IMG/VR virus record: IMGVR_UViG_3300045135_001635
Source of the DNA: a virus
Strand: one strand, 5' to 3'
Length of the DNA stretch: 64,000 nucleotides
Part shown: piece by piece, positions 1 through 64,000 of the stretch
How positions within the stretch are numbered: the stretch's first letter is position 1
Layout of the letters: each line of letters opens with the position of its first letter
Position numbers and translations under genes: made by a program
Notes under the pieces: model-generated
What the model was told of the DNA's origin: nothing
What the model saw: only the letters and a program-made list of their open reading frames with translations
The model's database searches: none

Positions 1-913
1 CATTTTCTCCACGAAACTCTTTGAAATCTTCGGCGATTTTAAGTTCGTGAATCTTTTGGCGTTGAATACGGTCTATGTATCTCTCGAACTTCTGCATATC
101 AGAGCGGTTCGTCACTATAACTTTAACAAACTTTTCGTCTAAGTAAGATAAGTCTTCAAAGTAGTTAAGTGTAGACTCGTCATAGTATACCTTATGATAC
201 ATTGTAAGAGGGTTTTGTACAGGCGTTAGCGTACGAGTCTCGGTATCATATATGTGAAAGTATTTTGGATCATGCGCATCAGACCACATAAACTCCATTT
301 GAGAACCCAAATAATGAATATTACCTTGTTGCGATTTCGTATGGAAATGGCCAGATAAAACTAATTCAAACTTAGTAAGTGGTCGGGCATCCATGCCATC
401 TTTACAGACGAATCCAGCATCCATTTCGAAGCCACTTAATTCAAAGTGACCGCCGATAACGTCCGCACCACAATTATCCAGAAACTCATTACACTGTTTT
501 TCATTCTCAGGGCATATCCAAGGAACAAGACCAAACTTTACATCACCGTATTCACGTACGGTAGGATTCATAATAATATCCACTTCGTTGATGTAGTGAC
601 CCATCAGTTCCTTGAGAGAATTTAACTCATTAGTGTTTTTGAAAAACGTGTCATGATTTCCAGGAATAATATCCATCTTAATACCGAACTCTCTTAGCTT
701 ATCTAAGAATATAGAACGGTTATGCTGTAACGCTTTGATATTAATAGTCTTACGATTATCATAGTAATCGCCAAGATGAAGGATCTGATCGATACCATTC
801 TCTTGTAAGTAAGGGAAGAACACATCCAAATAGAAGCGTTCTTGATACTTCATAAAAATATCCGACGAATTACGAACCCCACAGTGGGTGTCATTTAAGA
901 TGGCTAATTTCAT
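1..913 (-). CDS. gp47: Recombination endonuclease subunit (Mre11/SbcD-like), partial; runs off the left edge
   Basis: Not in the ORF track. ATG at 913 reads MKLAILNDTHCGVRNSS...HLGDYYD...IIPGNHD...LSGHFH (metallophosphoesterase motifs); lies downstream of gp55 as in T4-like phages. Confidence 0.93.
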   Translation of the reverse strand, partial: MKLAILNDTHCGVRNSSDIFMKYQERFYLDVFFPYLQENGIDQILHLGDYYDNRKTINIKALQHNRSIFLDKLREFGIKMDIIPGNHDTFFKNTNELNSLKELMGHYINEVDIIMNPTVREYGDVKFGLVPWICPENEKQCNEFLDNCGADVIGGHFELSGFEMDAGFVCKDGMDARPLTKFELVLSGHFHTKSQQGNIHYLGSQMEFMWSDAHDPKYFHIYDTETRTLTPVQNPLTMYHKVYYDESTLNYFEDLSYLDEKFVKVIVTNRSDMQKFERYIDRIQRQKIHELKIAEDFKEFRGEN

Positions 914-943
914 AATATACTTCTAAAGAATTAATAATAAATT

Positions 944-972
944 ATTATACTATACTTTGTAAATAAAGTAAA
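944..972 (-). promoter_or_regulatory. sigma70-type promoter upstream of gp47
   Basis: Minus strand TTTACT-17 nt-TATAAT. Confidence 0.75.
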
Positions 973-977
973 GCTTT

Positions 978-1562
978 TTAATCAATAAAGTCAGATAGGT
1001 CAGAGTCAACGTTAACAGCGCGTCGTTTTCGTTTCTTTTCTTCCTTGATATATTCTTTGAATTCTTTATCAGCTTCCTTTACAACATCTATACGATGACG
1101 CAAGGTATCAACGAATGGTTGGTTTTGACCACCAGATGTATCATCACTTTCAGCTAAAAATTCGCTGAGATCAGCTTCTGATATGAATTTCATCTTGATA
1201 TCTTGTTGCTTTTTCTCTTTTTGGATACGTCGTAAGAACGCATACCAAGAGATTTGTGTGAAGTAAGCAAAGGCATTTGGATTACCTGAGCGTGTAGCAG
1301 TTTCTACATCGTAGTTTTCGATCGCCTTTAGACAATTCTCAACAGCATCCATAACCATTTCTTCGCGATACGTATAACGTACGAAGTTGGCTTTGTGTGA
1401 TAATCCCTCGGCGATACGAAGAAAACATTGAGCGACGTAATTTGGAACTTGAGGACGTGCTTCACCGTTTTTTTCTTTTTCTTTTACATCATAACAATAA
1501 TCGACTACTGCTTGAGAGAAGTCTTTATTGTTAACGTAATGCGGTTTATCTTTTGGCTTCAT
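978..1562 (-). CDS. gp55: Late-transcription sigma factor
   Basis: HYVNNKDF...CFLRIAEGLSHKANFVRYTYREEMVMDAVENCL...NAFAYFTQI..AFLRRIQKEKKQ, typical of gp55; TATAAATA promoters occur throughout the window. Confidence 0.95.
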   Translation of the reverse strand: MKPKDKPHYVNNKDFSQAVVDYCYDVKEKEKNGEARPQVPNYVAQCFLRIAEGLSHKANFVRYTYREEMVMDAVENCLKAIENYDVETATRSGNPNAFAYFTQISWYAFLRRIQKEKKQQDIKMKFISEADLSEFLAESDDTSGGQNQPFVDTLRHRIDVVKEADKEFKEYIKEEKKRKRRAVNVDSDLSDFID

Positions 1563-1590
1563 TATGTAAGTCTCTTATTAATGTAGATAT

Positions 1591-1619
1591 ATTATAGTAC
1601 TAATTTGGTAAAAAGTCAA
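1591..1619 (-). promoter_or_regulatory. sigma70-type promoter upstream of gp55
   Basis: Minus strand TTGACT-17 nt-TATAAT, followed by ATATCT. Confidence 0.8.
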
Positions 1620-2032
1620 GCTTTTTCTCCGGAAGCGACTCGTTTTCTTAACTCAGATGAAGAAAAACGGTGTTCGCGCTTATTAAAGTATAATTCTATT
1701 CCTCGACTCGCGCAAATAGCTCTCCCTGTAAACTTACCGTTCTTATACTCCTCTCCTAATATACGTACATTGATATGATACATCGAGAGGATATCTTCTA
1801 AGTCTTGTTCGGTAGCGTAAGGGATTATCTCATCAACGTAACCCACCGCCTTCAGTTGAGTGTAACGTTCAACGACAGTTTGAATAGGCATGTTCTTTTC
1901 GGGTCTGTCTATTGTAGGGTCTGTTTGTAAACCCGCAATTAGATAATCACATTGGTCTTTAGCATCACGTAACATTTGGACGTGACCAGAATGTAGTAGA
2001 TCAAAAGAAGAACAAGTAAATCCAACTTTCAT
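1616..2032 (-). CDS. Cytidylyltransferase (TagD/glycerol-3-phosphate cytidylyltransferase-like)
   Basis: FDLLHSGH (HxGH motif), YVDEIIPY, and C-terminal RxHRFSSSELR. Confidence 0.88.
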   Translation of the reverse strand: MKVGFTCSSFDLLHSGHVQMLRDAKDQCDYLIAGLQTDPTIDRPEKNMPIQTVVERYTQLKAVGYVDEIIPYATEQDLEDILSMYHINVRILGEEYKNGKFTGRAICASRGIELYFNKREHRFSSSELRKRVASGEKA

Positions 2033-2043
2033 AAAAATATTCC

Positions 2044-2072
2044 TTTACGAATCATGATTTATAGTATATAAT
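2044..2072 (+). promoter_or_regulatory. Plus-strand (antisense) sigma70-type promoter
   Basis: TTTACG-17 nt-TATAAT followed by ATATCTTAGAT; sister copy at 42617. Confidence 0.6.
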
Positions 2073-2105
2073 ATATCTTAGATTACAGGGAAGATAGTAT
2101 ACGCA

Positions 2106-2531
2106 TTAATGTTTCAGCATATCCGTAGTATCGCTATCAAATAATGAGATGACTTGACATTCATTAATGTAATCATCTAACTCATCTTCGAATCCTTCGG
2201 TAGCTTGTAATATCTGATCTTCTTCATCAGATTCTTTAAACTCGAACATTTCTTTAATAGCCATATCATACTGATGCATCATCTCATCACTCGGGATAGC
2301 CATACCCATAATCTTATCAGACATTATAAGCATTACGCTTAACGGCGTGTCTTGATATACCATGAACGTTCTAAACGTGTAGTACTTATATCCATCTTCA
2401 GTAGTTCTTTCAACAAGGCGATACGCATTACGTACAGCAAACGATTCAGGTGCTTCGTCTATAATTTCACAAATAACTTCTTCACCATTGACTAACTTTA
2501 GTTGTTTAATCGAAGATTCCATTATCATCAT
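2106..2531 (-). CDS. Conserved T4-like hypothetical protein (KLxNGEEVIC motif, Sm-like fold suspected)
   Basis: IKQLKLVNGEEVICEI N-terminus and acidic tail; sits downstream of uvsW as in many marine T4-like phages. Confidence 0.6.
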   Translation of the reverse strand: MMIMESSIKQLKLVNGEEVICEIIDEAPESFAVRNAYRLVERTTEDGYKYYTFRTFMVYQDTPLSVMLIMSDKIMGMAIPSDEMMHQYDMAIKEMFEFKESDEEDQILQATEGFEDELDDYINECQVISLFDSDTTDMLKH

Positions 2532-4032
2532 CCTTTGGTGGTTTCAAGTTTATAGGGTATATTTTATATCTAAACCCTTCTTTTGTATATATCTTGATTC
2601 TTTCGGCGCTATGTTTCAGTGTAAAGTTCTTGTGACCTTTAGTATGTAGGTCATCCGCAACGTCAAATAATTTGGTAGTACTACCGTCATCAGACTGACG
2701 TAAACCACGACCAATAGACTGTAACACTTTGACTTGTGACTTACTTGGTGTAGCAAATACAATGTTATGTAGGTTACGAATATTGATACCTGTAGAGAAC
2801 GTACCTAAACTCGCAACGATAATAGCATCGTTTTGTTTTTCTACGATACCACGTATTGATTCACGATCCGAAGCATCAACCTCACCGGAAACATAAAAGA
2901 CTTTACGGTCTTCAGAAGCCATACCTCTTATCATATCATATAATACTTTTCCGTGTTTTTCAACAAATTGAAACATCACGAGGGTATTTCCTTTCTGATC
3001 GAGCGCTAACTTACTTATAAACTTGTTACGTGGCTCATAACGTACGATGAAGTCTAACTCATCTTGGTACTTGTAGTCTTTTGCCTTATTACACTCGTCT
3101 TGATGATACTGTAGTAGTAACACCGAGATATCTAAGTCGGCAAGGGTTCCCTCTTTTTGTAATGTAACTGTCCTTGTGACAGTGAACGTTGGTCCAAATA
3201 ATCCTTCAAGAACTAACTTATTAGTTTCCGTGCCGTCCAACGTTCCTGTTAAACCAAAACGGTATTGCGCTTCCGAGCATTTGTCCATCATTGTACTGAG
3301 GGATTTTGCTTTGAACAAATGTACCTCATCACCGAATACCGTGTTGAACTGTTCATACCATTCTTTTGGAAATTTGTATATAGATTGCCAAGTTGATATG
3401 ATAATTCGTTTATCTGTTACTTTTTCTTTACCGCTGTATATTTTGTGACAGTTAGTTTCTACGTCATATCCATAGTCTTCAAAGTCTTTATACATTTGCT
3501 CTACCAAAGACGTTGTTGGAACAACTACTAATATCTTTCCTTCAGTAACTTCGTGAGCATAACGCATTAGGTTGTATATAATAAATGACTTACCCGAGCC
3601 TGTAGGGGATAGCAATAGACAGCGTTTATTTTCTACGCCGTGAGCGATTGCTTTATACTGATAGTCACGTGGCTCAAATGGTGTGCCAAGTCCAGCAAGA
3701 AACTTAATTAATGTGGGATGATCCACTTCGTCTTTTGCTGAAGGAATACCATAAACTTCATGCTCTAATATTTCAAGTTGATAAAAACGGTCTGCGCAAA
3801 AGCGTCTAAAGTGAGTATATAAGCCCACGTTCATTTGCTTCGTTACGGTGTTATATAGTTTAACTTTACCGTCCCACACCTTTCTCTTGAAGGCAGGCAT
3901 AAACTTATAGCCAGGAACAAAGAAAGAAAAGTATTCTCTCAGTTCGTGTTCTTGCGCAGGATGAGCTTCCACAGCAAAGTAGCTATGGTTTATCATTCTT
4001 ATTCTTATTTTATTATCAACTACAACGGTCAT
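2506..4032 (-). CDS. uvsW: SF2 DNA helicase UvsW
   Basis: SPTGSGKS Walker A, GDEVH, GLTGT, STGINI, QSIGRGLR. Start set at ATG 4032, overlapping the uvsY stop. Confidence 0.95.
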   Translation of the reverse strand: MTVVVDNKIRIRMINHSYFAVEAHPAQEHELREYFSFFVPGYKFMPAFKRKVWDGKVKLYNTVTKQMNVGLYTHFRRFCADRFYQLEILEHEVYGIPSAKDEVDHPTLIKFLAGLGTPFEPRDYQYKAIAHGVENKRCLLLSPTGSGKSFIIYNLMRYAHEVTEGKILVVVPTTSLVEQMYKDFEDYGYDVETNCHKIYSGKEKVTDKRIIISTWQSIYKFPKEWYEQFNTVFGDEVHLFKAKSLSTMMDKCSEAQYRFGLTGTLDGTETNKLVLEGLFGPTFTVTRTVTLQKEGTLADLDISVLLLQYHQDECNKAKDYKYQDELDFIVRYEPRNKFISKLALDQKGNTLVMFQFVEKHGKVLYDMIRGMASEDRKVFYVSGEVDASDRESIRGIVEKQNDAIIVASLGTFSTGINIRNLHNIVFATPSKSQVKVLQSIGRGLRQSDDGSTTKLFDVADDLHTKGHKNFTLKHSAERIKIYTKEGFRYKIYPINLKPPKDDDNGIFD

Positions 4033-4481
4033 TAAGCACCTGCTTCGAACTGTCGCCACTGGATCATATTTTTAATCGTTTGATGGCGCCATTTTAATGT
4101 ATCAACAATATCAGTGAGAGTACTTATAAGAACTTTATTGTACTCTATTTTCTCTTCAGACTTTTGAATCTCAGGGTCACTATTGTAATAATAATCCATA
4201 TCACCTTTGAGAATTTTAAGACCATCGAATGGGTCTGGATCCCATCCTAAATCACGCAGAGTGCCTTCATCCATCTTACCTTGGTAATATAACCACTTTT
4301 GCTTTAAAAGCGTATGCTGTTGATTCTCGGCACGTTTCTTTTGTAATTTAGCCATGGCCAAGTATTGTAAATATTTCGCGTGAAGCGAAGGAGTTTGACG
4401 AGATACTTCGTCTAATTGGTGTTGAGGAATAACGTTATCTTCATTCCATTCTTTCAATACATGTTCTAAATTAATCATCAT
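4032..4481 (-). CDS. uvsY: Recombination mediator UvsY
   Basis: LHAKYL...KWLYYQGK...IKNMIQWRQFEAG; adjacent to uvsW. Confidence 0.9.
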   Translation of the reverse strand: MMINLEHVLKEWNEDNVIPQHQLDEVSRQTPSLHAKYLQYLAMAKLQKKRAENQQHTLLKQKWLYYQGKMDEGTLRDLGWDPDPFDGLKILKGDMDYYYNSDPEIQKSEEKIEYNKVLISTLTDIVDTLKWRHQTIKNMIQWRQFEAGA

Positions 4482-5110
4482 TCACCTTTAATATGTTCAA
4501 TACAATCTAACCAGAAGTCCTTATCTTTACTCACTACGAACGAGTGAGTCATTCTCCAACAGTTAGTATGCGCAGCGTGATAACATACAGCGCCCTCTAT
4601 ATAGGTTCCAAAGTAACCAGCCTTACACGACCAACCTTTCTTATCCTTGACAGTTTGTTCTACGCCGTTTTCGTCGATATATTTAAACCAACCATCACCA
4701 GTTTCAGACCAAGTAAAGATAAGATTATACCCAGGAGCGTCAGCATTATTATGCCAAGCGATAAACCCATCAGGCGGATATAATTGACTCAGCGCATTAG
4801 TATTGATACCAAGTTCAGTCTTAATATCTTCGTCTAACTTGCTAAAGTCTTTCTTGTAGTTAAGGTCGTCGCCTTTGTAATGATCAGGCTTTAGCGCGTA
4901 CGAGCGAGCGTTCTCGGGATATCCAATATGATCGCTACCCATAGCTATTATCTTGTCGCGATAATCGTCTCCGACCCAGTCTATTGAGTTGTGGTTGATA
5001 TTACCGAGCATATTGTTTGTTTCTTCTGGGGTGTATTTCTCGCGAAACAGGTACACCATATGGTTCAGGATATGAAGTAGTTCTTCATTCCCGATTGGTA
5101 TCGTCGTCAT
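4478..5110 (-). CDS. Putative 2OG-Fe(II) oxygenase-fold protein (HxN...H...RxT)
   Basis: LYPPDGFIAWHNN...CYHAA...WRMT; clear paralogue of 33701-34408. Confidence 0.55.
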   Translation of the reverse strand: MTTIPIGNEELLHILNHMVYLFREKYTPEETNNMLGNINHNSIDWVGDDYRDKIIAMGSDHIGYPENARSYALKPDHYKGDDLNYKKDFSKLDEDIKTELGINTNALSQLYPPDGFIAWHNNADAPGYNLIFTWSETGDGWFKYIDENGVEQTVKDKKGWSCKAGYFGTYIEGAVCYHAAHTNCWRMTHSFVVSKDKDFWLDCIEHIKGE

Positions 5111-5113
5111 ATA

Positions 5114-5575
5114 TTATATAATCTCAAAGTGACTAAATCTAAACGTCGCATCGAACGTTAGATAAGTAATATCGCCTGAAGTAGAGTTAAGTTCGAATGC
5201 TCCGATATTTGTAGGAATACAATTCTTGTATCGGATTTCGATATTCTTATTATTATGACTTGTTAAAATTACGAGCGTGATATCAGCTTCGATACCTTCG
5301 TAGTTCTCGATAGAATCTTCCATCCAAGACTGCATCTCTTTATAACCAGCCATATCTTCGTCGATAATAAGGTTAATAGAAAGTTCGCTGAATGTAATCT
5401 TATCACCGAGTAACGGTAATTGTGATAGTTTTGGTATACCAACCTCAACCGCATTTACGGATGATCCCGGATGTGTTACAGACTGAGCAAAGTATTCAAT
5501 ATTAGATTGATCTTTATTGATTACTACCTTAAACCCTGTTGGCTGTAAGAAGTTTTTGTTTGTTGTTACGTTCAT
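5114..5575 (-). CDS. gp3: Tail tube terminator / tail completion protein
   Basis: NFLQPTGF...GDKITFSELSINLIIDEDMAGYKEMQSWM...F; located after gp23. Confidence 0.85.
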   Translation of the reverse strand: MNVTTNKNFLQPTGFKVVINKDQSNIEYFAQSVTHPGSSVNAVEVGIPKLSQLPLLGDKITFSELSINLIIDEDMAGYKEMQSWMEDSIENYEGIEADITLVILTSHNNKNIEIRYKNCIPTNIGAFELNSTSGDITYLTFDATFRFSHFEII

Positions 5576-5597
5576 AATATATCCTCAGTTACGGTAA

Positions 5598-5605
5598 TAT
5601 TTATA
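5598..5605 (-). promoter_or_regulatory. T4 late promoter TATAAATA
   Basis: Exact TATAAATA about 23 nt upstream of gp3. Confidence 0.85.
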
Positions 5606-5620
5606 TCGAATTTAACTCAC

Positions 5621-5645
5621 AAAAAAAGGGGAGCCGAAGCTCCCC
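5621..5645 (-). terminator. Rho-independent terminator after gp23
   Basis: GGGGAGC-TTCG-GCTCCCC-TTTTTTT. Confidence 0.92.
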
Positions 5646-5712
5646 AATGTATCCTTTTTCAAAATTCATTTCTTATTATTATAAAGTCATGATATGAATA
5701 ATTAAGGATTCT

Positions 5713-6960
5713 TTACGCTAAGATGTTATCTACAGCAAACTTGCGGTAATATTGGTTTGTACCAGCAACTGCTAGACCATTTGACGGCGCATCACCGACG
5801 AATGGGTTAGACGCCATACCGTAACGAGTTTTGAACCCGATGCGTGGTTGGAAGTCATTCTCGCCAACTGCTTTAACCATTTGTAATGGAACGTATGGGC
5901 AGTAGAAGATACCAGCGTCATAAGGGTTAGTACCTTTATAACCAACAGTGATATAATCAGAACCAGCATATGGGTCGATGTAAACTTTAGTACGACCGTT
6001 TAAAGTACCAGCAAAAGTATTACCAGTATCATCAACTTGTAAAGAAGTAGACATTGCTGGAGTGTAGTCAAGCATACCAGAAGCAGCTAAAGCAGTTGCT
6101 ACGTCTGAAGAACAGATTACAACGTTACCTTTACCACGACGAGTTTCTTTAGCAATTACGTTCGCTTCGCGATCTAGTTGAATTACAAGACCTTTGAATT
6201 TCTCAGCAGACCAACGACCATCAGCATCAGAAGATAGATCGAATACGCCAGGAGTTGCGATGTTAGATGATTGAGCACCTAATTTTGCTTGGCTGTTGAT
6301 TGTGTGAATTACTTCACGGTTCATTTCAGCAAGGATCTCAGTAGATAAGATGTTTGCTAATTCAGTTTCAGCGTCAAGACCGTGGATTGCTTTTAAGTCT
6401 TGTGCTAATTCTAAGCTGTATTCAGCTTTCAACGCACGAGATTTCGCTGTAACAGTCGCTTTCTCGATTGTGAAACCCATCTCAGCGAAGTCACCGCCAG
6501 TGTTACCTAATGCTTCAGCAGCAGCTGTAGACATACCAGCACCAACTGTATCAGAGTCAGCAACACCAGAGAAAGCTGAGTTAGCTTCTTCGAATAATGC
6601 TTCTTCGTTTGCTACAGAACCGCCTTCGTAACGTGATTTCATCGCGAAGATAAGACCAGTTGGACCAGACATTGGCTGTACACCAGCTACGTCATATGCC
6701 ATTAAGTTAGGCATTGCGCGACGTACTAATGAGATTAATACAGGATCCCAAGTACCGATAGAACCAGTGTTGTTACCAGCTGTCTCGTTTAATGAACCAA
6801 AACCTGCTTCTTGAGCACGCGCTTCAGTCATCGCTTTTTCTTGGTTTTCTAGGATAGCAGCAGTAACTGCTTTACGGTGATGGTCTTTGATAGAACCAGC
6901 TGATTCTTCGTTAAGAACTGGTGACCATTTTTCTACTAATTTATCGAATGATTGTTGCAT
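5713..6960 (-). CDS. gp23: Major capsid protein
   Basis: LVRRAMPNLMAYDVAGVQPMSGPTGLIFAM, KSRALKAEYSLELAQDLKAIHGLDAE, FQPRIGFKTRYG. Confidence 0.98.
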   Translation of the reverse strand: MQQSFDKLVEKWSPVLNEESAGSIKDHHRKAVTAAILENQEKAMTEARAQEAGFGSLNETAGNNTGSIGTWDPVLISLVRRAMPNLMAYDVAGVQPMSGPTGLIFAMKSRYEGGSVANEEALFEEANSAFSGVADSDTVGAGMSTAAAEALGNTGGDFAEMGFTIEKATVTAKSRALKAEYSLELAQDLKAIHGLDAETELANILSTEILAEMNREVIHTINSQAKLGAQSSNIATPGVFDLSSDADGRWSAEKFKGLVIQLDREANVIAKETRRGKGNVVICSSDVATALAASGMLDYTPAMSTSLQVDDTGNTFAGTLNGRTKVYIDPYAGSDYITVGYKGTNPYDAGIFYCPYVPLQMVKAVGENDFQPRIGFKTRYGMASNPFVGDAPSNGLAVAGTNQYYRKFAVDNILA

Positions 6961-6970
6961 GATAGTTTCC

Positions 6971-8008
6971 TTAAATAGAGGTTTTCTTTAAAACTGAAAG
7001 GTAGTTTTCCATTACTGAAGAGATCTGAACTTCGTCGTCTGCTTCTTCGTGGATTTCTTCTACCGCTTCTGGTATTTCTTTTGAGAAGTAAGATTCTTTG
7101 ATAGTGGCGATTTTCTTAGCGAATGATTCTTCGCCATCGAAATCTACATTTTCAACTAAACCTTTCAATTTCTCAGCTTGTGTGTCTGCTAAGTCACGAG
7201 TAGCTTCAGCGATGATTGCATCACGCTTTAATACTTCAAGTTCTTCAGCAAGTGCGATTGCGTCACCAGTTGTAGCGTTAAGTTTTTCTTCTAACTCTTC
7301 AACTTGTTCTGCTAAATCGTCAACTAGGTCAATCTTAGATTCTGGAACTTCGACGTAAGATTCTACGAAAAGATCCTTCATAGATGACATAAAGTTTTCT
7401 GCGATTTCAGTACGTAGACCGTTCTGAATTGCTAACTTGTTGTCTTCCATCCAAGACTCAACAACGTAGTTTAAGTAAGAATCGACCTTACCAACCAAGT
7501 CTTCTTTGATTGTAGTAACTTCCTCGGCTAACTCTTCTTTGTAGCTCTCTTCAAGACGAGATACTTCTTCAGCAAGCTTTGACTTAACAGCTGCTTCAAA
7601 AATAACCTGTGTCTTTTCTTTGAACTCTTCAGATAGAGTTGCTTCACCTTCAACGATTGCTTGGAGTTCAGCGTTTGTATCAACATCTTCTAATACAACA
7701 TCAGCTTCAACACCTGCAGCTTCACATACTTTAGAGTACGCAGCTTGTAGGTCAGCTTTTTTCATTTTAGAAGCAGTTTTGTACATTGCGTTTAACATAC
7801 CTGCTTTTGTTTTAGGTAAAGAAGCTTTAGTAGTAGCTTTTGCTGCTTTATCGACAGACGCAATTGCTTCTGGCTCTGTAACAGGTTGAGCTTCTACTTT
7901 CGCACCAGTAGCCTTTGGCTCTTGTGCTTCTTCGAGAGTTTCCTCCACGATTTCGTTAACATCTGCATCGTGAAGTTCAACTTCGACTTCTTTGTTTAAA
8001 TCAGTCAT
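6971..8008 (-). CDS. gp22: Prohead core scaffold protein
   Basis: Acidic coiled coil; LSEEFKEK..IFEAAV, VDSYLNYVVESWMEDN; lies between gp21 and gp23. Confidence 0.92.
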   Translation of the reverse strand: MTDLNKEVEVELHDADVNEIVEETLEEAQEPKATGAKVEAQPVTEPEAIASVDKAAKATTKASLPKTKAGMLNAMYKTASKMKKADLQAAYSKVCEAAGVEADVVLEDVDTNAELQAIVEGEATLSEEFKEKTQVIFEAAVKSKLAEEVSRLEESYKEELAEEVTTIKEDLVGKVDSYLNYVVESWMEDNKLAIQNGLRTEIAENFMSSMKDLFVESYVEVPESKIDLVDDLAEQVEELEEKLNATTGDAIALAEELEVLKRDAIIAEATRDLADTQAEKLKGLVENVDFDGEESFAKKIATIKESYFSKEIPEAVEEIHEEADDEVQISSVMENYLSVLKKTSI

Positions 8009-8017
8009 AGTGACTCC

Positions 8018-8677
8018 TTATAGTTTAGATTTGATTAACGAGAGGAAATTCTTAAACTCACGAATCTGCACTTCTGGTTGTTGTGCTATCGTTGCTTGTT
8101 TGATTTCAGTCTCCATCTCTTCAATAACCTGTGGCTCAAGAATTCCGTTATTCCAGACCCAGTCAACACCTTCCATTATACCATTAACGAAAGCATCAGG
8201 TGCGCTCGGATCTTGTACAATATCAACTGTACTAAGAATAAAGTCTTCTTTGACGTACATTACGCCATTTTTTTGCTCAAGGCTTCCCATACCACGAGTT
8301 GACACGCCTAATTGAACACCGCCTTCAAGAAGTCCTTTAACTATCTTTCCCATCGGTGTATCTAATATTTGTGCCTTTCCAATCACATTATTACCTTCAA
8401 ATTTAAGATCGGTAATAAGGTGTGAAACTTTGTCCAAGTTAACAGTTGGTCCTTCAGGGTGATTTAATTCACCGACGGCACGCTTCTTGCTAACTTGATC
8501 TTGAACGTATTTATTAACAGCGTTTTCCATAATTGCTTTAGGATAAACACGTCCATTACGATTCTTTTGATCAGCTTGCGCGAATACACCTTCAATAACA
8601 TAGTTCTTCTCGCCATTCTCTTTGGCTTCAACGATGCATTCTAATCCAGTTTCTGTAAATTCGCTAATAAGCTTCAT
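8018..8677 (-). CDS. gp21: Prohead protease
   Basis: NRNGRVYP, GELNHP, GVSTRGMGS, DIVQDPSAPDAFV. Confidence 0.96.
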   Translation of the reverse strand: MKLISEFTETGLECIVEAKENGEKNYVIEGVFAQADQKNRNGRVYPKAIMENAVNKYVQDQVSKKRAVGELNHPEGPTVNLDKVSHLITDLKFEGNNVIGKAQILDTPMGKIVKGLLEGGVQLGVSTRGMGSLEQKNGVMYVKEDFILSTVDIVQDPSAPDAFVNGIMEGVDWVWNNGILEPQVIEEMETEIKQATIAQQPEVQIREFKNFLSLIKSKL

Positions 8678-8678
8678 T

Positions 8679-8873
8679 TTATTTTCCCAGAGCCTTTAAT
8701 ACTTCTTTTGCTGTATCTTGGGCTTCTTTCTCTGACTTAAAGTTATCGGCAACAAGGTCTCCATCTACACGGAGTTCAATACCTTTTTTGCCATCCTTAA
8801 TTTCTACAGGGATGCCTTTAATTTTCTTTTTAGAGAGAACTTTAGATTCTCTAATTTCTTTAAAAGTTTTCAT
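8679..8873 (-). CDS. Small prohead core-type protein (gp68 position)
   Basis: MKTFKEIRE start typical of head-internal proteins; immediately upstream of gp21 with its own late promoter. Confidence 0.55.
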   Translation of the reverse strand: MKTFKEIRESKVLSKKKIKGIPVEIKDGKKGIELRVDGDLVADNFKSEKEAQDTAKEVLKALGK

Positions 8874-8894
8874 AACATCTCCTTAATTACATAT

Positions 8895-8902
8895 TATTTA
8901 TA
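8895..8902 (-). promoter_or_regulatory. T4 late promoter TATAAATA
   Basis: Exact match upstream of 8873. Confidence 0.85.
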
Positions 8903-8932
8903 ACAAAAAGAACTTTGACTTAGAAAAAAGTT

Positions 8933-9583
8933 TTAAGCTTGTTTTGTGTAACGTTCTTTAGTGCTTCCCCACATCTGTTCGGCGTATATTTTACCGTCAC
9001 CTCGATATGGAGTAGACATAACACTATAGTGTTTTGGAATAGTATAATACGATGGCCATATAGTCAGTTTATGTTTCTCTGCGTCAGGAACAAACTGAGA
9101 AAGCCATTTATTACCAGTAGAATTCCAAGGCTTTGGATCTAATTCTTCTGGCTTTAATTTATGTAAAGTATCTATCAATAATTTAACAAACGTATTTCCT
9201 GGATTACAAGCTTGTACTGGCGATACCCAGTTCGGTGCTATTTTCGGATCACGATCGTTTTCAAAGATAGTATAAGCATAATCAGGTGGACTTGTGAATA
9301 CTTCGTCCATATTATGGTAGCATAGCGCATCAGCAGGCGGTAAGAAACCACCTTGCTCATATAGTAGCTCATAACGAATTAAGTCAGCGACGCCAGCCCA
9401 TACACCCATAGAGTAGTATTTATCTATTAAGTGTTGGTTATGCCAAGTCCTTGCTTTTAACATCTCATCAGTAAATACTGAGTATTCCCAATCAGGATGT
9501 TTTTCCTTCCAAGATTCGGTCCATTGTTTTGGTTGATCAAATGGACCGATCCAGATGTGCGTCATCTTTTTGACTAAATTCAT
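8933..9583 (-). CDS. Glycosyltransferase, GT32/OCH1-like sugar-binding family
   Basis: HIWIG...SWKEKHPDWEY...ADLIRYELLYEQGG; the canonical DxD is replaced by PPAD. Confidence 0.75.
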   Translation of the reverse strand: MNLVKKMTHIWIGPFDQPKQWTESWKEKHPDWEYSVFTDEMLKARTWHNQHLIDKYYSMGVWAGVADLIRYELLYEQGGFLPPADALCYHNMDEVFTSPPDYAYTIFENDRDPKIAPNWVSPVQACNPGNTFVKLLIDTLHKLKPEELDPKPWNSTGNKWLSQFVPDAEKHKLTIWPSYYTIPKHYSVMSTPYRGDGKIYAEQMWGSTKERYTKQA

Positions 9584-9597
9584 AATAAAGAAAAATC

Positions 9598-9864
9598 TTA
9601 TAGACCTTCGTCTTCAGCTTCTATCTCAATATCATCTTCAATATCTAATGGATCAGCACCATTAAAGATTGTATCAGCTACAGCTATTTTTTCTGCTTCT
9701 AAAGTATTCTGTACTTTGTCAGCTAATAGCGAATTAAATAACTCTTCTGATTGATTAAAATCGCCAGCAGCTATTGCGTCAATAAAATCGTTAATAGGAT
9801 CGTGTTCTACTTCTGTAGAATGATCTTCAACGTTTTCAATTTCATTATTTTCTAAATCACTCAT
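9598..9864 (-). CDS. Acidic prohead core-type protein (gp67 position)
   Basis: Very acidic 88-aa protein directly downstream of the portal gene. Confidence 0.6.
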   Translation of the reverse strand: MSDLENNEIENVEDHSTEVEHDPINDFIDAIAAGDFNQSEELFNSLLADKVQNTLEAEKIAVADTIFNGADPLDIEDDIEIEAEDEGL

Positions 9865-9873
9865 TATATCTCC

Positions 9874-11391
9874 TTAGATACCGTAGTCATCATCTTCAGC
9901 GTCGTCAGATTTTGCGTTTTCTGCTTCAACTTGTTTCTTCATTTCTTCGATGTCTTTATCATCCATCATCATTACGTTCTTCATTACCCACTCGCGCGAG
10001 AAATATTCACCGACGTATTGAGTAACTTGATCCATAGTACCAAGACGTTCACGTAATAACTCAGAGTCTTTCAACTCAGCAAAATGGTTATCACGGATGA
10101 AATCAACTTGGATTTCATTCTTCCAACCATTCCAATCTTGTTCAGTACATATACCTTTTAGAAGTAGCTGTTTTTTCAAGATACCTAAGAATAGGTGAGA
10201 GAATTTTTTACGTAAACGGTCAATGAACTTTTGGAACTTAACCTCATCGCGGTTGATTTCCGTAGAACGCCCCAAGCTAAACTGAGCTTCTTGTTCAAGT
10301 CTATTTAGAGGTACGTTAAGTGAGCGATATAGCTTCTTCTGGAAGTATAGGATATCGTCTATTTGACCTAAGTTCTCACCGCCAGGAAGTGTACTAATCT
10401 CAGTACCGCGCCCACCTTCACGACGAGGTAGCCAGAAATCTTCGAGCATAGACATATGTTTACGGTCATCTTTAATTTCACCGCTGTTTGCGTCATAGAC
10501 TACTTTGTTTCTATAACGTGACATAATGTCTTTAATGTGTTGCTCTGCTTTACCCTTCGGCATATTACCTACGTCAATATAAAAGATACGACGTTCAGGT
10601 GCGCGAGACATACGATAGATTACAAGTGAATCTTCCATCATACGTAATTGGTTAACTGGCTTAATTGCTTTATGTAGGTAAGATACAACGCGCTTCTTAG
10701 ATGAGTCGGTCAAGCCAGACGTCACGTAAGAAATAGAGTCAGGCGTTAATTTAATGCCTTGGTTCATACCAGCTTTTTCTTGGTATATGAAAAACTCGTT
10801 CGTCTTATCTACTATTTTTGCCCCAGTTTTAGGGTCTTTTTTATATTCCACTTCTTTTACTTTACGAATCTTCGTAGCATCAATCGGACGGATGTCTTTG
10901 ATACCAGCTTTTAAATTAGATTCGTTAACTAAGATGTGGTGATATAATCTACCGTCTACATACCAAGAACGGAACATATCGTGTCCGTGTTCTTCAAAGT
11001 TTAATAGGCTATAGATGTTTTCGAATTCTTCGGTGATCGTTTTCTTAATTCGATCAGGAGCTTCTACTTGGTCTAAGTTAATACTGACCGAAGCTTCTAA
11101 CTCAGATGATACGACAGCTTCATTAATAATATCTTCAATTGCTGCGTCTACTTCTGGATGTTCAGCGATACCGCGATACTTTTGAATAAGAGCAACATTA
11201 TCTTTCGCTGCTGCGCCTTCCATATCAATATACTGACCAAAGTGAGAACCAGATGCTGTCACATATCCTGCGCCGTCATCGTCAGTTTTTGGTACGATAG
11301 AAGGAGTTTTTTTATCTTCTTCTCCAGTACTCGCCTTTGAGACTTTCTTCAGTTCAAAACCAAATAATTGAAGTATACTATTGTCTGCCAT
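9874..11391 (-). CDS. gp20: Portal protein
   Basis: YRMSRAPERRIFYIDVGN, EDFWLPRREGGRGTEISTLPGG. Start moved to ATG 11391 (MADNS), which has a GAGGA SD. Confidence 0.97.
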   Translation of the reverse strand: MADNSILQLFGFELKKVSKASTGEEDKKTPSIVPKTDDDGAGYVTASGSHFGQYIDMEGAAAKDNVALIQKYRGIAEHPEVDAAIEDIINEAVVSSELEASVSINLDQVEAPDRIKKTITEEFENIYSLLNFEEHGHDMFRSWYVDGRLYHHILVNESNLKAGIKDIRPIDATKIRKVKEVEYKKDPKTGAKIVDKTNEFFIYQEKAGMNQGIKLTPDSISYVTSGLTDSSKKRVVSYLHKAIKPVNQLRMMEDSLVIYRMSRAPERRIFYIDVGNMPKGKAEQHIKDIMSRYRNKVVYDANSGEIKDDRKHMSMLEDFWLPRREGGRGTEISTLPGGENLGQIDDILYFQKKLYRSLNVPLNRLEQEAQFSLGRSTEINRDEVKFQKFIDRLRKKFSHLFLGILKKQLLLKGICTEQDWNGWKNEIQVDFIRDNHFAELKDSELLRERLGTMDQVTQYVGEYFSREWVMKNVMMMDDKDIEEMKKQVEAENAKSDDAEDDDYGI

Positions 11392-11410
11392 AATTTCCTC
11401 GAGATAATAT

Positions 11411-11448
11411 AAAAGTGGGTATGAGTTTCCCCACACCCACTACTTATA
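11411..11448 (-). terminator. Terminator hairpin after gp19, abutting a late-promoter variant (TATAAGTA)
   Basis: Minus strand TATAAGTA-GTGGGTGTGGG-GAAA-CTCATACCCAC-TTTT. Confidence 0.65.
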
Positions 11449-11454
11449 CGAATA

Positions 11455-11979
11455 TTAATTAGTCGTATTAGATTCCCAATATTGTACTTGCATCGTAACG
11501 CCAAACTCTTCAACTGTATCAACAGTTTCGTAGTTAAGGTCAATCGCAGCAACTAATGTAGGGAAGCATCCACGGAATGTGTATGTTTTCACTACTGAAC
11601 CGTCTTTATCTAACTGCTCAACAATTAAGTCAGCTTGATAGTCGACAGGATTCGTGATACCAACGTTCTCACTATGAGAGTTCATACCATTCATCCAACG
11701 TTCCATAGAGTCACGAACTGTGAAATCTGTATCATTTAATACAGTAATTTCCCACGGCTCGAACGTACGGTCGCCAGCAATTTTTAATTGACGTCCACGG
11801 AATGGAACTTCAATTACATTCATTACTGAAGCAGGTAACTGAGCAGCTTTACACAAGAATGATGTTAGTTCAACATCACCACCCGCATATCCTGGAAAGT
11901 TTACTTTAGCACGGAATAAATTAGGACGAGCACCGCCACCTTTTAATTTTGCTTTAAAGTCATCTACTCTTAAAGACAT
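11455..11979 (-). CDS. gp19: Tail tube protein
   Basis: GGGARPNLF, FRGRQLKIAGDRTFEPW, QLDKDG. Confidence 0.95.
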   Translation of the reverse strand: MSLRVDDFKAKLKGGGARPNLFRAKVNFPGYAGGDVELTSFLCKAAQLPASVMNVIEVPFRGRQLKIAGDRTFEPWEITVLNDTDFTVRDSMERWMNGMNSHSENVGITNPVDYQADLIVEQLDKDGSVVKTYTFRGCFPTLVAAIDLNYETVDTVEEFGVTMQVQYWESNTTN

Positions 11980-11991
11980 TATTTATTCTCC

Positions 11992-13575
11992 TTATACTAA
12001 GCCAACAACTTCTTCAAACTCAACACCAGTTCTAACAGCAACAAAGTTAAGAGTAACAAAGTTGATAGAACGAGCAGGTTTGATGAAGATAGAAGCAACA
12101 AATTCGTTACGGTCTATAACAGCTGGAGTGTTGTTTGATTCGTCACAAACAACGCGGAATTCTGTAATACCACGACGACCTTGGATTTCGCGTAATAACG
12201 GTTCAACGATATTAACAAACTCAGCACGAGTAAATTCATCGTTAAATTCGAACATTACATTCTTACCAGCAGTCTTAATAGAACGCTCAATAGTTAAGAA
12301 TAAACGACGAACGTTGATACGGTCAAACGCAGATGGACGTTCCATAAACGTCTTATCGCCATATAACACTACACCAGATCCTGGGATATTAGCGACAGGG
12401 TTGATTCCAGCTTTGTATAAATCATCACGTTGAGATTTAGACGGACTATAAGCAACATCAGTTACACCAAGGTAAATACCGCGACGATCGCCAGCAGGTG
12501 AGAACCAAGGAGCAGCTACATTATCAGTCGCAGCCATAAGACCAGCAGTTGAAGAAGCAGCAGGGATGAATACATACTTATCGTTGTACTTATCGTAAAC
12601 CTTAAAGAAGTTGTTATCCACTACAGCGTATGATGATTTAGCTAAGTTTCCAGCCCAAGAGATGATCTCTGAGTTAGCGTTTGACCCAGCAAGTACATTA
12701 TCACGTAATGGTGAAATGACAGCAACACAATCTTTACGTTGTTCAGCAACAGTAATTAATGAAGAAGCAGAAGCACCTTGAGCGCAGATTAAGAAATCAA
12801 CCTCAACAGCATCAACATCATTAAAGATAGAATAGTCGTAAGAAGGAGATGAAGTATCAGCACCACCAGATAAGGTGAAAGCTTCGATACCATTTTCGCC
12901 AGAATCAGCGCCAATCTCAATAACATCAGACATCCAAACGAAATCAGACTGTTTGTTTAATACATCAGATACGTAGTTGTTTGAACCCTGAGCGGTTTTA
13001 GCTCCAGGAGTTGTAGATACAAAAGCGAATAATTCTAATACGCCAGCAGAACCTAAGATTTCGCCGTCAACGTCTTTTACTACAACGTGAACTTCGTCAC
13101 CTACTGGTGCACTATCGAATAATCCTGCGTGAGTCCAAGTAGAAAAACCAGCTGATGTACATACTTCAACAGCAATTGAATTACCTAATGCGCCAGCGCA
13201 CTTAGCAAATACTGTTTGAGCAGAAGCGCTTGCGCTTACTGTAGTTTCCCAATGATTTTGGTTTTCGATCAATGTAGCTGTACCAGAAGAAGCGTTTACT
13301 GCGCCAGCGCCTGAACCACGAACTACGAATAGTGAATTTGAATATTTTAAGAAATATGCTGCTGATAAGAAATCTACAGCTGTTTCGTTTGTTGGTGTGC
13401 CAAATAATGATACAAGTTCGTTTTCAGATGAAACTTTAACTCGTTGATTAATTGGTCCCCATTTAAAGTCACCTACAAAAGCACCTGTAGAAGTTTGAAC
13501 GTTTGGCGCGACGCCAGTTAAGTCAATCTCTCTTACAGATACGGCAGGTGAAGCAGATGGAGTTGTTAATGCCAT
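11992..13575 (-). CDS. gp18: Tail sheath protein
   Basis: SPAVSVREIDLT, PWFSPAG, FDRINVRRLF, IKPARSINF. Confidence 0.96.
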   Translation of the reverse strand: MALTTPSASPAVSVREIDLTGVAPNVQTSTGAFVGDFKWGPINQRVKVSSENELVSLFGTPTNETAVDFLSAAYFLKYSNSLFVVRGSGAGAVNASSGTATLIENQNHWETTVSASASAQTVFAKCAGALGNSIAVEVCTSAGFSTWTHAGLFDSAPVGDEVHVVVKDVDGEILGSAGVLELFAFVSTTPGAKTAQGSNNYVSDVLNKQSDFVWMSDVIEIGADSGENGIEAFTLSGGADTSSPSYDYSIFNDVDAVEVDFLICAQGASASSLITVAEQRKDCVAVISPLRDNVLAGSNANSEIISWAGNLAKSSYAVVDNNFFKVYDKYNDKYVFIPAASSTAGLMAATDNVAAPWFSPAGDRRGIYLGVTDVAYSPSKSQRDDLYKAGINPVANIPGSGVVLYGDKTFMERPSAFDRINVRRLFLTIERSIKTAGKNVMFEFNDEFTRAEFVNIVEPLLREIQGRRGITEFRVVCDESNNTPAVIDRNEFVASIFIKPARSINFVTLNFVAVRTGVEFEEVVGLV

Positions 13576-13644
13576 AACTCTTTCCTTTTATCGGTTTGCG
13601 AATGATATGTTTTACATAATACGGATGAATTTCTTCAATAGCAT

Positions 13645-13652
13645 TATTTATA
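13645..13652 (-). promoter_or_regulatory. T4 late promoter TATAAATA
   Basis: Exact match upstream of gp18. Confidence 0.85.
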
Positions 13653-13664
13653 ACTTTTACAATC

Positions 13665-15290
13665 TTACCAATCTTCGGAAGAGAAACCATCAGGTACGTC
13701 AAACGTATGCCAACCGCTATTTAAGGGGTCTGTGAGGTCTACTTGATCCGCATAACCTAAACCGTCATCTATAATACCAAATGGCGGAACATCATCTTCG
13801 ATTTCTTTCATACGTTGTTCAAATAACATTTGCTTGATATTGACGTTAGCCATATCCATAAATGATTGAGTCGTTACAAAATAACCGAACATAACTAAGT
13901 TCATCATTAAATCATCGTGGTTACCATCACTTGCTTCATACGATAAACCCTTTGAGACGAACGTAGATATTTCCATAATTGTTTCTTCATCAGAAATATC
14001 TAATTTATTATTCTCAATAATATCTTTGATTCCAGAACAACCAATACGTTTGACTCGTTTATCCATACGAATACCAATAGCATTTGCCTTTACAGCAGAT
14101 TCTAAGTGAATATTCTCATATTCTAAATCTTGATATAGACCAACACAAACCATCATACCTTGGTCATTATTTTCTACAACGACGTAAGCTTCGTTATATA
14201 AATTTGCGTACTTGTATATAACGTTTGGGTATAAGAGAGGAGATATCGTGTTGTTTCGATAACAAGCAACTTGTTTAAATGGACGAACACTAACATCAAA
14301 TATAGTGAACGTTGAGTAATCACCACCACCGCCGTGAGATACGTCAACAGTCATAATGTATTCGTGGTCTTTAATTGGCTTTTCATATATCTTCATCAAA
14401 CCACCTTCCATCGTTTGGATCGGCGGTTTTGCTCTGAGGTCTAATAGAACTTGACCTTCAATTAATGTGTTACCTGTTCCGTAAAATGTATTACCAAATT
14501 CTTGGTCAAACTGTATCTGAGATGTGTTAGCGATAGTTTGATTCTTCCATTCCTCATCACGTCCAGGAACATCCCACCAATCCACTCTGAATGGTTTATA
14601 TTCATTGATACCTTGTACAGCACCTTCCCATATCTTTTGGTAGGTATTCCCTATGCCATTCGCCGTACTTGTTATGATAACTTTTGTATCTTTACCAGAT
14701 GATACAACAGGATATGTAGAAGTATAGAATTCCGCAGCATTTTCAACGAACGCAAATTCGTCAAGAAATAGTAAGTTAACAGACATACCACGAATAGATG
14801 AACCTGAAGTCGCAGCTGCGATAATACGTGAGTTATTTGAGAATTCGATTGAACCTTTGTTAAGTGCTTTACATCCTGGCTGTAAGAAGAACGGTAAGTT
14901 TTCGAGCATTAGCGTGATACGCGCTAACATTTCCCTCGCCGTCGCACCTTTGTTAGCCAATACCGCAATCGTCTTCTCAGGATGAAATAGAGCATACCAC
15001 AATAGATAACCAACCGAAGAAATAGATTTACCAGACTGACGACAAGCCAATATAATAGAAAAGCGATTTTCTTGAAAATGATCAAACATACGTTCTTGGT
15101 ATGGATATAGATCGAAATTAACCAGTCCTCTATCAAGATGCACCACCTTAACATATGTCTTACAGAAGTATGCTGGGTCACCCATACACTTCTTGTATTC
15201 AGATAACTTTTGCGGAGTCCACTCTTCGTCAACACCATCACGTTTCACATTTGGGTTGCCGAGGTAACTATTATTTTTAGTGTAATTCAT
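13665..15290 (-). CDS. gp17: Terminase large subunit
   Basis: YLGNPN, RQSGKS, FLDEFAF, STANG, DGNHDDLMM. Confidence 0.97.
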   Translation of the reverse strand: MNYTKNNSYLGNPNVKRDGVDEEWTPQKLSEYKKCMGDPAYFCKTYVKVVHLDRGLVNFDLYPYQERMFDHFQENRFSIILACRQSGKSISSVGYLLWYALFHPEKTIAVLANKGATAREMLARITLMLENLPFFLQPGCKALNKGSIEFSNNSRIIAAATSGSSIRGMSVNLLFLDEFAFVENAAEFYTSTYPVVSSGKDTKVIITSTANGIGNTYQKIWEGAVQGINEYKPFRVDWWDVPGRDEEWKNQTIANTSQIQFDQEFGNTFYGTGNTLIEGQVLLDLRAKPPIQTMEGGLMKIYEKPIKDHEYIMTVDVSHGGGGDYSTFTIFDVSVRPFKQVACYRNNTISPLLYPNVIYKYANLYNEAYVVVENNDQGMMVCVGLYQDLEYENIHLESAVKANAIGIRMDKRVKRIGCSGIKDIIENNKLDISDEETIMEISTFVSKGLSYEASDGNHDDLMMNLVMFGYFVTTQSFMDMANVNIKQMLFEQRMKEIEDDVPPFGIIDDGLGYADQVDLTDPLNSGWHTFDVPDGFSSEDW

Positions 15291-15840
15291 AAATCCAAAT
15301 TTGTAGACTTTTTCTGATAGGTGCGCTATCGGTTATTGAAGTAACACCGTGATGCACACCACCTCGTTGAATTAAACCTCTATTCCTTTTCGGTAAAATA
15401 GAAGTATAAAGTCCATCATCCTCTTCATTCATAGTGAACGAGAAAAGACCGCCATAGTCTCTATTCCATCCCTCTGTTAAATATATAGAAATTGCTGCTT
15501 TGTAATTTCCATCAGTATGCCAATTAATTCCAGCCTTTCCTTCGCCTTGGTATAATTGTATACAATAATCAGCTATATCAACCCCGAATGCTTCGTTACA
15601 ACGAGGGATAATTAATTCGTAGAGTTCGGGGTCAAGTGAATAATCAGTTCTCGTTACTCTAATGTCCCCAGATATCCCTTCGATTAGTCTTTTATCCCAA
15701 CCAACACTATTACTTGCGGATTGTTCGCCTAATTCATTTTCACAATAGTCATCTAAGAATTGTAATTCATCCTTAGAAAACATCTCATCAACGACGTGGA
15801 GAGATTTATTATTTGTCGCTGTCTTTAGAAGCGTCTTCAT
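15277..15840 (-). CDS. 2OG-Fe(II) oxygenase (prolyl-hydroxylase-like)
   Basis: INWHTD...YLTEGWNRDYGG...PKRNR...HGV...RKS. Confidence 0.8.
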   Translation of the reverse strand: MKTLLKTATNNKSLHVVDEMFSKDELQFLDDYCENELGEQSASNSVGWDKRLIEGISGDIRVTRTDYSLDPELYELIIPRCNEAFGVDIADYCIQLYQGEGKAGINWHTDGNYKAAISIYLTEGWNRDYGGLFSFTMNEEDDGLYTSILPKRNRGLIQRGGVHHGVTSITDSAPIRKSLQIWIYELH

Positions 15841-16210
15841 TAATCACCTTTTCATTTTCCAATAGCATTCTTTGTAGATCGGTTGTAGACCCAAGAAATA
15901 GATTATTATTGGTGACAGCGTTAGATTCTTTTGCTGGTTCGTCAGTCTTTTGAATCTCTTTATATTTTTTATTGAGATCCATTAACGAACCATTAACGTC
16001 AGCGATACCTTTGATCATACCAGAAAGTACTTCAAAGGCACGCGGGTGTTCACTCTCGCGAGCAACTTCAATCATTAATTCAAGAGACTCTCGTCCCTTT
16101 TCAATTAAATCGTAGTAAGTCTCGCGAGAATATTCATAGTCTTGTTCGTGAACAAAATTACGTTTTTCTTTTTCGTTAATCGAAATTAAATTTTTATTCG
16201 AATCGCTCAT
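15809..16210 (-). CDS. gp16: Terminase small subunit
   Basis: DYEYSR, ESEHPRAFEV, NNNLFLGSTTDLQRML. Confidence 0.92.
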   Translation of the reverse strand: MSDSNKNLISINEKEKRNFVHEQDYEYSRETYYDLIEKGRESLELMIEVARESEHPRAFEVLSGMIKGIADVNGSLMDLNKKYKEIQKTDEPAKESNAVTNNNLFLGSTTDLQRMLLENEKVINEDASKDSDK

Positions 16211-16964
16211 CGTTTATCTCAATATTAAAACCATAGTCGCTGTCAGGACTCACACCAATTGGGTCTGGCGTAATATTTATATTATGGATAAAAGAGTCGC
16301 TTTCTTCGTCTATAGTGAATAAATTAGTATTAACTTCTCGAATAATAGAACCTTCATATTCTGGTCCATAGAAGTTCATTTTCATTTCAAAGTCGAGTGT
16401 GTAAATGATTGTACGTCTTTGTTCAATTGGTCCTTCAAAATCATCTTGGAAGTTCACGCCAGTTAAAATAATAGGAGTATCTTCTCTATGTTCAGGATGA
16501 TCTGAAAACGGCTTTACAGAAAGCGTATGCTGAGGAGCAAAGTATGGTAAGATTTGCTCAACTACTTGTAGAGCGTCATCTTGAGTTTTAGCGTATACAT
16601 TGAGTTGAAACGCCATCGTATAGGGGGTTCCCGTATACAGAGTGCGCTTATTATCGTCACCGCTGGACAATGTGAACCTATTCATTTTAGGGAGCTGTCG
16701 TTGTGCGTCGTAAAACATACTGACTATTTCAAACGACATCCGAGGTAGCTTAACAGCAACGCGACGTTCAGCTTCTTCACCGTTAGTCATTTGCTCAAGA
16801 CGTTCTATAAAGTCTCGCTTCGGAGCATATGATAGAGGTACTTTGACTTGAGATAAAACTTCACCACTTGCTTTTGTTCTTAAAACGTGTAAGTCATCAA
16901 ACAAAGAACCAAATACCGCAACAGCAGTACGAACGTGCTTGTTATAAAAATAATTTCCCATCAT
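16194..16964 (-). CDS. gp15: Tail sheath stabiliser / completion protein
   Basis: FGSLFDD, VPLSYAPK, LPRMSFE, QVVEQILPYF. Confidence 0.93.
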   Translation of the reverse strand: MMGNYFYNKHVRTAVAVFGSLFDDLHVLRTKASGEVLSQVKVPLSYAPKRDFIERLEQMTNGEEAERRVAVKLPRMSFEIVSMFYDAQRQLPKMNRFTLSSGDDNKRTLYTGTPYTMAFQLNVYAKTQDDALQVVEQILPYFAPQHTLSVKPFSDHPEHREDTPIILTGVNFQDDFEGPIEQRRTIIYTLDFEMKMNFYGPEYEGSIIREVNTNLFTIDEESDSFIHNINITPDPIGVSPDSDYGFNIEINDERFE

Positions 16965-17848
16965 TAGCTTATATCTCCGAATGGATTACCTTCAGAAAAG
17001 TCCAAGAAGTCATCCGCAAAATTATCAAACACTTTATCTTGAGATAGTGGTTGAATTTCATTCACGCCATCGTCAACTGAGATAGGCATAAAGCGAGCGC
17101 CTGATTCCGATACGATTTCTCTATCAGTCGTCCAGAAGTGTAAGTTACCATCATCAGCACCAGTATGTGCGATTTTAAGAATACGAGTCTCGCTATTCCA
17201 AGCAGTAACCTCACCTTCAAGTTCAAAGTCGTCGAACGTTTGATAGACATATTCACCAGTCTGATAGAAACCGCCTTGGTCAGAATCTGGTTCAGCCATT
17301 TGAACGTGATACTGATAAGCGTGTTCTTCTTCAACAACATCAATCGCATCAATACCTGTATCAAAGTCTTCATCCGAGAACTCAAACAATTCACACTGCA
17401 TACGGAATAAAGGTAACTGACTCAATTGATAGAACGGAGATTCAGTTTCTACTTTCTTAACTTCAAATAAAGATTCTGATAGTGGTAAAAATATGACGTC
17501 ACCTTCACGTGGGCGAAATTGTTTCTCGTCTAAACGGTCGCCAATTAAATCTCTCCAACGACGACGAGCCACAACGAACGTAGCTTGGTCACGTAACTCA
17601 ATACCAAACTTAGTGAACAGGTCACCTTCTCCGTCGAAGCCTTCGGTGTTTTCAATATAAACTTCTACTTTATAAGCGTCAGAGAATTGAGATTGAATTG
17701 CGTCTAAGAATATTTCTTCACGCTCGATAATTTCACGTGGAAGATAATATACGTCTTGTCCGTAAAACTTTATAGATTCGACGATCAAGTCTTCATAAAG
17801 AGCTTGCTCAGAACGAACCTTTTGGCTCATATAAGGATTAGTCGCCAT
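16964..17848 (-). CDS. gp14: Neck protein
   Basis: EQALYEDLIVESIKFYGQDVYYLPR, RPREGD, FLDFSEGNPFG. Confidence 0.93.
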   Translation of the reverse strand: MATNPYMSQKVRSEQALYEDLIVESIKFYGQDVYYLPREIIEREEIFLDAIQSQFSDAYKVEVYIENTEGFDGEGDLFTKFGIELRDQATFVVARRRWRDLIGDRLDEKQFRPREGDVIFLPLSESLFEVKKVETESPFYQLSQLPLFRMQCELFEFSDEDFDTGIDAIDVVEEEHAYQYHVQMAEPDSDQGGFYQTGEYVYQTFDDFELEGEVTAWNSETRILKIAHTGADDGNLHFWTTDREIVSESGARFMPISVDDGVNEIQPLSQDKVFDNFADDFLDFSEGNPFGDIS

Positions 17849-17851
17849 ATT

Positions 17852-18622
17852 CTACCCCATAAAGAAGATCGGACCTTCATCCTCTTCTTCTCTAAATTTT
17901 TCCATAATCTTTTCAATATCTTGTAGCGCATCTTCATATATTTGACGAGCATTAACCGTCACACCGCCAGGAAGAGTCATACCGTCAAACTTGATCATAT
18001 TAAGACCCCATTGACGTTTAATAAGTGCGGTGGTATAAGCTTTTAAGAACTTGTGATTCCATAGACAGTTGTACGTAATAAGACTGTCATCTGGTCTACG
18101 AATTCCATATACTTCAAATACTACGAAGTCGCCTTCTTGTAGTCTTGATTTGGAAACGTGTAGGTTGATACGATTGTATTGACGGTCAAATGTCACTTGA
18201 GGTTGACCAGCAAGTTTCATATCAAGTAACGATAACTGTTGCTGCATCTGTTCATAGTGAGCGAGGTCGCCGAGGATACCGTGTCCGCTCGTGAAGTCAG
18301 TAATAGTATACTTCATAAATTGCCAAGCATCAGAGAACCAACCTGTCTTTGTCGTACTTACCGTCATCGGCAACATACGAACTACAGCATTCAGATCCAT
18401 ATCAGGATCGAACTGTACAAATTGATTATCAATATCTTCTTGAGTCAATTGATGTTTGACATAATAACGACGCGTTCCGTCAGGATGATGTTCGCGGAAC
18501 CACTGTAGCGCTTCGTCGATACGATCTTCTAATTGTTCGTCGTCAACATTAATCTCGACCACAGGATAACCTAATGCTCGGAGACAATATTCGATTAATT
18601 CTTCTCGGTTAGTTACGTACAT
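17852..18622 (-). CDS. gp13: Neck protein
   Basis: YCLRALGYPVVEINV, KRQWG.N..KF.G..LPGGVT.N. Confidence 0.93.
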   Translation of the reverse strand: MYVTNREELIEYCLRALGYPVVEINVDDEQLEDRIDEALQWFREHHPDGTRRYYVKHQLTQEDIDNQFVQFDPDMDLNAVVRMLPMTVSTTKTGWFSDAWQFMKYTITDFTSGHGILGDLAHYEQMQQQLSLLDMKLAGQPQVTFDRQYNRINLHVSKSRLQEGDFVVFEVYGIRRPDDSLITYNCLWNHKFLKAYTTALIKRQWGLNMIKFDGMTLPGGVTVNARQIYEDALQDIEKIMEKFREEEDEGPIFFMG

Positions 18623-18649
18623 TTTACTCTTCCAATTGTATAGTGTTAC

Positions 18650-18657
18650 TATTTATA
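18650..18657 (-). promoter_or_regulatory. T4 late promoter TATAAATA
   Basis: Exact match upstream of gp13. Confidence 0.85.
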
Positions 18658-18670
18658 CATTTTTAAAATA

Positions 18671-18695
18671 AAAAAAGGGAGACCGAAGTCTCCCC
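18671..18695 (-). terminator. Rho-independent terminator
   Basis: GGGAGAC-TTCG-GTCTCCC-TTTTTT. Confidence 0.9.
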
Positions 18696-18718
18696 TTGTA
18701 TTTTTAGTAAGAACTAAA

Positions 18719-21700
18719 TTAGTTTACTAACTGACCGTCAACGCGATATACGTTGATACGGTAATGACTTGGATCGTTTCCGCCCAAGTTATCAGCATCG
18801 TGAGTAACTAACTGAGCACGAACTTCAGATTCATCAATCTCGATTACACCAGTTACTGGAGAATATGTGATACATAAACCACCAGAAAGATCTGATTTGA
18901 TTTGACCAGGAAGATCGATAAGACCTTGCTCGACAGTATTCATTTCAGATTCTAACGTACCGATACGACCGCCGTGATCTACTAAAGTACCTTCAGCAGT
19001 ATTCAGACGACCACCAGCATTGATAGCTTGTAAGCCAGAAACGTCAGCTTGAAGCGTATCAATATCAGCAGCATTCGAGCTAACTAAACCAGTCAACGTA
19101 CCATCAGCGCCTTGGAACGCAGTAACGATTTCTGCTAATGAGTTAAGAGCAGTTTCGTCTGTGTTAGACAAGAGGTTGTTGATTTGATTTTGTAGCCCAC
19201 CTTCAACACCAGTAGCACGTAATGTCTCAGCTTCGATCTTAGCGTTTAGGTCTGAATCAGCACCAATCCACTCAAGACGATCTGAATCTAAACGACTTTC
19301 GACCGTATCCATCTCATCTTCGAGAGTAGTTACACGCGCATCCAATGCTGAATCAGCGCCAATCCACTCAAGACGATCTGAATCTAAACGATCGCTTAGT
19401 GAAACGTCTTCAGCTTCGAGAGCTGTTACGCGTACATCTAAGTCTGAATCTGCAGCTTTCAATTCTGGAATCTGAATATTCGTGATCGGAGCAGCAATAC
19501 CGTCTGTATAAGAATTAGAAGATGTAACACCTTGCGCAACTTTAGTATCAGTATACGCTTTAGCAGCTTCCAATGTATCGCTATCACCAGATTCGATTGG
19601 AAGTGCTTGTACAGAACCCTGTAAGCTATCCAATTGACTTTGTAGTGAAGCATCACCAGTGTTAGCGTGAGCCTTCGCAGAAGCCAATGTAACTGAATCA
19701 CCAGCAATACGAGCATCTACTTCAGCGTCGATAAGACCTATTACTAATGCGTGTTTAGAAGATAAATCAACATTGATGTTACCGATCTCCGAAACACGTT
19801 GACTCATCGCAAGTTCAAGATCATCAATATCTTGTTCAGCTGCGGTAAGACGTGAAGTGTTAGCGTCAATTAGATCTTGTAAATTACCATCAACGCCTTG
19901 GAAGGCATCAACTACTTCTTTCAAAGAATCTAAATCTACAGTAGAACCATCTAAGATAGCATCAACACGCGAATCAACAGCTTGGATGGCATCGTTCAAT
20001 GCGCTATCGCCAGTACCGAAATCAGTACGCGCAGAAGCTAGACCAGAGGTCAATGAATTGATTGCAGACTGCAACTGTTGATCAGCAGTGCTACGATCAG
20101 ATACTTCCTGAGCAATCGCATCAGCGTTTGCTTGGATAGCTGTATCTTGAGTAGCGTCTTTCGCTTGACCTGAAGCTTCGATAGCATCAGCATACGCTTT
20201 TGCAGAAGCAAGAGTCGCAGAGTCACCAGCTACAAGAGCGTCATTCAACGCACTGTCACCAGCACTATAACCTTGTTCAACTGTCGCTTTATGTGCATCA
20301 GCGTGTGCCTTCGCAGCAGCAAGTGTTACTGCGTCTTGTGCGTCAGCGTGCGCCTTTGCAGCAGCAAGTGTATCGCTGTCACCAGATTCGATTGGAAGTG
20401 AAGCGACATCCCCACTCAACGCATCGATTTGGTTTTGTAATGAAGTATCAGCATTTGCGCGAGCAACTGCTTCAGCATCAATGTTATCTTGTAACACACC
20501 ATCAGCAGCGATACGAGCAGATTCTTCAGCCGTTAATCCAGAAGCATTATTGGTGATAAGAGATTGAATGTCACTATCAGCATTCTCAAACGCAGATACA
20601 ATTTCTACGATTGTGTCTAGAGACTCGCCAGCACCATTTAAGATTGCGTCAACACGTCCACTTACAGTATCGATGTTATCTTGCAACACGCCATCAGCAG
20701 CAATACGATCAGTTACTTCGTTAGAAATAGCTAATGCATTTGCGTCAATATCCACTCGATGATCTGAATCGTTTGACTTAGAAACAATCATATCAGATTC
20801 TAGAACAGACAAACGAGAGTTATGGTCTGAATCGACAACAACACGTTCTTGACGATCTGAATCTAAACGACTACTTAATGCATTATCACCTGCAATGCGG
20901 TCGCTAATCTCTTGAGTCAACGCATCATTTAACGCAGAGTCACCAGCAGAGTACTCGGTTTGAACATTATTAATCTGTGTCTGTAACGCGTCATCGCCTG
21001 CAATGCGGTCGCTAATCTCTTGAGTCAACGCATCATTTAACGCAGAGTCACCAGCAATACGAGCATTTATCTCAACGTCTATTTTAGCATCAAGAACAGA
21101 ATCACCCGCATCAGCATGTGCTTTCGCTGCAGCAAGTGTATCACTATCGCCACTAACAATCTCTTGTTGACGAGTAGTATTAGCAGATTCTAATACAGAT
21201 AAACGTGAACTATTGTCAGTAATTACTGTTTGTAAGTTACCATCAGCACCTTCAAATGCAGTGACAATTTCTTGAAGTGTATCAAGAGTCTCAGGTGAAG
21301 TACCAATAATAGCATCAACTCTTCCGCTTACCACATCAATGTTAGACTGTAATGCGCTATCAGCTAATTGACGAGATTGTGTTTCAGATGTAAGGTCAGA
21401 TCTTAAAGTAGACTCAACACCTTCAGCACGAGATTTTTCTGTTAAGATCGCTTGTGCGTTATCAGAAATCAATACGCCTTGAGCAGAATCAACAGCAGAA
21501 AGTACAGCTTCACGACCGTCTGTGTAATCCTTAGCAGATTGCAGAGTCGCAGCGTCACCAGATACAAGAGCGTCATTCAACGCACTGTCGCCAGATGAGA
21601 TTTCTTGTTGCAAAGAAACTTCTTTACTGTCAGAGTATGCTTTAGCAGATACTAATGTAGCTGCATCTTGTGTATCAGCATATGCCTTAGCAGCAGCTAA

Positions 21701-24559
21701 TGTAGCACTGTCGCCAGATTCGATTGGAAGTGCTTGTACACTACCCTCTAATACATTGATCTGATTCTGTAAATCAGTATCGGCGTTAGAACGAGCTTGA
21801 ATTTCAGCATCAATCTTATCGTCTAAGTCACTGTCGCCAGAAGATGCTTCATCTTTCGCTTGTTGTAGACCACCCTCAAGAGAACTTATGCGTGCTTCGT
21901 TAGAAGATACGTCATTAGATACTTGAGTTATAGCTGAAGAGTTCGCACTAACAGCGCCAGTCAACGTACCGTCGGCTTCTTGGAAAGCAGTAACGATTTC
22001 TGATAAAGAATTAAGAGCATCTGAATCAGTGTTAGCTAAGATGTTGTCGATTTGACCTTGTAATACTAAATCTTTAGCGTCAGCGTGAGCCTTCGCGGCA
22101 GCAAGTACATCGCTATCTTTATCGTCAATCGGTAGGTTCGTTACAGTTTGACTCAACGTGTTCAATTGATTCTGTAAATCAGTATCAGCGTTCGCACGCG
22201 TAACTGCTTCAGCATCAATCTTATCGTCTAAGTCGCTGTCACCAGCAATACGAGCAGCAACTTCAACAGATAATGCGCTGTTTAATGCGTCGTCACCAGT
22301 ACCAATTTCTTGACGGATAGTTACAAGAGAATTGTCGATCTTAGTATCAAGTACTACGTCGCCAGCGTCAGCGTGAGCTTTCGCAGCAGCTAATGTATCA
22401 CTATCGCCTGATTCGATTGGAAGCGCTTGTACAGTATCTTCTAAGCTTCCTAATTGACCTTGTAATACTAAGTCACCAGCGTCAGCGTGAGCTTTCGCAG
22501 CAGCTAATGTAGCACTATCGCCAGCAGGGAAGTCAATCGCGAACTGAGCATCAGCAGCTTCTAAAGCAGCTAAACGGTGATCGTGTACGGCATCAGCAAC
22601 AGTAGAACGAACTATTTCGTCAGCTAAGTCTTGCTCATCGTCACCAACACGACCAGTTAAGGTAGTTAATGAACCGCTTAAAGAAGCCACGTTAATTTCT
22701 AATGTGTCAACGTCAGCTTCAGCGTTAGTTAAACGAGTTCCGTGGTCGGTTACGATACCTTGGATACCAGCATCGGCATCACCAAACGCAGCTACAATTT
22801 CTTGTAATGTGTCTAAGTGCTCAGGAGAAGTTCCTAAGATTGCTTCAACTTTAGCGTCAACTTCACCGATTGAAACGCTTAAATCGCTATCAGCAGACTT
22901 ATAGTCTTGCTCAACGCCGTCTAAATCGCCAGTTAATCCATCAATAGCAGACTGTAATTGCTCATCAGCTTCTGAACGAGCAGTTGCTTCATCAGCAATC
23001 GCTTGAGCGTTAGCAGCAATTAAAACACCTTGATCACTATCTACGCCAGATAATACTAATTCTTTACCGTCAGCGTAATCTTTAGCAGAAGCCAATGTAT
23101 CAGAATCACCAGAAACAATATCAGCAGCGTTTTTAGCGATAGCAACATCTTGAGCGTCATCTCTATCGTTAATTAAACCGATATCAATTTGTAAAGATGA
23201 TTCTTTACCGTCAGCGTAATCTTTAGCAGATTGTAACGTAGCAGAATCGCCAGATACGATATCCGCAGCATTTTTCGCTACAGCTACACCCAAGTCACTA
23301 TCAGCAGACATACGAGCAGCTTCTTCTGCGTCAATAGCAGATTGAAGAACCGCATCACCAGCAATACGAGCAGCTTTTTCAGCAGAATCAGCGCCTTGTA
23401 ATGCTTCGTCGATTGGACCAACGATTGCGTTTACACGCTCGTCTGTAAAGTACTTGTTAGAACCTTCAGCAAGATCGTCTGTAGAAAGAGCGATTTTAGT
23501 CCAAGAAGAACCGTCATACATTTCCCAATGATCGTTTGCTTCATTCCAACGAATCTGAGCAGCATTTTGATCGCCACGTAAAACACGGATACCGCCATTC
23601 TCAGATGGAGCACCAGAAATTACGTTAGAGTTCAAGTCAATGATGTTATCTGCTAATGAGATAGTTTCACTGTTAACTGTAGTTACAGTACCTTGAACAG
23701 TCAAGTTACCGCCAACAGTTACGTCGTCATTGAATACTTTGTCGCCCGAATGAGGATTGTTAACTAAACCGTCTACATAACCTTTGTTAGCAGCTTCGCC
23801 GTCAGTTTGTGGAATCGCTACACCGAAGATACAGTTACCTGACATCTCAATGTCGCCACCAAATTCTGTAGCATTACCGCCAGAAGTTGAGATAGTTTTG
23901 CCAGGAAGCATAACCATATCAGACTTAAAGTCGATAGTTGCGTCGCCAGCATTAAAGTCGATGTTACCACCGCCTGAAGTACCAAATGATAATACCTGAC
24001 CTGGATCAGCGTACATCGTAATCGTACCGTTGTTATCTTCTAAGATTTTAGTACCGTTAATATACAATGATCCAGGACCAATGTAAACGTCACGCCATAC
24101 TTTATCAGGAGAACCTAATGAGTATGTGTTATCAACTGAAGGAACAATATCTTGTGAGATAGAAGAACCGTCAAAAGAAACTTCGTTTCCTGAGACTGAG
24201 ATACCTTCTCCGCCAGTTAAGTCTAGTGACATTTCACCAGTTAGATCATCATATGAAACACCTGTTCCGCCAACGAAAGATCCACGAGCACGTTGCTCAG
24301 TGAAATATAAGTTAGCGCCTTCGCTTACGTCAGTTGTAGAGAAAGAAGAGATGTCAGTAACGCTTTGAGCCGTAAGAGCATCAAATGCTGATACGTTTAG
24401 CGCGTCGACAAAACTTTTATCTACAGTAGCAGTAATCGCTGGCTGTACAGATGAAGCAACAACAGTACCGTCGTTATTGATTACAGTTTGGTTATTAAAG
24501 GACAATTCGCCTTCAATATTCGCACCATTCTGAATTCTAAACTTTTTATTAGTTGCCAT
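18719..24559 (-). CDS. Giant coiled-coil fibre protein (1946 aa), fibritin/whisker position
   Basis: N-terminal beta-rich fibre motifs, then ~1500 aa of Ala/Asp-rich heptads with six L[DN][ST]LxE[IV]V knots; directly upstream of gp13. Confidence 0.75.
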   Translation of the reverse strand: MATNKKFRIQNGANIEGELSFNNQTVINNDGTVVASSVQPAITATVDKSFVDALNVSAFDALTAQSVTDISSFSTTDVSEGANLYFTEQRARGSFVGGTGVSYDDLTGEMSLDLTGGEGISVSGNEVSFDGSSISQDIVPSVDNTYSLGSPDKVWRDVYIGPGSLYINGTKILEDNNGTITMYADPGQVLSFGTSGGGNIDFNAGDATIDFKSDMVMLPGKTISTSGGNATEFGGDIEMSGNCIFGVAIPQTDGEAANKGYVDGLVNNPHSGDKVFNDDVTVGGNLTVQGTVTTVNSETISLADNIIDLNSNVISGAPSENGGIRVLRGDQNAAQIRWNEANDHWEMYDGSSWTKIALSTDDLAEGSNKYFTDERVNAIVGPIDEALQGADSAEKAARIAGDAVLQSAIDAEEAARMSADSDLGVAVAKNAADIVSGDSATLQSAKDYADGKESSLQIDIGLINDRDDAQDVAIAKNAADIVSGDSDTLASAKDYADGKELVLSGVDSDQGVLIAANAQAIADEATARSEADEQLQSAIDGLTGDLDGVEQDYKSADSDLSVSIGEVDAKVEAILGTSPEHLDTLQEIVAAFGDADAGIQGIVTDHGTRLTNAEADVDTLEINVASLSGSLTTLTGRVGDDEQDLADEIVRSTVADAVHDHRLAALEAADAQFAIDFPAGDSATLAAAKAHADAGDLVLQGQLGSLEDTVQALPIESGDSDTLAAAKAHADAGDVVLDTKIDNSLVTIRQEIGTGDDALNSALSVEVAARIAGDSDLDDKIDAEAVTRANADTDLQNQLNTLSQTVTNLPIDDKDSDVLAAAKAHADAKDLVLQGQIDNILANTDSDALNSLSEIVTAFQEADGTLTGAVSANSSAITQVSNDVSSNEARISSLEGGLQQAKDEASSGDSDLDDKIDAEIQARSNADTDLQNQINVLEGSVQALPIESGDSATLAAAKAYADTQDAATLVSAKAYSDSKEVSLQQEISSGDSALNDALVSGDAATLQSAKDYTDGREAVLSAVDSAQGVLISDNAQAILTEKSRAEGVESTLRSDLTSETQSRQLADSALQSNIDVVSGRVDAIIGTSPETLDTLQEIVTAFEGADGNLQTVITDNSSRLSVLESANTTRQQEIVSGDSDTLAAAKAHADAGDSVLDAKIDVEINARIAGDSALNDALTQEISDRIAGDDALQTQINNVQTEYSAGDSALNDALTQEISDRIAGDNALSSRLDSDRQERVVVDSDHNSRLSVLESDMIVSKSNDSDHRVDIDANALAISNEVTDRIAADGVLQDNIDTVSGRVDAILNGAGESLDTIVEIVSAFENADSDIQSLITNNASGLTAEESARIAADGVLQDNIDAEAVARANADTSLQNQIDALSGDVASLPIESGDSDTLAAAKAHADAQDAVTLAAAKAHADAHKATVEQGYSAGDSALNDALVAGDSATLASAKAYADAIEASGQAKDATQDTAIQANADAIAQEVSDRSTADQQLQSAINSLTSGLASARTDFGTGDSALNDAIQAVDSRVDAILDGSTVDLDSLKEVVDAFQGVDGNLQDLIDANTSRLTAAEQDIDDLELAMSQRVSEIGNINVDLSSKHALVIGLIDAEVDARIAGDSVTLASAKAHANTGDASLQSQLDSLQGSVQALPIESGDSDTLEAAKAYTDTKVAQGVTSSNSYTDGIAAPITNIQIPELKAADSDLDVRVTALEAEDVSLSDRLDSDRLEWIGADSALDARVTTLEDEMDTVESRLDSDRLEWIGADSDLNAKIEAETLRATGVEGGLQNQINNLLSNTDETALNSLAEIVTAFQGADGTLTGLVSSNAADIDTLQADVSGLQAINAGGRLNTAEGTLVDHGGRIGTLESEMNTVEQGLIDLPGQIKSDLSGGLCITYSPVTGVIEIDESEVRAQLVTHDADNLGGNDPSHYRINVYRVDGQLVN

Positions 24560-24613
24560 ATGTTTTTTACCCTTATTTTTAAAACACTTATGAGTTTAAT
24601 CTATTTATTATAT

Positions 24614-24646
24614 AAAAGGGTGGGGAGCGAACCCCCCACACTTATA
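24614..24646 (-). terminator. Probable terminator hairpin
   Basis: GTGGGGGG-TTCG-CTCCCCAC-CCTTTT. Confidence 0.7.
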
Positions 24647-24655
24647 ATTTAGATA

Positions 24656-27600
24656 TTAAACGTCCGTGTAAGTAACAGAAGCAGTAACTACCGCACCAGC
24701 TGAAACAGCTGCGTACGTTAATTCTACAACACCATTTACTACACGTACATCAGTGTCACCTAATAGGTCGTCACCAGTATAGATGATGCCGTACTCAGTG
24801 ATATATGCGTTTGTACCGTTATGGATAACTAAACACTCACGAGTTTCGAACTCACCATCCAACTCTACAGTTACAACATACTTCGCTGAACGGTATACGT
24901 CCATTGGGAATGAAGAAACAGTAGTAGATGAAGTACCAACAATAACGTCTGTACCTTGTTGGAATACTTTAACATTCGGAGCAAGAGTTTCTAACGTTAC
25001 AGAACCTGGATCAAGTACGCCAACAGATGTAGATGAAGTCGCAACCAATACTGCTTGAGTACCGACTGGGATAGCACCGTTAAACGTGATTGTACGGTTT
25101 TCTGTATCGATGAAGTAATGTACAGATGGATCCTGAATTACACCACCAACGAATACCATAGCATTCTGTTCAGTTACGTCGAAGTCGATAGCGAATACTG
25201 TTTGAGCACCGTCACCTTGGAATACTTGACGCTTAGAACGTGAGAACGATAATAGGTCTGGAGATACTAACTCGAAACCAGTACCGTCTGTCTTAGCACG
25301 TAATACGAAACCTTCTTTATCAACAATTGAATTGTCAACAACATCAGTAAGTTCAAGTACTGACTTAGATGTATCGATAGAGATTACACCGCCAGACTTA
25401 GATACGTTACCTTCACCAGCAACGTCAACAACGCTAATTGCGTCTTGTGCGCGAGCATCTGTGAAGTACTGGTTAACACCTTCAACAAGATCAGTAGTTG
25501 AGAACTGACTGATGTGTTGAGCAGCAAGACCTGCGTCCAACTGACCTTTGTTAACCGCATCACCAGCAACTGTACCGTTAGCAACACCAGAAACTTTGTT
25601 TCCGCCCATTGCCAATTCGCCTGACATTGTATCGCCAGACTTGCTTACTTTACCGTCTACAGCAGTCTGTAACGCAGTATCAGCATTTTCGCGAGCAGTT
25701 GCTTCAGCAGAAACAGCAGCAACACGAGCAGCAGTCTCATCAGAGATATCTACAGCATTTTGAGCGATGTCAGTTTGGTTTTGTGATACTAAACCAGTTA
25801 ATGTACCGTCAGCGCTTTGGAAAGCATCAACGATTTCAGTTAACGAGTCAAGAGCAGCAGAATCAACGTTTGACTTGATGAAGTCAATTTGACCTTGTAA
25901 TGCTTCGTCAGCAGCTACGCGAGCAGCAGCTTCGTCTACGATTGCTTGAGCGTTATCAGCTACACCAGTAGATAATACACCTTCAGCAGCAACAGCACGA
26001 GCAACTTCAGCGTCTAAGCTTGATTGTAGTGAAGAATCACCAGCAATACGAGCAGCTTCTTCAGCATCGATTTGTGATTGTAAACCAGACTCAACACCTT
26101 CAGCGCGTGATTTCTCAGCACCGATCGCAGCGTCTAATTTAGCATCAGCATCTTTAAGTGAAGTTGAAAGATCTAAGTGGTTTGAACCGCTTGGAGCAAC
26201 ATAAGAACCGTCAGTCGCAAGACCAGCACCTGACTGAGTAGCAGTCATTTCTGTTTCTAAAGCAGTAGCACGGTTTGACAATGCAGCGTCACCAGAAACA
26301 CGAGCACTTTCTTCTGCTGTGATAGCAGATTGTAGTACGTTATCCGCGTTCTCACGAGCAACAGCTTCGTCAGCTACGATTGTGTCAGCGTATACTTTCG
26401 CATTCGCTTCAGCAGTATCAGCTTTAGTAGAAGCATCAGAAGCAGCGTCAGCTTTAACTACCGCGTCAGCAGCAATATAAGCATTTTCTAAAGCAGTGTC
26501 AGCAGCAGCAAACTCACCACGGATTAGGGCTTCTTGACCTTCCGCACGTGATTGTTCTGTAGAGATAGCAATAGCGTTATCAGAAATGTCGCTTTCGTTC
26601 GTAGTTACACGAGCTTCGATTGCGTCAACTTCACCGTGTACTTCGTTAACAGCGCCAACGATGTTTTGTGAAGTAGTATCGAACGCACCAGTACCAACTT
26701 TAGTTTCTAAAGCATCGATGTCTGATTCGTTAGTAGTCAAACGACCATCTTGTTCAGCGTCTTTTGCTTCAGTAGCAGTAGCACGGCTTTCAAGTGAAGT
26801 TGCGCGTCCTTCGACAGCGTCCATCTCACCTTCAAGAACAGATACTTTACCAGCTTCAACGTCTAATTCAGCGTGGATTTCATTAACCGCACCAGATAAG
26901 TCAGTCGCAACAGTTTCTAAAGTAGCAGAGCCAACCTTAGTTTCTAATGCGTCAACGTTACCTTCTTCAGTAGTCATACGACCTTCTAAAGATGTAGCAC
27001 GACCTTCGACAGCGTCCATTTCTGATTCTAAAGTAGAAGCACGTCCTTCGACAGCGTCCATTTCAGATTCTAAAGTAGATACTTTACCAGCTTCAACATT
27101 TAGTTCAGCGTGTACTTCGTTAACCGCAGCAGATAAATCTGTAGCAGAAGTTTCTAATGAAGCAGAACCAACTTTAGTTTCAAGTGAATCAATGTCACCT
27201 TCGTTAACTGTTAAACGACCGCCTTGAGCAGATTGTTCAGTTTCTAAAGCAGTAGCACGACCTTCTAAAGAACCAGCGCGTGTTTCTAAATCAGTAGCGC
27301 GTAATTCAACCGCATCAATGTCGCCTTCGTTTACAGATAAACGACCAGAGTTAGCAGAGATAACAGCTTGGATGTCTGAATCAGCGTCTTCGAAAGCAGA
27401 AACGATTTCTTGTAATGTATCAAGAGTTTCTGGAGAAGTACCGATGATTGCGTCAACACGATCAGTTACTGTATCAACGTCAGTACGTAGACCAGCTTCA
27501 ACGCCAGTTGCGCGTGTTACTTCAGCAGCTAAGTCAGAAGTTAATACACCTTCCGCAGCAGTCGCGCGAGCGATTTCTGAAGATAGGTCTGAATCTAAGT

Positions 27601-30118
27601 TTGCGATTTCGCCAGAGTTAAGATCAATATCAGAACGTAAAGCAGCATCGCCAGCGATACGTGAAGCTTCTTCCGAAGAAATAGCAGACGCATTGGCTTG
27701 TTCAGCAGCAGTAGCACGTGATACTTCGTCAGCTAAATCAGAAGTTAATACACCTTCAGCAGCAGTTGCGCGAACAACTTCAGCAGAGATAGCATCAGCA
27801 TTATCTGAAATATCAGAAGCATTTTGATCAACATCAGAACGTAGAGCAGCATCGCCAGCGATACGCGCAGTTTCTTCAGCGTCAATAGCAGATTGTAAAG
27901 CAGTATCAGCAACACCACGAGCAGAAGCTTCATCAGCGATTGCTTGAGCATTTGCTTGTTCAGCAGCTTTCGCACGAGTTACTTCGTTTGTGATAGCAGC
28001 TGCGTTAGTAGCAACACCAGAAGTGTTAGCGTTAACGTCTGTACGTAAACCAGCTTCAACACCAGTCGCACGAGTTACTTCGTTAGAAATAGCAGTTGCG
28101 TTAGCTTGTTCAGCTGTAGTAGCGCGTGTTACTTCCGCAGCAAGGTCACTTGCTAACTGAGTATCAGCAGATTCACGAGCAGATGCTTCAGAGTCGATGT
28201 TAGTTTGTAAAGTAGAATCACCAGAAACACGAGCAGTTTGTTCTGCTACGATATCTGCTTGAGCAGTATCCATTTCTGTTTCTAATGTATCAGCACGACC
28301 TTCAAGGTTAGTAGCGCGTAAAGCAAGAGCGTTATCCGCAGCTTCACGAGTAGCAGCTTCGCTTGATACTTGACCGTCTGTGTAAGTGTTAGCAGCTTGT
28401 TGAGCAGATAAGATACGAGCAGAAACAGTGTTTCCAGCAGTACCGTCTACAGAAGCATCACCGATTAGAGCAGCGTCTTGTGCGTCAGCGTGAGCAATTG
28501 CGTCAGCTTCAGCTTGATCAGCTTTCTGAGTTGCGTCAGCTTTAGCAGAGTTAAGAACTACTGTATCAGCAGCAACAAAGTCAACTTCGATTTGATCGAT
28601 TTGTGACTGTAAGCCAGCGTCAGCAGAAGAACGTGAAGCAGCTTCAGCGTTGATGTTAGTTTGTAATACTGAGTCAGCAGAAGAACGAGCAGAAGCTTCG
28701 TTGTTGATTGCTGTAGTATTTGAAGCAACAAGCGCAGAAATCTCACCATCTACTTTCTGGAATTCAGCAACAATTTCTGTTAATGAATCAAGAGCAGCAG
28801 AATCTGTGTTAGAGATAACGTTGTCTAATTTAGCTTCGATGCGAGCTTCTTCGCCAGTAGCACGTAGAACTTCAGCAGCTAAATCATCAGCGATTGATTG
28901 TTCAGCGCCAGTAGCACGAACGATTTCAGCAGCAAGACCGTCAGTTAATACTTGGTCAGCAGCTTCCATAGCAGCTTCTAAATCAGATACTGATTGAGTC
29001 GCAGCAGAGATTGCTTGAGCTTTAGCAGTTGCGATACGGTCAGTAACTGTATTACCAGTAGAACCGTCAACAGATGCGTCGCCTACTAATAATGCGTCGT
29101 GTGCTTTAGCAGAAACTAAAGTCGCAGCATCACCAGAGTTGATAGCTGAAGTTAAGTCTGTACGGATAGCTGTATCAGCAACACCACGAGCAACGATTTC
29201 ATCTTCGATAGATGAAGCATTCGCAGCTTCTGCAGCAGTCGCACGAGCAACTTCGTCAGATAAATCAGATTGTAACTCAGAAATTTCTAAGTTAGTAGTT
29301 GAAATTTCAGCAGCAAGACCAGACTCAAGAGCGTCAATGTCGCCTTCAGCTGCAGTCAAACGTACGTCTAAAGCGTTGTCGCCAGAAACACGAGCAGAAG
29401 CTTCATCAGCAACAGCTTGAGTTAATGTAGCGTCAGCAGCTTGACGTGCTGTAGTTTCGTTAGCAATTGCCGTAGCGTTAGCTGTTTCAGCAGATGTCGC
29501 ACGAGTAACTTCGTTTGCGATAGCGCCAGAGTTAGCAATTACTGAAGCAGATAATACGTCATCAGCGTCTTGGAACGCTTCAACAATTTCTGCTAATGAG
29601 TTAAGAGCAACTTCATCTGTGTTAGATAAGATGTTGTCAATACGTAGTGAAAGAGCAGCGTCAGCAGCTTGATAGCCACTTTCGATTTGGTCTTCACGAG
29701 TTGTTGCGCGAGTTTGTTCTGCTACTACTGCGTCAGCATTTGCTTGTTCAGCAGCTTTAGCGCGAGTAACTTCGTTGTCAACTGCGGTTTGAAGCAATGC
29801 TTCAGCAGCAGACGCACGGTTACTTTCGACAGCAACAGCAGAAGAAATATCTTCAGCAACTGCGTCTTTTGCGCGAGCATCAGTAAAGAATAACGCATCG
29901 CCTTCTGCTAGATCATCAGTACTAAATGAACCAAAGAAGTCAGCGGTGTTAATTTTCTTTAAAGAGTCAGAACCAACATCATAGAGTAGAGTAAAACAAT
30001 CAGCTGGGTTAGCCATACCTGTTAGGGTAGACTGTCCCTGTACTGCACTTTCATCAAGTTTTGTGTTGATGACAGCCTTGTCGGCTAATGCAGGTGATTT
30101 AATTTGTCTAAATGACAT
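24656..30118 (-). CDS. Giant coiled-coil fibre protein (1820 aa), paralogue of 18719-24559
   Basis: E..RA..AE heptads, four L[DN][ST]LxEIV knots, STDDLxEG..YFT motifs, C-terminal beta domain (YRSAKYVV...TEYG). Confidence 0.75.
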   Translation of the reverse strand: MSFRQIKSPALADKAVINTKLDESAVQGQSTLTGMANPADCFTLLYDVGSDSLKKINTADFFGSFSTDDLAEGDALFFTDARAKDAVAEDISSAVAVESNRASAAEALLQTAVDNEVTRAKAAEQANADAVVAEQTRATTREDQIESGYQAADAALSLRIDNILSNTDEVALNSLAEIVEAFQDADDVLSASVIANSGAIANEVTRATSAETANATAIANETTARQAADATLTQAVADEASARVSGDNALDVRLTAAEGDIDALESGLAAEISTTNLEISELQSDLSDEVARATAAEAANASSIEDEIVARGVADTAIRTDLTSAINSGDAATLVSAKAHDALLVGDASVDGSTGNTVTDRIATAKAQAISAATQSVSDLEAAMEAADQVLTDGLAAEIVRATGAEQSIADDLAAEVLRATGEEARIEAKLDNVISNTDSAALDSLTEIVAEFQKVDGEISALVASNTTAINNEASARSSADSVLQTNINAEAASRSSADAGLQSQIDQIEVDFVAADTVVLNSAKADATQKADQAEADAIAHADAQDAALIGDASVDGTAGNTVSARILSAQQAANTYTDGQVSSEAATREAADNALALRATNLEGRADTLETEMDTAQADIVAEQTARVSGDSTLQTNIDSEASARESADTQLASDLAAEVTRATTAEQANATAISNEVTRATGVEAGLRTDVNANTSGVATNAAAITNEVTRAKAAEQANAQAIADEASARGVADTALQSAIDAEETARIAGDAALRSDVDQNASDISDNADAISAEVVRATAAEGVLTSDLADEVSRATAAEQANASAISSEEASRIAGDAALRSDIDLNSGEIANLDSDLSSEIARATAAEGVLTSDLAAEVTRATGVEAGLRTDVDTVTDRVDAIIGTSPETLDTLQEIVSAFEDADSDIQAVISANSGRLSVNEGDIDAVELRATDLETRAGSLEGRATALETEQSAQGGRLTVNEGDIDSLETKVGSASLETSATDLSAAVNEVHAELNVEAGKVSTLESEMDAVEGRASTLESEMDAVEGRATSLEGRMTTEEGNVDALETKVGSATLETVATDLSGAVNEIHAELDVEAGKVSVLEGEMDAVEGRATSLESRATATEAKDAEQDGRLTTNESDIDALETKVGTGAFDTTSQNIVGAVNEVHGEVDAIEARVTTNESDISDNAIAISTEQSRAEGQEALIRGEFAAADTALENAYIAADAVVKADAASDASTKADTAEANAKVYADTIVADEAVARENADNVLQSAITAEESARVSGDAALSNRATALETEMTATQSGAGLATDGSYVAPSGSNHLDLSTSLKDADAKLDAAIGAEKSRAEGVESGLQSQIDAEEAARIAGDSSLQSSLDAEVARAVAAEGVLSTGVADNAQAIVDEAAARVAADEALQGQIDFIKSNVDSAALDSLTEIVDAFQSADGTLTGLVSQNQTDIAQNAVDISDETAARVAAVSAEATARENADTALQTAVDGKVSKSGDTMSGELAMGGNKVSGVANGTVAGDAVNKGQLDAGLAAQHISQFSTTDLVEGVNQYFTDARAQDAISVVDVAGEGNVSKSGGVISIDTSKSVLELTDVVDNSIVDKEGFVLRAKTDGTGFELVSPDLLSFSRSKRQVFQGDGAQTVFAIDFDVTEQNAMVFVGGVIQDPSVHYFIDTENRTITFNGAIPVGTQAVLVATSSTSVGVLDPGSVTLETLAPNVKVFQQGTDVIVGTSSTTVSSFPMDVYRSAKYVVTVELDGEFETRECLVIHNGTNAYITEYGIIYTGDDLLGDTDVRVVNGVVELTYAAVSAGAVVTASVTYTDV

Positions 30119-30171
30119 TCGGATATCTCCTAGTTAGTTTTAAGTTTTTTACGATCGTTATAATATAAACA

Positions 30172-30537
30172 CTAACGAAATTTAATATAAATGTCCCAAC
30201 CTTGCGGTGGGATTTCAAAAAACTGAATAGAATTGCCAATAGTCTCATATGTTTCTTCAGGATGTTGTAAAACATCATTCACAAAAACATCAATAAGGTC
30301 TGCCCGAGCAGGCGTTCCATTCAACGTAAACAACGCAGTATCTCCTGGAGCAATTATGTGTTGTGCTTCAGGAATAGCTGTGTTATCATTAGTTGATGAG
30401 GAAGTACCTTCAATCAAGTCGAACAAGTTAGTCTCGTCGCCTGTATCGTTGGTAACTTGGTCAGCTTTAGATTTCGCTAAGTTGAACAAGCTTTCCGCCA
30501 ATACTCGGTTGAAAGACTTATTATTGATTACATTCAT
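30172..30537 (-). CDS. Small virion structural protein (GD...FTL...VFVNDVLQ.P...Y module)
   Basis: Same small beta module as near the C-terminus of the 1820-aa fibre and in 30644-31633; late promoter upstream. Confidence 0.55.
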   Translation of the reverse strand: MNVINNKSFNRVLAESLFNLAKSKADQVTNDTGDETNLFDLIEGTSSSTNDNTAIPEAQHIIAPGDTALFTLNGTPARADLIDVFVNDVLQHPEETYETIGNSIQFFEIPPQGWDIYIKFR

Positions 30538-30569
30538 AGGGCAACACTATCTTTGTTATACAGTGACAC

Positions 30570-30577
30570 TATTTATA
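30570..30577 (-). promoter_or_regulatory. T4 late promoter TATAAATA
   Basis: Exact match upstream of 30537. Confidence 0.8.
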
Positions 30578-30643
30578 CGTTGAGAAGTTTACTAATTACG
30601 TAAATAGTAAGATAGAAATTTAAAGTAACTGTATTAGTCAATA

Positions 30644-31633
30644 TTATTTTATTAAAGTTCCGACTATTTTAAATGTAGTCGAGTTTACTGATACAGGCGT
30701 ACCTAATAATTGAACATAATCACCATTTATACTAACGTCAAATTCAGCTAATTCGTTAGTTGTAGTCACTGTACCATATTCAGTTGATATTGGAGTTACA
30801 TTATCATGAGTAATTAATAGTTTAGTAAGATGTCTTTTACCACCTTCTTCAACTTTGACTATTAATTCAGCTGCGTCATATAAAGTATGTCTGAATGTAT
30901 ATAGTACCGTTTCTTCTGTTGAAGTTGTATTTGATGTTTCAGATACAAGTGAAGATTCTGATAAGTTAATTTTTTCATTAGTATTAATATCACCAACAAT
31001 TTGAATACCATCTTCGCCCATAACCAAACGGTCAGAATCACGCCACATCATCTTGAACGTATTGTCACCATACGCCATATGTTTTAAAATCGTGTTAGAA
31101 CCGTTGTGGTATAACTTCGTCTCTTCGTCTGTACCGACAGTGAACGAGAATCCATCGTCTAAGATAAGGTCTGCGTCGATTGAAGCGCCTTCAGAATTAT
31201 ATGCTGCGATCTGTACGACTTGATTTTCGTCAATAGGGTAAACGAAAGAAATTGTTGAGCCGTCAGTTGCCGTGTAATCTATTCCTTGGTGAAGTAATAC
31301 ACCATTCAGATATACTTGGATTCTACGAGGGGAAGCAAGGTCGTATGAGAGGAAGTTGCCATAGTCGTCAGCGCCTGTAACGTTTTGTAACGTTCCATCA
31401 GACGTGTAGATATACGTATTGAAAGTACTGACAAGACCAGATTTAGCGTCACCGCCAACCTCAATAACTTGTTCAATACCGTCATATATTCTTTTTAGAT
31501 ACAGTTTACCATCGGCGGTGTTTACTGCTAACTCACCGAGATTTAACTGCTCTATTGTAGGGACATTCCCTGGGACTGCGGATCTGCGCAGTCTTATATC
31601 TACATTACGAGCCAATTTTGGCGTCCTCTTCAT
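30644..31633 (-). CDS. Virion structural/fibre-associated protein
   Basis: IRLRRS..PG.VP....L.LGELAVNTADGKLY N-terminus; VYLNGVLL module; C-terminal domain resembling that of the 1820-aa fibre. Confidence 0.6.
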   Translation of the reverse strand: MKRTPKLARNVDIRLRRSAVPGNVPTIEQLNLGELAVNTADGKLYLKRIYDGIEQVIEVGGDAKSGLVSTFNTYIYTSDGTLQNVTGADDYGNFLSYDLASPRRIQVYLNGVLLHQGIDYTATDGSTISFVYPIDENQVVQIAAYNSEGASIDADLILDDGFSFTVGTDEETKLYHNGSNTILKHMAYGDNTFKMMWRDSDRLVMGEDGIQIVGDINTNEKINLSESSLVSETSNTTSTEETVLYTFRHTLYDAAELIVKVEEGGKRHLTKLLITHDNVTPISTEYGTVTTTNELAEFDVSINGDYVQLLGTPVSVNSTTFKIVGTLIK

Positions 31634-31705
31634 TCAACCCTTAGCAAAGGGAATAACTATAATAACAACGCGTCAATCGTATATACGATTATGTGACGCG
31701 TCTAA

Positions 31706-32992
31706 TTAATATGTACCGCCATCAATAGTATGAACGAATACTTCTCCTGCTGTAACAGAAAATTGATCAGAATCAAAAGAAGCAACACCAGCATTGGTGG
31801 TTGAAGCTAACTCAGCTGAAATTATAATTTCGTCACTTGCGTCGTTATAGGCTAAATCTATTCCTTCGCCAGCAGTTAAGAGGTTTGCTACCTCTGAGTC
31901 AATTAATTGTTCAAGCGTTGTGCCGTTAACTGTAAACGGAGCAAGAACATTAAGACCCTTGTTAATATCTATAACATCATTAGAAGCGTTATATACGAGA
32001 CTTGCGTCAGCGCCTGCGATGAATATTCCAGCGCCGTCTGCTTCCGCAGGAGTAGCAGCATCATCAGCTAATGTTAAAGTGAGGTCATTAACCGACATTA
32101 CCGTCGAGTTAATTATTGTTTGTGTACCTTGAACTACTAAGTCACCACGTACAATTAAAGTACCGCCGTCCGAATCTGTCGGAGCAGGGTCTAAGTACAT
32201 CGTGTTAGAAGAATCAGTAGAAGATAAAGTGTTACCTTCTAATTTTAAGTTTCCGACTTCTAATGTATTGAGTTCAGTAACATCTGTTTTTAAAACAGTG
32301 CTTATTGTATTTGTTAGCGAGTCGTAGTTTACGTCTACGTTAGAAGAACCTTCAAAATGTAAATCAGAATCCAATAATGATATTGAATCACCGTTTACAG
32401 TAAGGTTAGTCGCTATATCAACCGAGCCAGCAGAAGACAAGCGTCCGTCTGAGTCTACAGTAAAGGTAGGGATTTCAGTTTGAGAACCGTACGAGCCAGC
32501 AACGACGCCTGTAGGGGCAATGGCGTCCGCAACATAATTTGCTAACGTATCGTCAACATAGAATTTAGTAGTTGCGTCAGCAGAATCAATCGGCGTCGCA
32601 AGGTTAGTAATACGAGTACCACTAACATCAATATTCTGACCAGCAGCTGGGGTGAATACAAGATCGCCAGCAGTTGTTGTAACCGAGTTTCCGTCAAATA
32701 CTAAGTCATCAACTTTAAATTCGTTGATTTTACCGTCAGCATCAACGATTATAGCAGTGTTCGGGGTTAGTTGTCCGAAGGGTGCGTCACCTTCACCACC
32801 AAGAAGGTCAACAAAATGTTTACCGCCAATGACCGTATGATTGACAGCATCGCCGTTAATTTCTTCACCAGTACCGATGTAGAGTCTATCACCACCGACA
32901 CCGTTAAAATATGAATATGCTAATTCACCTTGTCCGAGTATCGAGGGATTTCCCTGTACTCCGGAGCGTTTTATTCTAATTATTGATGCCAT
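31706..32992 (-). CDS. Virion structural/fibre-associated protein
   Basis: IRIKRS....P..L.QGELAY...RLYIG N-terminus; VRGDLVVQGTQT fibre motif; ends IDGGTY. Confidence 0.6.
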   Translation of the reverse strand: MASIIRIKRSGVQGNPSILGQGELAYSYFNGVGGDRLYIGTGEEINGDAVNHTVIGGKHFVDLLGGEGDAPFGQLTPNTAIIVDADGKINEFKVDDLVFDGNSVTTTAGDLVFTPAAGQNIDVSGTRITNLATPIDSADATTKFYVDDTLANYVADAIAPTGVVAGSYGSQTEIPTFTVDSDGRLSSAGSVDIATNLTVNGDSISLLDSDLHFEGSSNVDVNYDSLTNTISTVLKTDVTELNTLEVGNLKLEGNTLSSTDSSNTMYLDPAPTDSDGGTLIVRGDLVVQGTQTIINSTVMSVNDLTLTLADDAATPAEADGAGIFIAGADASLVYNASNDVIDINKGLNVLAPFTVNGTTLEQLIDSEVANLLTAGEGIDLAYNDASDEIIISAELASTTNAGVASFDSDQFSVTAGEVFVHTIDGGTY

Positions 32993-33261
32993 TAATATTG
33001 ACCCCCATTTATAATCTGCTTATCAAGTAGTTTTTGTGCTACCCATTTTTGTGCTTCGTCTTGCCAAACTAATACGTCACCGTCTTCAGCAGCATAAGCG
33101 TCGACATCATTTAGATTAACTAAATTTCCGTTGTCAGCATAAACTCTACGAATAGGCTTTCCAAGGGTAACACGTTTTACTTTAGTGTTATTACCTGTAG
33201 AAACTCCGTCAACGATATGAGTTGTTGTACTGTTTGATTTAGATACGCGTCTAATCGGCAT
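32992..33261 (-). CDS. Hypothetical structural protein
   Basis: LNDVD...DGDVLVW...KW motif; ends INGGQY; translationally coupled to the next gene. Confidence 0.5.
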   Translation of the reverse strand: MPIRRVSKSNSTTTHIVDGVSTGNNTKVKRVTLGKPIRRVYADNGNLVNLNDVDAYAAEDGDVLVWQDEAQKWVAQKLLDKQIINGGQY

Positions 33262-33269
33262 TTAATTCT

Positions 33270-33620
33270 CTACCTTGTTACTGAAGGCGTGACTTTAATC
33301 TTACCTTCTAAAATACGTTCTACAATAGGATTTCCATCACTATCGTTATATGTTAATTCAACATCATAAACGTATCTACCGCGAGTAGATAGAGCATCAG
33401 TTTGTTCATTTGTAAGAGAAAGGACTACGATACCGTCGGTCGCAGGTTGCGAGACAATAGCGTCAAATTGGATAGCTTCGTCTGAGCCAAATGATTTTTT
33501 CATTTTAGCTTCGACTGTATGTGCTGTGAGATTCTTGGTTGAACCGTCTATTTCGGTCAACTCTAATTGAAGGGCGACATCTGCGCCTTGATCGATTGTA
33601 AAATCTTCGTAAGTAGCCAT
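33270..33620 (-). CDS. Conserved T4-like structural protein (BppU-N-like Ig fold suspected)
   Basis: IDQGAD...G.V.LSLT..QT..L..GRYVYDVE...RILEG.I.VTP.VTR. Confidence 0.6.
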   Translation of the reverse strand: MATYEDFTIDQGADVALQLELTEIDGSTKNLTAHTVEAKMKKSFGSDEAIQFDAIVSQPATDGIVVLSLTNEQTDALSTRGRYVYDVELTYNDSDGNPIVERILEGKIKVTPSVTR

Positions 33621-33685
33621 CTTCCTAGTTTCTTCCGTTACAATATAGTTGTTTATATTTATAACAGTTTGAAACTTAGGAAGAT
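33619..33685 (-). promoter_or_regulatory. Late promoter (33656-33663) inside an RBS-sequestering inverted repeat
   Basis: ATCTTCCTAAGTTTC ... TATAAATA ... GAAACTAGGAAGATG. Confidence 0.75.
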
Positions 33686-33700
33686 AACTATTTTATACGA

Positions 33701-34408
33701 TTAGAAAGATGAGATATCTTCTAAAACCATTTCACGGAATTCTTCAGAGGTATCGCTCATATCAAATACATATGATACGGTACAACGCCAAGAATCTTCT
33801 GTTTCCGCTGCGTGATATAAAACTTTGTCTTGTTCAGTCCAAGAACCGAAATAAGCAGCTTTACAAGTCCACTTACCTTTAGGGTCTTCACACTTTACAA
33901 TCTCTTTTGTTTCAGGGTGAACATAAGAGAAGTGACCATCGCCACCTTCAGAATAACTGAAGATTAAGTTATATCCTGGAGCATTATGGTTGCTATGCCA
34001 CGAAATGAAGCCACCTGGAGGGTACACGGCACATAACGCATTATGCTTAACAGAAAGGAAATTCATCATTCTGGCGTTAAGGTCACTTAACTTATGTGTC
34101 AAATCACGCTTAAAGATTGGGTCTGCGTCTCTCTCAAAGAAAGTATGCGACTTATCAGCAAGCTTGAAGTTATAGCCAACAATCATATCAGGAAAGCCTT
34201 CGTGTCCAGCACCTTGGTCTTTAACATCCTGTAGATATTCCATACCCATCCAATGCGGGCGTTGGCGTTTATGTTCTTTTGCCGTTAAATGGCAATTCTT
34301 TTCGAAACCTTCAAGAGTATGTAATTTAGAATACTCATTTAAGATTTCAAGCAACTCAGGGTTATTAACCTCTACGTGCTTTAAGTATTGGTCGTTAATC
34401 TGTGTCAT
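33701..34408 (-). CDS. Putative 2OG-Fe(II) oxygenase-fold protein (HxN...H...RxT)
   Basis: VYPPGGFISWHSNHNAPGYNLIF...LYHAA...WRCT; paralogue of 4478-5110. Confidence 0.55.
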   Translation of the reverse strand: MTQINDQYLKHVEVNNPELLEILNEYSKLHTLEGFEKNCHLTAKEHKRQRPHWMGMEYLQDVKDQGAGHEGFPDMIVGYNFKLADKSHTFFERDADPIFKRDLTHKLSDLNARMMNFLSVKHNALCAVYPPGGFISWHSNHNAPGYNLIFSYSEGGDGHFSYVHPETKEIVKCEDPKGKWTCKAAYFGSWTEQDKVLYHAAETEDSWRCTVSYVFDMSDTSEEFREMVLEDISSF

Positions 34409-35139
34409 ACGATTGGTTTATCCTTGTCTAGACCAGCCGAGAAGTGACGTAAGATAACTTCATCTTCAGGCTGAGTTCTTGCCCAGTTAAAAGCATTGTA
34501 ATAATTCCATCTTAAATCATCATCAAAGATTCCGATTTTAAGATCCTTATATTTTTCTTCTTTCTCAGTAAGCCACCATAGTGAAAATTGATCCCAACAT
34601 TTAAGGGAATCCGCATATCCTTCTGGCCACCAAGTATCATTCATTTGCTTATACGTTAGTTCCCACCAGTCTTGCATAAATTCGCGCACGATTGGTTTAG
34701 ACATATCATACAAACACACACCACCACAAAGAGTAAATTGAGCTTTACCTTCTGGCGTATCAAAATCACGTTCAGCATAAATGTAGGAGCGATCGTCAGT
34801 GAGTTCAGAGTAGACCATATCATAGTCTTTCATCTCATCCCAAACTTTAACGATATCTTCATGCTCACATTCCATATCAGCATCAATGTACATTGTTATA
34901 TCATATGGCGATTGAGCCATACCCCATAACTTAGCGCGATAATGGTCTTCACAAAAGATAACCGTATCGGCTACGTCATGACCACGTTCATCAATAAATC
35001 TTTCTTCGGTTACTAAACAAATGTTACAATCTTCGTAATAATCGCGAAGCGATTCCGCTAAGTTAAGCGCATACAAATAAAAGTTACGTTTGTGTGAACC
35101 AACGATTACAAAACCTTTGGTCTTTTCCATATTACTCAT
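34405..35139 (-). CDS. GT-A fold glycosyltransferase (DxD)
   Basis: A.SLR, RAKL....SPYDITMYIDAD, GGV, WDQFSL, RWNY, ILRHF (GT8-like pattern). Confidence 0.75.
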   Translation of the reverse strand: MSNMEKTKGFVIVGSHKRNFYLYALNLAESLRDYYEDCNICLVTEERFIDERGHDVADTVIFCEDHYRAKLWGMAQSPYDITMYIDADMECEHEDIVKVWDEMKDYDMVYSELTDDRSYIYAERDFDTPEGKAQFTLCGGVCLYDMSKPIVREFMQDWWELTYKQMNDTWWPEGYADSLKCWDQFSLWWLTEKEEKYKDLKIGIFDDDLRWNYYNAFNWARTQPEDEVILRHFSAGLDKDKPIV

Positions 35140-35578
35140 CTCCAATCTGTTCTTGTAGAATCATAATTGAATATAAGTCAACTTCAATACGGCTTTTCGC
35201 ACGTCTCAGTTTAGACTTGAGTTTACGGTTTTTAGAATTCTTAATCTCTTCAACTTCAAAAGCTTCTAACTTATAGTTGAAAAGTTTCTCTAATTTACGA
35301 GCCTTTTCATGCTCGACTTCACGTTGCTTATGCTCTTCAGCTTCAGCTTTTTTACGTTCTTCACGATCAGTTGTTTCTTTATCTATTTGGGCTTCGCCAA
35401 CAGAGTCAACAACTTCGTTAAATAATTCGTTTTCGTTACCTTCTTTGTCGTGACGATTTAATTTCATCACTTGACGAGTAACACGACCAACGTCGTCTTC
35501 CATCTCTAAAATACAATTCAATTGGCTTCGGTCTTCATTTTCCCAAAACGCGTTATCTAACCATTTTCTATAGCTCAT
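35132..35578 (-). CDS. Hypothetical protein (charged coiled coil; possible fibre chaperone)
   Basis: 148-aa ORF with a GGAG SD; first gene after the giant repeat protein. Confidence 0.55.
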   Translation of the reverse strand: MSYRKWLDNAFWENEDRSQLNCILEMEDDVGRVTRQVMKLNRHDKEGNENELFNEVVDSVGEAQIDKETTDREERKKAEAEEHKQREVEHEKARKLEKLFNYKLEAFEVEEIKNSKNRKLKSKLRRAKSRIEVDLYSIMILQEQIGDE

Positions 35579-35621
35579 TTTTTATTTCTCCAGGTTTATC
35601 AAATCAAGCAAAAGTATATAG

Positions 35622-35685
35622 TAATAAAATAAAAGGGGATATTCCTTTATCCCCTTATTATACAACATTCCTTAATCTATATCAA
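35622..35685 (-). promoter_or_regulatory. sigma70-type promoter (35657-35685) abutting a terminator hairpin (35633-35656)
   Basis: TTGATA-17 nt-TATAAT, then AAGGGGATA-AAGGAA-TATCCCCTT-TTATTTT. Confidence 0.7.
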
Positions 35686-38600
35686 GAAATTCGTACATAT
35701 AATGTGTAAGTTTCTACAATTGAGAATGTAGGTTGTATTGTTGTTCCAACGTAGTTACCTACGAAAGCACGCGAATAGTTACCAACATAATCTCTCGCAT
35801 AGTTACCTACGAACTCACCAACATAATTACCGACATAGTTACCAGCATATGAAGATACGCGAGTTCTTGAGTAGTTATCTGTGTAAGCACTTGTACGTAA
35901 ACGTGAGTAAGCTGAAACACGAACTCGACTAAACGTATCAGTTGAGTTACGAGTATATTCACCAACGAAACCACGTGTGTAGTTACCGATGAAATCGCCT
36001 ACGAAGTCACGCGCATAGTTACCGACATACTCGCCAGCAAATCCACGAGTGTAGTTACCAGTAAAGTCACCAGCGTAGTTACGAGCATAGTTACCGATGA
36101 AATCACGAGCAAAGTTACCAGTGAAAGTACGGTTATATGTGCCAGTATATTCGCCAGCAAAACCACGTGAGTAAGTACCTGTATATTGACCAGAGAATCC
36201 ACGTGAGTAAGTACCAGTGTACTGACCAGAGAATCCGCGAGTGTATGTACCAGCATACGAACTTGGACGAGTTCTTGAATAATACTCAAAACGTGTGCGT
36301 AAGAAGTTACGTGAGTAATTTCCAACGAAGTCACGAGAGTAAGTACCAGTGTACTGACCAGAGAATCCGCGAGTGTATGTACCAGCATAAGTGCTAAAGC
36401 GTGAACGGTTGTAAGTACTAAAACGAGCACGAACAAAGTTACGCGAGTAATTACCAACATAATCACGTGAGTACGCACCAGTATATTCGCCTACGAAGCC
36501 ACGTGTATATGTTCCAGCATAAGTGCTGAAGCGAGCGCGGTTGTAAGAGCTTACACGGTTACGAGAGAAGTTACGTGAGTAATTTCCGGTATATGAGTTA
36601 GCATATGTGCCTGTATATTCGCCTACGAAGCCACGTGTATACGTTCCTGCGTAAGTACTTAAACGAGTACGAGCATAAGCAGATACTCTTGAACGAGTAT
36701 ACGCACGAGCATAGTTACCTGTATAAGTTGTCGCATATGTACCAGTATATTCACCAACGAAACCGCGAGCGTAAGTACCAGCATATGAACTTGCGCGTGA
36801 ACGAGCGTAAGCAGATACTCTTGAACGAGTATACGCACGGGCATAGTTACCTGTAAACGTACGATTATATGTTCCAGTATATTCGCCTACGAATCCACGG
36901 CTGTATGTACCAGCATATGAACTTGGACGTGAACGAGAATAAGCAGAAACACGAGTGCGAGTATAAGCACGAGCATAGTTACCAGCGAAAGCACGTGAGT
37001 AAGTACCAGTATATTGACCAGAGAATCCACGGCTATAAGCACCAGTGTATTGTCCAGAGAATCCACGGCTGTATGTACCAGTGTACTGACCAGAGAATCC
37101 ACGAGTGTAGTTACCAATATAGTTACCAGCAAAGTTACCAACGTAATTACCAATGAAGTTACCAGCATAGTTACGTGCGTAATTACCTGTATACGTTCTT
37201 GCATAGTTACCTACGAAGTCACCAGTAAACGTTGTTACACGGTCACGAGCATATGTGCTGTTACGAGTACGAGCGTATGCAGAAACACGTGTACGAGCGT
37301 AAGCACTGTAACGAGTACGAGCTGAAGTACGAGCGTATTCACCAACGAAGTTACCTGCGTATTCGCCAGCATATCCGCGAGCATAGTTACCTACGTAAGA
37401 CGCATTTCTTGTACGAGCATAAGCACTATAACGAGTTCTAGTCGAAGTACGAGTACTTAAACGAGTAAAGTCGCCGACATAGTTTGTTACACGAGTACGC
37501 GAGTAAGCTGAGTAACGAGTACGAGTAGAAGTACGAGTACTTAAACGAGTAAAGTCGCCAACATAGTTTGTTATACGAGTACGAGCGTAAGCGCTGTAAC
37601 GAGTACGAGTAGAAGTACGTGTTGATAAACGAGTATACTCACCAACAAAGTTACCTGTAAACGTAGTGACGCGATCACGGATGAAGTCGCCAACATAGTT
37701 TGTTATACGAGTACGCGAGTAAGCTGAGTAACGAGTACGAGCTGAAGTACGAGCTGATAAACGAGTATATTCGCCAACAAAGTTACCCGTAAACGTAGTG
37801 ACGCGATCACGGATGAAGTCGCCGACATAGTTTGTAATACGAGTACGCGAGTAAGCTGAGTAACGAGTACGAGCTGAAGTACGAGTACTTGTACGCGCAT
37901 AGTTACCAACAAAGTTGCCAGTGAAGTTTGTTACACGGTTACGAGTAAAGTCGCCGACATAGTTTGTAATACGAGTACGCGAGTAAGCTGAGTAACGAGT
38001 ACGTGTAGAAGTTCTTGTAGAAGTTCTTGCGTAGTTACCAACGAAGTCACCTGCGTAAGAACCAGTACGAGTATAATAACCAGTATTAGTTGAAGTACGT
38101 GTAGAAGTACGCGCATATTCACCTACGAAGTCACCTGCGTAGTACAATGGACGAGCATAGTTACCTGTGTAATATAATGTACGAGCGTAATTACCAACAA
38201 AGTTACCAGCATATACTAATGTACGAGCATAGTTACCTGTGTAATATAATGTACGAGCGTAATTACCAACAAAGTTACCAGCATATACTAATGGACGAGC
38301 ATAGTTACCAGTATAGTAAGCTGTACGAGCGTAATTACCAACAAAGTCGCCAGTATAGACTAATGTACGAGCATAGTTACCAGTGTAATACAATGTACGA
38401 GCATAGTTACCAGCGTAAGAAGCAGCGCGAGTACGAGTATACGTTGGATAGTAAGCACGATCACGAGCATACGTTGGGTAGTAAGCGCGTTCACGAGTAT
38501 ACGTTGGGTAGTAAGCACGATCACGAGCAAAACCTCTTTCTACAGCACGAGATCTTGTAAAGTCTGGATAGTAAGCACGATCACGAGCATACGTTGGAGC

Positions 38601-41600
38601 TGCGTGACGAGCACGAGTATATTCTAAGCCATAAACTCTATATCGAGCATATGTTGCTGTTCTACTGTAATATGCTGTACCAACAAAGTTACCAGTAAAG
38701 TAAGCTGTTGACGGCCAACCAGGATCTCCGCCCCAAGCTTGATAAGTATATGATCTTGTACTTGTACGAGTAGAAGTCCCTGTACCAGCATATGCTAATG
38801 TACGAGCATAGTTACCAGTATATGTCCCAGTACGAGTGTAATTACCTGTGTAATAAACGTTACGAGAATAGTTACCAGTGTAGTAAGCTGTACCGATATA
38901 GTTACCCGTAAAATATCTTGTACCGACAAAGTTACCAACATAATATCTTGTACCGGCATAATCGCCAGTGTAATAAGCTGTACGAGCATAGTTACCTGTG
39001 TAATATAATGTACGAGCATAGTCACCAGTATACGAAGCAGCACGGTCACGGGTATACGTTGGATAGTAAGCACGGTCACGAGCATAAGTCGGTGACGTTG
39101 TGTAGTCTGTGATACGAGTACGGGCATATGTCGGATAGTAAACACGACCACGAGTGTACGTCGGTGACGTTGTGTAGTTTGTTACACGGTCACGGGTATA
39201 CGTTGGATAGTAAGCACGGTCACGAGCATAAGTCGGTGACGTTGTGTAGTTTGTTACACGGTCACGGGTATACGTTGGATAGTAAGCACGGTCACGAGCA
39301 TAAGTCGGTGACGTTGTAGAAGTTCTTGTAGAAGTTCTTGCGTAGTTACCAACAAAGTCTCCAGCATAGTACAATGTACGAGTATATGCTAATGTACGTG
39401 TTGAAGTACGCGTAGAAGTACGAGCGTATTCACCAACAAAGTCTCCAGCATAATTACCTGCGAATCCACGAGCATAGTTACCAACAAAGTCGCCAGTAAA
39501 TGTCGTTGCGTAGTTACCTACGAAGTCACCAGCATAATCTGTGATACGAGTTCTTGCGTATTCACCAACAAAGTTACCAGCATAATTACCTGCGAATCCA
39601 CGAGAATAGTTACCAACAAAGTCGCCAGTAAATGTCGTTGCGTAGTTACCAACAAAGTTTCCTGCGTAATCAGTGATGCGAGTACGAGCATAATTACCAG
39701 TATATTCACCAGCAAAGTTACCAGCATATCCACGAGAATAGTTACCAACAAAGTCGCCAGTAAATGTCGTTGCGTAGTTACCAACAAAGTTTCCTGCGTA
39801 ATCTGTGATACGAGTACGAGCGTAATTACCAGTATATTCACCAGCAAAGTTTCCTGCGTATCCACGAGCGTAGTTACCAACGAAGTCGCCTACGAAATCG
39901 CGAGCGTAATTACCAGTATATTCACCAGCAAAGTTTCCTGCGTATCCACGAGCGTAGTTACCAACGAAGTCGCCTACGAAATCGCGAGCATAGTTACCTG
40001 TGTAATCACCAGCAAAGTTTCCTGCGTATCCACGAGCATAGTTACCTACGTAAGAAGCACCACGTGTACGAGCATAAGCTGAGTAACGAGTACGAGCTGA
40101 CGTACGTGTTGAGGTACGAGCATAATTACCAACGAAGTTACCAGCAAAACCACGAGCATAGTTGCCTACGAAGTTGCGTGAGTAATTTCCAACGAAGCCA
40201 CGAGCATAGTTACCAATAAAGTTACCAGCATAATCTGTGATACGAGTTCTAGCAAAAGTAGAAACGCGCGCACGAGAGAAAGCACCAGCAAAGTTAGTAA
40301 CACGATCACGAGTATAGTCTGTTACACGAGTACGACCATAATCAGCAGCGTATACAGAAACACGGTTACGTGAATATGTACCAGAATATGTGCTGATACG
40401 GTTACGTGAATATGTACCAGAGTAAGAAGAAACACGTGTTCTTGAGTAAGTACCAGCATAAGCTGAAACTCTTGAACGAGTAAAGTTACGTGAGTAATTT
40501 CCTAAGAACGAACGGCTGTAATTTCCAATGAAGTTACGAGCATAATTTCCGCTATACGTTGATATACGAGTACGAGCATATGTACCAGCGTAAGATGAAA
40601 CACGACCACGAGTAAAGTTACGTGAGTAATTACCTGTAAATCCGCGTGAATAGTTTCCTACGAATTGACGAGCATATGTTCCAACATAAGTTGATACGCG
40701 TGTACGAGCATATGTGCCTGTAAATGTAGAAACACGACCACGAGTAAAGTTACGGCTGTAATTACCAGTAAATCCGCGAGCATAGTTACCTACGAATCCT
40801 CGAGAGTATGTACCTGCGTAAGCAGAAACTCGTGTGCGAGCATACGTTCCAGAAAACGAGCTTGGGCGTGTACGAGTAAATTCACCAGCATAGTTCCCTA
40901 AGAAACCTCTTGTGTAGTTACCTACGAATTGACGAGCGTATTCACCAACATAAGTTGATACACGTGTACGTGAGTAAGTGCCAGAGAAAGCGCTTGTACG
41001 AGTACGTGTAAATTCGCCAGTATAGTTACCTACGAATTGACGAGCATAGTTCCCAGCAAAGGCACGAGCGTATTCGCCAGTATACGTTGAAACACGGTTA
41101 CGCGAGTAAGTACCAGAGAAAGCACTTGTACGAGTACGAGTAAATTCGCCAGCAAAATTACCAGTAAATGAACGAGCATAGTTACCGATGAAGTCACGTG
41201 AGTAATTACCAGTATACGTTGATACACGTGTACGTGAGTAAGTTCCAGTATACGTTGAAATACGGTTACGTGAGTAAGTACCAGTGTAAGTAGAAACACG
41301 GTTACGTGCGTATGTACCAGCATAAGCTGAAACACGACCACGAGCGTAAGTAGAAGGACGAGTGCGAGTAAAGAACCCAGCAAAGTCTGTAATACGGTTA
41401 CGAGTATAAACTGATACACGGTTACGTGCGTATGTACCAGCGAATACACCAGTAAACGCTTCTAAACGGTTACGTGTATAAGAAGAAATACGAGTACGAG
41501 CATAGTTACCGACGAAATCGCCAACGTATTCTCCCGCAAAACCTCTTGAATAGTTACCAGCAAAATCACGAGTGTAATTACCAACGTAATCACCAATGAA

Positions 41601-42485
41601 ATCCTGAGTAGTTGTACGCGTTGAAGTACGCGCGAACGCCGAACTACGTGTGCGAGCATAAGAAGAAACACGAGCACGAACATATGAACTGTTACGTGTA
41701 CGAGTGTAATCTATTTGCGCAGTAGTGCGTTGTGTATTGATTGCTGTACCTACAGCTTTCCAAGTTCCGGCATCAGTCGGTGCACCTTGCGCACTTGACC
41801 TTAATTGATATGAACCGATATTACCTGAAGTAGCACGTAGAGTTTTGATACGTTGACCCAATACTTCTTGGATCTCGTTATCTGTCATTTCTTGGAAACC
41901 GTCAAAGCCAGAACCGTCATAGCGGATCTTAACTGGACGAGTTGGGTTTACAACAGTCATTGCTGTACGAACCCAAATGTGGTAGTTTGTTACGCTTCCG
42001 TCACCACGTGTATCAGTGAATACATTCTCAATAAAGATTGTATAGTCTGAACCAGGAGTTGAAGATGCTAACTTGTATGTACCGATATAGTCATTTTCGA
42101 CCATATTTCCAAGAACACGATTAGCGAGGTTTGTTAAATCTTGGTCTACCATTTCGTAGAAACCAGGATTGTCACCTGCTTCGTAGTAACCCACAGGAAT
42201 GTTTACGCCACTTTCTACAGAAGGACCAGCAACTTGTTTTAGTGTGGTTGTTGTAGTTCCAGAAGTAATCTGTGATGCTGGGTGTGTACCAGTAGATTCG
42301 TTGAAAAATGTATCAACGTAAGTACCGACAGGAACACCAGCTGATAAAGTCAATGCGCCTACATCAGTAGGACTTAACATTGCTTGACCAACAGCATAAG
42401 CCAGATAGTTTTCTTCTAGTGGAGTGAATTCCTTCAGGTCACCATTCGAATTTAGTATTTTTAAAGGGATACTAGATGCTGACAC
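35682..42485 (-). CDS. Giant R/Y/G/T-rich repeat protein (2267 aa); predicted ultra-long beta-hairpin filament
   Basis: GTG start with late promoter; ~255-aa globular N-domain; ~1990-aa two-residue-periodic repeat with mirror complementarity around QAWGGDPGWPS. Confidence 0.85.
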   Translation of the reverse strand: MSASSIPLKILNSNGDLKEFTPLEENYLAYAVGQAMLSPTDVGALTLSAGVPVGTYVDTFFNESTGTHPASQITSGTTTTTLKQVAGPSVESGVNIPVGYYEAGDNPGFYEMVDQDLTNLANRVLGNMVENDYIGTYKLASSTPGSDYTIFIENVFTDTRGDGSVTNYHIWVRTAMTVVNPTRPVKIRYDGSGFDGFQEMTDNEIQEVLGQRIKTLRATSGNIGSYQLRSSAQGAPTDAGTWKAVGTAINTQRTTAQIDYTRTRNSSYVRARVSSYARTRSSAFARTSTRTTTQDFIGDYVGNYTRDFAGNYSRGFAGEYVGDFVGNYARTRISSYTRNRLEAFTGVFAGTYARNRVSVYTRNRITDFAGFFTRTRPSTYARGRVSAYAGTYARNRVSTYTGTYSRNRISTYTGTYSRTRVSTYTGNYSRDFIGNYARSFTGNFAGEFTRTRTSAFSGTYSRNRVSTYTGEYARAFAGNYARQFVGNYTGEFTRTRTSAFSGTYSRTRVSTYVGEYARQFVGNYTRGFLGNYAGEFTRTRPSSFSGTYARTRVSAYAGTYSRGFVGNYARGFTGNYSRNFTRGRVSTFTGTYARTRVSTYVGTYARQFVGNYSRGFTGNYSRNFTRGRVSSYAGTYARTRISTYSGNYARNFIGNYSRSFLGNYSRNFTRSRVSAYAGTYSRTRVSSYSGTYSRNRISTYSGTYSRNRVSVYAADYGRTRVTDYTRDRVTNFAGAFSRARVSTFARTRITDYAGNFIGNYARGFVGNYSRNFVGNYARGFAGNFVGNYARTSTRTSARTRYSAYARTRGASYVGNYARGYAGNFAGDYTGNYARDFVGDFVGNYARGYAGNFAGEYTGNYARDFVGDFVGNYARGYAGNFAGEYTGNYARTRITDYAGNFVGNYATTFTGDFVGNYSRGYAGNFAGEYTGNYARTRITDYAGNFVGNYATTFTGDFVGNYSRGFAGNYAGNFVGEYARTRITDYAGDFVGNYATTFTGDFVGNYARGFAGNYAGDFVGEYARTSTRTSTRTLAYTRTLYYAGDFVGNYARTSTRTSTTSPTYARDRAYYPTYTRDRVTNYTTSPTYARDRAYYPTYTRDRVTNYTTSPTYTRGRVYYPTYARTRITDYTTSPTYARDRAYYPTYTRDRAASYTGDYARTLYYTGNYARTAYYTGDYAGTRYYVGNFVGTRYFTGNYIGTAYYTGNYSRNVYYTGNYTRTGTYTGNYARTLAYAGTGTSTRTSTRSYTYQAWGGDPGWPSTAYFTGNFVGTAYYSRTATYARYRVYGLEYTRARHAAPTYARDRAYYPDFTRSRAVERGFARDRAYYPTYTRERAYYPTYARDRAYYPTYTRTRAASYAGNYARTLYYTGNYARTLVYTGDFVGNYARTAYYTGNYARPLVYAGNFVGNYARTLYYTGNYARTLVYAGNFVGNYARTLYYTGNYARPLYYAGDFVGEYARTSTRTSTNTGYYTRTGSYAGDFVGNYARTSTRTSTRTRYSAYSRTRITNYVGDFTRNRVTNFTGNFVGNYARTSTRTSARTRYSAYSRTRITNYVGDFIRDRVTTFTGNFVGEYTRLSARTSARTRYSAYSRTRITNYVGDFIRDRVTTFTGNFVGEYTRLSTRTSTRTRYSAYARTRITNYVGDFTRLSTRTSTRTRYSAYSRTRVTNYVGDFTRLSTRTSTRTRYSAYARTRNASYVGNYARGYAGEYAGNFVGEYARTSARTRYSAYARTRVSAYARTRNSTYARDRVTTFTGDFVGNYARTYTGNYARNYAGNFIGNYVGNFAGNYIGNYTRGFSGQYTGTYSRGFSGQYTGAYSRGFSGQYTGTYSRAFAGNYARAYTRTRVSAYSRSRPSSYAGTYSRGFVGEYTGTYNRTFTGNYARAYTRSRVSAYARSRASSYAGTYARGFVGEYTGTYATTYTGNYARAYTRSRVSAYARTRLSTYAGTYTRGFVGEYTGTYANSYTGNYSRNFSRNRVSSYNRARFSTYAGTYTRGFVGEYTGAYSRDYVGNYSRNFVRARFSTYNRSRFSTYAGTYTRGFSGQYTGTYSRDFVGNYSRNFLRTRFEYYSRTRPSSYAGTYTRGFSGQYTGTYSRGFSGQYTGTYSRGFAGEYTGTYNRTFTGNFARDFIGNYARNYAGDFTGNYTRGFAGEYVGNYARDFVGDFIGNYTRGFVGEYTRNSTDTFSRVRVSAYSRLRTSAYTDNYSRTRVSSYAGNYVGNYVGEFVGNYARDYVGNYSRAFVGNYVGTTIQPTFSIVETYTLYVRIS
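35750..41712 (-). repeat. Nested coding tandem repeats (units of 8, 10, 12, 24, 28 and 44 aa) with mirror-image organisation about ~38730
   Basis: For example, 72-bp units x4 at ~39050-39320 and x4 at ~38140-38410; 132-bp units x3 on each arm. Confidence 0.9.
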
Positions 42486-42521
42486 TTTAATCGCTCTCTT
42501 TTTAAATTAATAGGATGAGTT

Positions 42522-42529
42522 TATTTATA
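42522..42529 (-). promoter_or_regulatory. T4 late promoter TATAAATA
   Basis: Exact match ~37 nt upstream of the giant repeat gene. Confidence 0.85.
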
Positions 42530-42616
42530 TAACTTTTAAACGCAATACATCGACAAGATTGAACTTGCTATTGTATTGTACTCTATTTAGTATAAAAAGT
42601 AAATTAAAAATATTTG

Positions 42617-42645
42617 TTGACTAATACAGAAAAGTATAGTATAAT
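42617..42645 (+). promoter_or_regulatory. Plus-strand (antisense) near-consensus sigma70 promoter with AT-rich UP element
   Basis: AAATTAAAAATATTTG-TTGACT-17 nt-TATAAT-ATATCTTAGAT. Confidence 0.7.
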
Positions 42646-42673
42646 ATATCTTAGATAAGGGGAAAGTAGTATA

Positions 42674-42704
42674 GGAAAGAAATGAGGGAGTACAGAGACT
42701 CCCT
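42674..42704 (-). terminator. Probable terminator hairpin after the tail-fibre chaperone gene
   Basis: AGGGAGT-CTCTGT-ACTCCCT followed by CATTTCTTTCC. Confidence 0.55.
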
Positions 42705-42712
42705 ATCTTAGA

Positions 42713-43183
42713 TTATGGTTTGACTGGCCATTCTAGTTCATCAAGAGATGATGGATTGTCTAAAGTAGCAGGGAAGTCACGTAACGATTGACGGTATACA
42801 CGATACTCAGCAACTTGTTCATCAGTTAATGGAGCATCAACAGTTTGAGTCCAATCAGTCGCAGCAATCATATGATTACGAATTGTTTTGATATCTGACA
42901 TAAATGCATCAGCATCCCATTCCCAATCAGTTCCATTGTATATAGCGTGTCTGTTAGGTGGTGTTCCTAAGTGAATCAATGAACCACTGTCATACACCCA
43001 TTCTACAGTGTTAAAATTATCTTCCATAAAACCAGAAGGAATGTTATCTTCAGATATGTGTATAACTCTTTCGCCAGTAGGTTTTAACCCTTCCGGAGGT
43101 AATGTAGCCATAGGAAACTCAACACTTATAAGTTGTTTCGTTAACTCATCAATAACTGCTACATATTTTATTACTTTTGACAT
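42713..43183 (-). CDS. Tail fibre assembly chaperone (Tfa-like)
   Basis: C-terminal RN.MIAATDWTQ..DAPL....YRQSLRDFP......WPVKP. Confidence 0.8.
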   Translation of the reverse strand: MSKVIKYVAVIDELTKQLISVEFPMATLPPEGLKPTGERVIHISEDNIPSGFMEDNFNTVEWVYDSGSLIHLGTPPNRHAIYNGTDWEWDADAFMSDIKTIRNHMIAATDWTQTVDAPLTDEQVAEYRVYRQSLRDFPATLDNPSSLDELEWPVKP

Positions 43184-43201
43184 TTTTTATTGTCCCTTTG
43201 T

Positions 43202-43951
43202 TTATTCTTGTGCGAGTAAAACTGCGCCCCAATTCGTATAATAATTTATTCTTGTTTCGCTAGAATTTGGATCATTATAATAAGTAGTCCAAACGTTCTG
43301 AGGTGCTGAAAAATTTTGATACGTATAATCTATATATTGTGAATAATAATCACCATTTGAGAAAAATGTGGATACTATACCTGCCATATTATAACTATAC
43401 GTAAAATATTCTATTTTAGACCAATCAAACTGAATCCAATCATTTTTATTAGTAGTTATTCTAGATATATCACCGCTACCATAACCACTCATAGAGTTAT
43501 GTGGTTTCAATGATGTAACTTGTAATTTAGAATTTACTTTTATAGTTCTACTATCAAAAGAAACTTCATTACCTGAAGTAAGAACTTTTAATCCATAATC
43601 TCCTACTGGTGTAACTTTACTCGCTAAATCTAATACATAATAATCTAAACTAATATTACTAAAATCAGCTTCCAATGGATATTTTTTATTACCAGAAGAT
43701 TTAAACGTTACAGAAGATAAAGTGCTGTCGTACTCTATAACTATATAATCTTTTTGATAGTTGCTTGTATTTCTATGTTTCGGTTTTATAAAAATTAATC
43801 TAGTTCTATTAGGATCAGTTCCAAGTCCAGTGATACTACTACCAGTACCTTTTTTTGTCACAACATAATTCACTAAACCTATCGTAGTGTCTATTTGTAC
43901 AATTTCATTTCCTGCTGCATCGAAAGATTTTACTTGTAATCCATATGACAT
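43202..43951 (-). CDS. Tail-tip associated protein
   Basis: MSYGLQV.. and an internal DYGLKV...G...FDS repeat, typical of genes that follow central tail fibres. Confidence 0.5.
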   Translation of the reverse strand: MSYGLQVKSFDAAGNEIVQIDTTIGLVNYVVTKKGTGSSITGLGTDPNRTRLIFIKPKHRNTSNYQKDYIVIEYDSTLSSVTFKSSGNKKYPLEADFSNISLDYYVLDLASKVTPVGDYGLKVLTSGNEVSFDSRTIKVNSKLQVTSLKPHNSMSGYGSGDISRITTNKNDWIQFDWSKIEYFTYSYNMAGIVSTFFSNGDYYSQYIDYTYQNFSAPQNVWTTYYNDPNSSETRINYYTNWGAVLLAQE

Positions 43952-44736
43952 TATGAAATCCTCACTGCTGTTACTTTTATTGTGACCGAAGTACTACTAC
44001 TATTAGTTATTGTAAGCGTATCACCAGAAGTTGAAAACGATATAAAATCAGACCTAGCTGTAGTTGAATATATAACTTTACTAGGATCACTTACATCTTT
44101 TATAGTAAGTGACACCGAACCATTCCCAGCAATATTTTGACTCGATAAATGCGCTAAGTTAAATAACTTAGTTTGTGGGTTAATTATTTCAGTTACACCA
44201 TCTGGACCATATACAACTAAACCATATTCAGCGTCAGAGCCTGAAGCAACATAAGTTGGACCAGAACCACTACCACCTGAAATCGTTCTTGTATATGTAC
44301 TTGTTCTGGTATAGTTTCTCGTATAGTCAGCAATATAGTTACCGATATAATCGCTAGAATATGTTCCAGTATAGTTACCTAAGAAATCTCTGGTATAATT
44401 ACCAATGAAATTACCAAGATAACTTCTGGTATATGTTCCAGTATAGTTACCGAGATATTCTCTTGAATAATTACCTGCGAAAAATCTTGAGTAATTACCG
44501 ATGAAATTTCCAGTAAAATCTCGGGTATAGTTACCGACATATCTTTCTTCACGAGGATCCGTGCGGTATCCAGCGTAAGATGATATTCTAGTAGAAGTAG
44601 CACCTGAATAATATGCCGTAAAAGATCTAGAACTTGTGTGCGTATCTCTTGTAAATGTTGCAGAGCTACCTACACCAACACGAGTAAGCGTACGAGTGTA
44701 TGTACTTTGTCTTGTATAACTTACTATTCTTGCCAT
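43951..44736 (-). CDS. Structural protein: GNY/xTR beta-repeat N-half plus YGL-type C-domain
   Basis: YVGNYTRDFTGNFIGNYSR... uses the same vocabulary as the 2267-aa protein; C-terminal EYGLVVYGPDG. Confidence 0.6.
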   Translation of the reverse strand: MARIVSYTRQSTYTRTLTRVGVGSSATFTRDTHTSSRSFTAYYSGATSTRISSYAGYRTDPREERYVGNYTRDFTGNFIGNYSRFFAGNYSREYLGNYTGTYTRSYLGNFIGNYTRDFLGNYTGTYSSDYIGNYIADYTRNYTRTSTYTRTISGGSGSGPTYVASGSDAEYGLVVYGPDGVTEIINPQTKLFNLAHLSSQNIAGNGSVSLTIKDVSDPSKVIYSTTARSDFISFSTSGDTLTITNSSSTSVTIKVTAVRIS

Positions 44737-44746
44737 TATCTATCCC

Positions 44747-45208
44747 TTATTCAATAGCAGTTCCACCACCAGTGAAGAATGAAGTTCTTCCTTCAATGGT
44801 GCGAGCATAGGTTGATTCTCTTGTAAAACTTGTGCCGTAATATGCGGTAGAAGTAACGGTAAAGTACTCCGTTCTTACTTTGCTATAATAAGCGGTAAAC
44901 GATACTAATTTGTAAGTTGATTCTGTGAAGAACGCAAATGTCTCGCGAGTGTATGCCGAAGTACGGTCTACTAATTTATCACGAGTGTATGTACTTTCAC
45001 GGGCGCGAGTAAAATCTCTTGAGTAGTTACCGACGTAAGTATTTTCGCCATCTACAGTACTCGTACTCGTTCTATCAGTAGTATACTCGCCAGCATAATT
45101 TTTAGAGTAAGTACCGTCATAACTACCTGTGCGAGTTTTTACAAAATCGCGAGTAGATATAGCGGCGAAATCCAACACACGTGTAAATGATAAAGTATAA
45201 TCAGCCAT
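44747..45208 (-). CDS. Small GNY/xTR beta-repeat protein
   Basis: YAGEYTTDRTSTSTVDGENTYVGNYSRDFTRARESTYTR. Confidence 0.55.
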   Translation of the reverse strand: MADYTLSFTRVLDFAAISTRDFVKTRTGSYDGTYSKNYAGEYTTDRTSTSTVDGENTYVGNYSRDFTRARESTYTRDKLVDRTSAYTRETFAFFTESTYKLVSFTAYYSKVRTEYFTVTSTAYYGTSFTRESTYARTIEGRTSFFTGGGTAIE

Positions 45209-45219
45209 TATTTAAAACC

Positions 45220-46779
45220 TTATTCGAGTCGACCAAATTTGACTCTTAAATTATTACTACCGTCGAATATCTTCATGACATCATTCGTCATTGTCATCGA
45301 ACCATTATTACCAGTAGAGCTTATATTTAGCGAACCAGTAACTGTAGCATTCGAGAGTTCAACGTTATCGCCATTAATCGTAAATGGTTTAACCGCGTTA
45401 TTACTTGCGTTAACAATACCAAACTTATCGGCAGTAATAACCATATCAGCCGTTGCGCCATCGTTATTAAACTCGATACCAGCAACGTGGCCATTAGCAT
45501 TTAAATTTAATGTATATACAGCAGAAGCATTACCTAAATCATCAACTTGTGTTTGTAAGTTTGACGTCGCTGTAGCGAAAAAGCTGTCGCTACTATCAAT
45601 CCGAGATTCTAAGTTAATAGCAAAGTTTGAAGTTGCTGTTAATCTATCTGAATCAGCATCTATTCTTGAATTGAGTTCACTCTTTGCCGTAGATACCGCA
45701 CTTGTAATAGCAGGGTTCCAAGGAGAACCGTCTAAGTCAGATCTAAGATTAGTAACATCAGAACTCAACGAAACAAGTTTATCACTATCTAAATCTACTC
45801 GAGTTTTCAACGCTGAAGTTGCGTCCGCATTAGCTTGTATGGTTCCAGACGGACCATCTACTAATGTTAATCGACTTTCTAAATTCGTTATATCTCCAGT
45901 GATAACACTGATTGAATCACTGTTTGCGTTAATTAACGCATAAAGGTCATCAGTAATACCGCCAACCGCATTAGATACTTCTTCTGGAGTAATGGTAAGA
46001 CCTTCGGAAATCGCACTATCAAGTCTCGTTTCGAACGTACTAAATTGACCAGATAAAGCAGATAGTGAACTATCGTTAGCCGTTACTTGAGCAAGTATTT
46101 GTTGGTCAGCAGCAGCGCTTAATGTAATTTGTGTTTGTAGGTTACTATCTAATAATTTTAATTCTGCGTCTAAATCAAGTATAGATTGAGAAACAACATT
46201 AATCTCATCTGAGTTTGCGTTTATTCTTGTTTCTAGAATATTGAGAGAACCGCCGATAGCTTCAACTATAGTCGCAGAGTCTATATCAATAGATCCTGTA
46301 AATTGAGCGCCCAGATCAACTAAGTCTTGAGACAGTACTTCAATACCGCTTTCAAGTACTGATATTTGTGATGTTAATGAGCTATTCGCCGTTGAAAGAG
46401 CCGAGATACCGTCATTTAAATCGTCGTAGCTTGTAGATAGATTAGTAAACTGTTGAGCTAGTAAGATAAACCCGCCGTCAACACTATCTATCCTTGATAC
46501 TATTCCGGTCTCAGCTAATATTTCATAGAACTGACCTGAGTCTATTTGACCATTTATTTCAGTATTGAATATGATTGATTGGATATAATCAGAGTCTATT
46601 ATGTTAATAAATGTACTTTGATCAATATAATTGTTGATCGTATCGCTGTTGATATAGGTATTGACTACATTACGGATCGCGTCACTATCTACTACCCAGC
46701 TTGCTAATTCAAAGTTCTCGTTTATCTTGTCTATTCCAGCATTGATATTGTCTGCTAGATTTACTATTTGAAATGGCAT
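45220..46779 (-). CDS. Coiled-coil fibre with DUF1983-like (lambda J-type) C-terminus
   Basis: DKINENF N-terminus, long heptads, YTLNLNANGHVAGI...ITADKFGIV, ends IFDGSNNLRVKFGRL. Confidence 0.7.
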   Translation of the reverse strand: MPFQIVNLADNINAGIDKINENFELASWVVDSDAIRNVVNTYINSDTINNYIDQSTFINIIDSDYIQSIIFNTEINGQIDSGQFYEILAETGIVSRIDSVDGGFILLAQQFTNLSTSYDDLNDGISALSTANSSLTSQISVLESGIEVLSQDLVDLGAQFTGSIDIDSATIVEAIGGSLNILETRINANSDEINVVSQSILDLDAELKLLDSNLQTQITLSAAADQQILAQVTANDSSLSALSGQFSTFETRLDSAISEGLTITPEEVSNAVGGITDDLYALINANSDSISVITGDITNLESRLTLVDGPSGTIQANADATSALKTRVDLDSDKLVSLSSDVTNLRSDLDGSPWNPAITSAVSTAKSELNSRIDADSDRLTATSNFAINLESRIDSSDSFFATATSNLQTQVDDLGNASAVYTLNLNANGHVAGIEFNNDGATADMVITADKFGIVNASNNAVKPFTINGDNVELSNATVTGSLNISSTGNNGSMTMTNDVMKIFDGSNNLRVKFGRLE

Positions 46780-46780
46780 T

Positions 46781-46981
46781 TTAAAGTTTCTCCGCTATTT
46801 GAGAGAGTAATGCTTTTATATCGGTTACATCTTTCTCTAATTGGTCTAATCTTTGAGCTTCTTGGATTCTTGCTAATTTACGAGCTTTTGCTTGAGCGAT
46901 ACCAGCGCGATCGGTATTAAGGATCGCACCAGTTCTTTTATCTCTCATTAAATTAGTATGTCCTTTCACTTTCTGTAACAT
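46781..46981 (-). CDS. Conserved small T4-like protein
   Basis: KVKGH.NL.RD..TGAILN...L..DV.DIK.LL; commonly found after VrlC-like genes. Confidence 0.65.
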   Translation of the reverse strand: MLQKVKGHTNLMRDKRTGAILNTDRAGIAQAKARKLARIQEAQRLDQLEKDVTDIKALLSQIAEKL

Positions 46982-46982
46982 A

Positions 46983-49900
46983 TTACACCGCCAACGCTAT
47001 AGTTCTGAAATCGGTAATAATAGGAACTTTACTTGAATTATTTGATTTCATAACAAGTTTAGTTTGGAATATACTAAATTGATCGACCGCTTCTATACTA
47101 TATGAATATTCTCGTATTACTTCACGACTTTCGTCGCTCGGAACTTGAGCGTCTATATCAACCTTAATCCATTCAGCTACATCTAATGATGAATCATCCT
47201 GAGCAGTTTTAACATAAACTTCAAACTGAGCAGCGCTCGGGCGATGAGCAGAGAACAATATTTTAAGTCCTTCAGCAGCTTCATCTAAAATTACAGGAGT
47301 TGTAATATGTTGAGCAGCGTCAGACATATCTATAACGTTTTCTATCGTCATTACAGAAGTACGCTGTAAGTCAATTAGAGGAGATACTTTAGTATCAGTT
47401 GTTGATAATGTTATAACAAATTCCATATCTTCTGGATCAGCCACGATAGTCGGGCGATCATTTAGATTTGAATCGTTAAGGAATACCTGCTTAGAAGCAA
47501 CCGAAGAATAAGAGTTATTATACAATGGGTTGTTTCGATTACCGCCGTAAGAAGCACCAGAAGTTTGGCGAACTTTAGCTGTAACGCTAGTACCATTTGG
47601 AATGATATTTGCGATATTAGGAATAATCTCATCAATCATAATTTGTTCATTTACGACAACCTGATCTCCACCGCCTAATACAGATGATGTAGCGATTGTA
47701 CCAGCGTTAATTCTATATCCGTCCCAAGAGACACTCGCGATAAGATGATTACCGTTAATGCTTGATGCGTCTACTCCACCAATAGTACCTTGTACGCCTG
47801 ATATTTCAACTTCATCGTTAGCATTAAATCCGTGACCTTGGTGAGCAATATGAACTAATGCGCTATCGCGTTCAACGGAAATAGGATCTGCTCCAAGAGT
47901 AATCTTAGGAACTTCAACGTTAGATAGAACAACGTTAGCCGAAGATTCAAATGACGCGCAATATAATTCAAACATCAAGTCTTTAGTTTGATCGGCTGTC
48001 CAAGTAGAACCATTCTGAGATAAGAATAGAGATCCAAGGGTTGGTTGTTTATTAACGCGACCTTCACGTCTATTAGGACCGAGAATGAATTCATAAGTCT
48101 CAGCTACATATGCGTTATACTTAACAGATTCAGCCAATAGTACTACCGCATATTCCTCGCTCGGCGATAAGTAGACTGGTTCATCAAAGTGTATATCAGT
48201 ACCGCCTTGAGATCTAACATCAGCAATATCAGTTTGATCTGTTAATGGCGTGATATTAATATCAGAAGGTGATACAAATTTAGAAGAACCAGGAACCAAA
48301 CGTGTTGTCGGGATACCATTTTCTACTGGGCGAATTTGTACTTGTAAAGGTATAGTATCATCTTTACTTTCCATAAAGATTCTTACTTTAGATAAGTAAA
48401 TTCCGTTTGGATTTTCTACCTGATCAACATAAAAAGTTTGAGCTAGTGGATCGTAACGTTCCGTAATACTTTCTACGATACGTGTTGAACGAATAGTTCT
48501 TTGAACAGTATCAATACGTCCTACAGATTCGTACATAGCACGTGAAGAAGCAATAGCGTTATCATCATCATTAACTACAATATCAAGTAGTTTAAATTCT
48601 TGTTGTCCTGTACGGAATGATAAGTTTGTTGTATTCGGTAAGAAGAACGAACCGATTAACATACCGTTTTCATCAGTTACCAAATCAGTATTTCCGTTCG
48701 GGTGACTCGTAGCATTAGAAAACTCACTTCCGTATTCTTTAGGATTATCCGAGAAATGCTTGAATCTATTTTCTTGACGAACCCAATCTTGTACTGGTTT
48801 GTTACCGAAGAAAGCAAACATATTAGTATTAGGACGTAATCCTTCAACGCGGAAGAATATTTCGCGAGAACGCATAAATGGAACTACTTCAACATTTAAA
48901 ACTTGTTCGCCTAAGAACTCTTGAATAGATCTTTCGACAACACGAGTCCGAATACGTTTTCCTTTAGTGATAGATCTGTTATCAGTACGTACTCTACGAA
49001 TATTGTTTTGCATAATATCAGGGAGTTTACGAACTTCTACCCATTCATCAGAAGAAGGAGATAACGTCATATGACCAGTTTGAGTAATAACCGCAAATGG
49101 GTTAACATTCATCTTCCCTGTCGCTAATAACTGAGAAGCCATAACTTCGTCAGTATAAGGAATAATAGCAACGTCGCCTTGCTTACGAGCTGTAGAGTTA
49201 GCTCTCATTGATAAGCGAATAGAGTTCTCTCTAAACGAAGGCATTAGCTCACCATTAACAGGCTCAACCGAAGCGCGATAATCAGGATTACTAAGATCGC
49301 AGAAGTTTAAGCTGTTAAAGTTATCCGCAATAAACCCAGATTTAGTTCGGTTATTTCCATTCTCATCCAATACCATAAGAGAAGCAGTATCAGTTTCAAG
49401 TAAACTAAGTGTCGTCAATTCATAAAGTTCTTCAACACGTTCTTCCAACTTAGCGATATCTTTCATAGTGAAACGCTTATGCGGAATCTTAGTTAACGTA
49501 AGATCTGTTTTGTCTAAGGTGTATGCGTTTAAATCAAACTGGAATAAAGGTAATGAACCAGTCGGAATTTGAGGAGGGCGTGGATCTAATGACGACTCAC
49601 CCTTAATTAGTTGTAAGCGACCAGTACCAATTCTACCCTTAGCGTCTAATGTATTAGCAACAAGAGTGTCGATACGAGGTAGGTAATATGTAGCGTCTAC
49701 GCTAATAATGCTCTTGTTTTTAGGGAGTGAATTAATACTTCCTGTATCTATCCCAGAAGGTAAAATTACTGGACGGAAATCAAGGACATCCGTTAATGAG
49801 ATTTCGGCACCCGACGAACTCTTATATGTAGGGATTAATCCGTAGTCTTGAGGATATGATTCAACACTGAAGTAATCTCCGTCTCTATGATAGAAGTGAG

Positions 49901-52304
49901 AGAATTGTACCGTGTATGTAGAGCCTACTTTAGCCGTAAGACCAGATTTAAGTCTTATTTTAATTGGTCCGTAGAAGTTATCTCTTTGTCCACCATCAAA
50001 CTCAAAAGAAGCTGTAACATTAGTACCACTATCGTCTACAACAGAAAGTAATTCAATACCGTCCGCGTAATTAAGTTCAATTAAAGAAGCGTCCGATGTA
50101 CTGTTTGCTAATGCTTGACGAGATATTTCATAATAGGTGAAACTTCCGTTTCCGCTAATATCTCCGCCTTGAGTATATGTTCCTGTATAAGAACTCGTGC
50201 GAGTCCTAATATATGAAGATGAGCGAGTATATTCGCTCGTAAAGTTTCTAGTTGACGGGTTTTCAGAAATAAATTGTCCAGTAACCGTGCGCGTAAAATC
50301 TAACCAAACAGGTTCTCTAGGATTGCCCCCTTCTCTTGCGGATACAACAGTTCTTTCCCCTGTATAAGAAGCAGCATAGCTACTTGATCTGGTGTTCGAA
50401 AAGGTTAAAGTTCTTGAGTAGTTTCCAACGAAGTCTACATATGTCGTATTTGTAAACGTCTTAGCGAACGTTGAAGGAACTGTTGGAGTTTGAACACTTC
50501 CGCGAGTGTATTGATACCCTTCAGCGTTTAACGTGGTAATATTACTTGCGCTTGTCGCGATCATCTCGCCGTTCCAGATAATACTCACCGCACCAGTATT
50601 ATCATCAACACGCCACATCGTTTCACCTTGAGTGAAGATTGGTCCTTCTATAGGAGCTGCGCCAGAGCCTAACGTTACATTCTCTGTTACCGTAGCGATA
50701 CCTTTCTCTCTTACTACAGGAGAAGGAACAGCAAAGTAATATGTTATAATATATGCTGTTGATGGAGATAGTCCTACAATCTTATTAAGAGAAACGTTCC
50801 AACCAGTAGCAACGCCAACACCAACTTCAAATATAACAGGGTTGTATGAAGCATCCATAGTTTCAGGAATAAATACTTCTCCCGAAGCGTCCGAAGAAAC
50901 TTCAATTGTACGTTGAGCTGAATAATTAGTATCAGTTATCGCTTGAGGACGTGGATTAGATAAATGGAATAATAATGAATTATCAATACCGCCTAATAGA
51001 CCAGAAGGTTTAACTGTAACAGAACCATTAGCTCCTGTTATTGTAGTAACTTCTCTGAAACTAGAACCGATATCCATCTGAACATTAAATAAGTATAAAC
51101 GATATTCACCGCCAACGTTTTCAATACCACGTACATTAGCTGTACCGATTCCGCTCAAACTTACTTGCCCGAACGTAGTTAGTTCTGAAATCCCTGTACT
51201 TAATGTTTCATCAATAACAACATAGTTACCGTATTGAGCAATTACGCTGTCGTTGTTTAGGCTGTCTGTTTCTCGAGCCTTTTCTAAATCTATATTTGTC
51301 GTACCGAAGTCTAAGCGATATCCGTCAACATAAGCAGTTCCAGGAGTTACTTCTAAATCTAAATTAAGGTCGTCTTTTTCATTAAGTACAGTTTTAAATT
51401 CTTTGGCTACATAGTCACCAGATTCTTCTTTTGTACGAGTAGCAAGTAGATCATTAATGATGTTATATGCGTCGTTAGTTTCAACTTCGCGAGTAATAAC
51501 ACCGTCAACTATACGCGCAACGAATACGAAGTTTTCTTCTTCTTGGACTTCATTTCTTGTTGTAGGAGTAAGTTCGATTTTAAATCTATGAGCACCAGGA
51601 GAAGAAGTATTTGGAAGATCTCCTTGGTTATCAAATAGCCCTTCGTCTTCACTCTCAGTGATAATAGTTTCTACTATTTTAAATCCGAAGTCTACAGTAG
51701 GTGTTGAGCTATACATATCAATATAAACTGACTGTTGTTCAACTTGTACAAAGTGGCCATGTACGAAGAATACACCTTCGCTGATTGAGATAATCGTTCC
51801 TGTACCAACAGCTGGAATAGTATCGTCGCTTGCTACAGTTAAAGGAAAGGTTGTAGAGCCGACAGGAGTTAATGTTTGATTTGACGTAACGCGTGGCGCT
51901 TCTTCTGAATTAGATAAAGCAGTTGTATCTGTATATTTTACGATAAGTGTTTGCGGTGAAGTATCTGTAGAAGGGTGATACTCTTCAATTAAGAATTTAA
52001 CACCTTGACTATTTTGGTATTCTTTCCCTACAATATTATCTGGTACATTACTGTTTGTTTGTAGTCTAATATATTCTTTAGAATTATCGACCATAGAACC
52101 GCCAGCGTGAACCATAGCACCTTCTTTGAAAATGTTACGTCCAAATTGAGCCAGTTCTTCATGAAAGATAGACTGTAACTCATTTAGTTCTCGAGCTTGA
52201 AGAGCTTTACCAGCATTAAATAATACTCGATGATATCCGTTTGTTTTATCGAAGGAATCTCGATATGTTTCTTTAAATGTTTTACTTGTAAAATTAGTCA
52301 TCAA
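46983..52304 (-). CDS. Large baseplate/structural protein (VrlC / DUF4815-like)
   Basis: YHRVLF..GKALQARELNELQS, PGAHRFKI, RTKEESGDY, YDPLAQTF, GSLFLSQNGSTW. Confidence 0.85.
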   Translation of the reverse strand: MMTNFTSKTFKETYRDSFDKTNGYHRVLFNAGKALQARELNELQSIFHEELAQFGRNIFKEGAMVHAGGSMVDNSKEYIRLQTNSNVPDNIVGKEYQNSQGVKFLIEEYHPSTDTSPQTLIVKYTDTTALSNSEEAPRVTSNQTLTPVGSTTFPLTVASDDTIPAVGTGTIISISEGVFFVHGHFVQVEQQSVYIDMYSSTPTVDFGFKIVETIITESEDEGLFDNQGDLPNTSSPGAHRFKIELTPTTRNEVQEEENFVFVARIVDGVITREVETNDAYNIINDLLATRTKEESGDYVAKEFKTVLNEKDDLNLDLEVTPGTAYVDGYRLDFGTTNIDLEKARETDSLNNDSVIAQYGNYVVIDETLSTGISELTTFGQVSLSGIGTANVRGIENVGGEYRLYLFNVQMDIGSSFREVTTITGANGSVTVKPSGLLGGIDNSLLFHLSNPRPQAITDTNYSAQRTIEVSSDASGEVFIPETMDASYNPVIFEVGVGVATGWNVSLNKIVGLSPSTAYIITYYFAVPSPVVREKGIATVTENVTLGSGAAPIEGPIFTQGETMWRVDDNTGAVSIIWNGEMIATSASNITTLNAEGYQYTRGSVQTPTVPSTFAKTFTNTTYVDFVGNYSRTLTFSNTRSSSYAASYTGERTVVSAREGGNPREPVWLDFTRTVTGQFISENPSTRNFTSEYTRSSSYIRTRTSSYTGTYTQGGDISGNGSFTYYEISRQALANSTSDASLIELNYADGIELLSVVDDSGTNVTASFEFDGGQRDNFYGPIKIRLKSGLTAKVGSTYTVQFSHFYHRDGDYFSVESYPQDYGLIPTYKSSSGAEISLTDVLDFRPVILPSGIDTGSINSLPKNKSIISVDATYYLPRIDTLVANTLDAKGRIGTGRLQLIKGESSLDPRPPQIPTGSLPLFQFDLNAYTLDKTDLTLTKIPHKRFTMKDIAKLEERVEELYELTTLSLLETDTASLMVLDENGNNRTKSGFIADNFNSLNFCDLSNPDYRASVEPVNGELMPSFRENSIRLSMRANSTARKQGDVAIIPYTDEVMASQLLATGKMNVNPFAVITQTGHMTLSPSSDEWVEVRKLPDIMQNNIRRVRTDNRSITKGKRIRTRVVERSIQEFLGEQVLNVEVVPFMRSREIFFRVEGLRPNTNMFAFFGNKPVQDWVRQENRFKHFSDNPKEYGSEFSNATSHPNGNTDLVTDENGMLIGSFFLPNTTNLSFRTGQQEFKLLDIVVNDDDNAIASSRAMYESVGRIDTVQRTIRSTRIVESITERYDPLAQTFYVDQVENPNGIYLSKVRIFMESKDDTIPLQVQIRPVENGIPTTRLVPGSSKFVSPSDINITPLTDQTDIADVRSQGGTDIHFDEPVYLSPSEEYAVVLLAESVKYNAYVAETYEFILGPNRREGRVNKQPTLGSLFLSQNGSTWTADQTKDLMFELYCASFESSANVVLSNVEVPKITLGADPISVERDSALVHIAHQGHGFNANDEVEISGVQGTIGGVDASSINGNHLIASVSWDGYRINAGTIATSSVLGGGDQVVVNEQIMIDEIIPNIANIIPNGTSVTAKVRQTSGASYGGNRNNPLYNNSYSSVASKQVFLNDSNLNDRPTIVADPEDMEFVITLSTTDTKVSPLIDLQRTSVMTIENVIDMSDAAQHITTPVILDEAAEGLKILFSAHRPSAAQFEVYVKTAQDDSSLDVAEWIKVDIDAQVPSDESREVIREYSYSIEAVDQFSIFQTKLVMKSNNSSKVPIITDFRTIALAV

Positions 52305-52310
52305 TCAATC

Positions 52311-53642
52311 CTAAACCGTTATAACCACTTTAATATCTTCTTGTTGTTCTGCGTCACGTCTAATTCTATGACGGTTTTCGATATACAAAACATCACCTGT
52401 GAATCTATTTATATTGTTACTTGGAGTGATATAAGATACAGTACCTGTAAGGACAACACCGACTTGAGTGAGTACTTCACCCACTTGGAAATTGCCGAAT
52501 CCAGTACTTTCGTTTTGATGAAAGTGAATAATATTATCAACAGATTCATCTACATAAGCAATAGCGCCAGACTGAGAACCAACAATAGTTTTACCTGATA
52601 CAAAAGGGGAAGAGTCTACAAGAGTGATTGTAGGTAATACTTTAGCGGAAGTATCATCAAAAATATTTCCGTCAGTACCTAATGGAGATTTAATCAACCC
52701 AATTTGACGGAATTCGTTTTCAACAATGAATGTTCCATCTTCTTCACCATTAGGTTTAGCTGTGAACATAATAGAACTTGTTTTTAAATCATTTATCGCA
52801 TCAAAGCCAATACCATTTGCGTCAGTAACAACAGTACGAGCAATAGCACCAAGACCATCACCTTGAATCTTAACAGAAGCGTGAGTGTAACCAGAACCCA
52901 TATTAGTCATTTCAATTTTAGTAATATGACCTTGAGCGTTAACATAAGCAACAGCTGTCGCGCCAGTTCCGTCTCCGATGATTTCAACAGTTGGAGCAGA
53001 ACTAAAGCCAGAACCTTCTTCTATAATTTCACAACGAATAACTTGACCGCCAACAGCAGCTTGTTTAACGTTGAATTGTAGATCTTCAATCGGATCTCCA
53101 GTGGCTAAATCTGATTCAGGAATATGTACAGGAATATAATTAGATGAAAGAAAATTTCGAATCGAATTTGGAGTTAACGAATATAAGAACTTCCAAGTAT
53201 AACCGTCACCCGTCGTAAATGGTTGAGTATAATCTACGCCAAGGACGCCATAGTTAGGTTCGATTGTTGATACATTAGTTGCGCCTGTTTGAGTGATACC
53301 TTTTTCTAAACAGATGTATACTTCTTTAGCGTCATTAATAACATAGAATCTTTCTGACTCTTGGCTATTTTTATCAGACCAACCTTCATATTTAGAACCT
53401 GAGTTCCAATTATGTCTATTCGTCACATACGTAACGCCTTCAATCTTTTTTATGGATTGAAGGTTATTCCTGAACTCGCGTTCTTCTAATAGAGAGTCAA
53501 TAGGGTCTATTACAACGTCTTCTAAGTTATAGACGTCAGACTTACCAATACCTATGTAATAACTGTTAACTTGACCTTCTGCATCATTAAGTAGTTGTTG
53601 TGATAAACTTTTGCTAATAGATTGTCTAACAATAGCTGACAT
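52311..53642 (-). CDS. gp8: Baseplate wedge subunit
   Basis: YIGIGK, FYVIN...VYICL, TGDGYTWKFLY, FRQIGLI, GDVLYIENR..I.R...Q.EDIKVVI. Confidence 0.85.
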   Translation of the reverse strand: MSAIVRQSISKSLSQQLLNDAEGQVNSYYIGIGKSDVYNLEDVVIDPIDSLLEEREFRNNLQSIKKIEGVTYVTNRHNWNSGSKYEGWSDKNSQESERFYVINDAKEVYICLEKGITQTGATNVSTIEPNYGVLGVDYTQPFTTGDGYTWKFLYSLTPNSIRNFLSSNYIPVHIPESDLATGDPIEDLQFNVKQAAVGGQVIRCEIIEEGSGFSSAPTVEIIGDGTGATAVAYVNAQGHITKIEMTNMGSGYTHASVKIQGDGLGAIARTVVTDANGIGFDAINDLKTSSIMFTAKPNGEEDGTFIVENEFRQIGLIKSPLGTDGNIFDDTSAKVLPTITLVDSSPFVSGKTIVGSQSGAIAYVDESVDNIIHFHQNESTGFGNFQVGEVLTQVGVVLTGTVSYITPSNNINRFTGDVLYIENRHRIRRDAEQQEDIKVVITV

Positions 53643-53653
53643 TATTAATTATT

Positions 53654-53696
53654 CCTGTTGAAATTATATAAGTTTATTTATACTCGTTTCAACAGG
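53654..53696 (-). promoter_or_regulatory. Late promoter (53675-53682) inside an RBS-sequestering inverted repeat
   Basis: CCTGTTGAAA ... TATAAATA ... TTTCAACAGGA-ATG of gp8. Confidence 0.75.
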
Positions 53697-53702
53697 TTGT
53701 TT

Positions 53703-54974
53703 CTATTTTTTATTCTCGACTATTACGTCTAATTGTTGATTAGTTTTGGTGATACTCAAAATACTAAGATATTGAGATAATTTATTAACCCACCAAGGCA
53801 TGTCTTCGATGATTAAATGAGCGTTTCTTCCGTCTTGTAAGATTCTCATCGCAGGATACATAGCGATAGTCAAATAACCTTGAATCTTTATAGAGTCCGC
53901 AATTTGCTTAATAACATTATCAATGAGGTTCGGTTCAACGTGTTCTAATACATCTATACAAATTAAGAAGTCTTTTGGTGTTTGTACGCCCTCTTTACCC
54001 TCTATTCCTGGGTCGTATTCATATACTTTATACGGAGCGTCTTTTGGTATATTATTTTTAAAACTACTTGACCCACAACCATAATCTAAAACCTCTTTAG
54101 CGTCATTAGATAGTAGCCAGTTATGAAGTGTATCTATCATAGCGCCAGCACTTGTACCCCAGTGTTGAGTTTTATGTTCAGACTTTAGTAACGTCATATA
54201 ATCGTCAGATACAAGATGTTCTGTAAAGAATGCTGAGGAGTGTTTCAATTCTGTTTGATTAGGTAAATCTAAATTTTGATTAAGATCATCTAAATTTACA
54301 TAAGGAACTAAATCGTTTATTTTAGAATCAGGACTAATAGAGAAAATTTCAATACCGCGCTTCATACACTCTTTTGAGAACCAATCTAAATAATGATAAA
54401 GATGATTATATAAGTTCATATTCCAAGCGTCTTGGTCCTTCGTCATCTCTCGACCATCAAAGTACGACTTATCACTTACCTCAAAATCTACCCCAGCAAG
54501 ATAAATCTTTTTAAATCCCATATGTAACATAATGTTCATCGTAGTAGAGAAAACGTTCTTTTCCCATATAATGTTCTCACTTTCGGGCGAAGCGCATTCA
54601 AATATATCCATAGGTTCTTTTGTAGGGAACATGTTTCCAAAATATGTAAATGGATATTCGTATAGTTTACGACCGTCAAGAATACGTTCGTGTAAACCAC
54701 CTCTTAGAATTTTAGGGAAAGATTCTTTATATACATGTTCGTCATAGCAAGAAGGTTCATCCATTCCAACCCAAATATCAGGGCGAACTTTAGGATAAGT
54801 TGTATTGACTCCGACAACAGTTTTCCCTGAACCCGATAATTTTGAAATGTCGATTTTATTTAATGAAGGACCACCGCCGACGAATATTCCGACATTCATA
54901 TTTTCTTCTACATACGACTCAAGAAATTTCCAACTGTTTCCGTTATGATACATTAATGGTGTACGTTTAGACAT
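53703..54974 (-). CDS. Fusion of a Maf/DUF115/CstII-like glycosyltransferase domain and a class I SAM methyltransferase
   Basis: N-half: VGGGPSL...GVN...MGFKKIYLAGVDF. C-half: VLDYGCG...YDPG...CIDVLEHVEP. Confidence 0.7.
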   Translation of the reverse strand: MSKRTPLMYHNGNSWKFLESYVEENMNVGIFVGGGPSLNKIDISKLSGSGKTVVGVNTTYPKVRPDIWVGMDEPSCYDEHVYKESFPKILRGGLHERILDGRKLYEYPFTYFGNMFPTKEPMDIFECASPESENIIWEKNVFSTTMNIMLHMGFKKIYLAGVDFEVSDKSYFDGREMTKDQDAWNMNLYNHLYHYLDWFSKECMKRGIEIFSISPDSKINDLVPYVNLDDLNQNLDLPNQTELKHSSAFFTEHLVSDDYMTLLKSEHKTQHWGTSAGAMIDTLHNWLLSNDAKEVLDYGCGSSSFKNNIPKDAPYKVYEYDPGIEGKEGVQTPKDFLICIDVLEHVEPNLIDNVIKQIADSIKIQGYLTIAMYPAMRILQDGRNAHLIIEDMPWWVNKLSQYLSILSITKTNQQLDVIVENKK

Positions 54975-54986
54975 TATATAGCTCTC

Positions 54987-55019
54987 AAAAAAAAGGACAC
55001 CAATATATAGTGCCCTTTT
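54987..55019 (-). terminator. Terminator after the collagen-like gene
   Basis: AAAAGGGCAC-TATATATTG-GTGTCCTTTTTTTT. Confidence 0.75.
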
Positions 55020-55026
55020 AAGTCAG

Positions 55027-57519
55027 TTATAAATTACCCAACTTCACCCTGAGTTTTCCGCCAGCATCGTAGATTGTAATGTTATCACCGCCAAATTCTA
55101 TTCTCGCGCCAGAATCAGCAGTATTACGTAATCCGTTAAGACTTAATATACCGCCGGAGTTAGTTGTAACTTCAGTGAAAGTCTTATCAGCTGTACCATT
55201 ATAGTCAACACCTTGATATTGGAATACTCTACCAGTTTGTATATGCCAATAAGTGTCGTGTTTTAATAAAACATTTTCACCTCTAAATTGGCGTATAATA
55301 TCTGATTTAGAATTAGTACCAGTATCAGAATTAACTGTAGCGTCTGTATCAAAAACTATCGCATTACCAGCTGAACCCATAGGACCAGAAGGACCGATTG
55401 TACCTGTAGGACCTTTTGACCCAGGATTACCGCGACTACCGCGAGGACCAGCCGAACCACGAGGACCTTGCGTACCTTGTGGTCCTTGAGTACCCCTGAT
55501 ACCAGTAGGACCAGCCGAACCACGAGGACCTTGCGTACCTTGTGGTCCTTGAGTACCCCTGATACCAGTAGGACCAGCCGAACCACGAGGACCTTGAGTA
55601 CCTTGAGGACCAGAAGGACCTCTGATACCAGTAGGACCAGCCGAACCACGAGGACCTTGAGTACCTTGAGGACCAGAAGGACCTTGAATACCCGTCACAC
55701 CGCGAGGACCAATAGTACCTTTAGGACCTTGTGATCCTTGGATACCAGTTACACCGCGAGGACCAATAGTACCTTTAGGACCTTGTGTACCTTGCGGACC
55801 TTGAGATCCTTGAATACCAGTCGCGCCACGAGGACCTTGTGTACCTTGCGGACCGCGAGTACCTTGGATACCTTGAGAACCTTGAATACCAGTCGCGCCA
55901 CGAGGACCCTGAGTACCTTTAGGACCCTGAGTACCACGAGGACCTTGAGAACCTTGAATACCAGTCGCGCCACGAGGACCCTGAGTACCTTTAGGACCCT
56001 GAGTACCACGAGGACCTTGAGAACCTTGCGGTCCAGAAGGACCTTGAATACCAGTCGCGCCACGAGGACCAATCGTACCTTTAGGACCCTGAGAACCTTG
56101 AATACCAGTCGCACCGCGAGGACCTTGTGTACCTTGCGGTCCTTGTGTTCCGCGAGGACCCTGAGTACCTTGAGGACCTTGAGTACCTTGAGGACCTTGA
56201 GTACCTTGAGGTCCACGAGTACCTTGCTTACCTTGAGGACCAGAAGGACCGACTATACCTGTTGGACCAACAACCCCCGTAGGACCTTCAATCCCACGAG
56301 TACCTCTTTGTCCAGTTTGACCCCGAGTACCTTGAGGTCCAGTAACGCCTTGGATACCAGTAGGACCTTGAATACCAGTAGGACCATTAATACCCGTGAC
56401 GCCTTGGATACCTTGAGTACCTTGAGGTCCTTGGGTTCCTTGAGGTCCTTGTGTTCCCTGAGGTCCAGTAACGCCTTGAATACCTTGCGTACCTTTAGGA
56501 CCCTGAGTACCACGAGGACCAGTAACGCCTTGGATACCAGTAACGCCTTGGATACCTTGAGTACCTTTAGGTCCTTGAGTTCCTTGAGGACCAGTAACGC
56601 CTTGAATTCCAGTAGGACCTTGAATACCCTGAGTACCTTTAGGACCCTGAGTTCCTTGCGGTCCTTGTGTTCCCTGAATACCAGTAACGCCTTGGATACC
56701 TTGAGTACCTTTAGGTCCTTGAGTTCCTTGAGGACCCGTAGGACCTTGGATACCAGTAACGCCTTGGATACCTTGAGTTCCCTTAGGACCCTGAGTTCCC
56801 TTAGGACCCTGAGTACCTTTAGGACCGATTGTACCCTGAATACCTTGAGAACCTTTAATACCTTGACTTCCGCGAGGACCCTGAGTACCTTGAGGACCAG
56901 TAACGCCTTGAATACCCTGAGTACCTTGCGGTCCTTGCGTGCCTTGAGGACCCTGAGTACCTTGAGGACCGATTGTACCTTGAGTTCCCTGAGGACCCTG
57001 AGTACCTTGCGGTCCTTGTTGTCCAGTAGGACCTACGATACCCTGAGTACCTTTAGGACCCTGAGTTCCTTGCGGTCCTTGTTGTCCAGTAGGACCTTGG
57101 ATACCTTGAGTTCCTTGCGGTCCTTGGATACCTTGAGTTCCTTGGGCACCCGTAGCACCGCGAGGACCAGTAGGACCTACGATACCATCAATACCAGCAA
57201 TACCCACGATAGTAGGTTCTTCCCACTCACTTTCAATCGTTTCATTATATGAAGGATTGCCGACGATTACGCGACGGCATTCCCAAAGAATAGGAAAAGA
57301 TTGGCTTAAATTTTCACCGAACGTAGTCCAAGAAATACCGTCAACGCTACCTGAAGGTGATGGGTTATTATACCCCCAACTATTTTTAGGTAGTTGACCC
57401 GATAAAAAATCAGAAGCGTCTGTTATAGACGCAACTGTTCTTGAGTAAATATATTCATAACCAACAGCATCGCTTACGTCTGTAAACGATATTGATGAAG
57501 ATGCGGTTAACGTCGGCAT
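55027..57519 (-). CDS. Collagen-like fibre protein (~204 Gly-X-Y triplets)
   Basis: Continuous [18 protein letters not shown] repeats from 55366 to 57204; ends [15 protein letters not shown]. Confidence 0.92.
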
Positions 57520-57533
57520 TTAAAACCCCTTTT

Positions 57534-58721
57534 TTATGGAGTTGTTACTGTCGCTACACAACGAATACTAATTGGAACGCCAGTATCAGGTATATTAGAC
57601 GGAGATACAATAACCTGATTTGTATTAAACGCTACACCATTCGCTGAACGACCTACAGATAAAGGAGCGCCAGAAGCATCAGTTTGAACTTCTAAGCTGT
57701 CTGTAGCAACAAAAACTTGTTCCCCTGTAACGAATTCCCAATCATAAGCGATTGTAACACCGCCAACACCATCGGTCAATTGACTTCCGTCATTTGCGTC
57801 AAATACATTAGCGGTTAATGTAACAGGGTCGCCAGAGTTATTACGGAATACGGTTGGTCCGTTAGCAGTTACTTCAACATAAACAGCAGCACGACCAGCA
57901 CGAACTTTTGCGAATGTTACGGCGTCTTTACCTTGCTCACCAGATACACGAACTGAAAGAGTTTCAGCAGAATCACCTAAGTTAGAAGGTTGAATTTCAA
58001 GACGAGCATTAGAGTTTAAGTTATTTGGTAATGTTCCTGTACTAAACGCACCAGAAGCATCATTATCAAAACCAGAAATACCACCAGCATCAGCTGAAGT
58101 TGCTGTTTGACTTTGGAACGGAGCACCGTCTAAAGAAGTTTCGTAACTTAATTCTCCAGGATTACCAGCAATATCAAATAAGATAGTACTTGCTGATTGA
58201 CCTGATAAAAGTTCGCCGTCCGCGTTAGCAGAGAACATTTGGCTTGAAGGAACCATCTTAATTACAGTACCACCAGCACCGTCTTGGATTCGGTTAACAG
58301 ATAATTCTAAGTTAAATGATCCTACAGTACCGTTGTTGTTATACGTAACAGGAACTACGATTGACGCAGAAGAAGGAACGCCAACAGCATCGGCATAAAT
58401 TGTACCAGCATCTTTTGTTACGCCACCGCCAATATCGAAGCCATTAGTTTGAGATACTTGAAATTCCCAACCACTTACGGCTGATATTGAACCAATTGTG
58501 AATTGGCCAGCAGAAGGAGTGCCAGTCGTGAATGTTTGAGCTGAACCCCCAACAAACACTTTTACGTTACACGAGAAATCTCTTCGAGTAGCATCAGATA
58601 CAACTCCTGCGTCATTTGCCGCAAATGTATGGTTTTCGTTAGTTAAAAATGCTGATACAGAACTTTGTCCGTCAGCTAAGTCAGTTAGTGTTATGGCAGC
58701 AGTAGCTGTACGAATTGCCAT
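57534..58721 (-). CDS. Beta-rich structural protein (collagen fibre partner)
   Basis: A.A.ITLTDL.DG start shared with the collagen protein's N-terminus; LTNENHT; G.VFRN..G...LTA module shared with 58724-59695. Confidence 0.55.
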   Translation of the reverse strand: MAIRTATAAITLTDLADGQSSVSAFLTNENHTFAANDAGVVSDATRRDFSCNVKVFVGGSAQTFTTGTPSAGQFTIGSISAVSGWEFQVSQTNGFDIGGGVTKDAGTIYADAVGVPSSASIVVPVTYNNNGTVGSFNLELSVNRIQDGAGGTVIKMVPSSQMFSANADGELLSGQSASTILFDIAGNPGELSYETSLDGAPFQSQTATSADAGGISGFDNDASGAFSTGTLPNNLNSNARLEIQPSNLGDSAETLSVRVSGEQGKDAVTFAKVRAGRAAVYVEVTANGPTVFRNNSGDPVTLTANVFDANDGSQLTDGVGGVTIAYDWEFVTGEQVFVATDSLEVQTDASGAPLSVGRSANGVAFNTNQVIVSPSNIPDTGVPISIRCVATVTTP

Positions 58722-58723
58722 GA

Positions 58724-59695
58724 TTAGTTTCCTTTTTCGGTTATAATTAATTGAATTGGAAGAGTTCCGTTATTCGGAACTGCTTGGGCTTCTATTGAAA
58801 TTGTTTTTAAATCTGAGCCATTAAATGTATTTAGCTCGCTTTGAGTTGTAGCAGGTACTCCGTACCCTAATGGACATAATCCGTTAGTATCAACAGTAAC
58901 GATATTACCGTTAATGTGTGAAACTCGTTTGGTTGTAGGATTAATACAAACCAATTCATTCCCCCCTTTCAGCCATTCATAATGATAGTTTGAATAATCT
59001 GAATCAGAAATTTGAATATCGTTATTTGTTATGAATGCTGATAAATCAGTTTCGCCTTGGTCGTTTCTAAAAATGTTACCGTTACTTGTAATAATATCAA
59101 CCTGTAGATTCTCTACACCACGGTCAAAAATAAGTATCGGATCAGACCAATTACTTGATAGAATAGTTTTTGAAGATTCTGTTGTGAATACAGACACTTG
59201 AATAGCGTGAACGTACCTTCCAGATTCAGGAATTAAAAACTGCCATTGCCCGAGCGTTTCGCCGTTTTGTATAGGCTCAAGAGAATTTGTCTCGAACGAA
59301 TATATTAAATCAACATCAATATCTTCACTAATAGGTAATGTCTTTTCGTTAGAAGATTTATACAGCATTATGTTAATTGAGTTTACATTATCTACTGTAG
59401 ATTCTACTTTACTTTGAAGGTCTATTAAGATGTTATCGTGATTACCTATTTTAGCTTCAGTTTGCGAAATTCTATTATCATAATCCGAATCCAAAACGTT
59501 CGTTAATTCTAAAGAAACGCTCTGAGATATTAAATCTTCTAATACATTTAAGTCTATATTTCCGCCAGACCCACCAGCAGATATAAGTTGATTAAGAAAA
59601 TTAAAGTTCTCATTAATCTTAATACCCACTTGTCTGAGAGTATCGCCTTGACCATCGTTGGCAGCATTACCTATATTAATTGGTTGAATCGACAT
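58724..59695 (-). CDS. Baseplate fibre-connector-like protein (gp9/gp10-type N-terminus)
   Basis: INIGNAANDGQGDTLR..GIKINENF motif. Confidence 0.65.
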   Translation of the reverse strand: MSIQPINIGNAANDGQGDTLRQVGIKINENFNFLNQLISAGGSGGNIDLNVLEDLISQSVSLELTNVLDSDYDNRISQTEAKIGNHDNILIDLQSKVESTVDNVNSINIMLYKSSNEKTLPISEDIDVDLIYSFETNSLEPIQNGETLGQWQFLIPESGRYVHAIQVSVFTTESSKTILSSNWSDPILIFDRGVENLQVDIITSNGNIFRNDQGETDLSAFITNNDIQISDSDYSNYHYEWLKGGNELVCINPTTKRVSHINGNIVTVDTNGLCPLGYGVPATTQSELNTFNGSDLKTISIEAQAVPNNGTLPIQLIITEKGN

Positions 59696-59704
59696 CTTTA
59701 GTTC

Positions 59705-60613
59705 CTATAAGTAAATATCTTGATCGAAAGTTGGTAAATTTGCGTTCGTCTCATCTATTGTCGCCGGAGTATTTAAATCCGCGAGGTCATAAATTGTTAA
59801 GTAACCTTGGGCAATTAAACTTTCGAATGTTTCTGACGAATAATCACTCAACAAAGGTATAGAACTTATATTTAGTCCTGTATCAGTCAAGTCCGTTTCT
59901 GTTAATACTGTTAAAGTCCAATTTGAAGATACTTTAGATAAAACCGTATTTTCTAACGGTAATGGATAATTTATTTCTAAAGGATCGATTGTTTCTCCAA
60001 CACTTACGCCCATTGAAGCTTCACTTTGAGTTACAACGTCCGCAGATAAGTAGAATCCTGCTGGGTGTACGAACTTACGATATAGCGCTTCATAGTCTGA
60101 GAAAGAAAGACCAGTCTTAATATTGACAGAGAATATTTGATATCTTCTATTATCGGTAATGTATTTAAGACTTTCGGTTCCAATCTTAGAATCATTTAAA
60201 ATAAAGACATTATTCTTTGGGTAGGATATCTCAACGTCTTCAGCAAAGAATGATTTAAAGAATTGCTCAACAGATATTTGAGTACCCTTCGCGCGATAGA
60301 AGTCAGAAATTAACTTAACCATCAAGCGAGGGTTTTGCGCGAACGAGTTAGTTTTTAATCCTTCGCCAACTTCAGATAATATTAGATCCAATGTTTCTAA
60401 ATTAGTAGAGGTTATGTCGCGGATATCAAATAACGTTTTAATTTGGTGTTCAAACGATCCAGGATTACTTTCACCAGCATATTCATAATATGTTTCTAAG
60501 AATGATACAAGATTCGGATACATTTCTACCATTGCTTCAGGTAACAGTTGAGTTACCTGATTGGAATGAAATCTTGTTTTTAATCGAGGACTATTTAAAC
60601 GAACATTTAACAT
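59705..60613 (-). CDS. Short baseplate wedge protein (gp7-like)
   Basis: YP..VSFLETYYE, FYRAKGT..S...FF, Y.IFS..I, FVHPAGF; follows gp6. Confidence 0.7.
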   Translation of the reverse strand: MLNVRLNSPRLKTRFHSNQVTQLLPEAMVEMYPNLVSFLETYYEYAGESNPGSFEHQIKTLFDIRDITSTNLETLDLILSEVGEGLKTNSFAQNPRLMVKLISDFYRAKGTQISVEQFFKSFFAEDVEISYPKNNVFILNDSKIGTESLKYITDNRRYQIFSVNIKTGLSFSDYEALYRKFVHPAGFYLSADVVTQSEASMGVSVGETIDPLEINYPLPLENTVLSKVSSNWTLTVLTETDLTDTGLNISSIPLLSDYSSETFESLIAQGYLTIYDLADLNTPATIDETNANLPTFDQDIYL

Positions 60614-62430
60614 TATAAGGTCACCTTGGCCATATCGGTTTCTACAACACTTTGTACGCTGAGTAACGGTTCATTAAGAGTGATTATATAATTACGTAAT
60701 GGTCTAATCGTACTTGTGTTAGCAGGTTTTGCCGTAATTTTTAAAGAAGTTAAATTATCAACAGTAAAGCTATTCAAAATGACTAATCCATTCGCTGGAT
60801 CATATGAACCTATATTTAAGAGTTTAACTTCATCATTTGTATCTAGTAGTTGTAATCTAGTTGAACCTAATTCGTTTCTAATATAACAATTTTGCCCCTT
60901 ATATACAAACGACGAAGAAGTAATAATATGATCGTCTTTATCAGGAGAAGCTAATGTGAACGGGAATGATACGCTATAATCTTTATCTTGATTAGGAATA
61001 ACGTCCGTTATTTCTTGTTGGGCAAATACGTTTATCTGAGAATTTAAAATAGACGTAGATATAGAATCAATCTTATTTAATAATGAAGACCTACGGAAAG
61101 AAGCGTCAAATTTATTTAATTCTTTATTAAAGTGATTAATTATAACATTTTGTACAGACGTTTGTAGTGACGCTGTTGAAGATCTACTCTTAGTTGTATC
61201 TACATTAAATGTAGCCTGTAATATCAACGACGTGATTTCAGGTTCTACGAATATCGTTTCAATTGACATTATAGCTAAGTTTGAAGTTAACTCGTCTGCG
61301 ATAGATTGCTTAATAATACCTTGAGTGTAAGAATCCATTCCGTCTTTAAATTGAAGACTTACAAAAACTTTACCTAATTGAGCCGGAACATTCTCATTAC
61401 CACCCCAAGCAATCACACCATCTAAGTACGAACCATAATTATTAAATATAACAGACTCATAATCATTCGCAGTAACTAATCGTTGTTGAGTTGTATAAAG
61501 TCTTGGCGCGTTAATTTTAATAGATTCAAGAGATTCTTTTTCATCACCACCAGCAGACTCAGCTACTGTTGAAACTAAAACAGGATACGTGTTTCCGTTG
61601 AAACTGATATTACGTGTAGCAAAGGCGAATCCACCGTTAGCATCAGAACCAACAGTCGTCATATAATCAACAACAATCTTATTACCCGCAACTGGAGCCT
61701 TACCTAATGTATTGCCGTCACTAAATTGAAGTTCGTAAGAACCTTGCGAGGTTTCACGAATAAGGTAAATCTGAGATTCGTCATTAATAGTACGAACGTT
61801 GTCGATATGATTATAGACAGTAAATTCGGTGGTATTGAAATCGTTATATACTGAAACGCGAATTGTAGTTGTGTCTATATTAGTATCAGGAATAACAAAT
61901 ACTGGGTTGTCGCTATTATCACCAACAGCAAAAGTCTTTCTTTTAACAGTACCTTCTTTTAAAGTGATGTTAGGACTTCCTGCTGAGTTTTTAAACGTAT
62001 ATACACCATTTTCATTAGTAGCTGTATAGCTCTCTATTGTTTTGAATGAATAAGCAACTTCATCAACATCAACTAAAAATTCAGTATAAGGGTTTAAAAC
62101 CATAACTTCAGGATTAGTTTCACCTTCAAGTTCTGCTACAGTAGCAGTAACTACAGCAGTAGAAGCGGTCGAAGACTTTGGAGTATATCCTAATGACTCA
62201 GCGTGAGCTAATACTGAAGAACGTAATTGCGCCGTACCTAAAAACGATTCGTTGATTGCCATATTAGCGATCAATCCATTTAGGTGAGTGTTATATGATA
62301 GTACGTCTAAAATATTAGATACACCACTTGCTTCGAAATCGTAGTCGTCGAATTCGCCACTCTGTTTTAAAAACGTTTTAAGTTTCGTTTTAATATTGGC
62401 AAAATCTAAATCTGACGTTGAAATAGTCAT
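60613..62430 (-). CDS. gp6: Baseplate wedge subunit
   Basis: LDFANIK..LK.FL, DYDFEASG...ILDVLSYNTH, ESFL.TAQLRSSV, Q.RLVTA.DY, WGG.EN.P...GKVF. Confidence 0.93.
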   Translation of the reverse strand: MTISTSDLDFANIKTKLKTFLKQSGEFDDYDFEASGVSNILDVLSYNTHLNGLIANMAINESFLGTAQLRSSVLAHAESLGYTPKSSTASTAVVTATVAELEGETNPEVMVLNPYTEFLVDVDEVAYSFKTIESYTATNENGVYTFKNSAGSPNITLKEGTVKRKTFAVGDNSDNPVFVIPDTNIDTTTIRVSVYNDFNTTEFTVYNHIDNVRTINDESQIYLIRETSQGSYELQFSDGNTLGKAPVAGNKIVVDYMTTVGSDANGGFAFATRNISFNGNTYPVLVSTVAESAGGDEKESLESIKINAPRLYTTQQRLVTANDYESVIFNNYGSYLDGVIAWGGNENVPAQLGKVFVSLQFKDGMDSYTQGIIKQSIADELTSNLAIMSIETIFVEPEITSLILQATFNVDTTKSRSSTASLQTSVQNVIINHFNKELNKFDASFRRSSLLNKIDSISTSILNSQINVFAQQEITDVIPNQDKDYSVSFPFTLASPDKDDHIITSSSFVYKGQNCYIRNELGSTRLQLLDTNDEVKLLNIGSYDPANGLVILNSFTVDNLTSLKITAKPANTSTIRPLRNYIITLNEPLLSVQSVVETDMAKVTL

Positions 62431-62870
62431 TATCTGTTCCTCGATATAGTAACTGTCACTGAAGTTGTTTCTAATGTATTAATAACTTGAAATTCAACAG
62501 TAACTTCTGCCGAATAATAATCAGTGGAGAAATTTGTCTCGACACTGAGAACCCTAGCTCTTGGTTCATTGTTTTTTATAGTGTTAACTACGTAATTGGC
62601 GACGTCGCCCTCATCAACTTCAGTTGAAAGAGAGAAAATTAAGTCGTATAAACCAGAACCGTAATATGGATTAAATGGCTTCTCACCTCGACGAGTGAGT
62701 AACAAATTCTTAACGGCTTGCTTTACAGCAGCTGCGTCAGTCTTTTTGTATATATCGCCAGAAAGTTTTGCTTCAAACGAACAGTCAATATCGCTGTATG
62801 ATCTTGATACAGTTGTGGTGATTGGTCTGTTCGAAAGATTACCATCTTCGTTTGCGAATACTTTAGCCAT
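62430..62870 (-). CDS. gp25: Baseplate wedge subunit / sheath initiator
   Basis: YSDID..F, AVKQAVKNLLLT..GEKPFNP.YG, I...EPR. Confidence 0.92.
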   Translation of the reverse strand: MAKVFANEDGNLSNRPITTTVSRSYSDIDCSFEAKLSGDIYKKTDAAAVKQAVKNLLLTRRGEKPFNPYYGSGLYDLIFSLSTEVDEGDVANYVVNTIKNNEPRARVLSVETNFSTDYYSAEVTVEFQVINTLETTSVTVTISRNR

Positions 62871-62924
62871 TTTGAACCTTAAACTCTTTTCTTTTTATTT
62901 ATACGGAAAGTTTAAGGTCAAATG
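62868..62924 (-). promoter_or_regulatory. Late promoter (62896-62903) inside an RBS/AUG-sequestering inverted repeat
   Basis: CATTTGACCTTAAACT ... TATAAATA ... AGTTTAAGGTTCAAAATG of gp25. Confidence 0.75.
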
Positions 62925-64000
62925 ACGTTGGAATGCCTAATAGTTTTAAAACATCACAAAAAGTGAGCGTGATAAGGTCAAGTATCTTGGACAAGCCTAT
63001 CTTTTTTAAGAACTTTTTAATCTTCTTAATCCACATAAACAGTAGTTCTTTTTGCCATTGAGCGAACCAGTTCTTTGCTTGTTTGACTAAGTCTGCTATG
63101 AGTTCTTCGCCACACAGAACGTTTTCATCAATCTTCTTACCTAATATCTCAACAAGACTCTTACCGAAGATTGTTACCTTTTCAAGTTGTTCAACGATAT
63201 AACCCGTGACACTGAAGTTTTCTATCTTATCCTTGAGCGCTTCCGCTTTATCTCGTAAGCTATCAATATGACCTTGAATGAATGCTGCTACGTCAAACGA
63301 TAGTATGGCAGGGATGTCAGGTAAGCCCAACGCCTTCCATATCTTTTTAAACTTCTTAATAAGTGCTTCGAATGCTTTAAACATCGCGTTCGTACACCAT
63401 TCCATTATTTCCGTCTTAATATATTGCCAAGTGTACTTTGCTCGCCACTCGTCACATTTAATACCAAACTCGCCATTAAAGAATTGATATGCTTTAGGTA
63501 GTAAAGGGAATATATCTTCAAGCTTGTCGACGATCTCACCTTGAATTCTTTTTTGTTCTTCACGTTCAAATATTTTCAAAACGTTTATGTTAATCCCAAA
63601 TATATTAACATTAAAATCAACAGGGATTAGTTTGGAAATCATATCAAGTATTTTAACTGGAATGAATATGTGAAGTTCTTGGATAAGTTCGTCCCAAGCG
63701 TCTTTGGCTTCTTTCTGCCAATTACGTATCTTACCTTTGGACCAATACGGAGATAGAATATCAGCAATCTTCTCCATCACATCTTCTATCTTTTGAATGA
63801 TACTATTAATTTGTTCAACTACATCATCAGCAAGTTCGCGTCTTGCGTCAATTAGCTTTTGTTTTAACTGAGAAGGAATCTGAGCTATCTTATTAAATTG
63901 CTCTACTATTTCAGCTTTCGTTGGTAGTGTACCGTCACACTCAATCGAGAAGCCTTGTAGATTTATCGCCGAAGCACCTAGTAATCCAAGCAACTCATAT
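62899..64000 (-). CDS. Hypothetical helical protein, probably 5'-partial
   Basis: The frame remains open to the window edge; helical Lys/Ile-rich sequence with internal repeats; no family recognised. Confidence 0.6.
   Translation of the reverse strand, partial: YELLGLLGASAINLQGFSIECDGTLPTKAEIVEQFNKIAQIPSQLKQKLIDARRELADDVVEQINSIIQKIEDVMEKIADILSPYWSKGKIRNWQKEAKDAWDELIQELHIFIPVKILDMISKLIPVDFNVNIFGININVLKIFEREEQKRIQGEIVDKLEDIFPLLPKAYQFFNGEFGIKCDEWRAKYTWQYIKTEIMEWCTNAMFKAFEALIKKFKKIWKALGLPDIPAILSFDVAAFIQGHIDSLRDKAEALKDKIENFSVTGYIVEQLEKVTIFGKSLVEILGKKIDENVLCGEELIADLVKQAKNWFAQWQKELLFMWIKKIKKFLKKIGLSKILDLITLTFCDVLKLLGIPTSFDLKLSV

Follow-up and report, generated by a model that had tools for sequence, protein, structure and literature searches.

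What structure is built by a protein dominated by short aromatic repeats is the question raised by the open reading frame at positions 35682–42485 on the minus strand of the window, by which we mean the whole 64,000-nucleotide stretch of viral DNA analyzed here. The original prediction held that the product, P0001, is complementary to itself, one chain running out, turning and returning as a two-stranded β-filament. The reading frame comprises four parts, an N-domain, paired repeat arms, a turn and a C-tail, which are arranged as follows:

35682..42485, minus strand: whole gene of P0001, the putative hairpin-fibre protein (2267 amino acids, GTG start, the start agreeing with homologues)
41709..42485, minus strand: conserved N-terminal base domain, residues 1–259, without Pfam or PHROG family and defining a family of at least 359 cluster representatives (clustered at 50% identity)
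38736..41708, minus strand: outgoing N-arm, residues 260–1250, a period-4 repeat with R/Y/G/F/S on face A and T/A/N/V/S/D on face B
38715..38735, minus strand: turn W1251-GGDPG-W1257, 7 residues, the register centre and site of the repeat's single parity flip
35745..38714, minus strand: returning C-arm, residues 1258–2247, complementary to the N-arm at i+j=2507
35685..35744, minus strand: conserved C-tail, residues 2248–2267, ending ...ETYTLYVRIS, predicted to be a β-strand inserting into the N-domain

The stop codon lies at 35682–35684 (minus strand), and homologues start with M-SASSIPLK at the same point as the GTG codon. The repeats extend from residue ~260 (DYTRTR, window ~41708) to ~2247 (GNYVG, ~35745) and are interrupted solely by residues 1246–1262, a non-repeat element with its centre between G1253 and D1254 (window ~38726), in agreement with the bounds and the non-repetitive midpoint claimed before. 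Both arms, of ~985 residues each, repeat strictly every 4 residues, in the pattern [Y/F]-x-[G/R/S]-x. Autocorrelation of the aromatic residues is ~0.5 at all multiples of 4, to lag 40, and the period-4 phase is continuous within each of two stretches, 251 to ~1147 and ~1267 to ~2245; parity flips once, at the centre. The periodicity is therefore 4 and not the 3 of collagen-like or polyglycine-II proteins, in which each third residue is glycine.

The two arms were then compared in antiparallel fashion. Scanning K for the mutual information between residues i and K−i returned a sole peak, at K=2505–2507 (0.57–0.67), against background means of 0.46–0.49 (sd ~0.03–0.04) for K of the same mod-4 class; this corresponds to a z of about 5–7 (local-window z up to 6.8), with the proviso that within-protein nominal p-values are inflated because tandem copies are not independent. 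At K=2507 Arg faces Arg in 1 of 971 pairs, compared with ~34 averaged over other K and with a mean of 34.9 and a minimum of 21 in 1000 four-residue-block shuffles, whereas parallel shifts of the arms show no such avoidance (minimum 2.0%). Pairs of Arg with Ser or Thr are absent (~24 expected), while aromatic:Arg pairs (188 observed, 137 expected) and Arg:Gly pairs (85 observed, 37 expected) are in excess, bearing out the claim that Arg-rich blocks oppose Gly/aromatic blocks. In a leave-window-out test with 15 testable windows of 60 residues and up to 241 registers, K=2507 ranks 1–7 in 14 of the windows and 19th in the remaining one. Gapped alignment of the arms yields a gapless path of 983 pairs, from 262:2245 to 1244:1263, along which YY doublets, where strand parity flips, are opposed by YY doublets on the other arm. 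Face A follows a simple rule, with Arg opposite Tyr/Phe or Gly, Ser opposite an aromatic residue and Gly opposite an aromatic residue or Arg, and with Arg:Arg, Arg:Ser and Gly:Gly avoided; face B pairs small residues (T, A, V, S, N, D). The two ~985-residue halves of P0001 thus match residue by residue in reverse order. The pairing first made by hand (Y260:G2247, R262:Y2245, R264:G2243, S266:F2241 and onward) is exactly the register i+j=2507, the 10-mer Y-blocks near the tip do lie opposite P-blocks in it, and the single sharp K anticipated near 2x1252 is found as a sole optimum. The self-pairing signal is stronger than the original prediction had put it.

The arms also mirror each other in their tandem duplications, the local periods being 44, 28, 44, 24 and 10 on the way out and 10, 24, 44, 28 and 44 on the way back, as exemplified by the following two zones:

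40443..41282, minus strand: N-arm tandem zone, residues 402–681, period 44, opposite C-arm zone 1826–2105
36171..37010, minus strand: C-arm tandem zone, residues 1826–2105, period 44, the mirror partner of N-arm 402–681

Among repeat copies there are two-sided compensatory changes, for instance S:F to G:R, G:F to R:Y, F:S to R:G and G:S to R:Y, in either direction. A DNA palindrome as the source of the symmetry was considered and ruled out, since no inverted repeat joins the two halves; the search returned two short chance pairs only, inside the N-terminal part. Arm length would, on this pattern, change via duplications matched on both arms. In other family members (P0109, P0104 and P0025) mirrored tandem periods are weak or partial only.

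For the two ends of the chain, complex prediction of residues 1–330 with residues 2177–2267 gave a score of 0.87 against 0.00 for the best of three controls. Of solved complexes 58 of 80 attain this mark, and of mismatched pairs 2 of 110, counts that are only roughly valid here because a self-built alignment was used. The runs share at least 47% of contacts with a partner pLDDT of at least 42, and the confident interface lies between tail residues 2244–2267 and N-domain residues 221–263. AlphaFold2 (AF2) modelling of a 496-residue homologue, P0051, places strands at 244–263 and 473–494 (pLDDT >90) within a base domain of pLDDT 90–98. The N- and C-termini of P0001 are therefore predicted to co-fold, with the C-tail as a strand within the N-domain. 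Foldseek comparison of the base domain with PDB and BFVD gave no match at E<=0.001. In VIA-align the base domain model is matched best, though weakly, by four chains, all of the three-sheet β-prism/MABP type, namely 8b6v_A (Z 7.2, rmsd 3.9, 122 aligned), 2qp2_A (Z 6.8, 3.7, 114), 3tow_A (Z 5.7, 3.7, 108) and 6sb1_A (Z 5.2, 6.0, 119); they stand clearly above unrelated rows and, being below the Z 8 caution line, may reflect a mere common arrangement. Domains of this type include the C-terminal domains of MACPF proteins and the P2 domain of perforin-2, which bears an extended β-hairpin, but they have no sequence relation to the P0001 base domain and their function is unrelated.

Relatives of P0001 allow the register to be assessed free of the problem of dependent tandem copies. 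Complete members with both the N-domain and a terminal ETYTLYVR motif make up 99 of the best 150 representatives, at lengths of 318–3893 residues; in these 99 the motif sits at the very C-terminus, and across the family the inserts between the base motifs span ~110 to ~3600 residues. In 13 of 92 relatives (0.15 expected) the register fixed by the N-domain and this motif outranks all others, which number in the hundreds to thousands; it is common to proteins whose inserts range from ~210 to ~2000 residues, and in 40 of the 92 the best antiparallel centre falls within 3% of the insert midpoint. Matrix-free mutual information on the basal arm segments ranks the same register first or second in 17 of 80 (1.9 expected). 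In C48C1, P0004 and P0005, scored by a matrix trained on P0001 alone, the entire N-arm aligns gaplessly to reversed C-arm segments, all gaps being in the C-arm between repeat segments, with antiparallel versus parallel scores of 591 vs 267, 562 vs 254 and 519 vs 251; for C48C1 the gapped alignment was used, the window-by-window best K being too degenerate owing to low complexity. In C48C1-like relatives it is the returning arm alone that globular domains interrupt, and the register centre holds a turn in P0001 and a globular tip domain in C48C1. Many family members with other repeat vocabularies show no clear register by these tests, the block order of P0012 is direct rather than mirrored with arms unequal by eye, and whole-protein mutual information scans were uninformative for distant homologues with large central domains. 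The homologues with different arm lengths that had been foreseen do exist, and their arms are kept equal.

The statistic i+j is blind to whether two paired arms belong to one chain, and phage fibres are usually trimers or other oligomers, so that the N-arm of one chain could instead complement the C-arm of another, in domain-swapped or antiparallel dimers or higher oligomers. We judge this very unlikely: the turn or globular tip domain is exactly central in P0001 and in C48C1, the base-anchored register, centred on the insert midpoint, comes out best in those 13 relatives and stays the same over inserts of ~210 up to ~2000 residues, and the C-tail is predicted to complete the sheet of the N-domain; attachment domains at both ends of a fibre would, moreover, be unusual.

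Other phage fibre shafts, such as triple β-helices, triple β-spirals, collagen-like shafts and coiled coils, run one way from an N-terminal anchor to a C-terminal tip with repeats of 3, 7, 8 or ~15 residues. P0001 is like them in having a long repetitive shaft and lying in a fibre gene cluster, and unlike them in its repeat of 4 residues and its predicted adjacent termini. We give only the slightest of chances to the reading in which P0001 is itself such a one-way fibre, its shaft trimeric and parallel, or else a low-complexity, disordered protein, with its symmetry a by-product of repeat evolution and its arms not touching. That the sequence is low-complexity and repeat-rich, that its arms have no confident predicted model and that it matches no known family would suit this reading, which nevertheless leaves unexplained the single antiparallel register with its missing Arg:Arg pairs, the mirrored duplication periods on arms dissimilar in sequence, the compensatory changes, the equal arm lengths across relatives and the docking of the C-tail on the N-domain, and which finds no DNA palindrome to produce the pattern. 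In β-solenoids and short-repeat β-helices successive repeats stack locally, without a long-range partner. For P0001, AF2 draws a local meander in the period-10 block, while stacking of a purely local kind is at odds with the mirrored periods and with an antiparallel register that is long-range.

The long hairpin looked for in the tip as a monomer was not built: single-sequence AF2 of the 300-residue fragment 1104–1403 gave a mean pLDDT of 45, and the only confident part (~1153–1233, pLDDT 72–81) is drawn as 8-residue strands with 2-residue turns, a β-meander for the period-10 block. For P0051, modelled by AF2 from 77 aligned sequences, the base is confident and the arms have a pLDDT of 33–45 without secondary structure, and in the complex prediction arm segments were not confidently placed or paired, the interface of C-tail and N-domain alone being confident. 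Of the proposed filament, the course of the chain out over ~985 residues and back in exact antiparallel register holds, while AlphaFold2 built no extended two-stranded β-ribbon of ~330 nm. The arms might thus pair antiparallel in a ribbon that folds up into a shorter, compact body of stacked meanders, a ribbon solenoid or a supercoil, with the superperiods 44, 28, 24 and 10 as its turns. The strand-turn-strand meander modelled in the Y-block, the discrete superperiods common to both arms and the turn formers Gly-Asn and Gly-Asp every 4–8 residues are in its favour, and to our knowledge a free two-stranded ribbon of ~330 nm is without structural precedent, which counts against a giant hairpin. 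A meander is, however, expected to invert the i+j relation in each second strand, whereas i+j=2507 is kept in each successive unit without alternation, the period-10 zone included; ~900 residues per arm remain in unbroken period-4 phase, and the modelled meander comes from a single sequence at low overall confidence. We regard such compaction as unlikely.

The out-and-back principle itself is already known from the T4 gp37 needle (domains D10–D11), in which the chain runs out to the receptor-binding tip and then back (PMC6957217). There, N-proximal residues 811–881 and C-terminal residues 1010–1026 co-fold in the proximal collar, and Gly packs against aromatic residues across strands, as in G921/F970 (PMC6957217). 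P0001 resembles it in its predicted co-folding termini, in a tip at the turn and in Gly opposite aromatics, and computationally shows the same course in its 983 pairs at i+j=2507 together with the C-tail docking (0.87 vs 0.00). The gp37 needle, part of a late, chaperone-dependent structural host-recognition protein, spans residues ~799–1026 only and is a trimer with seven iron ions coordinated by His-x-His motifs along its core (PMC6957217); P0001, in contrast, has ~985 residues per arm and 3 His (and no Cys) in 2267 residues, and differs in its strict 4-residue repeat, Arg/Tyr/Gly rule, mirrored duplications and base fold. No similarity to the gp37 C-terminal region was found in P0001 by phmmer against PDB chains or among Pfam/PHROG fibre families. 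In evolutionary logic alone P0001 also resembles RNA stem-loops, with opposed arms of equal length, a pairing rule, compensatory changes, one-arm insertions as bulges and a loop holding the variable functional part. Unlike those of RNA, its pairs are complements of side-chain size and cation-π character under a degenerate rule (Tyr takes Arg, Gly or Ser), and its structure is an inferred one.

Database searches returned little beyond the family. Pfam and PHROGs gave nothing for whole P0001 and its N-domain beyond a chance-level MerE match, Pfam nothing for five homologues, phmmer of whole P0001 against all PDB chains two chance-level matches (E ~0.8) and no fibre protein, and a shape search of the ESM Atlas only the family's own viral clusters. 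In GenBank C48C1 is the only phage with the family, its protein being annotated as hypothetical, and a literature search returned no paper on phage C48C1 and none on this architecture, in line with the claim that no described phage appendage is so built. P0001 is most likely one of a large family of fibres by which phages recognize their hosts, a family so far undescribed.

The gene neighbourhood bears on this assignment:

42522..42529, minus strand: TATAAATA, a T4-type late-promoter motif by its sequence, 36 nt 5' of the start codon
42713..43183, minus strand: tail-fibre assembly chaperone-like protein (Pfam Phage_tail_APC), the upstream neighbour, in the same position in phage C48C1
33701..35578, minus strand: three downstream genes (148, 246 and 235 aa) that adjoin the fibre gene in distant relatives

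The late promoter put forward earlier is thus present as a motif, and with the chaperone-like neighbour and a setting among fibre and baseplate genes (the window also codes for a baseplate wedge gene, a collagen-like fibre and other fibre genes) P0001 has the usual surroundings of a phage fibre gene. Pelagi- and cyanomyophages have a described hypervariable host-recognition cluster (PMC7029224), to which the position of P0001 in a variable fibre-gene region beside baseplate genes corresponds. Late promoter and neighbourhood fit a structural appendage, which P0001 would form on the virion. The three downstream genes share 37–39% identity with genes adjoining P0006; from sub-threshold Glycos_transf_2 matches among them and an atlas lead they may, tentatively, be a modification module of GT-A-like and Asp/Asn-hydroxylase-like proteins. 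The window further holds two giant fibre-like proteins rich in Ala/Asp/Ser/Glu/Leu. Small neighbouring 'tetrad' proteins (43951–45208) were tried as mini-hairpins and rejected, their antiparallel score being no better than the parallel one.

Altogether we consider it likely that P0001 is the host-recognition fibre of a marine T4-like myophage with one giant intramolecular hairpin as its shaft. The chain would leave the base domain and run out ~985 residues as a strand with a two-faced 4-residue repeat, turn at W-GGDPG-W and come back over ~985 residues in exact antiparallel register; the final 20 residues would enter the base domain as a β-strand and so close the hairpin. Such a filament could be up to 0.33 nm x 985, or ~325–330 nm, long, as a single ribbon or as a trimer forming a six-stranded tube, and would reach the host surface through the tip, whose Trp-rich loop may be a binding site, or through lateral domains. 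In relatives, globular domains sit at the turn or bulge out from the returning arm. At even chances we put the wider proposal that such 'protein stem-loops' are a new fibrous class: two-stranded β-ribbons of ~50 to ~1000 residue pairs per arm, set by a cross-strand rule that couples Arg to Tyr/Phe or Gly and Ser to an aromatic residue and always keeps Arg away from Arg, evolving like RNA helices by compensatory substitutions and matched duplications, grown from one base-domain hairpin with receptor-binding domains at the loop or at bulges, and serving marine myophages as ultra-long, length-tunable host-catching lines.

If this structure is true, it would be by far the longest β-hairpin known, and P0001 one of the rare proteins whose sequence, taken singly, reveals both a register-specific complementarity like that of base pairs and its compensatory evolution. 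Its arms would mark a clear blind spot of current structure predictors, and would provide protein design with a simple rule, at the level of sequence, for making ribbons that are rigid or semi-rigid and whose length can be programmed. For the phages themselves, it would mean a large unannotated family of marine fibres with exchangeable tip and lateral domains, and would bear on the way in which phages locate their hosts among the small, dilute bacteria of the ocean.

The protein concerned, hereafter the window protein, is encoded by a single reading frame.

35682-42485, minus strand: putative fibre gene ORF, 2267 residues

Residues 1-259 are free of repeats, and the region that follows (~260-2247), built nearly entirely from T, Y, R, G, A, S, N, F and V, is filled by a 4-residue repeat, [Y/F]-x-[G/R/S]-x. 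Aromatic autocorrelation stands at ~0.5 at each multiple of 4 for lags up to 40, the largest tested, and the period-4 phase is unbroken over residues ~251-~1147 and ~1267-~2245, with period-10 blocks flanking the center. A single odd/even flip of the repeat face occurs, at residues ~1240-1260. In each arm, one face comprises R (28%), Y (24-27%), G (19-20%), F (11-14%) and S (7-9%), and the opposite face T (26-28%), A (18-20%), N (14%), V (11%), S (9%) and D (4-7%). The repeat region carries a net charge of +188, and the whole protein holds three His and no Cys.

The original prediction was that the two arms pair with one another as one long β-hairpin. We scored N-arm residue i against C-arm residue K-i at every K, and mutual information gave a single sharp peak at K = 2505-2507, as that prediction required; the residues it had paired by hand correspond to register K = 2507. 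The register center falls between G1253 and D1254, inside W-GGDPG-W. At K = 2507 Arg faces Arg in 1 of 971 pairs, compared with a mean of 34 at other registers of the same phase and of 34.9 (minimum 21) in 1000 shuffles of 4-residue blocks; Arg:Ser/Thr is absent (~24 expected), and aromatic:Arg (188 vs 137 expected) and Arg:Gly (85 vs 37) are enriched. Parallel shifts of the arms yield no Arg:Arg avoidance. A leave-window-out score could be applied to 15 windows of 60 residues; among up to 241 registers, K = 2507 came between 1st and 7th in 14 of them and 19th in the last, and the register is thus backed along the full length rather than by a single region. When the N-arm is aligned locally with the reversed C-arm, gaps being allowed, 983 pairs (262:2245 to 1244:1263) line up without a single gap. 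Even irregularities match in the pairing, YY doublets (strand-parity shifters) sitting opposite YY doublets. A DNA inverted repeat joining the two halves of the gene was not found.

Each N-arm zone, moreover, has the local tandem-repeat period of the C-arm zone that it faces.

Facing zones of the window protein and their repeat periods
Residues 402-681 and 1826-2105: period 44 in both
Residues 752-891 and 1616-1755: period 28 in both
Residues 892-1031 and 1476-1615: period 44 in both
Residues 1032-1171 and 1336-1475: period 24 in both
Residues 1102-1241 and 1266-1405: period 10 in both

Since facing zones are complementary without being similar, arm-to-arm homology cannot account for the matched duplications. 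Copies of the 44-residue units co-vary on the two sides, with retention of allowed pairs (S:F to G:R, G:F to R:Y, F:S to R:G, G:S to R:Y and R:F to G:R). Repeat copies being kin, within-protein p-values are inflated, and independent evidence was therefore sought in relatives.

Searching with the N-domain returned one GenBank phage, C48C1 (63% identity; homologue of 3347 aa; placed in Kyanoviridae by NCBI), 10 long metagenomic proteins, and, at 50% identity, at least 359 cluster representatives. ETYTLYVR stands at the extreme C-terminus in 99 of the best 150 representatives, which are thus complete and span 318-3893 aa. Relatives share one plan (N-domain, aromatic period-4 arm, turn or globular center, second arm, C-tail), and homologues of differing arm length do exist. 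Scored with a matrix trained on the window protein only, the C48C1 N-arm (265-1297) aligns whole and gapless to six successive reversed C-arm segments; gaps are confined to the C-arm, between repeat segments, at non-repeat insertions, and the outermost repeat residues, first and last, pair with each other. Its antiparallel score is 591 vs 267 for the parallel control; the metagenomic relatives P0004 and P0005 behave alike (562 vs 254 and 519 vs 251, respectively), P0005 having one extra insertion at an about unchanged total of paired residues. Delimiting the insert by two conserved motifs, in the N-domain and the C-tail, fixes a closure register, which has the same offset as in the window protein. 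Of 92 complete relatives, 13 have it as their top antiparallel register (0.15 expected by chance); in 40 of the 92 the best antiparallel center lies at most 3% from the insert midpoint. In a matrix-free mutual-information test on basal arm segments the closure register ranks 1-2 in 17 of 80 (1.9 expected; median z 1.9). Repeat vocabularies vary: by eye, P0008 has a Lys/Arg-rich N-arm and an Asp/Glu-rich C-arm. P0111 shows a clean A-B/B-A block order, and P0012 is the exception, with direct block order and arms judged unequal by eye only. Relatives bear globular domains both at the turn and on the returning arm, and FG-GAP and laminin-G-type lectin families are on record for P0003-P0005. In C48C1 (L001:10001-20044), P0004 and P0005 lateral globular insertions are found exclusively in the returning, C-terminal arm, the outgoing one having none; P0004 and P0005 also hold an FG-GAP repeat block within the N-terminal base domain.

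A predicted complex of residues 1-330 with 2177-2267, using a 9-row alignment for both parts, scored 0.87 (best of 3 controls, 0.00), a level that 58 of 80 solved complexes attain, as do 2 of 110 mismatched pairs, a benchmark that is rough here given the custom alignment. Contacts agree to at least 47% between runs, with partner pLDDT of at least 42; confident contacts insert tail residues 2260-2265 as a strand flanked by N-domain strands 223-229 and 241-248, and arm segments receive no confident placement. AF2 of the 496-aa homologue P0051 (77-sequence alignment) gives an N-domain at pLDDT 90-98, two long strands (244-263 and 473-494) above 90, and arms (272-470) at only 33-45. Together, the docked C-tail strand and the P0051 strands make the repeat region, in these models, an insert that separates the final two strands of a small base domain. 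Foldseek of this domain against PDB and BFVD gave no match, and VIA-align gave weak, mutually consistent β-prism/MABP matches (Z 5.2-7.2). Pairing of arms between chains instead of within one would fit the statistics alone equally, but agrees poorly with a closed base and with a turn or tip domain at the center.

Against a simple extended hairpin stands the AF2 model of the 300-residue tip fragment by itself, at mean pLDDT 45: moderate confidence (72-81) is confined to the period-10 Y-block, where 8-residue strands with Gly-Asn turns are drawn, which would make a compact meander and not a ribbon. However, the i + j relation is kept in every period-10 unit without alternation, which a meander would not yield. 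The main rival is that the paired ribbon folds further into higher-order structure.

The window phage is a marine T4-like myovirus, with 76% nucleotide identity to C48C1 across head and tail genes and 73% to the capsid gene of OM43 phage Melnitz. A late-promoter motif, TATAAATA, lies 36 nt upstream of the fibre gene, and a tail-fibre assembly chaperone-like gene is immediately upstream, as in C48C1. Around it are genes for a baseplate wedge, a 1773-aa protein (unnamed PHROG family), a collagen-like fibre and two more giant fibre-like proteins. The hypervariable host-recognition cluster described in pelagi- and cyanomyophages (PMC7029224) is the counterpart of this variable fibre-gene region, which adjoins baseplate genes.

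Genes in the neighborhood of the putative fibre gene
18719-24559, minus strand: giant protein, 1946 aa, rich in Ala, Asp, Ser, Glu and Leu, with heptad-like repetitive middle
24656-30118, minus strand: giant protein, 1820 aa, of the same composition, with heptad-like repetitive middle
33701-35578, minus strand: three downstream genes (148, 246 and 235 aa), adjoining the fibre gene in distant relatives too
43951-44736 and 44747-45208, minus strand: small tetrad proteins, 261 and 153 aa, sharing the giant fibre's GNY/GNF/TRD/TRT vocabulary
45220-46779, minus strand: 519-aa protein with C-terminal lambda-J-like Phage_Tail_Tip domain (Pfam E 9e-9)
55027-57519, minus strand: collagen-like (Gly-X-Y type) tail-fibre protein, 830 aa, with very strong PHROG fibre matches

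The three downstream genes may form a fibre-modifying module; the fibre's second face is rich in Asn, Asp, Thr and Ser. Their products are 37-39% identical to those of genes adjoining P0006, and genes of like size come after both P0075 and the homologue in C48C1. In the 246-aa protein there are a D-A-D motif and sub-threshold Glycos_transf_2 matches (E 0.017; orthologue 0.0012), and the 235-aa protein is similar to viral clusters with the automatic names Asp/Asn β-hydroxylase (score 0.92) or 2OG-Fe(II) oxygenase (0.86), a lead only. Complementarity scoring of the 261- and 153-aa tetrad proteins gave an antiparallel fit no better than the parallel; the former has a globular C-terminal part ending in VRIS. 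Relative to the giant fibre they may act as adaptor, extra strand or mini-fibre. Small genes follow the Phage_Tail_Tip gene, then the chaperone-like gene, and the collagen-like gene overlaps a local GC peak (0.48).

Of described structures the T4 gp37 needle comes nearest (PMC6957217): in this trimer the chain runs out and back, its N-proximal segment folds together with the C-terminal one in the collar, Gly packs against aromatics, and seven irons are bound by His. Topology and logic would be common to both; the iron/His core is absent from the window protein, sequence similarity and scale are not shared, and the repeat code, mirrored duplications and base fold are new. A literature search found no paper on this family or architecture, in line with the original statement that no such phage appendage had been described, and there is a substantial chance that the window protein represents a new class of fibrous fold. 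At ~0.33 nm/residue its 985 pairs would give a fibre of ~325 nm. The 1946- and 1820-aa proteins look, from their sequence, like coiled-coil fibres, which at ~0.15 nm/residue would span ~270-290 nm, a length similar to that of the hairpin fibre, and the phage may bear several appendages on the ~300 nm scale. The window protein itself would serve as a long-reach adhesion fibre, contacting the host through its Trp-rich tip loop or, in relatives, through added domains.

Follow-up and report, generated by a model that had tools for sequence, protein, structure and literature searches.

The 2267-aa product of one gene in the DNA stretch analysed here (the window; 64,000 nucleotides of IMG/VR record IMGVR_UViG_3300045135_001635, from an uncultured marine T4-like myovirus) is very probably a fibre of nested-domain design, in which a base of three homologous units is closed by the C-terminal strand, the insert is the drawn-out hairpin of unit 3, and the end of this hairpin is the distal tip. 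One compact base domain appears to be made up of residues 1-253 and the 11 residues at the C-terminal end. The insert between R253 and V2257 counts 2003 aa, slightly more than the approximately 1990 aa given in the sequence-only reading of positions 41690-42485, which encode aa 1-265 of the product. The strings quoted in that reading are all found in the translated protein (GFYEM at aa 108, IGTYKL at 134, VFTDTR at 155, VTNYHIWVR at 165, GFQEM at 196, IGSYQL at 223, AINTQR at 248 and VETYTLYVR at 2257). The coordinates of the features are collected in Table 1; the stop codon of the gene is at 35682-35684, the N-terminal start MSASSIPLK is shared by the window protein and its relatives, and the C-terminus reads IVETYTLYVRIS.

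Table 1. Features of the putative fold-back fibre gene and its neighbours in the window, with the evidence for each assignment.
Feature	Residues or size	Position	Strand	Evidence
Putative fold-back fibre protein gene	2267 aa	35682..42485	(-)	Single open frame, GTG start
Base unit 1 of 3	aa 1-95	42201..42485	(-)	hhalign against unit 2; AlphaFold2 homologue model with matching strand order
Base unit 2 of 3 (first unit of the sequence-only reading)	aa 96-180	41946..42200	(-)	Smith-Waterman, hhalign, unit HMMs
Base unit 3 of 3, N-terminal part (second unit of the sequence-only reading)	aa 181-253	41727..41945	(-)	Smith-Waterman z 8.7 against unit 2; HMM E 1.3e-28
Outgoing arm	aa 254-1250, 997 aa	38736..41726	(-)	Aromatic phase and repeat-period blocks
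Insert tip WGGDPGWP	aa 1251-1258	38712..38735	(-)	Midpoint, mirror centre, mutual information, match in relative L002
Returning arm	aa 1259-2256, 998 aa	35718..38711	(-)	Mirror-order blocks and aromatic phase
C-terminal strand VETYTLYVRIS	aa 2257-2267	35685..35717	(-)	Motif in relatives, hhalign gain, homologue-model pLDDT
Tail assembly chaperone-domain protein, upstream neighbour	156 aa	42713..43183	(-)	Pfam PF16778 E 7.8e-15; PHROG 4912
Three downstream genes	148, 246 and 235 aa	33701..35578	(-)	Equal sizes and order after the homologues in L002, C48C1 and L003

The base had been described in the sequence-only reading as two homologous units, and of this claim the homology stands. Smith-Waterman alignment of aa 96-180 with aa 181-253 scored 60 against 23.4 +/- 4.2 for shuffled sequences (z 8.7; none of 2000 shuffles equalled the score), and hhalign of the two units gave an E value of 3.6e-14, which improved to 5.8e-17 with the C-terminal strand added. 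The three unit HMMs match the window protein at E values of 2.7e-29, 6.6e-29 and 1.3e-28, and cross-unit matches were found at 1.1e-5 (the unit-2 HMM on unit 3) and 0.004. The number of units, in contrast, has to be corrected to three, since aa 1-95 constitute a further unit that is aligned to unit 2 by hhalign with a probability of 95.8% and an E value of 6.5e-9 over 73 columns. Alignment of single sequences gave no significant match of this unit to units 2 and 3 (z 1.2 and 1.4, respectively); its relation to them, like that of the C-terminal 9-mer discussed below, is resolved only by profile comparisons, single sequences being insufficient. Each base unit has the order strand-strand-helix-strand-strand-strand. 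Unit 1 is the most diverged and carries a long conserved GTHP loop at its hairpin turn, the last hairpin of unit 2 (VFTDTR-GDGS-VTNYHIWVR) is closed by a short turn, and the N-terminal part of unit 3 stops at AINTQR, without its last strand. The base units are absent from every other ORF of the window. Searches of Pfam and PHROGs with the base, the C-terminal part and the whole 2267-aa protein gave no family, and a Pfam search of aa 1-265 with an E value cut-off of 0.2 gave no family, the MABP profile included.

The strand missing from unit 3 is probably supplied by the C-terminus, as the sequence-only reading had proposed. The motif [IV]ETYTLYVR is present at the C-terminus of all 162 complete relatives, whatever the length of their insert, and is followed by exactly two residues in 152 of them. 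When the C-terminal strand was added to unit 3, the profile score against unit 2 rose from 70.3 to 85.8 (a gain of 15.5) and the alignment reached the last column, compared with scores of 70.9 to 72.0 (a gain of at most 1.7) for reversed, column-shuffled and arm-segment controls put in its place; the match to the last strand of unit 2 was thus found only in the true orientation and order. On single sequences the C-terminal 9-mer gives no significant match to this strand (z 0.9), and the match is specific at the family level only. Together with the homologue models considered below, this suggests that ETYTLYVR is the missing last strand of base unit 3.

The AlphaFold2 models are monomer runs of two natural short-insert relatives, P0063 and P0082, and the strand pairing given for them is deduced from the DSSP strings, the pLDDT values and the ranges covered by structural alignments. 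P0063, which has 292 aa and an insert of 32 aa, was modelled with a mean pLDDT of 91.4 and a pTM of 0.86 as three equivalent units with a hairpin of strands 240-262 and 266-290. In the model of P0082 (711 aa, 57% identity to the window base) the pLDDT is above 90 for the base and 90-98 for the last 20 residues, and the long strands 251-283 and 674-709 are 390 residues apart in sequence. The C-terminal motif has a pLDDT of 90-98 within the long strand in both models, and the only plausible partner of its strand in these predictions is strand 4 of unit 3. The hairpin of strands 4 and 5, closed in the first two units by a loop or short turn, would then be drawn out in unit 3, and a beta-prism of approximate threefold symmetry is a possible arrangement of the base.

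The insert is built of two repetitive arms. The outgoing arm consists of four-residue repeats of the form aromatic-x-G/R/S-x, and the aromatic residues fall in one phase modulo 4 in both arms (176 of 203 in the outgoing and 168 of 210 in the returning arm). The only clearly non-repetitive turn motif of the insert is WGGDPGWP. In the architecture that we consider very probable, the chain would leave the base after AINTQR, run outwards for 997 residues, turn at WGGDPGWP, run back for 998 residues and re-enter the base as ETYTLYVR. As the chain re-enters the base, both of its ends would be proximal, i.e. attached to the virion, and the tip of the hairpin would be distal.

The conserved C-terminal strand, its homology to the closing strand of unit 2 and the equal, mirrored arms fit an antiparallel pairing of two chains equally well. 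In such a strand swap the C-terminal strand would complete unit 3 of another subunit, and the chains would form either antiparallel dimers, which carry one base on either end, or polymers joined head to tail; monomer AlphaFold2 runs cannot reveal such a swap. We nevertheless regard it as unlikely. The turn motif Gly-Gly-Asp-Pro-Gly (GGDPG) marks the exact middle of the insert both in the window protein and in L002, a relative with an 85% identical base and an insert 428 aa shorter. The P0082 insert carries a globular domain at its midpoint, which is easier to reconcile with a distal tip than with the centre of a dimer; like other tip-inserted domains of relatives, it is presumably engaged in host binding. 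Furthermore, the arms of P0063 are too short for anything except a one-chain hairpin, and were modelled as such with high confidence. The suggestion of the sequence-only reading that the filament arose by elongation of a single turn, in an anchor domain formed by both termini, is supported, and the closure may be made within one chain or, less probably, by a swap between chains.

With the C-terminal strand closing the base of its own chain, all 2,003 residues of the insert would be expected to form a continuous two-stranded ribbon with the arms antiparallel and in register. The two arms differ by one residue in length and the tetrad phase is unbroken across about 1,000 residues in each. Blocks of different repeat period follow each other as 12, 44, 28, 44, 24 and 20 aa in the outgoing arm and, in mirror order, as 20, 24, 28, 44, 28, 12, 44 and 12 aa in the returning arm, and mirror symmetry of the local repeat period is best about residue 1253.5, only 1.5 aa from the midpoint of the insert at 1255.0. 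The mutual information of residue classes between the arms has a single sharp peak at i+j = 2506. On the other side, this peak is one tetrad from the value of 2510 derived from the base, and the pairing from DSSP strand midpoints is about 3 residues from the register given by unit homology, which leaves the pairing approximate at the level of single residues. Between the window protein and its close relative L002 each arm differs in length by about 215 aa, in a matched fashion. Among 73 long family representatives the mirror centre lies at most 10 aa from the midpoint in 31, where 6.3 are expected by chance, and the mirror scan fails in the other 42; the scan covered the middle 40% of the insert only, and C48C1, whose arm is interrupted by globular domains, was for that reason left out.

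These regularities, and the base hairpin that runs 23-36 residues into the arms in both AlphaFold2 models, make it very improbable that the ends meet in the base while the insert is something other than a paired ribbon, with arms that fold separately (as a solenoid, or partly disordered) or need partners, and with the mirrored blocks reflecting another constraint. Residues 285-676 of P0082, which have a pLDDT below 50 so that the AlphaFold2 support for a ribbon ends about 35 residues into each arm, are in line with such an unpaired insert, and so are near-identical short metagenomic variants with unequal arms (24-48 aa compared with 39-63 aa, in steps of 12), which reflect either a collapse of tandem repeats in assembly or pairing that need not be strict. 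Partners could be found in two neighbouring products of 261 and 153 aa that are rich in tetrads of the same vocabulary as the fold-back arms and could supply extra strands.

Chaperones often recognise the C-termini of fibres, as in the phage Tfa and gp38 systems. That ETYTLYVR is an independent signal of this kind (a chaperone, assembly or baseplate-docking tag on a C-terminal extension of repeats, with a coincidental likeness to unit 2) could draw on the adjoining tail assembly chaperone gene and on the insignificant 9-mer match between single sequences, but has very little probability given that the profile gain depends on the correct order and orientation, that the final strand of unit 2 varies between clades in step with the C-terminal strand (KLWQK with KLWVR in a distant clade, YNIYQR with YTLYVR in the main clade), that both independent models place the motif with high confidence within a long strand, that a plain extension does not require a tip at the exact midpoint, and that unit 3 would be left without a strand found in units 1 and 2.

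The probable one-chain hairpin, closed by its own C-terminal strand, also suggests how the length may be controlled. The arms would pair antiparallel and in register, with the base acting as a clamp that fixes the register, and the length of the fibre would change through matched duplications or deletions at mirror positions of the two arms. In its fullest form, which we put forward tentatively and with somewhat less than even confidence, one chain makes a two-stranded beta-ribbon of about 330 nm, in which the tetrads constitute a complementarity code like that between the strands of an RNA stem, the clamp sets the register, compensating mirror duplications allow any length between 32 and over 3,000 residues, and the hairpin turns of the other units serve as docking sites for domains.

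The genomic context fits a role in the virion. The gene is sited in a baseplate/tail-fibre module, between gp8-like and neck genes; gp6, gp8 and gp25-like genes lie upstream, and fibre genes and the gene for the PF16778 chaperone adjoin it. The equivalent of this upstream neighbour in phage C48C1 is annotated as "tail assembly chaperone". The set of three downstream genes, for which Pfam gave no match at E <= 0.01, is kept even in L003, where the homologue is a short form of 442 aa. The product is probably a fibre or adhesin in the virion of this marine T4-like myovirus, and would be attached to the baseplate and engaged in host binding.

The protein can in some respects be compared to the collar and needle at the receptor-binding tip of T4 gp37 (Bartual et al. 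2010). As described in PMC9659904, the chain of this tip goes out to a distal head and returns, its shaft consists of beta-strands in antiparallel arrangement, and the segment begins and ends in a proximal collar. An out-and-back chain with both ends in a proximal domain is what sequence comparison and homologue models suggest for the window protein, and both genes belong to a T4-type tail-fibre module with an adjoining chaperone gene. The gp37 needle is a six-stranded trimer of about 215 residues, whereas the out-and-back part of the window protein has 2,003. The needle is reportedly stabilised by His-x-His iron sites; the window protein has no HxH motif and only 3 His in 2267 aa, and thus lacks metal repeats of the gp37 type. 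The base differs also in being a three-repeat domain within one chain without a Pfam or PHROG fibre-family match, and neither base, C-terminus nor whole protein had Pfam or PHROG similarity to gp37-type tip families. The predicted out-and-back layout shows a protein that would work like gp37, not membership of its family.

In structural comparison of both models with VIA-align, the only matches standing out were MVB12-associated beta-prism (MABP) domains of MACPF proteins, i.e. those of Mp2Ba1 (8b6v), the Photorhabdus MACPF protein (2qp2), MVB12B (3tow) and the P2 domain of perforin-2/MPEG1 (6sb1 and 6u23). The Z scores were 7.0, 6.7, 6.0 and 4.5 with one model and 7.0, 6.1, 5.6 and 4.6 with the other (where the next was 2.8), all below the mark of Z 8 set by the tool, under which values are common for unrelated models; the next matches overall had Z 2.8-3.2. 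The alignments cover 112-123 residues at an rmsd of 3.5-3.9 A for the three best and 5.5-5.7 A for 6sb1, and span the three units and the C-terminal strand, to the last residue of both models. The likeness would lie in a prism of three repeats with approximate threefold symmetry. For MPEG1, a prism hairpin is described that is "extraordinarily elongated" and has a membrane-binding role (PMC6753088). Sequence identity is only 7-13%, however, each unit of the window protein has a helix, and its hairpin would be roughly a hundredfold longer, so that the match of the models indicates a similar arrangement and not membership. Foldseek searches against the PDB or BFVD gave nothing at E <= 0.001. At the scale of 2,003 residues the proposed fibre design is without an experimentally described equivalent.

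The family is large. A phmmer search returned 362 relatives at E <= 1e-3 (as 50%-identity clusters), with a match that always spans aa 1-265, and the insert of the 162 complete members ranges from 32 to 3078 aa with a median of 402, so that the short-insert homologues sought on the basis of the sequence-only reading do exist. One subgroup has a domain of 120-170 aa inserted in the loop of unit 1 that is equivalent to the insertion site of unit 3, and the domains inserted in P0002, P0082 and P0187 have no match in Pfam. Almost no cultured phages carry the family: DNA megablast of phage records gave no match, and tblastn with three family members against 50,697 phage records found C48C1 (OQ984149) only. 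Its protein WJE88074.1, annotated merely as a hypothetical protein, resembles the window protein in a base that is 64% identical, the GTG start, the C-terminal ETYTLYVRVA and the neighbouring genes, and differs in its length of 3347 aa and in a returning arm that carries several inserted globular domains. No relevant paper was found in a literature search on C48C1 or OQ984149, and the ESM Atlas gave unnamed viral clusters only. A cyanobacterial host is doubtful, since C48C1 is without psbA.

AlphaFold2 has a blind spot for such proteins, in that its models cover the base and reach about 35 residues into either arm, but leave out the shaft. The natural forms of 292-460 aa have a size suited to structure determination and to the engineering of protein fibres, and co-evolving, register-locked arms would provide a testable model. 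Should the ribbon with its complementarity code prove real, protein fibres would here be constructed, and adjusted in length, on a new principle. Overall, if the nested-domain architecture is correct, the hairpin turn of a small repeat domain has been stretched to a whole shaft, which accounts for the limitation of conservation to the first 253 and the last 11 residues, and a large family of marine phage proteins would make fibres of very varied length on one topological plan. The host-binding end would then be encoded in the middle of the gene, in contrast to most tail fibres, where it is at the C-terminus, and the receptor-binding regions of these abundant uncultured phages would have to be sought differently.

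The sequence-only reading had proposed that the base of the window protein consists of two homologous units (residues 96-180 and 181-253), and that the C-terminus supplies the last strand of the latter, the whole repeat region being inserted in the turn before it. The strings on which this was founded are all present, at residues 108-173, 196-253 and, at the C-terminus, 2257-2265, and the two units are homologous already by single-sequence comparison (Smith-Waterman score 60 against 23.4 ± 4.2 for shuffled sequences; z 8.7; 0 of 2000 shuffles). The nine-residue match at the C-terminus is by itself not significant in single sequences (z 0.9), so evidence from the family was required. Units were cut from an alignment of 59 complete short family members (A1) and compared profile to profile. 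The two units then match with E 3.6e-14 (score 70.3, 61 columns), and with the C-terminal strand ETYTLYVR spliced onto the latter one the values are E 5.8e-17, score 85.8 and 76 columns, the alignment now reaching the end with YNIYQR over YTLYVR. Controls for this strand (its reverse, five column shuffles and two neighbouring arm segments) gave scores of only 70.9-72.0, which makes the gain of 15.5 specific to the true C-terminal strand. Residues 1-95 form an additional, earlier unit, which matches the one after it over 73 columns (E 6.5e-9) and has TTTLYQ aligned to YNIYQR; the unit HMMs cross-match inside the window protein with E 1.1e-5 and 0.004. The homology of the two units thus stands, while their number must be corrected to three.

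A phmmer search with residues 1-265 against 1.84 billion representatives (E <= 1e-3) gave a family of 362 proteins, whose lengths range from about 290 to over 2500 aa and nearly all of which match at the N-terminus. A word-indexed search restricted to proteins of 145-464 aa gave 79, many of them complete 360-460-aa genes on contigs of 25-150 kb. In the 162 complete members the insert, measured from the end of the N-terminal domain to the C-terminal motif, is 32-3078 aa long (median 402); the short-insert homologues that the sequence-only reading had called for do exist, the smallest being P0063 with 292 aa and an insert of 32 aa. The C-terminal [IV]-E-T-Y-T-L-Y-V-R is found in 162/162 complete members, in 152 of them followed by exactly 2 residues, and is the best-conserved motif in the entire protein. 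A distant clade of 29-33% identity has KLWQK as last strand of the middle unit and KLWVR as C-terminal strand, so that both change together. Completion of the last unit by the C-terminal strand, as had been proposed, is supported by the score gain, this conservation and the extended alignment.

The insert (residues 254-2256) has its midpoint at 1255.0, and WGGDPGWP at 1251-1258, the sole non-repetitive turn-like motif, divides it into arms of 997 and 998 residues, and in each arm a single phase modulo 4 holds for the aromatic residues from end to end (176/203 and 168/210). The locally dominant repeat period goes through 12, 44, 12, 28, 44, 28, 24, 20 towards the tip, and from the tip back through 20, 24, 28, 44, 28, 12, 44, 12. 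The best mirror centre of the period profiles is 1253.5 (r 0.67). When residue classes at positions i and C-i are compared, mutual information peaks only once, at C = 2506, where it reaches 0.74 over a background of 0.43-0.58; this register lies one tetrad from that given by the base (i+j = 2510). In a relative whose base is 85% identical and whose insert has 1575 aa (L002), the homologous GGDPG is found at 1038-1042 around a midpoint of 1040.0, so that the arms of the two proteins differ by about 215 residues each. Of 73 long representatives, 31 have their mirror centre no more than 10 aa from the midpoint (6.3 expected by chance), and these include 15 of the 19 with r >= 0.5. Equal arms, a tip at the midpoint and mirrored periods all support one hairpin at the turn of the third unit, and the insert behaves as a single hairpin anchored in the base. 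In near-identical short metagenomic variants (P0026-P0037, P0045) one arm varies in 12-aa steps, arm 1 being 24-48 and arm 2 39-63 aa; these unequal arms may reflect collapse of 36-nt repeats in short-read assembly, or genuine tolerance. A strand swap between chains would also satisfy all of the sequence evidence.

The single anchored hairpin was also considered in structure models of natural relatives, which cover the base and about 35 residues of each arm. The P0063 model, made with alignment A1 (mean pLDDT 91.4, pTM 0.86), shows three units that share one order of elements, namely two strands, a helix and three more strands, and the last hairpin of unit 3, strands 240-262 and 266-290, spans the entire insert. 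In the model of P0082 (711 aa, 57% identical to the base of the window protein, with a globular domain in mid-insert) the base has pLDDT >90 and the last 20 residues 90-98. Its strands 251-283 and 674-709 lie 390 residues apart, all residues between them have pLDDT <50, and neither has another partner of such length; we infer from the model that they pair. Foldseek against PDB and BFVD gave no match for the models. An exhaustive VIA-align search returned the same four top entries for P0063 and P0082, respectively: Mp2Ba1 (8b6v, Z 7.0 and 7.0), a Photorhabdus MACPF protein (2qp2, 6.7 and 6.1), the MABP domain of MVB12B (3tow, 6.0 and 5.6) and the P2 domain of perforin-2 (6sb1, 4.5 and 4.6). The next entry has Z 2.8 for P0082 and for P0063 is another perforin-2 structure (6u23, Z 4.1), the best unrelated entry for P0063 having Z 3.2. 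The superpositions extend to the final residue of each model, which places the C-terminus within the aligned core. All four entries are MABP-type beta-prisms of approximate threefold symmetry, and in MPEG1 one prism hairpin is "extraordinarily elongated" and binds membranes (PMC6753088). The modelled likeness would fit a prism of three repeats in which one hairpin is elongated. At 7-13% identity, however, Z values near 7 are of a size that the tool calls common, so the likeness is recorded as an apparent resemblance to MABP prisms and not as membership.

All genes in the window, which belongs to a T4-like myovirus, are on the minus strand. Among their products are baseplate wedge proteins like gp25, gp6 and gp8, a large terminase, a fibre of collagen-like type and several giant structural proteins (see table). 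The target gene is flanked on one side by a gene whose product has a tail-assembly-chaperone domain (PF16778, E 7.8e-15), and on the other by three small genes that have no Pfam match at E <= 0.01, a result that lends no support to reading them as a glycosyltransferase plus an oxygenase. This trio follows the base-domain gene in each relative examined (L002 15627-17513; L003 11345-13242), whether the insert has 180 or 3,000 aa. The 442-aa form in L003 is found at the corresponding position of another T4-like module: gp6, gp9/10-like and gp8-like genes precede it, and the trio and the neck genes gp13 and gp14 follow in that order. The virion location, oligomeric state and function of the window protein are putative, being judged from gene context. 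Two small upstream proteins consist mostly of aromatic-x-G/R-x tetrads, as in the giant insert, and the larger one has a globular C-terminal part of about 100 aa and ends in VRIS like the window protein; the base units were not found in either, and the two proteins may represent mini-fibres or else partner strands. The L003 gene at the position equivalent to the 1773-aa ORF carries DUF4815.

Features of the window discussed in the text
Feature	Position	Strand	Description
Target gene	35682-42485	-	single open frame, 2267 codons, GTG start
Three genes after the base-domain gene	33701-35578	-	~150, 245 and 237 aa
Small upstream tetrad protein	43951-44736	-	261 aa
Small upstream tetrad protein	44747-45208	-	153 aa
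Collagen-like (Gly-X-Y) tail fibre protein	55027-57519	-	830 aa; PHROG tail-fibre matches, best E 4.5e-190
Giant ORF	46983-52304	-	1773 aa; common structural region with target
Giant ORF	24656-30118	-	1820 aa; common structural region with target
Giant ORF	18719-24559	-	1946 aa; common structural region with target

The terminase of the window shares 81% identity with its counterpart in Phage C48C1 (OQ984149) and only 45% with those of Synechococcus phages. Phage C48C1 is listed under Kyanoviridae, its own terminase is about 45% identical to cyanophage terminases, and psbA is absent from its whole record; given these two features, a cyanobacterium may not be the host. Among 50,697 deposited phage records C48C1 alone carries the family, in a 3347-aa copy (L001 12001-22044) annotated "hypothetical protein". 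In the returning arm of this homologue the tetrad stretches are interrupted by several globular domains, each of about 120-250 aa, and none of the inserted domains has a Pfam match. Two identical tandem copies of a segment of some 75 aa (KTRHRSYLYY...NFSGQY) are present there. In a subgroup of metagenomic members (P0187, P0181, P0189, P0199, P0215, P0218 and P0223) an extra domain of 120-170 residues interrupts unit 1, and with it the unit-1 HMM match, in a hairpin loop equivalent in position to the site of the giant insert in unit 3. The turn between the base strands would therefore appear to be a site at which insertions recur.

We found no publication on the family. The nearest described design in function would be the tip of T4 gp37, the chains of which pass along an antiparallel needle of six strands out to the head and then return (PMC9659904). 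The window protein differs from it in having no sequence match, no HxH motifs, tested as a gp37-tip feature, and about 10 times the length. It groups with known kinds, namely phage fibres and nested-domain insertions; the family is new to Pfam and PHROG, in which it has no entry, and the out-and-back fibre principle that it has in common with gp37 was already known from the latter.
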